Assembly (NCBI GenBank): GCA_044892525.1 | Contig: CM097888.1 | Span: 88,660,001-88,724,000, forward strand | Direction: 5' to 3' | Length of the DNA stretch: 64,000 nt | From: Schmidtea polychroa | Lineage: Eukaryota | Shown here: positions 1-64,000 of the stretch, one piece after another | Position numbering within the stretch: the first letter of the stretch is position 1 | How the letters are laid out: each line of letters starts with the position of its first letter | Translations under genes and position numbers: made by a program | The notes under the pieces: generated by a model | The model's input: the letters and a program-made list of their open reading frames with translations, nothing else | Told to the model about the DNA's origin: nothing | The model's database searches: none

Positions 1-96
1 TTATTTGAAGAAAACATTGATATAAACAATATCAAAAAGTGAATATTTAATATTCTCATGACAATTTTATCCCATTAATTCCTTTCTGCCACTTAG

Positions 97-193
97 AGCT
101 TCTAAAGAGTGTCGATCAATTGAAACCTCTTTAAAATCACTAATGAGCTCTACTCAATACTTTGACATTCAACGGATACGAGAAGTTCTACTT
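97..193 (+). CDS. ITPR: ITPR exon (ELLKSVDQLKPLLKSLMSSTQYFDIQRIREVLL)
   Basis: AG acceptor at 95-96, GTAAG donor at 194, open frame. Confidence 0.55.
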
Positions 194-3100
194 GTAAGAA
201 GTGTTCTTTTATATTGACTTTTATTTCCCTACTCAACAAAAGATTCGACTTCTCAGAAATATAATTATGCAAATTTTATCAAAATATNNNNNNNNNNNNN
301 NNNNNNNNNNNNNNNNNNNNNNNNNNNNNNNNNNNNNNNNNNNNNNNNNNNNNNNNNNNNNNNNNNNNNNNNNNNNNNNNNNNNNNNNNNNNNNNNNNNN
401 NNNNNNNNNNNNNNNNNNNNNNNNNNNNNNNNNNNNNNNNNNNNNNNNNNNNNNNNNNNNNNNNNNNNNNNNNNNNNNNNNNNNNNNNNNNNNNNNNNNN
501 NNNNNNNNNNNNNNNNNNNNNNNNNNNNNNNNNNNNNNNNNNNNNNNNNNNNNNNNNNNNNNNNNNNNNNNNNNNNNNNNNNNNNNNNNNNNNNNNNNNN
601 NNNNNNNNNNNNNNNNNNNNNNNNNNNNNNNNNNNNNNNNNNNNNNNNNNNNNNNNNNNNNNNNNNNNNNNNNNCTTACTCATTACAAATATGATTCATT
701 ATTGCATAAAAGTTTGCTTTTTATAGCAAAATTTTTCAGTAGTCAAGAAACAGTTTTTACAACTGCGACTGACATGATGGTAAGTTTTCTAAATTATTAC
801 GAAGTCATGTTGAAAGAGTTATACAATAGATAACATATGATAAGGATTCCGATTCATGGTTGAAAATGATCCAGGATTTTGCCCCCCAATTGGACATCCT
901 TATTACAGGAGATTGGAACAATTCCGCATTGTCAAACTATCGCAGCATTCTTACATCCATCCGAGCGTAAAATTTATTTATTAATTCCATAATTTTCATG
1001 GGAGCTTTCAGTTATTGTACCTTACCCAGTTGTAACATTCCAAATGTCGTGTTCCAGAAAATTCTTTACAGCTGCAGTAAAACACGAAAATATATCATTG
1101 GAAATTATTTGCTTTCTAATTTAGATATTGTTGATATTTTATTCAAAGTTTTCGAGAAAGAATGCGGATCAAAAAGCGGATTTTCATCGAAAGTAAATTT
1201 AATTTATAATTCTTTATAAGTTGTTTTAATCATGCTGCAATTATTTTGGAAACTTCAGTTTATGTTTGTCTGCATTTGTCTGCTTATAGAGGATTGAATT
1301 TGGAAATCGTGGATATGATATATGACATTCGTTATGACATTCTCTACACCTTTACATTTTCACTCAATAATTCACCTCATGATATACACCTTGATATTTT
1401 TTGAACTAATACCACGATTTTGTTATCTTTGACTTCAGAAGGTCTTTCACTTTGAATCAATCAAACTTTTTAATAACTTTTTCATTGATTGTAGAAATCT
1501 TCTTTTGGACATCAACAGCCACCTTAAATTATAAACGATATTTATTCATTACATATTTAAAAGATGCGCTTGAAATATGATTTGAAATGAAGACGGCGTC
1601 AGTAGAGACGTCAGAATAAATGAATGAAACCTTTGATCACTCCAAATAGATTTGTAAACATTTTGTAAATTATTTAAACAAAAACCCATATTTACAATTT
1701 TTTTTATTAAAGACTTTATAATCAAGGCTTGAACAAATAAATGACATTTAACCTGACCATCTAAAGGTCTTGTAATTCCTAGAATGTCAAAATGTAGAAC
1801 GAAGCTCTCAAAGAACATACCTTTTATATTTATATTTCTGAAATTTATTATATTAGTATTAATTGAAAAAGATCTCAGAATTTGAGTGAATTTTAAATTA
1901 ATTTTTAAAATTAATTAATAATTAATAAAATTTATAAAAAAATGAATTATTTAAACAAATTCATTTGTCCAAAATAAGCAGAATATTTTTAGATAACCTT
2001 GAAATAAAAATGTCGTGTCGTCGATTAAAAAAAAATAAAATAAAAACATAAAAAAAAATAAAGCAAAGATACCCTTGAGTCATTGCAGATAAATATGAGT
2101 GCATTTAATAATAATGATATGCTTTCTGAATACTATTGGCTTTGAATGGTCACCATAATCCTCCGAAAAACATGATAAATTGTCATTGTAACTCTATCAG
2201 CTTTGCAAATTCCCAATCCATTATCAATTACTGGGAAAGTAATATCTTTTTCCATTTTTATTTTTCGTATCATTCAAATATAAAATAAATAACAAAATTC
2301 CACGAGAAAACTTTATTTAAATTTTGGAACCACAATTTGAATTAACCATAAAAATCACTTCCAAAAGAACATTGAACAAGCAAAATCGAAAAATCAAAAT
2401 TGAAGCGACAAAACAAATTTCGAAAAAACAATCAAAAAACCAAAATTAGAGATAATCGAATTAATTTCGAGAACCCCGCGTCTGTGTGCGCACACAGTAC
2501 CCTAATCAGCCAAAACCTCACCAATGAGCATACAGACGCGACAACAACTAACATAACCTAACAGTTTTTATTTGGTGTAAAGTAAGGTTTTTGACCACCC
2601 TAATTCTATGCTCTTTTTCTAATCTTTTACCTTTTGGTTTCTATAATTCTTATTTCTATAATTCCTGGTCAAATATAGCGATATATTAATAATAATGGAA
2701 GTAATTTCCTTGCATAGAACATTCTTCCGGATTTAATCAAAGAGGCTTTCTATTCGTGTCCTTATGTAAGCTTTAATTTCTCATAGCTTTGGGATAAGCC
2801 TTTTGAGCTCCTTACCAAATGATGTGCCTAATTGGAATAACAAAATTCAACATTTATTATAAATATAAATAATAATTATAAGAACTTTTTTTCCAATTTC
2901 ACCTCTGATTATTTTTTCCATTGAATTTATTAAAAAGAGGGCTTGAAGACTATAAATCAGTAATATATCGATGTTTTTTGATACTTGAAAAAGGCAGTGC
3001 CGAAAATTCGTGAGTATCAACAAACATCGATATATTACTAATTTATAGTCTTCAAGCTCTCTTTTTAATAAATTCAATAAATAATAAATAAATATATTTT

Positions 3101-6100
3101 TAAAAAAATTTATAATTTAGAAAGCTCATATTTACAGAAAGATATCAAAGATTCGTCCGGAAAATCATGTAAGATTATATTATTAAATAAAAATTAATTT
3201 CCCCTAATTGAATTAAAGGGAAAGATATATCTGATGTATGGAGAAACAATGGACTGCCTAAAGGTGATGGCTAAAGAAATGGTTGGCATACAGAACATTT
3301 TATTCAACAGACTCGATTTGATAATGTCTCTGGAAAATCAAACTATGATGAAGAAATTGTCCTTGATAAAAGTGATCTTTGCTGACCGGGAGGATCTGGT
3401 GGTCAATGTGTCACCAAATATCATTGAATGGCTTTTCAAATGGATCCGACTCCACAAAGAGGACGCACCGGATATATTGAATTTGATTTTGTGCCTAGGT
3501 CAAGTGCAATATACACAGAAATTGATCCGAAACAATTTTATTTGGATAGCCAAACTGATCATGAAATATTGGTTGGATTTTGGTTCGTTCTGTGAAATGA
3601 GTTTTGAAGAAAAGTAAGATATCTATTCTTATAAACTTGTAAAGGACTTTATTGAGACAGCATAACACAGTCGAATACTTCTGTGGAAATGTCTCAAGTA
3701 GGTTTTTGCAAAATTCTTTTATAAAGTTAATGTTAAGTTATAATTCTTAATCTACTGAAACTGCTATCCAAGATCCAGATGTAGTGATAGCGACATAGGT
3801 TAATTGCACCAAGGGTCCTCATATACTGACTGACAATATAAATATATATTATACTAGTTGGTCTACTCGGCGTTGATCGGGCACAATTCTTGCTTCTCGC
3901 TGTTCTTGCGTCTCATTTGCTCTTTCTGTTGCAGTCTGAGCTTTCATGTCTACAAGTCTTGCTTGTCGCTGCTATAGGGTTTTGTTTGTTCTTCTATTTT
4001 CTGTTCTTTTAGCAGAAGAATTAACAGATCCAATTGGCATTTGTCTTTTAGATAACATTATAAGAGAAATAAAATTTATTACAATATAATGATTTTACAA
4101 TAATTCAGTGTTTTGTACCTATGATAATAAAGAATTAATTTTTTATATCACTAGATTATAATAGTGAACAGATAGACAGATACAGTTTTATACATTGCAA
4201 GGCATGATGCTTATTACTAATGTAATGCAATAAAGCTATTTGGTGAAGGATTAGACAGAAAATGAAATACTGCATTACCGGATTGCATTAGTGCTGATCT
4301 GAATTGAACAGGCTTAACCTAAGAATTTAAATGGGACAAAGCGGTTTTTTTGTAATAATAACGATTTATGAGGATTTTTATATTAGATTCAATTAAAAAA
4401 ATTTCCGTATTTAGAAATTGTAACAAAGAAACACACATTTACAATTATATATAAGAAAAGGCAACATGAATTAACTCTAACCCATAGCTGCGCTACTAAT
4501 AGAGGGAAAGAATAATGCCGTAAGAAACTCTAATAATGCGACCAAAACATAGGAATCATTATAAGGCTTCATTAAGTCCGACATTCCTCTTGTGAATCTT
4601 TTGAGTTTACCATAAATTTTAATTTTAAATTTAATTAATCTCATTAATTTTGTTTTAATGAAATGTTTCAATCGATTTTGTCAATTTAGATTGGACTTAT
4701 TTTCCAAGGTTGACGACAGTCCAGAGAAAATGTTTTATCTTCGATTGTTATATTTGATTGGGGTTGCTGGAGAGGTTAGGAATGAATTGGTTTGATATTT
4801 TGAAACTTATTTATTTTTATTTTTAATTTATATCAACTTCCTCTAATTAAATACTATTCTGATTAAAACAAAGGTAGACACTGAGTAGAATACTGCAAAC
4901 TTCATCTAACAAAGTAAATCTTTACGTTGCTTATATCTTTCAATAAAAACCATTGGACTCCGAGAAAATTAAATATTAGGAAATATTAAAAAAAAAAATT
5001 CTGAATATTAAAACAAGTAATATTATAATGATACAAATTAGTTTCAAACTAACATTTAATACAACAGAAATTTGTATAATTTAATATCTCTCTATATATA
5101 AAAAAACTAAGGGTCCCTCCATCCGAAATTTACTATTTTTTGTTATTATTTTTTTTATTTTTATTTTATTTTATTTTTTTTTTTTATTTTTTTATTTTTA
5201 TGTTTTTTTAATTTTTTTTTGTACTTATAGTTCTATATTACTTTGAAACCGTTTATGCTATTATCTTTTATCATAGTTATGTAAACATATTAAGAATACC
5301 CTGGATATTAACTTTAACATTAACCCCACGTTCTAACGGGGTTGGTGAAGCGAAGCGAACAGAGGCAGAGCCCCTAGTAGTTTAAAACAATTTTATTGCA
5401 ATAAACCTTTAACCTTTTGAAAACTTCTGACTTTCAGTTGTTTTAATAAATATGAAAATAAATATTAAATAATTTATTGAATTTATCAAAAACAACTTTT
5501 GTTTTAATAACTTTATAAACAATATAAACAATTTTGATTTTCAAAAAATTCCCACATGAAATCCGCAGGCATTGAGGGTAATTACTCTAGTGGTATATAA
5601 ATAAATTTCTAATTTCACCAGTTGATTTAAACAATAAATATTAAAAAAATTGAAAATAAACCTTTCAATTGAAAATCAAAACTGTCTAATTGCATTCAAA
5701 AGTCTAATAATAGTCTCTATTATTTTCTATTTTTATAAGTTTTACATATTTAATACAAACGAAATTTTTCTTTAATTTCCCACCTCATCATTAAAACAAA
5801 ACAAAGATTCGTTAACTAGTGAATTCGTCTCGCTATGTTCGCTTCTCTATACTTACGATGTATAATGATAAGCTAGTAAGTTTTATTGTCCCGTCCGTCA
5901 GTACAAATGTTTTTAATTATTTCTCAACTATTTAATGAATTTTTCATTTTATATTATTTGTTTAAATTGAGCTGGAAAAAAATAATAATATCAATGAGCT
6001 TTCAACTAAGTAATTTTCAACAAATAGAGAAATTTCATCAATTCTAATTTTAATAAATACAAGAATGTTTTAATCAACAAAAATGAAATTTAATTCAACA

Positions 6101-9100
6101 GTTTTAATTGTTGGGAAATATTTATTTTAAGATAATTGCAAATATTTTTTATAATTAATTATGAAAATTTATCAAATTTTCACATTAATATTTTTTTGTC
6201 TTGTAAATAATCCCATTAAGTAATAATGTAGCTACTAATCCCACTCTAAGTTATGTGGCCTAGAAAAATAATAATTCATTACAAGTACTCGTATAATAAT
6301 AATAAAATTTTTGTCCTTTAAATATTACCCAATGAAAACCATTTGAGTAGCTCATTAGTTACTGTTACCATGACTATTAGACAAAAATTCATATCAATAA
6401 GGTCAATTCATTTTATATAAATTTAAATAATATCAGCAAACTTTTAATAATTGAATAAAGTTAACTGATTAATTATCAGTTCATGTCTCGCACATGTGTG
6501 CGATTTTTGGCTTGGACATTTGGATTGATTTGTGTGCGCACACAGACGCGGATAATTTTGGAGTTTGGTGATCAAATTTTTGTGATTGTTTCAAAGATTG
6601 GTTTTCCAGAAGGGTTTTGTTTGAAAATAAATTTTGAAAATTTTCTTTAATGGCTACGATTAATACAGATAATTACTATTATCATAAATGCAACAGGGAC
6701 GTTCACATATCTCAGAATGGTAAATGTGTGACGTGCAATGACGGATTTATTGAAAGAATTGAATCTGATAACTCAATGGAAAGTGATGATGATGCCTTGA
6801 ATGTTTTTCATATTATTCGTCATATTCCTGGTGGAAGTACTACAAACGAAACTGATGGTTCTTTTTTATGACTCCAAGAGATCCTGATAACAGAAATAGT
6901 GTTTTTTTGGCCAATCAAAGTTTCGACAATTTTGTAACGAGTATTATGAATCAATTTGAACAGAGTTGTCCTCCACCAGCAAATGAGGCAGATATTTAGA
7001 AATTACAAGTCAAGAAAATCTACGAAGCTAATGATACAGGTTCTATTTGTCTGACAGATTATGAGGTGGCCGATGAAGTGTACAAGTTGCCCTGTCAGCA
7101 TAGATATCTAAAAACATGGATAATTAAACATTAACTAATCATATTATAAAAAAACATTGCGCTATATATTTCGAACGTTTATCAATCTTTTTCAGGCTAA
7201 AACTCACACTTAGAATGCTAACTGAAAATAAAGAACATCAAAACAAATTAATAAATAACAATCGTCTTCAAACTGTATCAAAATATTTCACAAAATTCTA
7301 AAATTAAATTAATTTAAAAAAAATAATAAATATATCACACTTAATTACTAAACCCTTAGTTGACTAAAGGAATGGAAAAAAATACTGATATCTGACCAAA
7401 GGTACTTTCCTAAAAAGAAGTAGAGCTGGACCATTATACTCTTGACCTTTATGATCCTGAACTAATTTGACTATGAAATATTTTTTATGGGTCAAATTTA
7501 TTATAAGTATACGTATGTCTAAGATTGTAATGTGGCAAATAAACCTTTCGCTGCCTATCAGGTCAGTTACGTCTGATGGAAGGTTAGGATACTTTGGTGT
7601 AATTCTAAATATCAAGCATTTTTATTTGTTGTTATTTTCTCTTTCACAACCTTTGAGCACCAGAATATTTCTTTTCAATTGAATGCAATTTCCTATAAAT
7701 TATTTTCAGATGGGATTAGAATTTGTGGAATCATTCGGACAAACAGTTCTGAGTCTCGACAATTGTCTAAATCTGTTTTCTGAAATTGCAGACCTTCTCG
7801 TCCAAAGATCAATTCTGAAATTTGTCTCAGAGATTTATATAAAATCCGAAAGCAATTTCAAACATACGAATTATATTGTGACAGATGTGTAAGTATATAT
7901 TTTATGGGAATCGGATGAATTTCATTATTTCACCCTCTGATAGGACATTATTGTTAAAGGGACGGTAAGAAATTTGCTTTTTAGTTCATTTGTTTCATCA
8001 CGTATATCTGGATTGATATTTGTGATGTGCACGGTTTATGCGTTACATATTGCACTATTTTATGCACGGTGTATTAATTTTATAAATATGTTTAATACTC
8101 TATTAATAATTCCTGCCAATAACATTTTAAAGGTTTTGTTTTGTGTTCCGATTATTTACACCAACGCCTACCAATTAAGGGCAGCCTGGACATTTATTAA
8201 GGGTATGTAAGACATTTATTACGACTAGTAATGTTCGCGTTTAATTTTTTACCAACTTTTTTCTTTTCAATAATGGATGTAAATAGAAATATTAAAGACA
8301 CGTATAAGTTTTTGTGTTTATATGATATATTTTTATCGATTTTCATAGATCATTAGTGTTGTTCATTTATATTTCAAATTAATTTTTCGATCTTTCAAAA
8401 TATTTTTTGTCTTTCCATATGAATTTCCCTTAATTGATGTCCTTGAATAAGTTATGCATTTTTTCTATAATAATAATTTATAATAAATCCTTCAACATTT
8501 ATTACCTACCTTCTATTTGATGGTCGTTGGTGTAATAACATATTCAATTTTTTAAATTCCCAGAATTATCATACTTTTTATATATTTTGTTTTTATATAA
8601 AAGCTTTTTGAAAATTACATGAAAAAAGTTAGTTACTCGTTATTTGCAGAATCATATACAATTCTCTTTATTGAAAATTTGTTTTGGCCTTTTAGAAAAA
8701 TTATGGTTGATACTTGGTGCAATAGTCCACAAATCTAACAAACTGTAACAAATTTCATCATTAAATAGTAATAATACTTACTTTTAATACATACAGAAAT
8801 TAAAATGCCTATATTGAATCCAGTGAATTATTAGGGGGTATCTTAGGAAATTGCATTTCCGTTATCATATTATTACATGGAGAAATATCCATTCAATTCA
8901 CCGCAAAAAAATTCTGTTTCCTTATTAAAGCAACGCTTGATAGAATTATTATTAAATTTGTTTGTCAATTTCACAGTTTAAGAACATTTTTCAAATTTAG
9001 TAATAAAAATCTTATTTTAATTTTAACATGGTTTATTTCCTATTTCAAGTAATGATATTAATAGATCATTTTTAGAAGTCATTATTTTATTACTATTAAT

Positions 9101-12100
9101 TTTATAATTAATTTATAATTATTTTTATTATTTTTATTATTAATATTAACATTTCAAGAAGAAATAATAATATTAAATATTAAATCAATTATCTAACCAA
9201 GTCACTATGACCTTGATATACAACGAATAAGGCAATAAATTTAGTGTGTATCCAATGAAGTACGTATGCATTTGTGTGTATGATATGTATCAATGAGCAC
9301 ACTTAAACCAATAATACTTCCTTTCTATATTATGCAATTGTATTTTATTGTAATTTTGGGTTTGGAGTTTAGCAAATAAATATTTCACTCAAATTATTAT
9401 TAATATTATTTATATTAGCATAAATAATTCCCTTTGCTTATTGAAATTAGTATGTGATAATGTTATTAATTCAAATTAACATTTTTCATATGAAACATTT
9501 CGATCAACGGATAATGCAATTAGTCTTATCGTGTTAATCACTCATCATCAAAGGAAATAAAACAACATTAAAACAAAATTTGTACAAAAATAATTTTGAT
9601 GAAAATGAAAAAGTTCAAACTTTAATCGAAAAGTCAAAAAAAAATTAAATTAATTTTTATTTTGTCTCACTAAATGTTAAATGACATTGGGGGGGGGGCT
9701 TAGTTCAAGGAAATATAAAACCGAGTTGACCTTGATTGCCATAAGAATTGTAAAATCTGAGTCTCCTTTTCAAGGATTCTGGAACCATTTGTATTGAGCA
9801 TGTATACTAATCTGTATGATTATTTCAATTTCTAAAGGAAATATATCCCATTTCTTCATTCACTTATTTTTCCACTTATTTATTCACTTTTTCTATGGTA
9901 TTTTAAACGATCTCTTACATTCTACTTTTTCAACAATATTTAGACGAAGACATTAATACAAAATAGGAAACCGATTTTATGGAAAAGAATTTTTTAATTT
10001 TTTAAGATAAATATTAATTTATTTTTTTAAATAGAAAATAATATTTATTTACATTTTAAATTAATAACATTGACTAAATTTATAATTTTTAAAAATATTA
10101 GAAAAATAAAAATAAAATGAAAAACAAAAAATATTTTAATCAATATTTTCCAAAAGAACCCAAATNNNNNNNNNNNNNNNNNNNNNNNNNNNNNNNNNNN
10201 NNNNNNNNNNNNNNNNNNNNNNNNNNNNNNNNNNNNNNNNNNNNNNNNNNNNNNNNNNNNNNNNNNNNNNNNNNNNNNNNNNNNNNNNNNNNNNNNNNNN
10301 NNNNNNNNNNNNNNNNNNNNNNNNNNNNNNNNNNNNNNNNNNNNNNNNNNNNNNNNNNNNNNNNNNNNNNNNNNNNNNNNNNNNNNNNNNNNNNNNNNNN
10401 NNNNNNNNGAAGAAAATTAATTTTCGTTCTATGATAAAATTTAAAATTTTATTGACAATTTTTGGAAATTATTGATTTATTAATTTTATAGTTATAAAAT
10501 CAATAAAAATTTTGAATTTTATTTTCTAAATTTATACGGCAGAAAATTTTCAAGCTTGTTATAAATTCTGGCTGAATTAAATAGAAAAATTGGTACTTTA
10601 TTTAAACAAGTGTTTATTAATTATTTAATAAATTATTTTATTTTTGAATTCCACGCCTCAGTGGTTCAGTAAAACAATTTTAGCAAATTTTTTTCTATTC
10701 AGAATTATTGTGAATTTCATCTGAATTTTTACAACAAAATTATTCTGTTGATTCCCGTTTTGATTTGCTCATGGGATTGTAACAGGTTCCGTTGTGGGAA
10801 TATTTTGTTTTAATTAATCGGAAATTACAGTTCAAATACATATAATTTATTCAACATTTACAATTGTTGATTTCAATTGATTTTCAAAATTTTTCGTTAT
10901 GTTTAATTTCAAAATAGTTTTGACATTTTAAACAAAAGAGACTAATTAATAAAAAATTTGATAGGTCTATATATGGTATATAATACATCTCTGTATAACG
11001 TTATGAGTCTTATGGAGAGGAGGGTTTATTAGTTCAAAACCAACATGTCCTAAATAGTTTTTGAAGTTTCTGAACAGCTTTAATGACTGTAAGAACTTTG
11101 AATTGATAAAGATTCTCTTAAAATAGTTGATCTATCAACTTTCGGTAGTAAGATCAAACCTTAAAATAGTAACAAAAGGTGAAGGGGGATCAATGTTTGA
11201 TTCCGAAGAAGTAGTCAGAGACACGCCTACCATATATGAGGAACGTATCAAGCGTGAAAATTGTCCAATATCGGTTTAATGAGGTAGTGACGATAAATAA
11301 CAATGTAGACGACCCTTAGAGATATATCATTGCAATAAGATTAAAACACATTTCCAACAGCTATAGTAATCCCAATTCCAAAAAATATATATAAATTCGT
11401 TGCAGTTAAAAATCTCGAAGTAATGTGACTGAATTCTTCCATAAAGATTTTGTAAAATCTAGGTTTGCTGACATTTTGAATTATGCTATATTTTCTGGTA
11501 TTCAGTGAAACAAAACCAAATAAACCAAAAAAAAATAAACTGCAATGAAATATAACTATTATTCTAATATCGAATTAATAATTATTTTAATTTTATTTTT
11601 ATAGACTCTTTTGGAACGTCATAGAATCCATCAAGGAAACGAATGTCAAATGGCTTGATAAATTAAAACAAATGTCACCTCAATATCAATATGATGTTTT
11701 GTTGGCAATTCGTGATGCAGAGTAAGCAAAAGCATTGCAANNNNNNNNNNNNNNNNNNNNNNNNNNNNNNNNNNNNNNNNNNNNNNNNNNNNNNNNNNNN
11801 NNNNNNNNNNNNNNNNNNNNNNNNNNNNNNNNNNNNNNNNNNNNNNNNNNNNNNNNNNNNNNNNNNNNNNNNNNNNNNNNNNNNNNNNNNNNNNNNNNNN
11901 NNNNNNNNNNNNNNNNNNNNNNNNNNNNNNNNNNNNNNNNNNNNNNNNNNNNNNNNNNNNNNNNNNNNNNNNNNNNNNNNNNNNNNNNNNNNNNNNNNNN
12001 NNNNNNNNNNNNNNNNNNNNNNNNNNNNNNNNNNNNNNNNNNNNNNNCGCTTCGCTTCACCATCCCCGATAGAAAGTGAGGTTAATGTTAAAATTAATAT

Positions 12101-14688
12101 CCAGGTAAAATAAAATTTAAAAAAAAATAAAAAAAAATAAATAAATAAAAAAAATAAATTAAAAAAAAGTAGAATTCGGATGGAGAGGACCCTTAGCTTT
12201 TCTATATNNNNNNNNNNNNNNNNNNNNNNNNNNNNNNNNNNNNNNNNNNNNNNNNNNNNNNNNNNNNNNNNNNNNNNNNNNNNNNNNNNNNNNNNNNNNN
12301 NNNNNNNNNNNNNNNNNNNNNNNNNNNNNNNNNNNNNNNNNNNNNNNNNNNNNNNNNNNNNNNNNNNNNNNNNNNNNNNNNNNNNNNNNNNNNNNNNNNN
12401 NNNNNNNNNNNNNNNNNNNNNNNNNNNNNNNNNTCCCGATTATTTATACATGTCATGGCTGATGGATGGCGTCATACCATTTATGACAGTAAGATTAGAA
12501 ATGATGTATTAGTTTTAAAGGATTCCTAGGAAACTTTGAAAGCTCAAACGACCTCACCGGTAACGGTTACGCAGCAACAGTTGATGATAGAAAATGTCAA
12601 ACTTATCATTCAAATTTTGACAATTCTTTCACCAAATTTTTCCATTTTACACCAAATCGAAATTGCGACCGGCTATTTGTTTGCAGCGGTCTTGTCAAAC
12701 TATGAAAGATACATCAGCCTTGAACCTGTCATTGTCAAACTTAGTAGCAATGTTCGCAGTGACAGCGTCAATTCCAGGCAAACATTTAAGGAATTTCTTC
12801 AAACCCACAAAGAGGAAATAGATTTGAATCGGGAATTCAAAAACTTTCTCAATAACACTCACTCGCTTTTAGTGGGGAAAAATAGTGCAGATAGCCAGAT
12901 AAAATATCCAGGGCATCCAAACGGTAATTTATAGGTTTTTTTATAAATGCTAAGTAAAGATATCCGNNNNNNNNNNNNNNNNNNNNNNNNNNNNNNNNNN
13001 NNNNNNNNNNNNNNNNNNNNNNNNNNNNNNNNNNNNNNNNNNNNNNNNNNNNNNNNNNNNNNNNNNNNNNNNNNNNNNNNNNNNNNNNNNNNNNNNNNNN
13101 NNNNNNNNNNNNNNNNNNNNNNNNNNAAACATGCGTTCAATTATAATGTCACCTGGTGTCAAATAATAAATAAAACTGCAATATTTATTTATATATTCAA
13201 TATTTATATTCTATTTCTCATAATTATTCATTTCCCTATGAACACTGAAAATCTTTATCCATATGAATATTTTTTTCTTTATCTTCAGTAAGAATTTTCA
13301 GATCCTCCCCAAAAGCGTTTTTCTTAAATTTTAATATAATAATTTTTTTTGTATTTTTATGTTTGAATTGTCATCATAATAATTTTTTACATTCTATTTA
13401 ATTTTTCACAATTTAATATTTGAATTTTTTCACAATTTTTGGCCTCCTATAATTTATTTATACATTTAAAATCAGTATAATATAAAAAACACTGATTTTC
13501 AAAACATTTATATAGATGGGGGGACCTTCACCATTGCATTAGCGGAGGTTAAATGTCACTAAATATATAAAAAATTGTTCTGATGAAATTTTCTATTTAC
13601 AAACATTTCGTAATATAAATAAAAATCTATTTATAATCTTTTTATTAATAATTTTCAAAAAAAAAGAGTAGCAAGATAATATCTGTTCATCATCTTACTG
13701 TCACTTGAAGGGTATCCGTTTATATGTCAAGCTTTCCATATGTCAATCATTCGTACGTTTCGTAACAATTATCCAATACAATCATAATTATATTAAATTA
13801 TATTAATAATATAAAATTAAAAAATTCTGTCAATTATTCCGAAATATTTAAACAAATTAATTTGATAAATATTTCTGTATTTCTGTGACATTGTTGATTT
13901 AACTATATGATACAAGCAATTATATAAAATAAATAATTATTAATATTTTAATAATAAATTAAATATAAAGTGATAATTTAAGCCTTTTGCTGCGAATAAT
14001 GTATTTAATGAAAATATTTTCGACTATAAGATTTGTCAATTGACAAGGACTATCTTATTGTCGAAAGTTTTTTCATTAAATACATTATTCACAGTAAAAG
14101 GCTTAAATTATCACTTTATTGTTTTTATTAATAAATTTAATTAAAAATTGCTATATATAACATATATTACAGTTAAAGTTTTAAATTCAGCTAAAGTATA
14201 CAGTCACCAGTAAATGCATGCATGTGAATTTTTAGACAATAATAAGATAATAATAAAATGCACACTATATTTAGCTAAGATATTCAGTATTGCAACATGG
14301 CATACTAGAATGACTTTTATGTAATTTAAGAGAGAATGTATTCATTGTCTAAGTTTAATGGACAATGGAACTGAATGCTGTGATTCATCTATAATATATG
14401 TTTTCTTTCAGATATGTCTATTTGTCATATAAAGCAGAAATATTTAAAATAAAATTTTACTGAAATAACATCACGCAAATTTCCTTATCCTTCAACAATA
14501 AGCCCACTCAACGCTATCAAGTATCATTTGATTTAGAAACTTTCTCATTCCAAACAATTCATAAAATTATATTTTAATTATTAATTAAAATTAATTATTA
14601 CATCATTCAAAATATATAATTTAAATAATTTGCGAGTCTAAAGAATGAAATTTTTAGCAATAGAAAAATTCAGTAAACAATGACAGAA

Positions 14689-14743
<55 letters not shown>

Positions 14744-17700
14744 TTTATAATAATAATAATAATAATAACTTTTATTTTATAACTATTTTGTTAGGCTATT
14801 TAAATTAAATTTAAATTAATTTTTTTTTAAATATCTCATATAATGTTTTTTATAGTTTACATTTTTAAAATTTTGAATTCTTACAAATTATTATAATAGT
14901 TTAGTTGTTAAATAATATCTACAGAAACAAATAATAATACAACTTATTTTATTTATTATATTGTTCTTATATTCAAACAAGACTCAAAACAATTAAGTTT
15001 TATTTTCAATATCGCAATTTAATCGTTGAATTGCCAATAATTACAAACTGGGCTTGATTTTACATTTTATTACACTTGGTAATTATTATTTGAAATGTAA
15101 TTTTTTACAATCTTTCACGATATATTTCGATATAATTTATCTTTTAAATTAATTATGGTAGAAGAGATTGTTGATAAATTTATTAAAAACCCTAAGGATC
15201 CATGTTTGAGAAAATCTGGGTGTGATTTTGTTGGTGTGTGTGTGTGAGTTTGATGAGTTAAATAAATTAAATAGGGTGTGTAAGAATGATGAGCCTTTTT
15301 ATTGGTATTGCCAAACTCAGAAGTTTTTAAGGATTATAAAGGGAAGATAAGAAGGCCGTTAGCCAATTTTTACTATAGGATTGTGTCAAATTCATGGAAA
15401 GTAAGCAATATGTATTCTGACCTCTTTTATCAGTTTACATGTAATGGGTGTAATGCCACAAACATTGGAAAGACTTCCCGTCATCTCTGCATTCAAGCTC
15501 GAGAACATGACAGACCGAAGACATTGATCAATATTAGTGAGCACAAAAAGGACTGTAGGATTATGTCTGACAGCGATAAATTTGACTAGAGTAAATCAAC
15601 ATTAATCAAATCACCATATTCCAAAATTTTCAATCTGAATATAAACAAAATAAATTCAAAATACTTTTCCACATTTCCGTAAGAAATATTGATTTTTAAT
15701 CAATTAATTAATTAATTAATTAATTTTTTTAAATTAATTTTCCAATTAAATTTGATTTTTGAATTTGAATTTTGAATTGTATTTATACAAATTTTTTAAA
15801 TAAATTTATATCAATTAAATTATTAAATAAATATTAATAGAAATGTTTTTTTGGTTTAATTTGAGAAAATAATTAAAATTGAAAAATTTCAAGAAAAATA
15901 AAATTTTTATTTGCAATTAATATTTTTTTAAAAATTTTTTTATCTGATTTTCAATAATTTCTATTCAGGAATTCGCCGGCTCAGTAACCAAGGTAATTTA
16001 ATAATTATCTTTTTATTCTGGGAAAATAAATTGAATGGCGCATTAATCATTGGGAATCAATCTGAGCACTGTGCTAAGATTTCCATGGAATTGATTGGGC
16101 GCAATTCCAAATTAACTTATTGATTTATGGAACAAAACGAAAGGGAAATCCTAAAATTCTGCATTATCTCTGACACTTTCAAGGCTTTGTATTGACAGTT
16201 GTTTTAATTGATCTTTTCTCCAATTCACAGATTAATCAGGAGCAAATTCCTCAAATATGAATTAAAAATAAATCGTTTTTTCCCATTGAAAATATGGAGA
16301 ATTTAATTTTTTATAAAGGTCATTTTGGATGAATCTAATTGGTGGAAATTTCCTTATATATCTCAGTTTTGATTGGGTAAATTAATTTGTAAATTAATAA
16401 ATTCATTTAATTAGTTTAGAGCGCAATTATGCTTCCAGAATTGTTTGACTTACCAAAATTGTAATGAGGGTCAATTCACACATTTTTATAAACTAGATTT
16501 TTATGACATTTATAGTGTGAGGTTGACTAGAATTAGGGGTAAATAGGAAGGAGGTTTATGCTTTTATAACTTTAAATAAAGAATTTTTTTGTAATATTCA
16601 ATGCAATTTCTTATGGCAGGTTAATTTCAAGCTTATTAGGGTCTCATTTGCACCATGTAAGTAACTCGATCCTCTTTGGCCTGAATCCAGTAACTGTGTG
16701 ACCAGTGATTACATTTATATAAATATATTTAATGTTTTACAAACTAGACGTTATTATCAACTGTTATTATCATTATAACACTAATTAAAACAACATCACT
16801 TTTTAATAGTAGTTCTTAACCTTTTTATGGTCACGACCCACCAAATAACCATAAATTCTTTTGCGGGCATCAGGCTTTTATTAATTATATTTTTTATAAA
16901 ATATCGATTTACTAATAACCTTTTGGAGTCTGACTTATTTTCCGTTTACTTGTGTTATATCTGAGGTCAGATTTTATGTATGTAGGGTACGCCATCCTTA
17001 CGCTAAGGACCGGGACATATGTACCCCATTAGAAAAATGAGATCCATTTGTACTATTATTCCCACATAATACATGGGTAGGACAAATGTGTTCCGATAGA
17101 CTCCAAAGGGTTAAAGAAATGTAAAACATGAAAAAGTATTCCAAATTAGAGTGATTTTGGATGCTGAATACCTTCAAATAATTTATTTATTTAAGTAAAA
17201 AAATATTTTTATCTAGAACATTTAGGGGGATTCGGATCTGAAATTCTTTACCTAAGAAAACAATTATATTGGATTGGTTATATATGATTTTGTCATACAA
17301 TTTTGCGATCCCCTGCTAAAAAATTGCTTATCAAACATCAACCATAAAAACACGGATTTCGAAACTCTATATTTCACTCTCTTAATTTAATCTCTTTAAT
17401 CCGAAGTTAATGAATAGATCAGAATTTATATTGAAATAAGGAATAACATTAGATTTGATATTTCAATATTTTTTAAATTAACCCACTTTCCGTGATTGGA
17501 TCGATCTGAAATTTTGAAAGCATGTAGTGTTCTCGACAACAAATCAACTTGCTAAAGTAGGTTAATTTGGCCTGACAAATTTCGCGTGGCACATAAAAAC
17601 ATACAAACATCAGCGAAGTTAATATAGAGAGAGTAAAGATATAGTAGGTTTTCTGAAGGTTTTCTAAAATCTTTCCGCTTTAGAAAGTTTAGTCATATTA

Positions 17701-19664
17701 ATGCCATTGGATTTTTTTGATCATAAGTCTCGATATCTAGATTGCCCCTATGTTCCATTGGGTTGATTCAACGAAAACTATATTAAAATTGTGCAGATTT
17801 AATAATTTTTGGAACAATATCAAGGCTGACTGAATAGGAAAATAATTGAAACAATTTAATGGAAAATTTAACGTGTAAGTTTGTTTCACTTCGAAAGGTG
17901 TCCATATGATTTACGTCGGTCCAAACATTCAAAATCGAAAGAAAAAGGGATAATGAAAATATTCATTCCCGAAGAATCAAAAATGATATGGGAAAATTAT
18001 TAAATTTTATCCGTAATTTTTACCTCCTTTCACATTTCCAATTAATCCTTAATTGCATGATTTTTTTTATTTATTTTGAATAAAATAAAATAATGTTCCT
18101 TTGACTGAATATATTATTATAAAAATAATTTAAAAAATCTAATGTAAAATGAACTAAATCCGTTAAACAGCTTTGTAGCTCACAAGCAACACTATGAAAT
18201 GGTTAATTCTTATTTATTCTAGGCCAACCGGTGGCCCGGAGACAATTTTAAACATCAAATCAATAATTGTCTTTTTTAGAATTCATATTCGAATTAAGCA
18301 TGTTTTTAATTTAAAAAATTGATTCTAAGTTTACTTGAATCGTAAAAACGAGTTATATTTATTTAAATGAATTTATTGTGGCCCGTGATAGTATTTTCCC
18401 GAAAATTTGGCCCTTCGATTGATTTTGATTGGTCACCACTGGTCTAGGCGATCTAAACGTGAAATTCTGCTATGTTGCGAATTTGCTGCACAATGCAATT
18501 GACAAATACTCGTAATTTCGATGATTATATCATAAATTTTATTTCGTGGTAAAAAGGAAATATAAATTAATAAAATATATTTTAAGTGTTATATAATAAT
18601 ATTTTAAAAATAAGTTGGACTAAAAAGATAAAATAATATTTTAATAAAATATGCTATAAAAGAAAAAATAATTTTCATTAGTACATTTAGGCTCAATTAA
18701 AAACCGGTGAGACAAGTAAATATTGAATAAATATATATATATAAAATGTACTACTCACTATTTGCTCACTAATTTTATCATGCCTTATTGCTGATATTAG
18801 GCGCATTTAGGGGAGGAATATATTTTATTATTTGTATATTATTATATTGCTTAAAGAATATTATAAACATGGGGGATAGAAGGGTATTTTGTCTCACAAA
18901 TATTTGTGAACTTTTGTTAATATTAAAACAAATGCTTTCACATCTTTTCGGATATTTTAAAAATATTTTCAGATATTATTATTTTATTTTTATCAACCTG
19001 AAAGGCAAAGAAAATGGCAAATTAATATTATCATCAAATTTGACAAAGAATAATTATTATTGTAATTATTATATAATTTATACATTAAAATGTTTACAAT
19101 TTTTTATGAAAAAATATTCTGTTAAAATTATCAAAAGAAGACTTGTGCTGCTAGAATTGGCTTTTTCTCAGAAAATTTGTCATGACAACAGCTTCAAAAC
19201 TATGAGAGTTTTCATGTAATGTTTTTGGCTTAAAATTACACTTGAATATTCGATAAAATATAATGGGACACTTGAATTCCAGGAAATTTTTCATTCACTT
19301 TCCCTTGTAAATTTCATTGAACAAGTTGTAACACGAGATNNNNNNNNNNNNNNNNNNNNNNNNNNNNNNNNNNNNNNNNNNNNNNNNNNNNNNNNNNNNN
19401 NNNNNNNNNNNNNNNNNNNNNNNNNNNNNNNNNNNNNNNNNNNNNNNNNNNNNNNNNNNNNNNNNNNNNNNNNNNNNNNNNNNNNNNNNNNNNNNNNNNN
19501 NNNNNNNNNNNNNNNNNNNNNNNNNNNNNNNNNNNNNNNNNNNNNNNNNNNNNNNNNNNNNNNNNNNNNNNNNNNNNNNNNNNNNNNNNNNNNNCATTTC
19601 TTACTCATTTTTACCATTTCTAATTTATTGTTATTATGAGACAATGATTATGCTTATTATTTAT

Positions 19665-19739
<75 letters not shown>

Positions 19740-22700
19740 ATTATAGAATATACATCTGTGAATACAGTTGAAGCCCTTCCATTAGGTGAAGAATTTCAAT
19801 CACTTGTACAGACATTTCTCAAAATGGATGAAATTGAGCCGAATAAAAGATTTGCAAAATTAATAAATATAATTCGACATTTAAAGTGAATGAAAGTTAT
19901 TATTATCTGATTATTAATATATAATTTGTAGAATGCCACTACCGAGGATGGCGGCCAAGGCTGGATTCGTTACACAGAAAATTGTCAAGGATCAAGATTC
20001 ATTGAATATTATTTGTTTCAGAATTTTGCGTGCTGTACTGCAAAATGAAATTAAACGTCTTCCTGAAGATTGGCCTGAATATATCAACAATCCGGCCATT
20101 GAAGGGTAATTTTTTCCTATTTATTATAGGTCGTTAATTGGGTGGTTACATTAGCATTACTTTACACCCTTTATTCATAGCAGATTATCAACATAAATCC
20201 AAAATAAACAACAAACCATTAAAGGGTTTCGTAAAATAAAGATTTCCTTTATATAAGGAAGGGGTACAATCAGTGGTGAGCTATAGGAGGCTCGCGGGGG
20301 CTCTCGCGAGCCCATTTGTTAGATTATTCTATGATTTGCGAGCCCCTTCTTTATGTCAGTCGCAATGACATTTTACTAGGGGTGACACATTACTAGGGTA
20401 CTAGTTCATACAATTCTCGAGGAAAGAAAAGAGCGAGCCCTTGTTAAAAATTTTATAGCTCACCTCTTGGTAGAATACTTCAGAATTCAAAGAGGTCTGT
20501 GAAATTATCTTTGTTTTGGTACGATATCTTAAATATACTTAAAACTTTCTATCTAGGCAACTGCAGTACATACGCAACATTCAATCGGCGTTTTGTGATT
20601 TCAATTTATTCGAATCCGTTCTGCATCATGCGTCAAGGGTGAAATCTCCAGTGACAGTCGAGCTGTTTGCCTTTCTCAAAGTGTTATTTTTCAATGCGTC
20701 AACGTACGTGCAAGTAAGATTCAATGCAAATACTTTTTCATTTATGTTATTTACTAATTAATATTAAGGAATACATTTATAATTTCTTTATCGTTTCCGT
20801 CACAGAGACCTTTTTCTTTGCCATTAAAGAATTTCTTGCCATTTTCGAAGAAGATATGAAAAAATTGTATATGAAATGCCATTTTCTACATCTATTTAAA
20901 ATGTTTCTATTCTTAGACGGCGAAATATTAATGCAAAAGTAAAGGAAAGAATAAAGGAAGAAACCCAATTTCGAGTTCGTCGAAAAACATTGACAAATAT
21001 GGTAAAAGAAATTTTTGTTTAAATGAATTATTTTTAACTTTGTTTTAATTCTAGAATTTAACCGTATATTACGAGTGTAGAGATTATTTTGCAGAAATTG
21101 ATAAAATTAAAAAGGTTTTTTTTTAAATTTTGAATTTAAAACTTAAAAGGTTTCCACCAGAACGTGCTGGACAATGTGACCCCTTTGAAATTTCAATCCA
21201 TTATTGAAAATGGGTTCGGTATATTATTAATGCAAGTCCTTCAAAGTTTGTGTGAAGGTCAATTTTTAAAATTACAGGTAAGTCGAAGGTGACCAGTTGA
21301 TTTATTTCTTGAAATACAAAAAAAATGTATTATTAAAATTTGATTAAAAAATGAAAAAGTATTAGTTTAAATATTATAATAATAAATAAAATATATTTCA
21401 AAGGTACAAAATATAAGGAACATCTGAGTGAACAAATAAAGACATTTCTAGAATCATTTTGGTAATACTCCAAAAAAACTGTAAATTCTCACATTATTTT
21501 AACCTCCTAATTGGTTTATTTCGTCAAACGAAATGCGCACCTCAGCGGCGANNNNNNNNNNNNNNNNNNNNNNNNNNNNNNNNNNNNNNNNNNNNNNNNN
21601 NNNNNNNNNNNNNNNNNNNNNNNNNNNNNNNNNNNNNNNNNNNNNNNNNNNNNNNNNNNNNNNNNNNNNNNNNNNNNNNNNNNNNNNNNNNNNNNNNNNN
21701 NNNNNNNNNNNNNNNNNNNNNNNNNNTACAAATAATAAAATAATATCTTATTGGATGATATTTATTAAGATAATATGTTAACAAAAGTAATATTTATTAT
21801 ATATTTTTATTCGTCTTATGCGTTTGGTAATGCATATGTTGATGACGTATATATCCGTCATAACCAATTAAGAGGTTAATTAATTAAATTGAATAACACA
21901 AAATGACACAAAAATTTGGAACTAGTTGGATAATTCTTCGTTGAGAAAAATTTTCTGTTTATAAGATTTTTTATTTTAATCTAAATATATAATTCTCTAT
22001 GTAAATATGTGAATGAGTGATTATGGAGTTAACGCTTAATTAAAATCACCAAATGGTAAATTTTATTATTACTTTTAATTTTGATCGACAACATAGCATT
22101 TTTATTTTAATGTTATCTGAAAATCGATTTTCCTCTATCGAATGATGCATAATTTGTACAATTTGGACTGTTAGTTCTTTTTTAACTGTTATCTGGTATA
22201 TAATAATTCGTCATTTATGACACGCTATGCTTGTATTACATAAACCGCATCCCATGAAATCACTTGATAAATACAAATCCGAATAAAAAATTGTCAGAAT
22301 AAAAATAACTAGTTAAAAAATAGTCAACATTTGTGAAAGGATAGTGAAGAAAATGACATTNNNNNNNNNNNNNNNNNNNNNNNNNNNNNNNNNNNNNNNN
22401 NNNNNNNNNNNNNNNNNNNNNNNNNNNNNNNNNNNNNNNNNNNNNNNNNNNNNNNNNNNNNNNNNNNNNNNNNNNNNNNNNNNNNNNNNNNNNNNNNNNN
22501 NNNNNNNNNTTATTGGATTTAAAGATGATTTAAACAGTAAATAAAATTAAAATTAAAAACAAAAAAAATTGAGATTTTCTTTTAACACTTGAAAATATTT
22601 GTTATAATATAATATACTTGTAGGATTATATGAGAGTCCAGGAAGACAATCCGAAATCATTTAATTTAGTGTTTAGAACATGTACAGTGGTGAACACGAT

Positions 22701-25700
22701 TTATGCTAACATTAATTCTAATACGATCGGAATCCTGACCCAAATCCTCGGAGCTCTTAATCAAATGGCCATAGTAAGTGAGATCAGCATGTAATATTAA
22801 GTTACTCCGGTTCAGGGCAACCAGGAGAATCGGATCACTCTCGTCAACGGGAAAATAATTGATTATATAAATTTCATTTTACGAACAAATGAATTTAACG
22901 GAGCGAGACCTGATCAAGTGTTGGATCTGCGTGACATGGTGGCAAACCTTATAATTACATTAATAGAGGAAGACGCCCCAACTGCTCACGAACTAGCAAA
23001 GGTAAGAAAAATATTATTTTCCAAATATTTACTAATTATTTATTAAAGGAAATAATGATAACTGTTGATAAGAAAGCTATTTTCAATATAATTCTACAGT
23101 ATTATCAATTTTCAAAGGNNNNNNNNNNNNNNNNNNNNNNNNNNNNNNNNNNNNNNNNNNNNNNNNNNNNNNNNNNNNNNNNNNNNNNNNNNNNNNNNNN
23201 NNNNNNNNNNNNNNNNNNNNNNNNNNNNNNNNNNNNNNNNNNNNNNNNNNNNNNNNNNNNNNNNNNNNNNNNNNNNNNNNNNNNNNNNNNNNNNNNNNNN
23301 NNNNNNNNNNNNNNNNNNNNNNNNNNNNNNNNNNNNNNNNNNNNNNNNNNNNNNNNNNNNNNNNNNNNNNNNNNNNNNNNNNNNNNNNNNNNNNNNNNNN
23401 NNNNNNNNNNNNNNNNNNNNNNNNNNNNNNNNNNNNNNNNNNNNNNNNNNNNNNNNNNNNNNNNNNNNNNNNNNNNNNNNNNNNNNNNNNNNNNNNNNNN
23501 NNNNNNNNNNNNNNNNNNNNNNNNNNNNNNNNNNNNNNNNNNNNNNNNNNNNNNNNNNNNNNNNNNNNNNNNNNNNNNNNNNNNNNNNNNNNNNNNNNNN
23601 NNNNNNNNNNNNNNNNNNNNNNNNNNNNNNNNNNNNNNNNNAATTTTCGAAATCTAGAAAGATGCTCTTCCTAACCTTAACGAATTGACAACATTTTCAA
23701 AGAAATCGGAAGAGAAAACTGGAATATTAATTTCAATGAAGCGTGCTATTCTGAATTTACCAGCTCTGAAAGCTTCACAGTTGAAAAAGATGTCCACAAT
23801 CAAAGAAAGAATTTACGACATAGGATATAAATATTGTTCAATTTTAATGAGATTTGAAGATATTGACCCTAAACTTATTCCATCAATTGCTGAAGAGGAT
23901 GTCACTACTCAACACAAGGCGGCTTATAAAGGTTTAAAGAAAGGAGGAACGTCCATAGAAATTATCAAAGATGATTGTGTTCAACGAGTGCATTTCCGAA
24001 TCAAAAATAGAGTAAATTTCGGTTATATTTTCTAATTTTTTAAAGGTATTTATCAAATTAGAAAGTGATTAGAGAAGATTTAGTTGAAAAAATCAAATGG
24101 GACGTGGATAGAACGTCAAGTGCGTCAAAGGTCCGAGATTTCACACTATGGGCGGATTCTGTAATAATGGATTTAGAAAAGTCGAAGAAATCTAATCCAG
24201 TGAAAATCTTTATGATCCAATCATGGTAAATAATTTTACTTTTTACAATATAAAAAATAATTTCAATGACCTTTAACATTTAATATTCATTAGTGACCTA
24301 GAACTGTTTGCATTAATATCTATCAAATGTATAACTGAGGAATTGATCTGATTCTTGCATTCCAGATCAACTAATTTCTTTTCACATTTCATTTATTTTC
24401 ATTATGACCATAGATAAAGATTCTTTCTCCTATTCAGCACAAACCTTTTATTTTACACACAGGAAAATTTAATTGAAAATTAATGAAATGAATATACAAA
24501 TTTATACAAAAGAAATTTATAAATTTTTTATAAGATAAGTGATCAGCACATACAAACACACACACAGTAATGTTACAGTGCTCGATGCATACAAACACAC
24601 ATACATACAGTAATGTCACAGTTCTCTGTGCATACATACACACTATTGTATGCCATGTGACAATTTATCAACAATTAAATGGAAGTGACTGTCATGCGTC
24701 CGACCCACAAATTGTCTGCTTATAATAGATTCAATTTAAGAAAAGTATTTTCAAAGAACTATTTCAAAAGTGTCTATGAAGTTTTATATTATTCATCTTT
24801 TTTGTTTAATAATGTGCATTATTATTTCCATTCAATAATAACTCGAATAAAGCCTCTTTCGATTTTAAAGAAATATTTTGATAAAAATCAAACAATACCT
24901 TTCTGTACAATTACGACTTCGTTATCAGAGAAATAGGAAACGTTTTCATTCTAATTGTGAATTCATTGTTAGAAGGCTGCTGGCAATGAATGGGATATAA
25001 TTATTTTCTGGCAATTTGACACGTAATATGTTGTGAATAAGAGCTTTTCTGCAAGAGGTAATTGCATGAACAGTTTTAATGGGAAATATAGAATAATAAT
25101 AAAATATAAAGATTAATTTCAACTTTAACAAACATTTAAAATCTGATATTTTTTCATTCAATTGTTAGTTTTTTTATCTCTTCAAATCTTTACTTTCAAT
25201 AGAAATTTTTCAAATTCTTTTTTACATAAAATGCATTTTGTTTTGTAAGATATGGAATAAAATAATGTGAAAATGCCATAAGGTTATTAATCCATTACCT
25301 CCCACTGTACTCACATTGGCACACTTGTTAAAGGCGTGATTTCATGTTTTTTTATAATGATTATCCTGGAATTAGTGACACATTTCAACAATAGATATCT
25401 CACTACTTTATTCATGTGTATTTTATTATATAGATGAGACTGCTAGACCTATTAGATTACGTGTAGTTTTCTTTTGGGCGTTAATGGGTTAATTGGACAT
25501 TGTCCACCTAATCTTTCATTTTAATCTTTCCAAATGAAATTTTATTTGTTTTTGCTTTTCTTGTTGGATTCTCATCAAAAAATATATTACCATTTGACAT
25601 CTATGTTAAACTTTATTTTCAATCAACCTTATCCTGGAATATCTTGAATAAAATTGTAAAGAATATTTTTTCCACAATTTGATTCTTTATTAAACTTCCG

Positions 25701-28700
25701 AATAGATTATGAACAAGTTCTTGCGTATCAGTCAGATTGATTTTGTCTTTTGGAAGTGGACATGTGAGTCTCGAAGATCTTGATGGAACCGGTATCTCAC
25801 CCAACCAATATCTTTCTTTTCGTTTATCTAAATTTCTTGAAATGTTTTAATAATAAATTATGTATTGAGGAATCATTTAAAGGTATAAGTAGAATAAATT
25901 GGTAACTGTTTTCTGCAGTTTCTATTAAAATAAAGTTTTCAACTTATAAATGGTCTGGACCACTCGAGGTGGTCATAAAATGGGTATTATTTAGTTTCGT
26001 AGCTCATAAAGTTTAAGACTCATTAGTGGGAGGCAGACCAATGTTTTGTGGGTCATGTGGAACTTTGATAATTAACTTGCACTAGGAAAAGCAAGGAATA
26101 AACTTTTAACATTTAAATAAAAATTACTAATTCTGTTTAATTACTTAATAATAGTTTTTATATATATTCCATACAAACGAAGGAATTAGTGCAGTAAATA
26201 ATGTTAAAAAATTTTATTTTTAATTATGTTTCGTAAAATAGCCCGAGGCGTATTTATTAGGCTTGGCAAATGAATGCTTTAAGCACAATTAAAAGTCGTT
26301 TTGCCATTTGTTGATTGTTAACTTAATGTTATATTAATTTAGTAATAAATGTCTTTNNNNNNNNNNNNNNNNNNNNNNNNNNNNNNNNNNNNNNNNNNNN
26401 NNNNNNNNNNNNNNNNNNNNNNNNNNNNNNNNNNNNNNNNNNNNNNNNNNNNNNNNNNNNNNNNNNNNNNNNNNNNNNNNNNNNNNNNNNNNNNNNNNNN
26501 NNNNNNNNNNNNNNNNNNNNNNNNNNNNNNNNNNNNNNNNNNNNNNNNNNNNNNNNNNNNNNNNNNNNNNNNNNNNNNNNNNNNNNNNNNNNNNNNNNNN
26601 NNNNNNNNNNNNNNNNNNNNNNNNNNNNNNNNNNNNNNNNNNNNNNNNNNNNNNNNNNNNNNNNNNNNNNNNNNNNNNNNNNNNNNNNNNNNNNNNNNNN
26701 NNNNNNNNNNNNNNNNNNNNNNNNNNNNNNNNNNNNNNNNNNNNNNNNNNNNNNNNNNNNNNNNNNNNNNNNNNNNNNNNNNNNNNNNNNNNNNNNNNNN
26801 NNNNNNNNNNNNTCCTGTAGGGAACCGGGAACAATTAATATTGCATTTTACATTTTTTAGCAAACTTTAAATAATGTTATTTTTCTTTTCCTTATTGTGT
26901 TTTAACCTTGAAAATAATAAATAAAAATCTGATATTAAAAACGAAATAGGAATATTTTAAAATAATAAAGCGCGGTTGAAAAATTTTTAAAAATTGTAAT
27001 ATTATTAAATTAATTTGAATAAATTTAAACAAATAAATTAAAAATTTTAATAATATAATTGTGATGAATTTAGGAAAAGATTTCCTCATTTAAGCATTTT
27101 GATAAACCTTTTATCCCTTATCTTTATTTAAATAGATTAATCTTTCTTTTGCAAATGTAGATTTCCCATTTGTTGATAGAAGTCGAATTAATAAATAAAA
27201 TATAAAACATAAAGAGAATATTTTATTAATGAACTTTAATAAAAGGATTCAGAAGATTAGAAAGGGAAAATATCAGTGAAACCAGAGAATTGCACGGATC
27301 CCTAAATGCAGCTTGAAAAAGTTAAAAATTGTCCCGGGATTTGATGTTGTTGTGAGGATTTGATTAATTACCATATAAATTCTAAGGGGAAATTTACGGA
27401 CAAAAGACAACAGCTGAATTAGAGCAAAGTTGAATGAGTTCTGATTTCTACAGATTTTATATATAAGAGCTTTATGCAATTTATATTTATTTTCTTAGAT
27501 GTTCATATAAATAATTTCTACAATTAATACATTTTCCCTACACATTTTCATGCCCATCTCAATGACCATATGAATAATAACCGAAAATATTAATAAATTT
27601 AGTGCAAAAATAAATGTTTTTCTATAATTTCTATTTACAAATATTTGTTTATTCAATTGTTTATTTAGGTATTTGTGGAATTATTTACCGATTCTGTTGA
27701 GTTTGGTGTTGAATATAATGATGCTATTATCATTCAAGAGTAAAGGATCACTAATTAATGATTCTTTCTCAACAAATCTCACTAAGTAAATANNNNNNNN
27801 NNNNNNNNNNNNNNNNNNNNNNNNNNNNNNNNNNNNNNNNNNNNNNNNNNNNNNNNNNNNNNNNNNNNNNNNNNNNNNNNNNNNNNNNNNNNNNNNNNNN
27901 NNNNNNNNNNNNNNNNNNNNNNNNNNNNNNNNNNNNNNNNNNNNNNNNNNNNNNNNNNNNNNNNNNNNNNNNNNNNNNNNNNNNNNNNNNNNNNNNNNNN
28001 NNNNNNNNNNNNNNNNNNNNNNNNNNNNNNNNNAATCAAATAATTAGCATAAATAAATGAATTTCGTGAGAATTCTCATTTTTTGCCAAACAGTAAATGA
28101 AAATGAATAAAAATATATCCTTTCTCCCGAAGATCAAAATCATTTGGAAATCTTGATATGATTCGATGTTTCTAATTGAGTCAAGCCGAGCTAGATTTTA
28201 TCTGTAATATTTTGTTGAGTGTCCAAATGTGAGAAATAATTACAAAAATTATTTTTGGAAATTTAATAAATCACTATGATGCTGCAGTAAAACAAATTTG
28301 TAATTTAATATTCTATTTAATTAAAACAATTCCCGAAGTTATTAGGCTACTCAGATTGTTTACTTTTAATTGTATTTGTTTTAATCGTGTATTTCTAGAG
28401 AAATCATTTCGAACTATTTCAAGTTTCCTCATCGAGGGAATCATATGTTTGATTGTGCAGGCTTGGAAATTGGAACGGTCATAAAGTGTAAAATGTAAAA
28501 CTTATAGACATTTTGATGCCCTTCATAAATGATTCTTTGCAACATTGCAATATTTCCTTGTCAAACAGAAAGAAACAGGATGAAATTTAATTGAAATTAT
28601 CTCCTTAAGTGACATTCATTCAATTATTCTGTCCCCTCTGATTTGGTTTATATGAAACTGCTTAGGAAAGTCTCAGCTCCAATTGTCTAATTCAGTAACT

Positions 28701-31700
28701 TTTAGCTGGGACATCATTGTTGTTGATTATTATTTTATAAATCCCTTTGAACATGCAAATCCAAAGTTTGCCTTTATCCCTTAAACTCACTTAAACCTTC
28801 TAAAAGCAAGAAGAAATTATAAAATAAAAATAAAAAATCAAACCATTCAAACAAGCTGTTTTTCAATTTATTTCCAAATGAAGAAAACTGTTTATTTATA
28901 TTTATTATTAAATCTCTGAACTTTTAATATGAAATATTTTCCAATATTTTTACATAAAATTTGACGGAAGTCGAATTTTTCATTGTTTTTATTTTCTCAA
29001 GAAGATATTTAATNNNNNNNNNNNNNNNNNNNNNNNNNNNNNNNNNNNNNNNNNNNNNNNNNNNNNNNNNNNNNNNNNNNNNNNNNNNNNNNNNNNNNNN
29101 NNNNNNNNNNNNNNNNNNNNNNNNNNNNNNNNNNNNNNNNNNNNNNNNNNNNNNNNNNNNNNNNNNNNNNNNNNNNNNNNNNNNNNNNNNNNNNNNNNNN
29201 NNNNNNNNNNNNNNNNNNNNNNNNNNNNNNNNNNNNNNNNNNNNNNNNNNNNNNNNNNNNNNNNNNNNNNNNNNNNNNNNNNNNNNNNNNNNNNNNNNNN
29301 NNNNNNNNNNNNNNNNNNNNNNNNNNNNNNNNNNNNNNNNNNNTTGCTCACTATCCAGTCTTAAAAATTCATATGATTTATATATCAACACTTCATACAA
29401 TATTTTCACTCTGTCTCCTCGTGGCCTATGTACTCATTTCGAAACCAGGATTCAACAATATCCGTCAATTGAAGTCCTACGTGGAAAGGTTATGCCATCA
29501 GTTGCCAGTGACGGACTCTGTCAAATCAAATAAGCACATTAAATTACTAAAAAAAGCTGAAAAACGAATTGATATGCTTCATGAAAGTGAGCAAGCTGAT
29601 GCAATAATTGAACTGANNNNNNNNNNNNNNNNNNNNNNNNNNNNNNNNNNNNNNNNNNNNNNNNNNNNNNNNNNNNNNNNNNNNNNNNNNNNNNNNNNNN
29701 NNNNNNNNNNNNNNNNNNNNNNNNNNNNNNNNNNNNNNNNNNNNNNNNNNNNNNNNNNNNNNNNNNNNNNNNNNNNNNNNNNNNNNNNNNNNTAAGCCTT
29801 TTGCTGCAAATAATGTATTTAATGAAAGAATTTTCGACTATACGATAGTCCTTGTCAATCTCCTGGAATTTAGCAATGTTCTTCTTCAAAATACCCTTCA
29901 ATCTTTCTTTTATTTCCTTTCTCTTAATTCTCATTGGTTGTAAATATAATGAATTGTTTTACTAAAAACTTTTAAAATTTTTTTATAATTTTTACATTTA
30001 AAATTTCAAAATGACACAAACTAAAATTTTTAAATTTTTTACAGCTTCTATAATTAGCTTCTAGAAGCCTAATAAAATATTTGAAAAATTTGAAAATATT
30101 TTAAATAAAGCCTCCAATAACTACTTATATATGCTATTTAAATATTTCAATAAATGTGTCAATTTTGATTTTCAAACCCTATTTTTTAAAATTTTTTTTC
30201 TATATTATTCTAATTATTACTTTTTAATTTATTCTTATTTTTTTAATTTCTTTGTATATTGTCAGTTATTCTCAAAGTCAATGACAACAGATCAAATTCA
30301 TGATTTCATTGATTTCTTCTTTAGTGTTGATCTTTGGCTGTCTGTTTATTATGAGAATTGCTTCTTTGATTCTGACATTTTTCTTTTGGATATTTCCATT
30401 AGCTATGATTTCTATTGAAATATTTTTTCTTTCCTCTGTTGGCTGACACTGCCGGAGATTGCTTTCTCTTAATTTCTTTTCTTGTTAATAAAGGAAATGA
30501 ATACCGAGAATATCACCAAACTACTTACTGTTATCCTCGAGAACACCTATTTTACCTTTGAACAAAATATCTATAAACAAGTTAAAGGTCTGCCTATGGG
30601 TTCTAGCATATCAGGACTGCTAGCAATCATCTTTATGGATAACCTCGAACGACAGACACTGAGGACCATACAACCCATCGGTTTCTATGCAAGATATGTA
30701 GATGATATCTTCATCTTGACCAAAAACAGAAAAGAAGCGGAGGAAATATTTCATTCATTCAATGCGGCTCATCAAGATATTAAGTTCGAAATCGAATATC
30801 CGGAAGAAGATGGATCCCTCAATTTATTGGATTTGAGAATCAAAATAGAAGAAAATACTCCAACATACGGGTTCTACAGAAAACCAGCTCGCAAAGAAAT
30901 ATTTATGCACCAAAGATCAGCGCTTCCATACTTACAGAAAGTACATGTCATAAGAAACGAGAAACGAAGAATAGCCAATCGATGCACGGAGAAAAACGAA
31001 AACTTTAAAGAGCAATCAAATTTCAATAAAACCCTACACCGAAACGGATACCAAGGTGAGGACATTGAAAAAATGAATTCTACCCCAAGAAGATCTAGGG
31101 AATTAACACAAAAGAATCAGAAATATTTCTATCTGAATATCCCATTCATCAGTGACATACTCGACTTCAAGATCCTGAAAGAACTTAAACGTACCGGTCT
31201 TCCAATTCGGATAGCACATAAATCTTGGACATTGAGAAGGGCTCTGGCAGGCAACATAAATAGAGAAAACAATTGCACAATGAAAAACTGCCAGACACCG
31301 AAAGATATGTGCTTTAGAAAAAACATCGTCTATTGCATCACGTGCAATGTATGCAATGAAATCTACATTGGAAGTACCCTCAGGACATTGCACCAAAGAG
31401 TTAAAGAACATCTAGATCCTGGTGGAACATCCTCGTTGGGCAGACATCTCCGGCAGTGTCAGCCAACAGAGGAAAGAAAAAATATTTCAATAGAAATCAT
31501 AGCTAATGGAAATATCCAAAAGAAAAATGTCAGAATCAAAGAAGCAATTCTCATAATAAACAGACAGCCAAAGATCAACACTAAAGAAGAAATCAATGAA
31601 ATCATGAATTTGATCTGTTGTCATTGACTTTGAGAATAACTGACAATATACAAAGAAATTAAAAAAATAAGAATAAATTAAAAAGTAATAATTAGAATAA

Positions 31701-34700
31701 TATAGAAAAAAAATTTTAAAAAATAGGGTTTGAAAATCAAAATTGACACATTTATTGAAATATTTAAATAGCATATATAAGTAGTTATTGGAGGCTTTAT
31801 TTAAAATATTTTCAAATTTTTCAAATATTTTATTAGGCTTCTAGAAGCTAATTATAGAAGCTGTAAAAAATTTAAAAATTTTAGTTTGTGTCATTTTGAA
31901 ATTTTAAATGTAAAAATTATAAAAAAATTTTAAAAGTTTTTAGTAAAACAATTCATTATATTTACAACCAATGAGAATTAAGAGAAAGGAAATAAAAGAA
32001 AGATTGAAGGGTATTTTGAAGAAGAACATTGCTAAATTCCAGGAGATTGACAAGGACTATCGTATAGTCGAAAATTCTTTCATTAAATACATTATTTGCA
32101 GCAAAAGGCTTAAATTATCATTTTATTGTTTTAAATAATAAATGCTGCTNNNNNNNNNNNNNNNNNNNNNNNNNNNNNNNNNNNNNNNNNNNNNNNNNNN
32201 NNNNNNNNNNNNNNNNNNNNNNNNNNNNNNNNNNNNNNNNNNNNNNNNNNNNNNNNNNNNNNNNNNNNNNNNNNNNNNNNNNNNNNNNNNNNNNNNNNNN
32301 NNNNNNNNNNNNNNNNNNNNNNNNNNNNNNNNTGCTTTTGACAATTCTGTTTCTTAAATGTCAAACAAAACAATATTTTATTATTTTATATTTTCCAATA
32401 ATCTCTAAGAAAAATCATTCTGTGAATTATAATTTGACATTTTTGTTTTGTTATTCACTGCCTCCTTCATGAAATATTAGCATGCCATTAAAACAAAATA
32501 TATCACGTTTTTCAAAGAATTATTATTTTCTCACTTAATTTATCCAAAAAAATTGTCCTAGGCCTTGAATTTTCCATGGTTACCATTTGGTTATTCTTTT
32601 AATTATATTAGGAGAATGTGTAAAAATATAAAAGCATTTAGAAACACGATTTAAAAAATATTTTTTGTGCCAAAGACTTTAGTAACAATATGATGGTGGG
32701 ATTGGGACCCAATTTGGGGGGTTGGCAGTAAAGAACGTTCTCTTTATCACAAATTATCCCTAGCTCAGAAATTCTCACATAATTTTGGTGAATGTATAAT
32801 TTTTACACTGAATAGATTTTATTTTTGATTTTGTCACGCTGCCATAATGAAACTTTTATTTTACAGCACAATTATTCCTATTCTTAAGCAGAAAGCGGTG
32901 AAATAAGTCTTTATATCATTTTGAATAATTTACCCTTGAGCAAAGGCTTCTTACTTACACTGTATGTTCTGTTACCGCATCAACATAGCAAGTCCTACCT
33001 TCTTCATTTTGTTGGCCGTCTTGGTACATCAAAGTCGAAATGATGAAGCATACAGTTGACATTCATAAAGGGAAAAATTCCTTCACATTTACCAGTCAAG
33101 GATTATAAATGTAATAATAATAATACATCAGAAACTTTAACAAACCTTTGAACAATCAATTACAATCATAGAGCTTATGACACCTTTTTATGTTATCAAA
33201 AGAACCTCTAAGTCACCTTGTGGTGAGTGTGTGGCAATATTTTGAGAAGTCGGGGAAATGTTGTAGACTTTTTAATGCAAGCCCTTTCCTGTAAATATTG
33301 GACTCCATTGAAATGGCGCATTTTCGGATGTGAGCCAGAATTGCGGAATGAATTATGATTGGATAATTCAATCTAAATGCGGTAGACAGAGAGATCTTAG
33401 CGGACAGAAACCTTTGGACATTGTCAAGGAAATTAAATAAATATTGATGAATATTATGAAATTTGGAAAATAGATTTCTAGTGAAATATTTTTCACTTTT
33501 CCCAACAAATGACATGTTTTAAGTATTGATACAAGGATTAGGTACCTCCCCTCTCTCATCTGTGATCACAAATTTCAGAATAATTGTAGAAAATAGTCGT
33601 TAAAAATGCAAACCAAATTATATTTATATTTATATTTATATTTTTTGTTTATATTTATGTAAATTTTTTTTACGGATGTCTAACATTAAAATAATATAAA
33701 CATTACAAGCTTTGTGATACCCAGTGCAAATCCCAATAGTAGACTAGTTTCGAGATTTTGGCTCTCATCAGCAGGATTTTCTCTTCGCGCCAGGTAAGTA
33801 TACAATATTGCTGATTCAACTCTATTGCATACTTTACCTGCTACACTGGAAATCACATCACTTGCAAATTAGCTTGGTCAGAGAAAAAATATCATATTGG
33901 CGTATGAAAATCATATTCACCTCTGGAGACACAATCTATACACAGAAACTGTTTACAAGTGCATCCGTAAACCTTTAGCATTTTTAACTTGTAATGGTGT
34001 AAAATTTGTTTTTTACGGATGTCTAACATTAAAATAATATAAACATTACAATAAATATTTCTGTTTATATTTATATTCATATTTATATTTATATTTATAT
34101 AATAAATATTTTTAATTATTAAATAATTTTGTTTATATTTATATTCATATCTATATTTATATTTTTGTTTATATTTATATCTATATGTATATTTATATTT
34201 AATGTTGAAAATAGATTCAAAAAATTTCAACTTAGATTTTATTTTAAAAAATAAAATCAATTTTTACAAGAAAATTTTGACACGAAAATTTTATTGATTT
34301 GGAAATTTTGTTAATCAATTCTGCGCAGATCAATCAATAATGTCATCGGGAGAATCGTTTTATTGATTAGTGCAATTTATTTACAAATTTCACCCGATGC
34401 CCCCTCACTGCAAATTCATAATGGAAATATTTTTTTGTTTTTATTAAAATTCGGGAAAAATATAAATTATATAGAATTTTGTTTAATCATTTGATATATA
34501 TATATATATATATTTATATTTTTTTAAATTAATTTTTATATTTAAATTTTTATATTTTTTTATATTTTTAATATAACATTTTCGTTTTTACTTTTTGTTT
34601 ATTTTAATAATTAAATATTTTTATAATTTTATATATATATTTTTATATTTAGAAAGAAAAATAGAACAGAAATCCTCCACCAACTTGGCTAATTCCAATG

Positions 34701-36198
34701 AAGCTGAGGATGATACCAATGCCAACAATCATGGAAAGAATAAACTCAATGCGAACGTTTTTAGTTTAAGATCAGTGTATTATTTCTTGTTCTTTTTGTC
34801 ATCTTTACTTGGAACAATATTCGGTGCATATGCAACCCAGATAACCGGATCTGACAAGTTCTTGGTGGCATATTACCTTTTTGCGTTTCATTTAATAAAT
34901 ATCGCACTTGTTGTCACGGATTTAACAGGAGTTTTTCAAGCGGTTAGGCAGAGTCGTAAGTTTTTTTATAATATCTTCATATATGTATAATATATACTTA
35001 ATAAATAATTTAGTTCCTTCAATGGCATGGGTCGGTCTGTTGATATTAATCATCATTTATGCGTTCACATTGGTGATATTCGTACTGTTCCGTGATGCAA
35101 TGAACATGTCCTCAAATCTCTACTGCGATACGCTTGGCCATTGTTACACGACTTTGATACGCTTTGGATTCATTTTTGATAAATGGATGGAGGTAAGCAA
35201 AAGGATTTATATAATTTACTTGTTATTATGTCGGCCTATACCACAAATTTAGCCATTGCTGTTATAGAAATTTGTGGATTCGTTTGTAAATTGTAAATTC
35301 AGCCAATCAAATTAATTCTAATTGCGCTTGTCGAGCGTTTCTTTTCTTTCCTTTATTATGACATCCATAAAAATATGTTGCAAAAACAGTTTCATTTATT
35401 CCTTACACTTAATCTTTATAAATGATAGTCATTATATAAATAACTAGCTGCCCTATCCGGCGTAGCTCAGGCACATAAGTCATATAGCAAATTGCTATAT
35501 TTTATTAAATGCACTTGAATTTTCAAAAGTAATTCTACATCGTAAATATATATTACATGTAATAAGCATGTGAAAATTAAAAATTCTTTGTTTTTCTCTG
35601 TGGTGCAAAGATGTAGAGGATTTTTTGAGTATCCGGTTGTAGGGTTTCGTTTGCTCTTACGGTAGCAGCCCGAGTTATAACCCCAGCCAGTCTTGTTGCT
35701 GCTGTGGGGTTTTATTTGACCTCTGATTTGCTGCTCTTTTAGCAGAAGAATTAACAGATTAAATTAGTATTTGTCTTTTAGATAATATTATAAGGGAAAG
35801 GAAATTTATTACAATATAGTGATTTTTAAATGATTCAGGGTTTTCTATATATAATAATAAAGATCTAAGTTTTTATATCTATAGATTATAATAGTAAACA
35901 GATAGACAGATACAGTTTTATACATTGCAAGGCATGATGCTTAACGTTAATGTAATGGAATAACGCAAATGCTGACTTCTTAGAGGAATAAATAGCGTTT
36001 GGCTAATTGAAATTGAGTAATAACAAGTCGGTGATGACCATAGTGGCAGTAACAGCGAGTTTAATTCCCAGCTAGAAATGGCCGCTTAACCTGCTAAATC
36101 ACTGTCGTGTCAGGAATAGTGGATTGGAATTATTCCACTTAAACAAGGAATTCCTGATAAGCGCAAGTTACTAACTTGCACTGATTACTTCCCTGCCT

Positions 36199-36231
<33 letters not shown>

Positions 36232-38244
36232 AGATCGTTGGATTTTGATTTAAGGAATGGCAAAATTTCTATAATTGGTAGAAAACAATCAAACTTGATC
36301 ATTTAGAGGAAAGAAAAGTCGTAACAATGTGAATAATTAGACAAAAATTAAAATACTACATTACCGGATTACATTAGTGCTGATCTGAATTGAGCATGCT
36401 TAACCTAAGAATTTATATTTGACAAAGTGATTTTTTTGTAATAATAACGATTTATAAGGATTTTATATTGGATTCAATTTAAAAATTTCCGTATTTAGAA
36501 ATTGTAACAAACATACATACACACATTCACAATTATATATAAGATGGACGTAATTAACACAGGAAGCCTAGTTAGCATTACATTGTTTATTCGAGTTTCT
36601 TTTACCTATCATTAAAATCTTAAAACTTTTCATCATTCATATTTATAACGATTTAATTTATCTTCATTCATTCAGACTGTTAACCAAGAGGGTCTCTTAT
36701 TTTACACACCAATATATTGTCTGAAATATTTACAATTGCATATTATTTTACATGATTTAAATTACATTTTGAAATAGTTATTCGTTCCTCAATTCGATTC
36801 GAAAAAGAACTTTGTAAGTGTGGTATATATGAGCATTTTCACCGTAATGCTCTGCATTATCGTGGCCATTATAATGCTCAACATCATAGCTGGTATCATT
36901 GTGGACAAGTTTGCAACTGCTCGTAATCTGAAGGTAAATTATGTTTTTATTTATTATTTGCTGACTAATTAAAATTAATTTAATTTCATCAAAATTCAAT
37001 GGATAAAAGTTAAATAATATTTGGGAAAAATAACGTATTTATTCTCCCAGAACCTTTAAATTCACTGTCCATTTTCCAGCCTACAATCAGACCAAAGCCA
37101 AACGTGATGCAAGGAGTGTAAAGGGGGGGGGGAGTGGAAAATAGTTTAGTGAAGAAATGCTAATTGTCCAATCTTTATTACGTTCATTATGGCTCCAACC
37201 TACTGCTTATTAATTAAATAGGTAAAACTTGTATATTATATACTTATGTAAATAAATAAATACTACAAAAAAATACGTCATTCGTAACAATGTTAGTATT
37301 AAGATATTATTTTGCAAGCATTGCTCCGAAAAATTTAAAACGATGATTAATATTATTTAAATAAACAAGGTAAAGATTTTATTGATAAAAATCGCCATTC
37401 GTACATCTTTTTCACTATATATTTCGATAGCATCACTATCATCATCATCAGCTTACCTACAGTCACGACGGATGAATAACTATACAATATTGATAATTTA
37501 TAAAGAAATTATAAAATCTTGAAATTTTTTATAAATTTTTTAGAAGGTAATTAGAAATATGCATCCTATAATTTATATTCCCAACCCTCCGTTATAAACA
37601 AACGGTGACAAAGATCAAGGAGTTTTCAATTTAAAAAATGTATTAAAGGGAATGTGAATTTTAGGTAAATTGTTTAAAGTATAACGTGTTAAGGGATGAA
37701 GTAACTGTTAGTGTCACAGATTTTCAATCCTTTTTGCAGCAGAGCACTATTTTATATTCTTCGCAAATGCGAAGCCTTAATATTAAAATGAGTTTAAAAT
37801 AACAGATATTAACACCACACATTTATTTTGAGTTGTTACATCAACAATTTCAGAAATTGTAAAGTTTTAAGGAGAACCTTGGTACATTGCAAACCGCTGG
37901 TTTATGTAATAAAGGGATGTTTCTATCTATATAGATGATATATTTTATTTAAAAGTAAATAAATTTAAAGTTAATATAGAATTTCCCCATTGGTCAGGGT
38001 TCATCCAATAAGCAATGAGATTAATAATTCATAAATAAATAATTTATAAACGTTGATCAGTTATAATCTAATAATTGTTATAAATCAGCTGTAAATTAAG
38101 TCAAAAATAAAATCATTTTTATTTACTTTTAATTAATTTAACAATATTTAATAAAATAAAATAATTGAACTATAGTATAAAAAAAGTTAAAATATATTAA
38201 AAAAATATACTGAAATATTATAAATTTCTTTAGAAAAAGGAAGA

Positions 38245-38296
<52 letters not shown>

Positions 38297-39685
38297 TTTC
38301 AATATTGTATATATAATATGATTCATATAATTTCTCTTCAGGACTCTAAATATGATGACATGATCAACTTTTGTTTCATATGTAGTCGGAGCAGTTATGA
38401 ATTTGAGACTNNNNNNNNNNNNNNNNNNNNNNNNNNNNNNNNNNNNNNNNNNNNNNNNNNNNNNNNNNNNNNNNNNNNNNNNNNNNNNNNNNNNNNNNNN
38501 NNNNNNNNNNNNNNNNNNNNNNNNNNNNNNNNNNNNNNNNNNNNNNNNNNNNNNNNNNNNNNNNNNNNNNNNNNNNNNNNNNNNNNNNNNNNNNNNNNNN
38601 NNNNNNNNNNNNNNNNNNNNNNNNNNNNNNNNNNNNNNNNNNNNNNNNNNNNNNNNNNNNNNNNNNNNNNNNNNNNNNNNNNNNNNNNNNNNNNNNNNNN
38701 NNNNNNNNNNNNNNNNNNNNNNNNNNNNNNNNNNNNAATAGCTGGAGAACATTTTTTCTATTTTATTCATGACCCAAGTGGGCCACTTTTAGAATTCGAC
38801 GCGTCCTCCAGAACTAGAAATTGAATAAAATTTGTTTATTAGCTACCTGGCACATTTAGATGATGAAAGAAATTTCCTCATAACATTGACTATCATAGAA
38901 GAACGATAATCCAAATTAAGGAAACTATTCTAAAGATATTAACTTGATATAAGACATACGTGATATTATTAGCAAAATACTTTCTTATGGAAATAGGTTA
39001 ATAGACAGCCATTTGAGCCTTGAATAAAGTGAATACTAAATGTATACTATAAAACAGAAAATACACATGCCTGATTGTCTGTCTGTCACCTAAACGGTGA
39101 AAAGTAGCGGCATGATCTTTACACATGTCATTCTAGTTGCCATTTCTAGATCAACTGTGCTATTTTCAACTTTTACCCGCTCAAAATCTCAAGCTTAAAG
39201 TTGACGGAGCGAAAAATATAACATTCATAACATTCAGCAATTTTAAAATCCATGCCCATTTTGTTGTGTATATGATTGTTAGATTAAGTCACCCCTTACG
39301 CAATTAGCAATTAAGTATTTAATCCTTGCATTAATTAGATAAATATTATTTTCATTTTCACAGGGATTTAGATATCACATTCTAAAGGAGCACAACATGT
39401 GGGCATATCTATACTATATGATCGCATTGAGATCTATGAAGATTAGTGACTACACCGCCCTCCAGTGGCATGTCCATAAAATGGTAGTCACCTACTTTTT
39501 ATATATCATTCATTAGTCTTTTCCAGTATAAATCAAAAAATCTAGATTTCTATCCGATTGACAGAGCTCTAGCGTTAACCAGGAATGAAGAATTAACGGA
39601 GGACGAAAAACTGAAAGAAACAAGTGAAATGTTGATGTCAATAATTGACGAAATTGACACTAATGTAATTTATAATAATTTTTAA
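97..39685 (+). CDS. ITPR: Divergent IP3 receptor / Ca2+ release channel gene, multi-exon, 5' part outside the window
   Basis: Manually spliced exons follow the ITPR domain order: RIH region, RIH-associated (LQSLCEGQFLKLQ / DYMRVQEDNPKSFNLV), TM region, TM6 (LNIIAGIIVDKF), C-terminal CFIC and EHNMW motifs. Phases agree at most junctions checked; some exons are probably hidden in N-runs. Confidence 0.9.
677..779 (+). CDS. ITPR: ITPR exon, start in gap (LTHYKYDSLLHKSLLFIAKFFSSQETVF)
   Basis: Resembles ITPR [27 protein letters not shown]; GTAAG donor at 780. Confidence 0.75.
830..1192 (+). CDS. ITPR: Two or more ITPR exons (ITYDKDSDSWLKMIQDF...; ...YLLSNLDIVDILFKVFEKE)
   Basis: Acceptors at 829 and 1029, donor at 1193; internal boundaries not resolved. 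Confidence 0.55.
1660..1818 (-). mobile_element. Possible GIY-YIG C-terminal relic
   Basis: HFDILG...LFVQALIIKSL resembles the EALLIKSL motif at 62478. Confidence 0.35.
2133..2255 (-). pseudogene. Actin-like 5' fragment
   Basis: MEKDITFPVIDNGLGICKA resembles actin VIDNGSGMCKA; decays after about 40 codons. Confidence 0.6.
2476..2496 (-). promoter_or_regulatory. 21-bp motif TGTGTGCGCACACAGACGCGG upstream of the actin-like start
   Basis: Identical at 2476, 6531 and 43546; function inferred. Confidence 0.45.
2920..3078 (+). repeat. Hairpin element with about 66-bp arms and a family B hammerhead core (2985-3009) as its loop
   Basis: 2920-2985 pairs with 3013-3078; loop UGAAAAAGGCAGUGCCGAAAAUUCGUG. 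Confidence 0.8.
3219..3613 (+). CDS. ITPR: ITPR exon, RIH-like region
   Basis: ORF 3234..3617; QNILFNRLDLI...VIFADREDL matches the QNQALLHKHINLF...HIFMNN pattern; AG and GTAAG boundaries. Confidence 0.8.
3854..4456 (-). mobile_element. Non-autonomous Helitron-like element, family H1
   Basis: Minus strand starts TCTTATATATAAT and ends in a GC-rich segment plus CTAG|T; paralog at 35444-36544. Confidence 0.65.
4690..4774 (+). CDS. ITPR: ITPR exon (LDLFSKVDDSPEKMFYLRLLYLIGVAGE)
   Basis: Phase-compatible with 3613 and 7710; resembles SPLMYHIHLVELLAVCTEG. Confidence 0.75.
5087..5377 (+). mobile_element. Non-autonomous Helitron, family H2
   Basis: A|TCTCTCTATATATAAAA ... GCGAAGCGAACAGAGGCAGAGCCCCTAG|T. 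Confidence 0.8.
6531..6551 (+). promoter_or_regulatory. Same 21-bp motif upstream of the RNF-like start
   Basis: About 100 bp before ATG 6650. Confidence 0.45.
6650..7130 (+). pseudogene. Second RNF115/RNF126-like pseudogene
   Basis: Paralog of 42830-43375; 1-nt deletion near 6866, internal deletion, in-frame TAG; SICLTDYEVADEVYKLPCQH remnant. Confidence 0.8.
7160..7615 (-). mobile_element. Decayed Penelope 3' end (GIY-YIG C-terminus-like, possible hammerhead relic at 7160-7197)
   Basis: CHITILDIRIL...YFIVKLVQ...PALLLF; downstream CUGAAAA...GUUC-GAAA-UAUAUA. Confidence 0.4.
7710..7888 (+). CDS. ITPR: ITPR exon (MGLEFVESFGQTVLSLDNCLNLF...FVSEIYIKSE)
   Basis: TTTTCAG acceptor, GTAAGT donor; resembles SLLPLDDIVRVV...FLNHCYVDTE. 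Confidence 0.8.
10981..11421 (+). pseudogene. Decayed 18S rRNA 5'-region fragment
   Basis: TTTATTAGTTCAAAACCAAC, TATCAACTTTCG, TTTGATTCCGAAGA, GAGGTAGTGACGATAAATAACAAT, GTTGCAGTTAAAAA in the correct order. Confidence 0.85.
11605..11721 (+). CDS. ITPR: Probable ITPR exon (SFWNVIESIKETNVKWLDKLKQMSPQYQYDVLLAIRDAE)
   Basis: Polypyrimidine tract and AG, open frame, GTAAG donor. Confidence 0.6.
12048..12207 (-). mobile_element. Second H2 Helitron copy, both ends in gaps
   Basis: Reverse complement of 5095-5357. Confidence 0.75.
12434..12923 (+). CDS. ITPR: Two ITPR exons (12434-12488; 12530-12923)
   Basis: 41-nt GT-AG intron joins PDYLYMSWLMDGVIPFMT to ORF 12536..12934 in frame. Confidence 0.7.
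13965..14119. repeat. Fold-back of two decayed family A hammerhead and pseudo-LTR ends
   Basis: Palindrome centred at 14039/14040 (GTCAA|TTGAC); arms match 32047-32125. Confidence 0.8.
14165..14345 (+). repeat. Dispersed repeat, inverted copy at about 52487-52668
   Basis: Direct reverse-complement comparison (GCAACATGGCATACTAG, ATAAAATGCACACTA). Confidence 0.75.
14691..14768. repeat. (AAT)n microsatellite; similar tracts at about 19665-19736 and 39969-40053; (AT)n at about 38249-38292 and 45131-45194
   Basis: Directly visible. Confidence 0.95.
15148..15589 (+). mobile_element. Decayed Penelope-like linker plus GIY-YIG fragment
   Basis: YQFTCNGCNATNIGKTSRHLCIQAREH; paralog at 51243-51693. 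Confidence 0.8.
16919..17110. mobile_element. piggyBac-like MITE
   Basis: (A)TAA|CCTTTTGGAGTC ... GACTCCAAAGGG|TTAA. Confidence 0.65.
18222..18448. mobile_element. Decayed hAT-like MITE; related end at about 63833-63881
   Basis: Shared TATTTTCC.GAAAATTTGGCCC...CTAGGC segment. Confidence 0.45.
19747..21277 (+). CDS. ITPR: Six ITPR exons (19747-19885, 19932-20105, 20557-20713, 20769-20866, 20917-21001, 21161-21277)
   Basis: Continuous phases; LPLGEEFQ, VELFAFLKVLFFNASTYVQ, LMQVLQSLCEGQFLKLQ (RIH-associated domain). Confidence 0.8.
20271..20468. mobile_element. hAT-type MITE
   Basis: TIR CAGTGGTGAGCTATA / TATAGCTCACCTCTT; 8-bp TSD GGTACAAT / GGTAGAAT. Confidence 0.7.
22624..24225 (+). CDS. 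ITPR: Four ITPR exons (22624-22773, 22816-23001, 23658-24011, 24062-24225)
   Basis: DYMRVQEDNPKSFNLV, GNQENR, SIEIIKDDCVQRVHF, SKVRDF match ITPR motifs LRCQNNKTNYNLV, HENQN, QIEIVRLDRTMEQIVF, SKINDF. Confidence 0.85.
24541..24650. repeat. Minisatellite, about 41-bp unit, about 2.5 copies
   Basis: CATACAAACACAC...CAGTAATGT.ACAGT repeated. Confidence 0.7.
25291..25488. mobile_element. Possible piggyBac-like MITE
   Basis: TTAA|TCCATTAC ... GTTAATGGG|TTAA. Confidence 0.4.
27669..27785 (+). CDS. ITPR: ITPR exon, first TM helix (YLWNYLPILLSLVLNIMMLLSF)
   Basis: Phase 2 join to 24225 restores W; hydrophobic helix. Confidence 0.7.
29824..29862 (-). ncRNA. Hammerhead family A, mirror copy in the inverted pseudo-LTR
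   Basis: Exact reverse complement of 32043-32081. Confidence 0.75.
30482..31627 (+). CDS. Penelope-like retroelement ORF, 5'-truncated RT plus GIY-YIG endonuclease
   Basis: KQVKGLPMGSSIS, YARYVDD, LNLLDL, then IVYCITCNVCNEIYIGST...QRVKEH and RIKEAILI...PKIN. Confidence 0.95.
   Translation: MLIKEMNTENITKLLTVILENTYFTFEQNIYKQVKGLPMGSSISGLLAIIFMDNLERQTLRTIQPIGFYARYVDDIFILTKNRKEAEEIFHSFNAAHQDIKFEIEYPEEDGSLNLLDLRIKIEENTPTYGFYRKPARKEIFMHQRSALPYLQKVHVIRNEKRRIANRCTEKNENFKEQSNFNKTLHRNGYQGEDIEKMNSTPRRSRELTQKNQKYFYLNIPFISDILDFKILKELKRTGLPIRIAHKSWTLRRALAGNINRENNCTMKNCQTPKDMCFRKNIVYCITCNVCNEIYIGSTLRTLHQRVKEHLDPGGTSSLGRHLRQCQPTEERKNISIEIIANGNIQKKNVRIKEAILIINRQPKINTKEEINEIMNLICCH
32043..32081 (+). ncRNA. 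Predicted minimal hammerhead ribozyme, family A (U3-A8 core)
   Basis: GAGA-UUGACAA-G-GACUAU(CGU)AUAGUC-GAAA-AUUC-UUUC; located in the Penelope 3' pseudo-LTR. Confidence 0.75.
33725..33793 (+). CDS. ITPR: Possible ITPR exon (ANPNSRLVSRFWLSSAGFSLRAR)
   Basis: CAG acceptor, CAG|GTAAGTAT donor, phase fits acceptor 34656; overlaps an antisense hammerhead candidate, so uncertain. Confidence 0.4.
33729..33778 (-). ncRNA. Candidate hammerhead, family D (canonical core)
   Basis: CUGAUGA-GAG(CCAAAAU)CUC-GAAA-CUAGUC; palindromic ACUAGU stem III; stem I is weak or bulged. Confidence 0.5.
34657..35192 (+). CDS. ITPR: Two ITPR TM and pore exons (34657-34955; 35014-35192)
   Basis: YYFLFFLSSLLG, AFHLINI, luminal CDTLGHC, pore helix; 58-nt intron. 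Confidence 0.85.
35444..36544 (-). mobile_element. Helitron-like H1 copy containing the 18S fragment
   Basis: A|TC ... CTAG|T termini; colinear with 3854-4456 on both sides of the rRNA insert. Confidence 0.7.
35975..36327 (+). pseudogene. Decayed 18S rRNA 3' fragment
   Basis: CTTCTTAGAGG, AATAACAAGTCGGTGATG, TGTACACACCGCCCGTCGCTACTACCGATTG, AAAGTCGTAACAA. Confidence 0.92.
36778..36933 (+). CDS. ITPR: ITPR exon, TM6 (IIVAIIMLNIIAGIIVDKFATARNLK)
   Basis: Matches [20 protein letters not shown]; AG and GT boundaries, phase 0. Confidence 0.85.
38342..38410 (+). CDS. ITPR: ITPR exon running into gap (DSKYDDMINFCFICSRSSYEFET)
   Basis: CFIC zinc-finger half motif. Confidence 0.85.
39364..39685 (+). 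CDS. ITPR: ITPR C-terminal exons (39364-39483; 39527-39664 or stop at 39685)
   Basis: GFRYHILKEHNMWAYLYYM and KNLDFYPIDRALAL match EHNMWHYLCF and NLDWFPRMRAMSL. Confidence 0.85.
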
Positions 39686-39967
39686 TACCTAGATAATGTA
39701 ATTAATTGTATTAATAATTAATTTGTATTAATTTTTACTAACATTAAATAACAATAAATAAAAAAGATCTACTAATATAAGCAGAATATTAGACTATCAT
39801 ATGTAGCATTGTGATAAATAATAATCAATGACATAATCTGAGGACTATCAACATCAATCAATCAAGCATGGATCCATTCATACAGATTAATCATGCGGGT
39901 CCACATAACATAATATGGGAGAATGGAAATCAAATATCCCAATACAATTACATGACAACATTACAAC

Positions 39968-40054
<87 letters not shown>

Positions 40055-42134
40055 TATTCTGTATAATATTTTGATTATTTATGAATAATAAATGCTATAA
40101 ACTAAATTGATAATAACAAGTTTTAAATGTGTTGATAATTTTTTACAAAGAAATGTTTCGTTATTTTTCTCTACCCTTTCCTTTGCAAAGGATATCACGT
40201 AAAATATAGCGCATTAATTTCCCACATGATTATAATCCTCTCTTTGTCAACATAAACACGGTCACTAATAAGGCTGACATAACTTTTATTTTTACTTCTT
40301 TTACTAATGCATTTGCTAATGGATTTATTCAGTTTTATAATTCAATTATTATGTGAATAAATTCTTAGATATAGAATTAGGACGCGTCCCCCTCATATAT
40401 TATGTAATATTTTCTTTTTCAAGTGTTATTTTTATCAATTTAAAGAATGACTTGTCATTAGGGGTTTCGCATTTCTAATTTATATGTAAACTTGATTTTA
40501 GTTAATTATAAACAGAAAGTAATAGAAAATGAAAACAAACGGAGTTGTAACTCGATTCGATTTAAATGCATATAAAAGGTTTTTATTTTTGATGAATGAG
40601 AGTTTGGAGGCATATCTTTGTAAGCGGATTTTCCCATTAGCCTGTATTATCGGTATATGAGAAGTCGGTTTATGATTCGGTTGAGGAAATTTTAAAACGG
40701 CCATAAAGTATTTTTTGGAATATAAAAACTTATGTTATAGAAACACACAAACGTAGCTGTGTGTGTTGATTTTTAATGTTGAATGGATTAATATCATTTA
40801 GCATAGAAATTGAGAAAGTGATAGAAAAAGTAACTTTAACACACAAACACAACAAAAAAGATGCATGTAAACTTTTTATAGGTAAAATATTGCATGGAAA
40901 TAAATCATGAAAATAAAGAAAAATAATTTAAAGACGAAATTTATTTTAAATGATTATTATGAGAACCGAAAAAATAATTTAGTTTATTTATAAAAAAAAC
41001 TATAAAAATTCAATATAAAACCTTAAAAAGTTATTGATTCATAAAAATTCATAAAATTATGACTCATCAATTGGTTTGCACACAAAACTGTAGTATAGAT
41101 ATTATTATTGCATACCTGCAAATATATAGCTGTTATTATTCCATACAAACAGATGTATAGCTGTCACTATTTCATGCAAATATGAATAGATGTATGTAAA
41201 CCATAGGGCTAATTGGGCTACAAGATGGTGAAATTTAATTGCTTTTTTTTAATTTAAAAAAAAACTAATTTTCTTTATATTTAGCGTAAGTTAGTAATGT
41301 GTTTAATGTTATATTTTTTCTCATCCATATAAACCATGTATGCTAATGACCTAACTTCTATAAAGATTAAATTCGACTTTGATTACATTTTAAAGAATTT
41401 TTGAAAATAAAATTGAATTTTTATAATAAAAGTATGTTGGGGTGCAAAATTTTATTTAGCCCAGGGCGCTCAAACTTATTAATACGGCCATGGATTGCAT
41501 TAGTTACTTATTGTTTATCTCAAGTTAGGTATGCTTCTGTGATTTCTTTCATAATCTTTGAAAAAATTTCTTCGGATCATAATTGTTTTATCTTTAAATT
41601 TCGCGTATAGATTCAGTCTGCACCTTTGATTTTTTTACATTGGACAACAATTGTTTTATATCGTGGCTCATTTATTGTTTACCCCTTCCATCGTAGGGTT
41701 TCCTTGAATATTTGCAAAGATTTCAACTTTTCCACTTTGAAATACTCACATTAAAGCCTCCCTCTCCACTTATGGGTACTAATGTCATTATGAAACCTTT
41801 TATAAATGTTTATATGAAGTAAACCAATTTCAATTTGACCAAAGAATTATGGTAAATTATAACTGGCACACTTGAAAGAAGAAAATATCTTTGTGACCAA
41901 GATTTTCGGATATGTTTATGTTATATTAATAAATATTTGACCCCTCCCCCTTTTGAAGTGTCATTCAAGCAACTTTTGACTCTTTCATTCTTCACTTGGT
42001 TGTGTTATTGATTTATTTTGCTTTGACCCCTGGGTTGAATACCATTAAATTATAGAATTACTTCTTCCAAAAATTTATATTTTGTATTTACAAAGAAAAG
42101 TCTAACTAAATTTACTAACGAAAATTTCGTTCAG

Positions 42135-42323
42135 AAATTACAGCGCGAACAAATGAATAGAAAGCAGAGACAGGAGAAATGGAAGAAAGAAGCTCTGGGT
42201 GACGGTGAAAATACTTTAAAAATAGAAACTACTGAAAGAATCAACCTATACAATAAAAACCCTTCCATATCTATTGACTACCGCCAAATAGATCCAGCAT
42301 TTGAAGATTTATTTATCGAAGAG
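42135..42323 (+). CDS. Isolated probable exon of an unidentified charged protein
   Basis: TTCAG acceptor, 63 open codons (KLQREQMNRKQRQEKWKK...DPAFEDLFIEE), GTAAAC donor. Confidence 0.45.
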
Positions 42324-42829
42324 GTAAACTTTTTACATTTTTATTAAGCATATGTGGTAAATGAAACCTTTAAACGGATAAAACTAATTATTTCTAATTT
42401 TATTTGTCCTATGTTTAAATCATTTACGTCTTTTCAAGACTGTTAAAGTATTTTTCGAATGTCCGAATGAAATATTTTACAATTAATTCCAAGAATTAAC
42501 TGAGAATAAAAGATGGCTTTACTCTTATATTTACGTATACAAGGTTCCTTAACAGCCGGGATTCTTTAGTTTACAAGTAACGAGATTTTTTTTGTTTAAA
42601 TGAGCTTAACAAAACATTTTACATTTTATTATTGTTCCCTTTTTATTTTCCATTGATTATGTTTTGGTTACAAGTTGACTTACTTTTTCAGAAATACGTA
42701 TTTTACATTATATATCTATGATAGAAATTAAAATATAAATAAAGTATCCAATCAGTCTCAAATAAAAAATTATTTCAAATCACTGACTGATTTAGAAATT
42801 AATAAAAATCTAATATTCAAACAACTTGT

Positions 42830-43375
42830 TCTCAACCTTTTCTGGTTATCGTCCACGTTTCTCGACGGAGCAACTCGTACACTTCATCGGCCACCTCATA
42901 ATCTGACAAACAAATGGAACCTGTATCATTTTTTTTTCTTGACTTGACATTTCTCAATTTCTGCCTCATTTGCTGGTGGAGGACCACTCTGTTCAAATTG
43001 ATTCATAATACTCGTTACAAAATTGTCGAAACTTTGATCTGAATATATGTAATCTGACGAATCTGATCTAAAATCCAGCGGCAGCAATCCACCAAATAAA
43101 TTTGATATTAATTGGCCAAAAACACTATTTCTGTTATCAGGATCTCTTGGAGTCATAAAAAAGGAACCATCAGTTTCGTTTGTAGTACTTCCAACAGGAA
43201 CATGACGAATAATATGAAAAACATTCAAGGCATCATCATCATTTTCCATTGAGCTATCATGAATAATTCTTTCAATAAATCCATCATTGCACGTCACACA
43301 TTTACCATCCTGACATATGTGAACGTCCCTGTTGCATTTAAGATAATAGTAATCATCTGTATTAATCACATCCAT
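42830..43375 (-). pseudogene. RNF115/RNF126-like zinc finger plus RING E3 ligase pseudogene
   Basis: YYCLKC-like N-terminus (CNRDVH...CVTCNDGFIE), SFDNFVTSIMNQFEQSGPPPA; RING broken by an A-run frameshift. Confidence 0.75.
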
Positions 43376-43545
43376 TGAAGCAATGTACAAAAATTTATTC
43401 TCAAAACAAATCTTTTCCAGAATATCAATTTTCAAATACAACTCTCACCAAAATCCTTTTTAAAACAACGTCCAAAAAATCCAAGATTTTTACAACCAAA
43501 ATTCCAAATCGATCAAAATCCTCAAATAATAATAATCACAATAGT

Positions 43546-43566
43546 CCGCGTCTGTGTGCGCACACA
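43546..43566 (-). promoter_or_regulatory. Same 21-bp motif upstream of the RNF-like start
   Basis: About 170 bp before ATG 43375. Confidence 0.45.
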
Positions 43567-45128
43567 AAAGACTCCAAAAGCCAGTACAAAGCGCACACTG
43601 ACGCGACAAACTAGTAATTAACCAAATATTCTAATTCTAATATGCTAATTATCTAATAATATTCTAGTCTAATCATAATTATTCTAATTATCTAATTACT
43701 TTGAATTAATTATTAAATTCATTTTATTCACTTTGAAAAATAGAAAACAATAAAAAATTATATCAATTGAATAAATTCGCTTTTAATAAAATAGCTCTTA
43801 TTATAAATTATTAAAATTATTATTATTATTAATTATAAAAATTATTATTAATTATTAAAATATTATAAATTTTTCTGTAACTTATTTATCCGGAATCACT
43901 GATTAAAACAAAATATTTTTGAAGTATAATAATTAACATATTTCTATTATTTTAATAGAACAATAAAAAGAATTGAAATCATTAAAATCAAAATATTACT
44001 TTTGTATTTTGTTTACATTTAAACACATTTTTCTATTTTGATTTTTAATAAACTAATAAATTAAAAATTCAAATCCTTTACTACTGACAAGTGTCAAAAT
44101 CCACATAAAATTTATTCGAATTATTTGCATCTCCCTCTAGGAAAGAGCTTGACCAATAATGTGAAAAAATAATGAAAATAAAAACAAATTTAAAAACACA
44201 AATCACATTGAGCAGAGTAATTTCAAAAAGTGGATCATGTGGAAATTTTACTGATCACTTTGTTGATGGTTAATAAATCCCATCTATCGAGAAAATAATT
44301 GGGAAATATTTTTAATAATTTTTTTTTATTAAATTTTCAGAGAAAATCTTTATAAATTTATTATGAAGTTTTGCAAAACTACCAATAAATTTTATATCAT
44401 ACACTATTTTGAAATTATATAATTATTTTGTTTTAAACGCGATTCATTTTCCGGACTCATTCTATCACAAATGGAATGCTAAATTTATTAATAGATTTGT
44501 CGCCCCCAAAGGTTTTGATAACTTGACTTTTAGTACACTTTCACTTCTAACAAATTGTTTCATTGTTGAACAGGAAATACGGCTCTTATTTTGTTGTTGT
44601 TTCGTGAGAAATTGGCGTTTTTTTANNNNNNNNNNNNNNNNNNNNNNNNNNNNNNNNNNNNNNNNNNNNNNNNNNNNNNNNNNNNNNNNNNNNNNNNNNN
44701 NNNNNNNNNNNNNNNNNNNNNNNNNNNNNNNNNNNNNNNNNNNNNNNNNNNNNNNNNNNNNNNNNNNNNNNNNNNNNNNNNNNNNNNNNNNNNNNNNNNN
44801 NNNNNNNNNNNNNNNNNNNNNNNNNNNNNNNNNNNNNNNNNNNNNNNNNNNNNCTAATCTTTTTGAATAAATCTTAATAAAAAACACAAAACCATACAGG
44901 GGCATTATCAAAATCATTGAAACAGAGTTAGCTCAAAATAAATATAAAAAACAAGCATTTACACAAATATAAATATTCAAAAAATAAATTAAAAAACATT
45001 TCCCCTCCTCACTATGATAATGCGGATTTGAGGGAACGTTTTCCCTATTTTGACAACGTTTATAAGAAATTGGAAAAAATCCTTAAAGTGTAAACTCTAG
45101 ACTCAATCTTAGTATCCAACATGCGTGT

Positions 45129-45195
<67 letters not shown>

Positions 45196-45555
45196 TGAAA
45201 ATATAAATGATAAAAACAAACTATTCATTAATTCGTGTTCAGATAATTACCTCCCAGACATAAATTTAATAATTTCTTATTCGCAATAATACCAATTTCC
45301 GATCTAGGCTCAACAGACAGGGAATTAGTAAACAATTATGATCTGGGAAACTCTCAATTGAGAGTGAAATTTCATAGAATAAACAATTTATTTATTTATT
45401 TGAAATATAACAAAGTATATAATGGAATAATTGTAATAATATATATATATATATATATATATATTCTTCAGTTTTCACCATTGATTTGTTTTCAATTGAC
45501 ATTTATTAAAAGGCTTGACAATGAATCAGTAAATATGTCGATGTGTTTTTGATAT

Positions 45556-45588
45556 TCACGAATTTTCGGCACTGCCTTTTTCAAGTGA
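45556..45588 (-). ncRNA. Predicted minimal hammerhead ribozyme, family B (U3-A8 core), intact
   Basis: UCAC-UUGAAAA-A-GGC(AGU)GCC-GAAA-AUUC-GUGA. Confidence 0.7.
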
Positions 45589-48500
45589 TTTTCAAGAAAA
45601 TAAAATCATATAAAATAATATCAGTAAATATATTAATTACAAGATAATTGAACTCAAAACCTGAATTACAATAAAATGTATACCATGCTATACCAATCAT
45701 AAACATCAAATAAACTTTTTATAAGATAGTAATATTTTAATAAAATTTTAATAAAGTAAATATTTCCCACAAAGCTACAAAACTTAATGAATAACTTTTT
45801 TTTTAATATTTCCTTCTCGCCTCAATTGTTGGTGTCTATGTGAGACATTCACAAATCACATTTGACTGGTATACCCTTTGGTCTAAAGGCATTGACCATC
45901 ACATTTAGTACACAAACCTTTCTACCTGCAAATGTGTCATTCAACCCAATCACATAATTCGAGCTATCGTACAACAATAAAATATATATAAAATATATAT
46001 AAAATATATATATAAAATATATTTTATTATAAGATATATTTAAAATAAAATTTCACAAATCTACTATTTTAAACTGCAATAATTATTCTAATGAAATTTT
46101 CTACAATTTATTCGACACTCATTTTGTTGTTTACTCTATCATGTTTTGCAATTATTTACCTTTTATTTGGATATCAAACTTTTCATTGGGAATGCATTCG
46201 TACATTACTATTTTAAAATTAGGAAATACTATTTATCTCGTCTAAAAAAGTCACATTATCATTTGACTTTANNNNNNNNNNNNNNNNNNNNNNNNNNNNN
46301 NNNNNNNNNNNNNNNNNNNNNNNNNNNNNNNNNNNNNNNNNNNNNNNNNNNNNNNNNNNNNNNNNNNNNNNNNNNNNNNNNNNNNNNNNNNNNNNNNNNN
46401 NNNNNNNNNNNNNNNNNNNNNNNNNNNNTAAAAATATAATAAAATATAAAATTAAGGACCTATTTTGCCCAAGTACGAATATCAATTCAATACCAACAAA
46501 TGTAAGTATTCTCATTCCTGGTGGTGTCATTGAAAGAATAATTATTTCCTAGATGATAACCTTCAATCCTCGAGAATCATTCAACGAAGATGATGAAAGA
46601 ACTGAAAATTTGAATCTCTAATCTGTCAAAAATTAACATTTCGAATCTCTTTTTGTCATATAATTATATTTCTTGATACAGTTGAAATGCAACTTGTAAC
46701 TTGGGTGATATTTTCCCCATTATTATTTTCATTTTTATTTTTGTTTATTACATTTTATTTTGTTAATCTCTCATTTGAGGATTTTCCTTACGTGCCAATT
46801 TGAAAGTGATTGGAAATTTAATATAGAATTTTGTAAAAAAATTACACAATCGACCCAAAATATACATTAATATTTTTTGGAAACCATTTATTTCGGGACA
46901 CAAATTTAATATGTAATAGTAAGACATAGAGGCAGACATTAAGACAAGACAAGCGACAAAATTACAATAACAATGTTTTGAGGGACAGGCCGGAAGAAAT
47001 TATTAAAGATTTTACAATTACGAATTCTAAGGTGATAAAATATAAAAAAAAAAATAAACCAATTTGTATACCTAAAGATTATAATAAAAGTTGCAAAAGC
47101 AATTGTATTCATCATATCCGGTAAGGAAAAGGTATATCATGTATCAATGTGTAACACGTTGCATTGTCGGACGAGTAAAAGAAAACGGATAGTAAACACA
47201 GACTGATATTAACCAAACTTTACTGAAATACACCTTTTACAATATAAGAAAAAAGTCAACAATGTTATAATATAGAAACATGATGTTATTCATTGCAAGT
47301 GCAATGTGATACACTTTACACTGTAGAAACTGAAAAAGTGTTATAAAAATTAAATACTGCACACAAACACAGCACATACTAAGATATGTATGCAAATTTA
47401 CAATATGCATTTATTACCCAATGAGATACACTCCTATAATAACTTTATCTAACTTTGACTATAAATTGCAAAAAATTGAGTTTCCGTGAAAATGAGGAAA
47501 TATTGTCGTAAGATTTATTTTAAAGTTAAAATTAATTTAGTATTTCCTTAGCATTTCAAACATTTCTGTCAAAGCCCTTCCATTTCGCGAAAGTGAAAAG
47601 ATAATATTTAAGATTAATTTATAAGTTATAATTAATATATAGATTAATTATTTTTTAAATAAATAATTGATCTAACTTACTTTTAATTGAAATATTTCCA
47701 CAAATAAAATAAAATACTTTCTGAAAATGTAAAAAAAATTAAAAATAAAATGAGTGAAAGCGATTGATTTATGAAAAAAATTATCTATTACGTTTAATTG
47801 TATTAGGAAGAGTATCTCAGTAGAGTTTGATGTGTATGCATTTGTCTAACTTACAATTGGCTGCAAGAACTCATTTGGTTGACCAATTACAAGTGTTAAC
47901 CACATTTTATGTGTTTATAGCAAATTCAATTTGGAAATGGTGTAATTTATTTATTTTTAGAACACAAATAAAAGTAATTTTTGTATTTATTTTTTGTTAA
48001 TTATCACTGGTGAATACTTTGTCAAAGGAAATATAGTTTTATATAAATATTGTTCATTGGTGTAGATCAGGTAAAGCTTTGTATATACCATGACACTAAT
48101 GAACAGATTGTCCAAACTAATAGTACAGAAAGAACCACTTTGAGGGTACTTGGGATTCAAAGCTTGAAAGAAATTTCCCCTGCTACTTTCAATTAAAAAT
48201 TGAAAATAAAAAATGTAAATTATATTGTTTGAAATGAAATAAAATTGAAATAAAAATACATTTAGGTAAATGAAGATGCGTTTTAGTAACATGAATTGAG
48301 ATTAATTAAATACAAATAAATGCAGGATATCATATTTCTATTGTCATTTGGTAAAAGATTATTTATTTTCTTAGTGACAATGGCTTACATCCCTAACAGG
48401 TATTATTATACCTATTATGCAATTGAAAGGGAAATATATATTAAAGAACTTCACTAGTCTAATTGGACCATGAGCTGTGACAAATATAGCTCTCCTTTGA

Positions 48501-48652
48501 AAATAATATAAATATAAAATCTATTGTAAATATTTATTCCAAAGCTTCTACGCTATGTACAATATTATCAAAAGGGAATTTAGTTAAATATAACTTAGTG
48601 ATTTGAATTTTAGCCAAATAGTCTTGGTAACAGCAACTAAGTAAAATTATTA

Positions 48653-50417
48653 CAGGGCATGCNNNNNNNNNNNNNNNNNNNNNNNNNNNNNNNNNNNNNN
48701 NNNNNNNNNNNNNNNNNNNNNNNNNNNNNNNNNNNNNNNNNNNNNNNNNNNNNNNNNNNNNNNNNNNNNNNNNNNNNNNNNNNNNNNNNNNNNNNNNNNN
48801 NNNNNNNNNNNNNNNNNNNNNNNNNNNNNNNNNNNNNNNNNNNNNNNNNNNNNNNNNNNNNNNNNNNNNNNNNNNNNTAGATTTTTTTTTAATTAATGAA
48901 TATTTTTTTTTAATTGATGAGTATTATTTTTTAATCGATGAATATTTTATTTTAATTAATGAATGTTTTCTGTGAACCCTTTATGGACCAACCAACTTGT
49001 ATACCGGACAGAAGGTCCAAAAATATCTCAGATGAAAAACGTCTTGATATAATTCAAGCGTTAGAAGGTGGGAATCTTACTCGTACTTCGGTAGCCAAGA
49101 CATTTAATGTGTCATATTCGAGTGTAGTGAAGATATATGGGGATTTTTGCAAAACGGGCAAAGTTGAAAAATTAAAGGTAGGTGGAAGGAAACCAAAAAA
49201 GTTATCTGTGGAAAACATAACGTTTATAAAAGATTTGTTGCTTGAGAATTGCAGTTTAACCCTAAATGAAATCAAGTTAAAAGTATTCGAGAGGTTTGCA
49301 GTGTCGGTATGCGAGGCAACAATATCGAGTTATATTGAAAGTTTCAATTTTTCATTTAAGAGAATTTCAAAGATTTCAAATGCAGCAATTACAGAGACAT
49401 TGGTTGCAGAACGAAGAACATACAGTAGCTGGTTCCTCGACAAAGTAAATGAAGGGAAAAAATTTCTATTCTTTGATGAAACAGGTTTCCAAGTAACAAT
49501 GAGGAAACATTATGGAAGATCAAAAAAAGGGAAGAAGGCCATTGAGATAGCTCCAGGAATCAAATCAAGAAATAAAACCGTTATGGCTTGTATGTGGAAA
49601 GGCGGGCTAATCCATTATGCAGCTTTAAATACAGCTGGAAATCGAGTTTCTCGTTTGGAATTCACGGAAACACTATGTGAAATTTTAACTTTTGAAAACT
49701 TAACGAATGTGACAATAATTATGGATAATGTCTCATTTCATAAGTGTAGTGAAATTTCAACCTTTATTGAATCGAAAGGACACCAAATCAAGTTTCTACC
49801 ACCCTATAGTCCATTTTTCAGTCCCATTGAATTCATGTTTTCTCAATGGAAAGGTATTGTAAGATCACGAAAACCAAATACTGATGTCGAGCTTTTGAGA
49901 ATTATCGATGATTTTAAAAACATCCTAACGGTAGAACAATGCGAAAATTATGTGAGGCATGTTACAAACAATATTATAAAATGTTTGGGTGGTATAAATG
50001 TATTCGAGGAATAAATATTTTCATTTTAACTTTATTTATTTACCGAATCTTGTTGGTTTATCGTTAATATACATTTTACTCGTGTTTACAAAAATGAATT
50101 CAAAATAAATATTTTTATAAATATTCATCAATTAAAAAAAAATATTCATAAATTAAAAAAAAACACTCATAAATTAAAAAAAAATCTATTNNNNNNNNNN
50201 NNNNNNNNNNNNNNNNNNNNNNNNNNNNNNNNNNNNNNNNNNNNNNNNNNNNNNNNNNNNNNNNNNNNNNNNNNNNNNNNNNNNNNNNNNNNNNNNNNNN
50301 NNNNNNNNNNNNNNNNNNNNNNNNNNNNNNNNNNNNNNNNNNNNNNNNNNNNNNNNNNNNNNNNNNNNNNNNNNNNNNNNNNNNNNNNNNNNNNNNNNNN
50401 NNNNNNNNNNNNNNNNN
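48653..50417 (+). mobile_element. Tc1-like transposon with long TIRs built from about 20-bp subrepeats
   Basis: 48878-48945 is inverted relative to about 50120-50190; TA|CAGGG at 48651 and TA right after the right gap; outer TIRs lie in N-runs. Confidence 0.7.
48959..50014 (+). CDS. IS630/Tc1-mariner transposase, DD34E, intact ORF
   Basis: N-terminal HTH, FFDETGF, IMDNVSFH, LPPYSPFFSPIE; 34 residues counted between D2 and E. Confidence 0.93.
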   Translation: MNVFCEPFMDQPTCIPDRRSKNISDEKRLDIIQALEGGNLTRTSVAKTFNVSYSSVVKIYGDFCKTGKVEKLKVGGRKPKKLSVENITFIKDLLLENCSLTLNEIKLKVFERFAVSVCEATISSYIESFNFSFKRISKISNAAITETLVAERRTYSSWFLDKVNEGKKFLFFDETGFQVTMRKHYGRSKKGKKAIEIAPGIKSRNKTVMACMWKGGLIHYAALNTAGNRVSRLEFTETLCEILTFENLTNVTIIMDNVSFHKCSEISTFIESKGHQIKFLPPYSPFFSPIEFMFSQWKGIVRSRKPNTDVELLRIIDDFKNILTVEQCENYVRHVTNNIIKCLGGINVFEE

Positions 50418-51242
50418 TAAATATTTAGAGTAGAAAATAATTTTATTTGAGAAATAATAATTATATGGAAAATTAACACATCTAAATATAAAACCTAAAA
50501 TCAAAATCTCAAAAATTATAAATGTTAGAAATTACAAATATTTACCTTAGTAATTTACCTGGTCTAATTGTCATCAATAATCTAATACGGGTGAGGAGGG
50601 AGGGGGAGGGGGAGGGGAGATTCACTTTATGATTTCTTCGGAATTTTTCCATTTTAATTTTCATGGAAAATCAATAATTTATTCAATAATTTATTAAATA
50701 ATTTCTTCCTTTTTTAAAATTTTATTTTAATTGTTGTAATGGAATCGTAGAATTCTCCGGGAGATTCTTCGCATCGGAAACCGATGAGTTATTTGCTCTA
50801 AAAAATACACTGGGAAAAATGTTGAAAAAATTCCCGATTTGCCCACAATCTGCAGACGGCCGTTAAAAACAATTTATTGAGAAAATTTTTTTTGTTCGTG
50901 ATAATTTGCAAATGAAAGAAATTCAGACATTCAGCTATATTTTCATGGGAGAGATTGCATTTGAGGCGGAAATTTGATAATTCATTATCTGGACATCAGG
51001 CAGCATGAATGTCGGGAAGGCTTATGAATGTTTAATTCTACCGCCTAAATCTTTGTTATATAATATTCGTTAAAGAAAGCCTTTGTAATTGTCCTTTTCA
51101 TAGGCTTGAGCAAGGAAAGAAATTGAGATCCGGAGTATCCTTCACAAGAAATCCTTTTGTAAACTTAAGTAATTAAGAGAGAAGTGTTAAACTAGAAATG
51201 ATTTGAAAGGTTCAAGATGAATGATGTTAATGTAAAGAGTAA

Positions 51243-51693
51243 AGATCATTCAGAACAATAACAGTCTTTTTGACCTATTACAAGTAGAATGGTATTTGTA
51301 ATATTTTTCACTTTTTGTGATGGATTTTTAATGACTAGATAAACATACATATGTATGTGGCATTACACCCATTACAGGTAAAGCGATAAACAAGACCGGA
51401 GTTTTAGACTTATTAATAAATATATTGCATACTTTCCATGAATTTGAAACATTCCTGTAGTGTAAATTATTTAACTGCTTTTCTATCTTCTTTTTATAAT
51501 CCTTAAAACCTTCTCTGTCCGGCAATACCAACACAAATTTAGGCTCATCATCCTTACACACACTATTTATTTTATTTAACTCATCAGACTCACACACACA
51601 CACACCTTAACAAAATCACATCCAGATTTTCTCAAACATGGATCCTTAGAATTTTTAATAAATTTATCAACAGTCTCTTCTACCATAATTAAT
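51243..51693 (-). mobile_element. Second decayed copy of the same Penelope-like fragment
   Basis: Reverse-complement similarity to 15148-15560, frameshifted. Confidence 0.75.
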
Positions 51694-54600
51694 AAAAAGG
51701 ATTTTGCATAACCATTCTTATATAGCAATTCAACCTATTAGTCAACACTTTTTACTGAATTTACAAAAGTAGACGACAAAGACGAACGATAAACCAACCC
51801 CTTTACTCTATTTCTCTTAGACTTAAATTCACAAAATCTTTCGAATGAAGTTTAGAAACCAGTATCAGTTGGTTTTCTATAAATATTAAAAATGTTTAAA
51901 AAAAGTATGTCACCCCAAAAGAAGAGTCCCATCCTACAACTGACTGCAAACCTTTAAATATAAAATTTATTTCAACAATATTTAATAAATCTTTTTATTT
52001 TCTGACAAATTAGTCAAATCGACAATTACATAGTCAAAATATAAATATTAGTTTTACTTTCAAGAATATTTAATAAAACAAAAATCTAACGTCAACAATA
52101 TAATTGCCGAGATTTGATGTAATTTTTTGAAGAGAAAATTCATTAAATGGATAAAATTGTTCCATAAACAATGCAAAATTAAGTTAATTATCTTACAAAT
52201 ACAGTCAAAAGAAAATCAAATGAAATTTCTGTGTTTGGGGAAATGTTTCTGTCGACCGGACAGATTTTCCAATTTTTAGGGTAATAAAAATAGTTGTATT
52301 TATTAAAAATATATATTTATTTTTTTATTTTACTTCAAAAGGGTTTTTTTGACTTATCAAAAAAATAAAACAAAATTTAAAAAATTTTTTAAATAATTTA
52401 AAAAAATTTTTAAATATTTTAAAATTTTTTAAAATTAAATCGGGTTTGATCATATAATATTTTAAACTTTGAAAATAAATTCAGATGTATACATTCTATA
52501 TTAAAAGACATAAATGTCATCCTAGTATGCCATGTTGCAATAATGAATATTTTAGCTAAATGTAGTGTGCATTTTATTATTATCTTATTATTTTAAAATT
52601 CATATTAATGTATGCATTTACTAGTGACTATATACTAAAACTGAATTTAAAACTTTAACTGTAACATATATATCGTCCTAGAATCGATGTCGCTCGATTT
52701 CTATTCTGGAATTTATGGCAAATAATTTTGGGTCGTGATATATTTGATTTTATTAGACAATTTCATGAGAATTAAGTAACTGTGGTTAATAAAAATAAAA
52801 GACTACATGTCTAGTCTTAAAGCTACATGTTTGAATTGTTATATTTTTGAAAAGAAACCCGAAAAAAAGATTCGAATAAAGAGAAAAAGAGTGATAAAAT
52901 GATTTATTAAAGGTTGAAATATTTAATTTACTTTAAACTACGGATAAAGGGCAAAGCCATTAAGAAAACCTATCTAAATTTATTAAATTATTGCTATTAT
53001 AAAACAATGATAATTCATTTATTTGTTTTAAGATCTAATTTGATTCTTAATTTTTAATATTTGTTGGGGGTTGCCGATGAAATTAAATATTACCAATTAT
53101 TGATCTGATACCAAAGCATGCGTTTAACAGGCAGTTTAAATTTATTGATTAAGACAATTTATTACCAATTTACCTTGACACAAATAATTCAATATCACTA
53201 CCAAGACTTGAGTGTTTATTGCAATACTTTAGGAGGAATAACACGTTTACAGAACAACTTAGAATTGACAGCCACTTGACAGCCACAATGATTGGTAAAT
53301 TAGATATAGTTGCTTTTTTAGCTTTTACTAAAATTTACTCGATAAATTTTATTTGTTTTAAATCACTTTTCCGATAACTTCATAATTCACCTTGGGTTTC
53401 GTTCAAATTCTGTTTACTTCTTTTCTTTACAACTTCTGTCTCCTTTTTCTCCTTTAAAAATTGTATCCTTTAAACATTTTCTCTTTGATTCAAGTCGTAT
53501 TTCTTTTTATAGTCTGCAATCTAATGCCACTTAATGATATTGACTTTCGCTTAGATTCCTTCTAATCGTATATTCCTTTTGGTCATCTCCAGTTCTCGCG
53601 GATTTCCCGTTGATCCTGTTCCTTTATCTCGTACTAGCTATCGAGATAAGAAATTTAATTTCGATTTTGTTTGTAGTTTTTCCTACTTCCTTATTGTACT
53701 CAAAAAATCAAAAATTATTTTGCTATTAAAAATAAATTTTCGGCTTGATCATTATTTAATTTTTTGATATTTTTAATTCATGCTTGTTATTTATCTCTGG
53801 AAATATTTTTAAAAAAGAATAACAAAAATCGCAAAATATTTCCGAATAAAATTTAATTCAATTTAAAGCTAATAAAATATTTTCATAAAGACAAAAATGA
53901 AAAAAATTTCAAAAAATGAGAAAATACACGAATAAAACAAAAATAAACATTTGAAAAATTTCTAAAATCGATAATGTAAACAAAATCCATTTCTTAAATA
54001 TAAGAAAAAATAAAAAATAGAAAATAATAAAAAAAATAAAATGAATTTTAAATAATCGATAAAAATAAAATTATAAATTCAATATAGTGAAAAAAATTGA
54101 TTTTCTTTAAAATTAAAAAGAAAATTCCAAAATTGTTGATAAAAGTTTTGGAAAAAATTATCTTATCTTAAAGACGGTGAAAGCATATAATCCATTAAAT
54201 ATTCATATTTTTTTTTAGAGAAATATATATTAGCAATTCTTCAGACGATATCAGTTAGACCTTGGGGAGCAAATTCCTTAATAGGTCATTAAATTTTCTT
54301 TGGGAATTTCTTCAAATTTTATTTCCCTAATCCGTTCGGTAGACTTGTATATTTTGGACAAAAAAATTAAATGAAATTTTTTTATTAATCGATTCAAGAA
54401 ACAATTAATTAAAATGCAATTTATTACTTTTTAAGAGTTTGTTTTTGATTTAGCATTCCATTAGTTGATACTCAGTATTAACCCGTTTGGCTAGCTGGGC
54501 AGTGCCGAGGGAAAATAGAATTTCCCAAGTCAGAATGATTATTCGAATAGCCAGGGCATACTATATCTAATTGTTGGGATTATGTAAATTAAACAAAAAT

Positions 54601-57600
54601 GTAAACTCTCTAAAATTTATTTAAATTTGAATTGAAAATTAAGTGCAAAAAAATAATTAAAAATTTGAAAAATCAATATTTTCGAGTGGAAGTTTTGGGC
54701 AAATACAAATATAAAGGACTAATATAATATTTTAAAATCGATTACAAACCTATGTAATTACAAAATTATAAATTAATTAATTTAATAATTAAAGTCTCAG
54801 TATGAAATAAAAACCTAAATCTTGACAGGCGTCATTACATTAAATGGCATACAGTCAAATTCACATGAATAATAAATTCCGATCTAATTCCACCAATTAA
54901 AATCAAACAAAATTACACACACTTTTAAGTTATTTGCGTGAATTATGAAAATTATGGAAACTGACAAATGATGTGCTATATACCATAGGCAGAAAAAATA
55001 ATTTTGGTGAAAAGAATAGAATACAAAGAACAAAAGATTGATCGAACTCACGTAATAGGGAGAAAATTACTACACTCACTTAAAAAATATTTTCGAAATT
55101 GTTAGCGAACAAAAACAATTTAGAAGAGTTTTAAAATTTTGAATTTAAATAAAAATAGATTAAATAAATCACAAACGCCCTGAAATTTATAATAAATACA
55201 AAAGTTCAATTTTAATAGAAATATTTTTTAAAATGTAAATTTAATGAAAAATATAATTTTTTAATTTCCACCTACCCTTAATATGTGTCTTTGCGTCACT
55301 TAATTGATGACAGTTGGGTAACTATATAAAAACCTTCAAACTCATACACACATACGAATTCTATAATAAAATATACTTACATATGGGAACATATTAATGA
55401 CTAAAAAGCTTTATGATCATTTTCTTCTATATCTTTGTAAGTTTTATTATTTATGTTTAGTCGGTGACAGAAATTTAAAATTGCCAACAATGTTTTGGAT
55501 TTATAAACACATTTAGATATGGCAATGGAATTTGGCGGTCATTCAAAACTTCGGGCATCATTTTTGTTTTTATTAAAAAGTCTGAAATGTTTTTGCGAAA
55601 ACGTTATCCAAAAACTCCACAAATATATATTAATTTTCAATGTGCATTATTTGCCAGATTTGATAACTTACTTTTCAAAAACCTCTTCTACAATATGAAT
55701 GAGTTTTTTCCTTTAAAATATTTTTAGGCTCCACGATGAATGAAAGATTTCATCGATAATTTGAGAGCTATTGCCATCTTTACAAAAGTATTTTTAGAGT
55801 GTACCAAGTTCTATTTTGTTTGAATGAAAATTTCTGTTTCTGTTTCGTCCAGCTCCTTAATAATTCCTAAATAATAACCTTCGTCATGAACAAATTGGTC
55901 CACAGTTGGGTTAAATTTGAATTGTCCATGTGGTCTTTTATTTCACTTTTGAAGGTACAATGCAACACGTCGGCACTACATTACCAACCCGAAGACAATA
56001 TAACTAATAAATAATTCTCAGTTTATTTTATCCTTCGGTAACTGTTTGCTAAGTTTATTAGAAATATAATTAACAAATAAATAAATTAATCTATAGAAAT
56101 TAGTTCCAAACAATTTACAATACTTGCTATAAATACATCTCTAATGTTGATTTGATTGGTTCAAAAATATTTGCATTGTCACAGTTTGCATGAATAATAT
56201 TTAATTCAAATAATTCTTTATTCCTAGGAGATTTTTCTTTGCATTTTTCTCAAATTCATTTAACAAAACTTTTGATTTAATTTTACCCAAAATGTCAAAC
56301 CTAATAAAAAATAAACCTGCTTCATTGACATAATTTAAACATGAATAAATTATTTGAATAATTGACCTAGAAATAAAATTTAATTGATGCATTAAAACAC
56401 AATGTAAATATTTAAAAATCATATTTCAGAATTGAACAATTAGGTCCAGGATGTCAATTGTGATATAAGTTTGGATTATGAATGTAAAGATGACGAGGGC
56501 GGTGACAGTAATGGAAGGGAAATGTCGTAAATTTTAGAGAGAAGGAACATAATTTTAAATAGCCTCAAAAATAAAATTATTTTATTTTATTTAAAGTCAG
56601 TTTAAGAATTACGTTGAGCAATTTAAATTTTGTCATAAAAAGAACTTAATGAACTTAAAAGGAAGTTAATTAATATAATTGATAGAAATGTTCTTTAAAA
56701 TTTTCGAAAAATTTCCTCGTGAATTATATTCATTTGATCTTTTAGCAAAGAAGCGAAAGTAAAATGGGAAAGAATCATTTTCTCTAGTGAATTTATACAT
56801 AATTGTCGAAATTAATTACAGCTCAAAAGATTCTTGTTCATTTTTGACGAAAGATATGATTAATTTCGATTGACTTGATTTATTTCTCTTTTTAACAAAG
56901 GGCGCCCTCCTCGATCTTCTTTGAAGCTAGGCATTTATGTAAGTATATTCAAGGGGGGATTTGAAAGGGATATTTTATTTTCTTTAATTAATATAATATT
57001 TTGCAAAGATTTAAAATCTGAACGTCTTGTTGGGGTTGTAAAATTAAAATTGCTTTACTAAATGGAATAGACATAAAAATTAGACCTAGGAAATAATTGG
57101 TAGCAATGGGAGATATAATCGAAACAAAATTAGGGAAAAGTGTATAATTAGAATAAAAAACACAAAATTGTTGGGTTATTATTAAAGTCGGTACTGATTC
57201 TGACTCCTGATAAGTAGGATACTATGAGCTTACTAAACCAATGGGCCGATGTGTGTATTACATAGTCCTCGAGTGAGTAGTGGTGACGTTTATGTAGAAT
57301 GTGATTGCATGCCCGTCGCGGTTTACACAGTATATGTGCTTACGTGATCAGACACACAATTAAATAATAATTTTGTTTCAATTAAGTGGTCACCATTTTG
57401 AATTTTTGTTTTAATAAAGTGATTATTATTATTATTTATTATCTTTATTTATTTATCTTGTAGAAAAATTAATTAAAATAATAATAAAAATAAAATATTT
57501 ATTGAAATAAATCACCACCTTTACAACTCTTGATCAACCCTCTCACTTCCCCATATCCATTGCAGTGCAATCATTTCAGAAATTTTAAAAATAAAAATAA

Positions 57601-57808
57601 AACCAAATCCACAAATGTTCATATTTTGGTGACTATTTTCCTTGATTTCATGATTTTGTTCTAATTTGGAATAATTCAAATTACTTCATTTTTCTAGCAG
57701 CTGAGTTTTATTTGTTTTAAACAAGTCACATGTTGACGAGGTCGGCATTGAAGATATAATGATGAATAAATAAATTACATTGATTACAATGAAAGGCATG
57801 CGTATAAA

Positions 57809-57878
57809 CAGTGGCTTAGTGAGGCAAAGTGCCGCCTGTGGTGGTTCCGCCCCCCTACCCCCCTTTACTACGCCAGTG
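57809..57878. mobile_element. 70-bp hAT-type MITE
   Basis: TIR CAGTGGCTTAGT / ACTACGCCAGTG; perfect 8-bp TSD CGTATAAA. Confidence 0.8.
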
Positions 57879-59030
57879 CGTATAAATATCAGTACAAATC
57901 TTGCGCTCTTCATTTCTTGTCGCTTTACTCGATAGAAATATTTTATAATAATTTGTTGTTTTTATTTTGTTTGGTTTTGACAAGAAAATCTCACATTTGT
58001 ATAATTCAAGTTCTATTGATGCTTAGTAATAATTTCCAACTTTATTGTTTTGTTTATAAGAAGTCATTGCATAATTACGTCACGCCAAAAATGACCATTT
58101 TGGACCCACCCACCAACCCTGTCACTTTTGGTCGCATTTCTGTTAATCCAACCATAGTGATGTCATTTTATTGTTCACGAAATGAGGGCAGCCTAGTGGT
58201 ACCATACGGATCTCTAGACTGCTTAAGAGATTGTTGTAGCAGCAATAATTGTTAGTCATCGTTGTCTAGTCAAAGTATCAGCATCACTGTAGCATAGTAG
58301 CAGAGGTAGTTTTTGTAATAATAATTCTTGTGGTTCATAAAATACATTCATCTCAACTCATCCACCCACCCATCTTCGAGCGTGACGAAATTATACAATG
58401 ACCTCTATACGTTATTTTTTGAAAATATTCTGAAAATATTGGGTGTATCACTACCAATGCGAGTTCTTTTGCGTTTAACACCATTGACAATAAATCATGA
58501 TCTCTATTAAGAAATGGTAGCACGTAAGAGCTAAATAACCTCCAATCTCTATAAATAGGAACGCCGTATAAGGAATGTTTGGAAGGTTTCCACAATATGC
58601 AAAACTGAAATATGCTCTATTAATCAGAATGACCAATAATTTGATTATTATTATAAGGGTGGCTATTAATCGTGCTCTGAAATAAATAAAAGTGAGCTAT
58701 AAAATATATTAAAAAATTAATTTAGGATTAAGATTAATAATTTTAAGATTACTTTTAATTTATGGCTCATTTTAAACAACAGCTCTATTTAAATAATTAT
58801 TTGATCTATTACTTCCTTTTAGAGCACAACTAATATTACTCCTTAATATAATTGNNNNNNNNNNNNNNNNNNNNNNNNNNNNNNNNNNNNNNNNNNNNNN
58901 NNNNNNNNNNNNNNNNNNNNNNNNNNNNNNNNNNNNNNNNNNNNNNNNNNNNNNNNNNNNNNNNNNNNNNNNNNNNNNNNNNNNNNNNNNNNNNNNNNNN
59001 NNNNNNNNNNNNNNNNNNNNNNNNNNNNNN

Positions 59031-59200
59031 CAATTTCAACACTGATTATTTTTTCCATTGAATTAAAAAGAGAGCTGGAAGACTATAAATCAATAATATA
59101 TCAATGTTTGTTGATGCTCAAGAATTTTTGGCACTGCCTTTTTCAAGTATCAACAAACATCGATATATTACTGATTTATAGTCTTCAAACTCTCTTTTTA
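59031..59200 (-). repeat. Second copy of the family B hairpin element, core with G12>A
   Basis: Same arms and same junction as 2920-3078; core at 59122-59146 reads GCC-AAAA-AUUC. Confidence 0.75.
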
Positions 59201-59509
59201 NNNNNNNNNNNNNNNNNNNNNNNNNNNNNNNNNNNNNNNNNNNNNNNNNNNNNNNNNNNNNNNNNNNNNNNNNNNNNNNNNNNNNNNNNNNNNNNNNNNN
59301 NNNNNNNNNNNNNNNNNNNNNNNNNNNNNNNNNNNNNNNNNNNNNTCTGGAACTTTTGTAACTCGGAAGCCTCAACAAAAATGTTTTTGTTCCAAAGTTC
59401 CTTCAACGAGATATAGTTGGAGTATCCTAGAAGTAAGAACAAACTAGCGAGATTTATTTACAAGATTGAAATAAAACGTTTAAAATAAAGAACAATCTGT
59501 TGCATAAAA

Positions 59510-61279
59510 TTACAAATTGAAAGCATTTTGTAAAATTGGTTTAATATTCCCTTCGAATTTTCTTTTTACATTCTCTAAATCAGCGATTTCAGCGTACGAA
59601 TATTTCGCGAACCATTCAATGATTTCGTTGACTGATTCTTTCAAAATCTTCAAGTCAATTTGTGATTTAATTCTGCTAATAAAAGTGCTATTCTGTAAGA
59701 TGTGGCCCCGAATTTCATACGCAATGTTCTCGATTTCTTCACGAATTTCGTACGCGATTTCTAAATTTCGATCTTTTTCATTCATCTGCTCATCATTTGG
59801 CATAGAATTTTGTTTGCTATTTAGTTTTTGGAAGTTCTTGTGGATAATGATTTGCCTTTGTAACTTGGTTTCCAAGTCTGTGGCAGTCACAAAAATGTAT
59901 CCATTCGATTTCACTTCTATTTCTATATTGAATAGTATTATCCCCCTCAATCCCGTTGGAGGTCGACGAAATTCAATTTGTCCAAGAAAAGTATTTCGTC
60001 TTGCAATAAGTTTGTTCCCTTCCAATACGTTTATGATTATTTCACTTTGATTGTCAAAGGTCAGGGTAAAGGTCTTTGATTTTTTAATTGGAAGAACTAA
60101 ACCTCTTTCAGCGATCACTTGAGACATCGAACCGAAGACCTCAATGCGTATGTCCTTATATAAAATATCTGGTAGAACGACATAATTAATTTGGTCTTCT
60201 TTACGGAACTGCAGCCCAATTTTAGCAATGCCTCTTACTGGGGCCTCGTTGAAACCGTTTTCCGATCTCAACTCATGATTATAGAAGAAATTTTGAATTT
60301 CCTTTTGTAGTTTTGGTATGCTAAATGAAGATCCTAACAATACGATTTGAGCTATATCCGAGCGTTTTAACTCGATCTCCTTCAGGAAACCAATTAAGGT
60401 TTTCTCCAACTCAAATATTGTATCGGAAATGAGTTCATCATATTTTGCTCGAGTAATCTGAATGACTTCCTCAACATCAACTCCTATAGAATTCCATCGA
60501 AATTCGCTCAAATAGGAAGTGGTTAAGTGAGCTTGTAAATATTCGACTTCTCGTTTCAAATGGAAGATATTTTTCTTATTTTCTAATTTTCTTTCTGTCA
60601 TTCTTTGATATAAAAACAACAGATAGCCTTCTAGGGCCCCGCTAAATTTCATTGAGCCATAGTTACTGATAAAGTGCGTACCTATTACTTCCTGGCCATT
60701 TTGATCACACGAAACCATTACTAAATTTGTGGATTCTTCACCAATATCAATGACCAATACGTTTATGTCCTCTTCGGTTTCATTTATCTCGTACGAATAT
60801 ATTGCCGAGATTGCGTCTCTACTGGACTTTACTACTCGAAACCCTGCCATATTAGCAGCTGCTTTAATGGAAAACAATTGAGATTCGGAGAATTCGTCTG
60901 GAACGGTAAGTGCTATCGAGGAAACATTGGAATTTAGGAAGCCTTCAGCACTCGTTTTTAAATACTTAAATACGTAAGTTAAAATCTCCTCAATTGTCAA
61001 ATACGTCAAATCCTTCATTTTAGTCTTAATGTATGGCTTGTTGTATTTGTTCTTGATTTTAAACCGAAATGGGTATTGTTTCATAGAAACTATTTCACTG
61101 AAGGTCTTTCCAGCCAAATATTGCAAACCATCTATGAGAATTAGAGGACTTGAACTGTATCTGGCCTCCTTACCTATTAGAACTTTATCATTCTCGCTGA
61201 AACCAACAAGAATTTGAGTTTTCAATTCTCCTATTGAATTTGGGATTAAATCCGAACTTTCGTGGTCACAAAGAGACAT
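59510..61279 (-). CDS. Highly divergent Hsp70-family protein
   Basis: IALTVPDEF, AAANMAGFRV, VLVIDIG, IVLLGSSFSIPKLQ, INVLEG, GLRGI; N-terminal DLGTT motif not found. Confidence 0.88.
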   Translation of the reverse strand: MSLCDHESSDLIPNSIGELKTQILVGFSENDKVLIGKEARYSSSPLILIDGLQYLAGKTFSEIVSMKQYPFRFKIKNKYNKPYIKTKMKDLTYLTIEEILTYVFKYLKTSAEGFLNSNVSSIALTVPDEFSESQLFSIKAAANMAGFRVVKSSRDAISAIYSYEINETEEDINVLVIDIGEESTNLVMVSCDQNGQEVIGTHFISNYGSMKFSGALEGYLLFLYQRMTERKLENKKNIFHLKREVEYLQAHLTTSYLSEFRWNSIGVDVEEVIQITRAKYDELISDTIFELEKTLIGFLKEIELKRSDIAQIVLLGSSFSIPKLQKEIQNFFYNHELRSENGFNEAPVRGIAKIGLQFRKEDQINYVVLPDILYKDIRIEVFGSMSQVIAERGLVLPIKKSKTFTLTFDNQSEIIINVLEGNKLIARRNTFLGQIEFRRPPTGLRGIILFNIEIEVKSNGYIFVTATDLETKLQRQIIIHKNFQKLNSKQNSMPNDEQMNEKDRNLEIAYEIREEIENIAYEIRGHILQNSTFISRIKSQIDLKILKESVNEIIEWFAKYSYAEIADLENVKRKFEGNIKPILQNAFNL

Positions 61280-62311
61280 TCTAGGAGGTAATTAATTGAA
61301 AATTGTTGAAAATAACAGCAAAATTAATAATTTTTATAATTTTGCAAATTTGTGGTAGAATCACAAATCTAGCCTCACTCCCTGTGATCTTTAATTATGA
61401 ACAAAATATTCAACAAATAACAAATTTTATTTTCCCCTAAAATTACACAAAGTCTGAGGAAATTTGACAGTTGATTTCAATATAAACATTAATCAAACGA
61501 AGGCTCTTAAAGGTAATCTACTTTCTTGGGAATCGATGTTTTATACACTATTTCCAAATTTAATTCGCTATAAGCAGGAAAATGAGAACACTGTCTGATG
61601 ATTGCATACACACACAATTATTAGGGACATACATTCTAGATCACTAGGCAAAAGTGAAATACAACCGATGCTATGCATAAACATCATGATGAAAAATGAG
61701 CACACGGTTTTGAGTTTATTACGTATCGGTGAATTTCCTATGATACCAAGAAAAATGTTAATCCAAAATATGTCCAAATTGTCTACTTGGTGTATCAATG
61801 TTTCCCAGCCATATTTTTATTCTGCCCAACTTAAGTATTTTTATAATTCTAATCTTCCCATCTAACATACATAATTTTTTTATGGGAAAAAAAATCCTAT
61901 ATGACAATTTGTTAAGGACACAGCATTTAGGATTTAGAAAGAAATTGGGATATTATAAGAAAAAAATGAAATTTCAAAACACATAATAGAGAACTGAAAT
62001 TGAATTACAAAATAATTTTGATAAAGTTACTATACTGCATTGCTCATTTTTAAATTGCCCACCAGTGGGGCGCGGGACCCACCTTGGGAATCGTTGCGTT
62101 AGATAATTCACAAAACCTGGATTATTCTTACGCTAATAATAATTTCCCTTTATAAATCTCACTTAGTATAAATCTGCTTTTAAAAATTTTAATTTGAAAC
62201 GAAATAAATTATATTAAAATATTTTATATAAATTGATAATTATTTTAACGTTTATTTTAAAATTATTATGAAATTAATAATTATAAAATAACGTCAATCA
62301 AACATTCTTTT

Positions 62312-62350
62312 CGCGATATCTTTCGACAGTTTTCCTGTCATCATCAGGTG
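62312..62350 (-). ncRNA. Predicted hammerhead, family C (canonical CUGAUGA core, extra U after A9)
   Basis: CAC-CUGAUGA-U-GACAG(GAAAA)CUGUC-GAAA-GAUAUC-GCG. Confidence 0.7.
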
Positions 62351-62765
62351 GGATATAATAACTCATTAAATTAAGGATTTTAAACAAATTTATTAATTAT
62401 ATAAAAACTTTTTTATTTAATAAAAACATTTAATTATTTTGATAAAATTTGATAATTATTGGTAACGCGTGATTTGTGAGGCGTTATTGATAAAGTCATT
62501 GAATCCGAAAATTAATGTGCAGAATGCAGTGAATACTTGTATTTTAAATGTTTTTAAATAATGTTTTTCTTGTATATTGTATGTATTTGATTGTTGTGTT
62601 AAATTAAATAATTAATAAATTTATTTTAATTATTAAATTAAATTCTGAATGCTAAAATTTTAAAAATAATATATTAATTTAATTATAATTTTTAAAAATA
62701 ATTAAATGTTTTTATATAATTAATAAATTTGTTTAAAATCCTTAATTTACATAGTTATTATATCC

Positions 62766-62804
62766 CACCTGATTATGAAAGGAAAACTGTTGAAATATAT
62801 CGTG
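62766..62804 (+). ncRNA. Hammerhead family C, decayed partner copy
   Basis: CAC-CUGAUUA-U-GAAAG(GAAAA)CUGUU-GAAA-UAUAUC-GUG. Confidence 0.55.
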
Positions 62805-62889
62805 AAAAGAATGTTTGATTGGTGTTAATTAAATCATTACCATGTATGTTTAACTATTTATTCAAAAATTAATAATTGTTACAATATTT

Positions 62890-62945
62890 ATTAAAAAGCT
62901 TGACGATTATGAATCAGTAAATATATCGATATTTTTGATATTTAC
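62890..62945 (-). repeat. Family B downstream segment without the ribozyme core
   Basis: Similar to 45500-45559. Confidence 0.6.
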
Positions 62946-64000
62946 AATTATTTTAACGAAAATATTAAAATTAGTATAAATTTAATATTCAATAACAAAA
63001 ATATAAAAATTTTTAAAAAACTGTATTGAACATTAAGTAAAATTAAATAAAAAAAGAAAGTGCCGTTTATAATTTGTTTATACCGGTAGTACCGGACTTT
63101 TTTGAAGTACCGAAATACCGGTATTGGTTTGGCTCAATATCGGTATTTCCGATATTTCTGCTAAAATATAAATTCAACAGTAACAGTAATATTAAAGGAG
63201 ACTTGTTGTGATTAGAAAACATTAATCACACAAATCAATTTTCAATCTCATCATGAGACATACAAGTTGAAAATAGACATTTCTAATTTTGATGTTTTAT
63301 CTAAAGGTTTCAAAAACTATTGAGATCTCATTGCTAATGAGGCTTTGATTATTAAATTATTTAACTGAAAAATCAATATACAAAATGCATTATTTGTCAT
63401 TGGATTCCGCACATTTCATTACGTAATTACTAATAAACTTCTAAGTATAATCGTTTATATTGAAATTGTTTAGTGCTTGATGATCACAACCAAGTAGTCG
63501 GAATTTATTGCAAAATTATATTTAAAAATTATTATTCGTTTATTTAATAAAATTAATTAATAATTATAATAACGTCCAAAATTTCTCACTGTTATAGAAT
63601 TCGAATGAAGAATTAAGATTAAGCGAAAAGATGCCAAGAACAACATAATAATTAATCCTTTACTCTGTGTAAAATATTGCAAATACACCCTCTAGGCAAA
63701 ACCTGCACAACATACTGCTCGTGAAAGATTTCTAGAAATCTCCTAAAAACTCAGAAGCCATTGATATCAAGGGCAATAATTGAGGCTGAAGGATTATTTT
63801 TAATTACCTATTCGGCCGCAACTATTTTCCTTGAAAATTTTGGCCCTCGACGCTTCTTACGTTGTTCAGGCCAGCTCTAGGCTAATAGAAGGTAAAAAAT
63901 ATTTGCTGAATTGGATGCTATTTGGGATAGTTGTTACTAACATTTTGATAATATTTTACGGAAATCGGTGAATTTGAGTGCCTTGAAGGCCTTGAAATAA

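Follow-up and report, generated by a model that had tools for sequence, protein, structure and literature searches.

Putative minimal hammerhead motifs with a U3-A8 core in the tails of two Penelope-like element lineages of Schmidtea polychroa

Penelope-like elements and related repeats in the window

The window analysed here is a stretch of 64,000 nucleotides of Schmidtea polychroa DNA, with a GC content of 27%. It contains an Hsp70-like ORF, a Tc1/mariner ORF, and several copies of Penelope-like elements (PLEs) or of their tails, whose coordinates are collected in Table 1. The copy with an ORF is built of three parts: a 5′ arm in inverted orientation (29793-30459), a unique middle, and a 3′ arm (31446-32112) with the tail. 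The two arms, 667 nt each, are 100% complementary. Such an arrangement is typical for PLE insertions, inverted 5′ duplications being a hallmark of these elements (PMC8557442). No direct repeat (pseudo-LTR) was seen in this copy, which is 5′-truncated and has both ends in N runs.

Table 1. Features of Penelope-like elements and related repeats in the window (E-values of model CM R1 are approximate)
Feature	Position	Strand	Details
5′-truncated PLE	29793-32149	+	as visible between two N runs
PLE ORF piece, 381 codons	30482-31627	+	RVT_1 4e-11, GIY-YIG 6e-6
Family 1 minimal hammerhead motif	32043-32081	+	U3-A8 core; CM R1 21.6 bits, E 3e-4
Family 1 motif, identical copy in inverted arm	29824-29862	-	inverted-repeat comparison, CM R1
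Two family 1 tails, head to head, decayed	13965-14136		motif 14034-14076(+), CM 20.6 bits
Family 2 copy, motif and tail	45480-45590	-	motif 45554-45590; CM 31.1 bits, E 1.4e-7
Family 2 foldback: inverted tail arm, motif, tail	2909-3087	+	motif 2979-3015; CM 24.4 bits, E 3e-5
Family 2 foldback between two N runs	59031-59200	-	motif 59114-59152, decayed; CM 11.1 bits
Family 2 tail-only fragment, 5′-truncated downstream of motif	62886-62949	-	copy comparison
Family 3, head-to-head inverted pair	62286-62830		arms 62286-62444 and 62672-62830; PLE-type minimal hammerhead

The translated ORF piece comprises, in this order, the C-terminal part of a reverse transcriptase, a Cys-rich linker, and a GIY-YIG endonuclease in which a Cys pair is visible between GIY and YIG. 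PLEs of the C-terminal EN+ type are identified by one ORF in which a reverse transcriptase precedes a GIY-YIG endonuclease carrying this Cys pair. The ORF is broken once, by the 5′ truncation, and the retained piece has no internal stop or frameshift and keeps 45 of the 45 columns invariant among 26 relatives. Homologues numbered 227, most of them with RVT_1, GIY-YIG or PF26215 domains, the closest being about 42% identical.

Approximately 415 nt 3′ of this ORF lies the first motif. It reads GAGA, UUGACAA, G, a 6-bp stem with a CGU loop, GAAA, AUUC and UUUC, corresponding to a U3-A8 core, an extra G after A9, a helix II of 6 bp and an AAUU helix III, with the predicted C17 at 32077. The arms being perfect inverted repeats of each other, an identical motif is also present in the 5′ arm. 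The other family 1 locus is a decayed pair of tails, the motif of which retains the U3-A8 core.

Motifs of family 2 have the same architecture, with different stems. In the best-scoring copy the minus strand reads, from 45588 to 45556, UCAC, UUGAAAA, A, GGC-AGU-GCC, GAAA, AUUC and GUGA: again a U3-A8 core, followed by an extra A, a 3-bp helix II and a 4-bp helix I, with the predicted C17 at 45560. Both sequences, and both C17 positions, are as quoted in the preliminary description of this DNA. Two further copies that it listed stood in part. The one at 2985 has an intact core and stem II, and its stem I is only a 3-bp makeshift, because the inverted arm abuts the motif. At 59146 the motif is indeed present, on the minus strand, with one departure from the invariant core and the low score given in Table 1.

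No ORF adjoins any family 2 copy within the window. Motif and tail of family 2 align with locus L062 (1465-1613), downstream of a PLE ORF match (E 9e-5), and the family shares its stem I and helix III with loci L001, L024 and L058. Family 2 is thus probably a PLE tail too, contrary to the initial view that the two families are unrelated. As ORF-less repeats with a PLE-type hammerhead, family 2 copies are reminiscent of the non-LTR retrozymes of animals, which are non-autonomous derivatives of PLE pseudo-LTRs, and may represent such elements (PMC7229834; bioRxiv 10.64898/2026.07.22.740005). Retrozymes however form tandem arrays and have fuller type-I hammerheads, whereas family 2 copies are dispersed, single, and truncated or folded back. 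Tandem head-to-tail hammerhead units, the mark of a retrozyme, were not found in the window, where N runs adjoin two of the copies and conceal some of their surroundings.

A third PLE-type family is present as an inverted pair. It has the usual C3-G8 core, and its arms have decayed in different ways. The U3-A8 core, suggested as a possible norm for some Penelope lineages of this genome, is not shared by all PLE-type families of the window.

Motif searches and comparison with relatives

The pattern UUGANAA-N(7-31)-GAAAAUUC occurs 4 times in the window, against 0.27 expected. With the full descriptor, in which stem I must have 3 bp or more, 4 matches were obtained for an expectation of 0.043 (300 dinucleotide shuffles), and none of the 300 shuffles gave two matches or more; these 4 matches correspond to two independent families, not to four independent events. 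A second line of evidence came from the covariance model CM R1, trained only on PLE hammerheads from 19 unrelated metagenome loci, with no sequence of the window. Its ranks 1 to 5 in the window were the flagged motifs, with E-values of 1.4e-7 to 6e-4, which are rough because the calibration was shortened. Further matches of the model at 60269, 20984 and 40101 (E 0.007-0.04) had no helix II on inspection, and were attributed to chance.

The Rfam hammerhead models gave no match to either family, at the gathering score or at E<=10. It had been predicted that a CUGANGA pattern search would overlook the motifs; CUGANGA and Rfam searches both do so. The Rfam result is nevertheless uninformative on the nature of the motifs: RF00163 (Hammerhead_1), with which they share ribozyme class and type-I topology, also missed the relatives with a canonical core (no match at E<=1), so that the minimal subclass falls outside its coverage. 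Folding was equally indecisive. The minimum-free-energy fold agreed with the family 2 monomer, while in family 1 an alternative register of helix I, involving C17, was 0.6 kcal/mol more stable. Cofolding predicted an intermolecular duplex, not specifically a helix III dimer. Since the family 1 register competes and the helix III dimer is not singled out, these calculations decide nothing.

Motifs were then compared with those of relatives, in a set of 80 loci yielding 42 distinct motifs. Matches lay on the ORF strand, 26 to 430 nt downstream of the ORF match. The core was strongly conserved among the 42: A6, A9 and A13 in all, A14 in 41, U4 and G5 in 40, and G12 in 39. Position 17 was always U or C, never G or A. 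A base between A9 and G10.1 was found in 42 of 42 (U in 24, A in 9, G in 6, C in 3), and the G10.1-C11.1 pair in 39. As to the 3-8 pair, it was C-G in 31 motifs, A-U in 4, U-A in 2, G-C in 1 and U-G in 1, the remaining 3 having these positions unpaired or gapped. The two relatives with U3-A8 are the two loci of lowest GC content among the 80.

Families 1 and 2 have the same conserved positions (U4 G5 A6, A9, G12 A13 A14 and H17) and a Watson-Crick pair, U-A, at 3-8. The extra base after A9 is G in family 1 and A in family 2, and G10.1-C11.1 is present in both, while helices I and II are paired with entirely different letters. Helix III is an AAUU palindrome in both families, and relatives have palindromes of 4 or 6 nt. 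A palindromic 15.x-16.x helix without a loop implies that such motifs act as dimers.

Judged from the aligned sequences of relatives, the 3-8 pair and helices I and II covary in the Watson-Crick manner. The covariation score was 0.53, compared to 0.15 after shuffling and at most 0.08 with slid partners; double changes were found in 9 of 9 helix pairs, and 92% of the cells were paired, compared to 19-39% with slid partners. These values are to be read with the fact that a pairing descriptor had a part in the choice of the relatives' stems; only the 3-8 pair, the extra base and G10.1-C11.1 escaped this selection.

Conservation was also compared between motif and tail among the dead copies of the window, the core having been expected to be better kept than its flank. 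This was so in family 2, with 29/29 and 27/29 identities between copies in the motif, versus 53/73 and 49/70 in the tail. It was not so in the decayed copies of family 1, with 30/34 and 26/35 identities in the motif versus 41/45 and 43/45 in the tail. Once inserted, copies undergo neutral decay, which makes the test a poor one; the comparison between lineages described above is the valid one.

Precedents among published hammerheads

The motifs had initially been described as non-canonical, with an inserted purine. This is overstated. Cervera and de la Peña (2014, PMC4209133) reported that an extra base at 9/10.1 is the norm in metazoan PLE hammerheads, gave it together with G10.1-C11.1 as a feature of the class, and already knew of U3-A8 covariation in the Cercyon PLEs of Schistosoma mansoni. 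Nor is the base necessarily a purine, as any of the four is encountered among the 42 distinct motifs of relatives. A full-text literature search, of incomplete coverage, returned U3-A8 in one hammerhead paper (PMC4209133), G3-C8 in one paper, solely as an engineered variant, and A3-U8 in no paper.

The window motifs share with the metazoan minimal hammerheads of that study their site in a PLE terminal repeat or tail, the 4-bp helix I, the unpaired 9/10.1 base, G10.1-C11.1, the loopless palindromic 15.x-16.x helix and, with Cercyon, the U3-A8 pair; the long helix II is found in family 1. They differ by a more AT-rich host, by the helix II of only 3 bp in family 2, and by the state of the copies, which are truncated relics. 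There is no difference in kind between the two sets.

Two other systems are more distant. PAc, a Poseidon element of Anolis carolinensis and the one PLE with a biochemical study, also carries a type-I hammerhead in its repeat region, in this case with C3-G8 and in overlap with the start of the ORF (PMC11167929). Its 3-8 positions form a functional Watson-Crick pair, since the double mutant partly rescues cleavage, and it cleaves only with the protein of the element (PMC11167929). A viroid hammerhead (De la Peña and Flores 2001), as presented in PMC4209133, likewise has one additional nucleotide between A9 and G10.1, unpaired, on the 5′ side of helix II; by that account it is of type III, with a stable helix III, in a plant viroid and with no link to retroelements.

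Interpretation and implications

We conclude, with a probability of roughly 85%, that both are minimal type-I hammerhead motifs of the PLE pseudo-LTR/3′ kind, belonging to two PLE lineages whose master copies had the U3-A8 core. The initial reading of the motifs as true ribozymes is supported at the level of sequence: both match the PLE minimal hammerhead in every sequence feature, with which CM R1 agrees. By analogy with the published members of the class, two copies of the motif in the element RNA would pair through the AAUU palindrome, forming an extended helix III. Cleavage would take place 3′ of C17 (32077|32078 for family 1, and 45560|45559 on the minus strand for family 2). It would probably be slow and assisted by the protein of the element, and may serve to trim multimeric or read-through transcripts. 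The copies present in the window, being 5′-truncated, inverted-duplicated or decayed, are most readily taken for relics, not for working ribozymes. In particular, in a transcript running through 29793-32112, the 667-nt arms would pair with each other instead of forming the motif.

The main alternative is that the fold is kept in the PLE 3′ region for its structure or for binding a protein, or is a passenger, with cleavage weak or irrelevant. With no selection on catalysis, the U3-A8 swap would then be tolerated. Several published observations point this way: minimal PLE hammerheads show low activity in vitro (PMC4209133), catalytic mutants of PAc leave insertion in vitro unaffected and no RNA-seq ends fall at its cut site (PMC11167929), and Naiad PLEs thrive without any hammerhead (PMC8557442). 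We consider this alternative unlikely all the same, given that the positions kept in 39 to 42 of the 42 relatives are those that catalysis requires, and that changes of the 3-8 pair are nearly always compensated, the pair being Watson-Crick in 38 motifs, a wobble in 1 and other in 3. Why a mere binding site should demand such a pattern of conservation is not obvious.

A foldback or MITE-type DNA transposon, with a central loop that looks like a hammerhead only by chance, is suggested for family 2 by the copies at 2909-3087 and 59031-59200. Both are foldbacks whose inverted arms are long, and they have their inner junction in common. Inverted 5′ duplications are however a PLE hallmark, as mentioned above, and the copies at 45480-45590 and 62886-62949 share only the 3′ part, with different 5′ cut-offs, as in retro-copies. 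Uniform termini defined by terminal inverted repeats were not found among the family 2 copies of the window, and one copy, at 45480-45590, terminates in a (TA)n run, which is a preferred PLE target (PMC8557442). Together with the CM R1 score of family 2 and its alignment downstream of the PLE ORF in L062, this makes a DNA transposon very improbable.

Another possibility is that U3 and A8 arose after insertion, by two GC-to-AT transitions in C3-G8 hammerheads decaying in a very AT-rich genome. Both changes are indeed transitions towards AT, in a GC-poor window, and the low GC content of the two U3-A8 relatives goes in the same direction. But U3-A8 is common to independent insertions, in family 1 (at 32047 and in both arms at 14040) as in family 2 (at 2985, 45584 and 59146), and must therefore have been present in the transposing lineage of each. 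Moreover, young copies retain every other G and C of the motif, and the family 1 copy, judging from its identical arms and uninterrupted ORF piece, is very young. Decay after insertion is thus hardly credible.

Finally, there is chance resemblance in AT-rich DNA. The U3-A8 core and GAAAAUUC are themselves rich in A and T, and a loose descriptor that leaves out stem I has an expectation of 0.5 matches per window. This possibility was tested and not supported, in view of the excess of matches once stem I is added, the location of the motifs in a PLE tail, and the significant E-values of the independent model, so that its probability is negligible.

Returning to the U3-A8 hammerheads of the two PLE lineages, their interest for ribozyme biology at large is small, as the class and its dimer architecture, like the extra base and the U3-A8 swap, have been in print since 2014. 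A mildly new element may be the hint that U3-A8 cores track AT-rich DNA. We would only tentatively, and without leaning towards it, entertain the idea that in AT-rich hosts PLE lineages repeatedly swap C3-G8 for U3-A8, and that base composition may steer the catalytic core. The association consists of two lineages in this window and the two relatives of lowest GC content among the 80 loci; environmental lineages with a swap other than U3-A8 have fixed either A3-U8 or G3-C8, and their stems are compensated. If true, any Watson-Crick pair could occupy positions 3 and 8 in natural minimal hammerheads, which are probably protein-assisted, and searches or models with fixed C3 and G8 would systematically undercount such ribozymes.

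For annotation, the practical consequence is that Rfam or CUGANGA scans overlook a whole subclass, whose motifs are cleanly recovered by a small covariance model in which the 3-8 pair may covary. In the blind environmental sample, about one sixth of the distinct PLE hammerhead cores with a Watson-Crick 3-8 pair are not C-G. Such cores, with U-A in the most AT-rich DNA, bear on the freedom of the hammerhead core in nature, to which they are a modest quantitative addition.

Architecture of the motifs and their relatives

On rereading, the sequence at 32043-32081(+) agreed exactly with the one quoted in the preliminary description. Read as a type-I hammerhead, this family 1 motif has a helix I of 4 bp (GAGA/UUUC, including one G-U), a UUGACAA core followed by one extra G, and a helix II of 6 bp whose first pair is G10.1-C11.1, closed by a CGU loop. 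GAAA follows on the 3′ side of helix II, then AAUU, a palindrome standing in for helix III, with C17 at position 32077. A competing register for helix I was found by folding. The family 2 motif at 45556-45588(−) is built likewise, but its helices I and II have other sequences and its extra base is A.

Eukaryotic and AT-rich, the window has 27% GC and 21 N runs. The string pattern initially proposed occurs in it 4 times, against 0.27 expected. A full descriptor (helices I and II each with 3 bp or more, core, 0 or 1 extra base, GAA, an A...U palindrome and H17) gave 4 matches, against 0.043 expected from 300 dinucleotide-preserving shuffles. Since these 4 matches come from only two families that are independent of each other, and since the descriptor was drawn up with the motifs already known, independent evidence was sought. 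A search with the Penelope-like element (PLE) ORF of the window returned 227 homologues (E≤1e-5), of which the best is ∼42% identical; 27 of them were aligned and used to search metagenome contigs, which yielded 80 PLE loci. Scanning these loci with the descriptor, positions 3 and 8 being left fully free, gave 28 matches on the strand of the ORF, each lying downstream of the ORF match, and only 2 on the opposite strand, both inverted copies. R1, a covariance model made from the alignment of 19 distinct relatives' motifs and containing no window sequence, was run on the whole window with filters off; the motifs first noticed were its top-ranked matches there. On the 80 loci, R1 found 51 motifs, 42 of them distinct.

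A base separates A9 from G10.1 in all 42 distinct motifs (U 24, A 9, G 6, C 3), and position 17 is always U or C; 39 of them have G10.1-C11.1, and helix III is a palindrome of 4 or 6 nt. At positions 3 and 8, 31 motifs have C-G, 4 have A-U, 2 have U-A (loci L028 and L062), 1 has G-C (L070) and 1 has U-G; in the other 3 these positions are unpaired or gapped. Double changes occur at 9/9 modelled pairs, and the covariation score is 0.53, whereas shuffled partners score 0.15 and slid partners no more than 0.08; as the stems were partly chosen for pairing, the features free of this bias are the 3-8 pair, G10.1-C11.1 and the extra base. Minimal hammerheads with C3-G8 and the extra base were also present in L081-L083 (genome or TARA assemblies). 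The A3-U8 group (L002/L035, L012, L015 and L017) comprises four distinct sequences whose helices I and II differ and are compensated, which makes it look like a lineage that was maintained, not decayed. Full-text search of an incomplete literature collection returned no hammerhead paper for "A3-U8", and for "G3-C8" one paper, concerning an engineered variant only.

Elements carrying the motifs and other features of the window

The translated family 1 ORF has a Cys-rich linker and, downstream of it, a Cys pair located between GIY and YIG. The criteria set out in PMC8557442 place the element, from its sequence, among the C-terminal EN+ PLEs, where it seems nearer to Neptune/Nematis than to Penelope/Poseidon. 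The single break in the ORF is its 5′ truncation: the 381 codons left carry neither stop nor frameshift, and they retain 45/45 columns invariant among 26 relatives. N runs lie at both ends of the element. Its inverted arms are perfect, hence the identical second motif (Table); an inverted, 5′-truncated partner is frequent at PLE insertions (PMC8557442). The 32043-32081 copy is very young, as its arms are identical and its piece of ORF is uninterrupted.

Four copies of family 2 are present, and no ORF accompanies them within the window. Their common 3′ part, differing 5′ cut-offs and inverted 5′ duplications speak against a DNA transposon, and by this signature they are most likely PLE-type retro-copies. 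Helix I (UCAC/GUGA), N7 and helix III of family 2 are identical to those of motifs in L001, L024 and L058, which have C3-G8 and lie downstream of PLE ORFs with the top identity to the window's ORF (42-44%, among fetched loci). In L062, on an AT-rich contig, the flanks are as in family 2 and the core pair is U3-A8 too; the entire family 2 motif and tail aligns to L062:1465-1613 (161 columns, 63% identity, E 9e-5), downstream of the PLE ORF match of that locus. The two families, previously called unrelated, therefore most likely represent two lineages of PLE. The change from C-G to U-A in the family 2 group reads as a clean compensatory swap in a conserved background.

Table. Features of the window (E-values of R1 are rough)
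Feature	Position	Strand	Details
Truncated PLE ORF, family 1	30482-31627	+	reverse transcriptase C-terminal part and GIY-YIG endonuclease
Inverted arms, family 1	29793-30459 and 31446-32112		667 nt each, perfect
Identical second family 1 motif	29824-29862	−	within inverted arm
Older family 1 insertion	13965-14136	both	head-to-head tail pair
R1 match	45554-45590	−	31.1 bits, E 1.4e-7
R1 match	2979-3015	+	24.4 bits, E 3e-5
R1 matches	32041-32083 and 29822-29864	+ and −	21.6 bits, E 3e-4
R1 match	14034-14076	+	20.6 bits, E 6e-4
Family 2 motif and tail	45480-45590	−	tail ends in (TA)n run
Family 2 foldback	2909-3087	+	inverted tail arm, motif, then tail
Family 2 foldback	59031-59200	−	inverted tail arm, motif, then tail
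Family 2 tail-only fragment	62886-62949	−	
Third PLE-type minimal hammerhead family	62286-62444 and 62672-62830	− and +	head-to-head inverted pair; C3-G8, extra base
Type-I hammerhead-like motif	33730-33777	−	canonical CUGAUGA core, 5-bp helix II, GAAAC, palindromic ACUAGU
atacttacctggc	33786-33798	−	just upstream of the preceding motif
18S rRNA fragment, eukaryotic	36023-36327	+	3′ part, internal deletions
Transposase ORF, Tc1/mariner-type	48959-50014	+	351 codons, uninterrupted
Hsp70-family ORF	59510-61279	−	589 codons, uninterrupted; Pfam 4e-65

The third hammerhead family (62286-62830) adjoins the family 2 tail fragment, which suggests that PLE insertions are clustered or nested here. The type-I hammerhead-like motif has an internal loop in helix I and a single copy in the window; it scores 16.7 bits with Rfam Hammerhead_1 (E 0.46, below gathering) and folds no better than shuffles (z −0.12). 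The neighbouring atacttacctggc may resemble the U1 snRNA 5′ end; the Rfam scan gave no U1 match there. The 18S rRNA fragment reaches the Rfam gathering score in two pieces, away from any rDNA unit of the window. The transposase ORF has DDE_3 and a paired-box-like DNA-binding domain, its closest relatives being 62-74% identical, and the Hsp70-family ORF is very divergent (one relative at 84% identity, the rest at most 27%).

Origin of the U3-A8 pair

In hammerheads, C3-G8 can be exchanged for other Watson-Crick pairs, with a tolerance that varies. U3-A8 is common to independent insertions of family 1 (32047, and both arms at 14040) and of family 2 (2985, 45584 and 59146), and was therefore present in the transposing lineage of each. 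Decay after insertion is excluded as its source by these independently inserted copies, together with the very young family 1 copy.

In family 2 the motif is conserved much better than the tail, the copies compared keeping 29/29 and 27/29 of the motif against 53/73 and 49/70 of the tail. This is not so in the old family 1 pair (motif 30/34 and 26/35, tail 41/45 and 43/45), whose conservation fits neutral decay after insertion. U3-A8 is not universal in this genome, since the third family has the ordinary C3-G8; its arms (159 nt, 84% complementary) differ in their decay sites. L062 and L028, the sole U3-A8 relatives, have the lowest GC of the 80 loci (0.29 and 0.33; median 0.41), and the window, with two U3-A8 families inside, lies below both at 0.27. 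This very small sample hints that base composition may push the core pair to U-A.

In the family 1 pair (14039/14040) and the family 2 foldbacks (2983/2985, also 59146), truncation of the primary copy falls at U3 of the motif or no more than one base from it, which leaves that copy without the 5′ strand of helix I. This cut-off is distinct from the hammerhead cut site, and its sharing by two families may be a coincidence.

Proposed working and place among PLE hammerheads

Minimal hammerheads in PLE terminal repeats were described by Cervera and de la Peña in 2014: helix I is short and helix II long, one conserved nucleotide separates position 9 from 10.1, G10.1-C11.1 and a palindromic 15.2-16.2 are present, activity in vitro was low and action as dimers is predicted; for the Cercyon PLEs of Schistosoma mansoni, these authors explicitly report U3-A8 covariation, with ∼1,300 genomic hits (PMC4209133). 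The window motifs share with them the extra base, G10.1-C11.1, the palindromic helix III and U3-A8. The original interpretation holds in part, as to the PLE minimal hammerhead class, by R1 and architecture, though not as to unrelated families. Architecture, context, class membership and covariation of the window motifs are established at the sequence level.

In an Anolis PLE, cleavage is protein-assisted and dependent on the 3-8 pair, and hammerhead cleavage was dispensable for insertion in vitro (PMC11167929). Following the cited literature, two copies in a multimeric or read-through element RNA would pair via AAUU, and slow, probably protein-assisted cleavage would then occur 3′ of C17. The window copies themselves are not expected to act, because they are truncated, solitary or inverted, and because the 667-nt arms would pair in any spanning transcript.

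Rfam did not detect the window motifs of the PLE minimal subclass, and with its release 15, ten loci with clear PLE minimal hammerheads, most of canonical core (L001, L004, L014, L024, L058, L015, L028, L070, L033 and L059), had no hammerhead match at E≤1. Families 1 and 2 add members to an already described class of PLE hammerheads, a minimal subclass for which the public Rfam models have a coverage gap.
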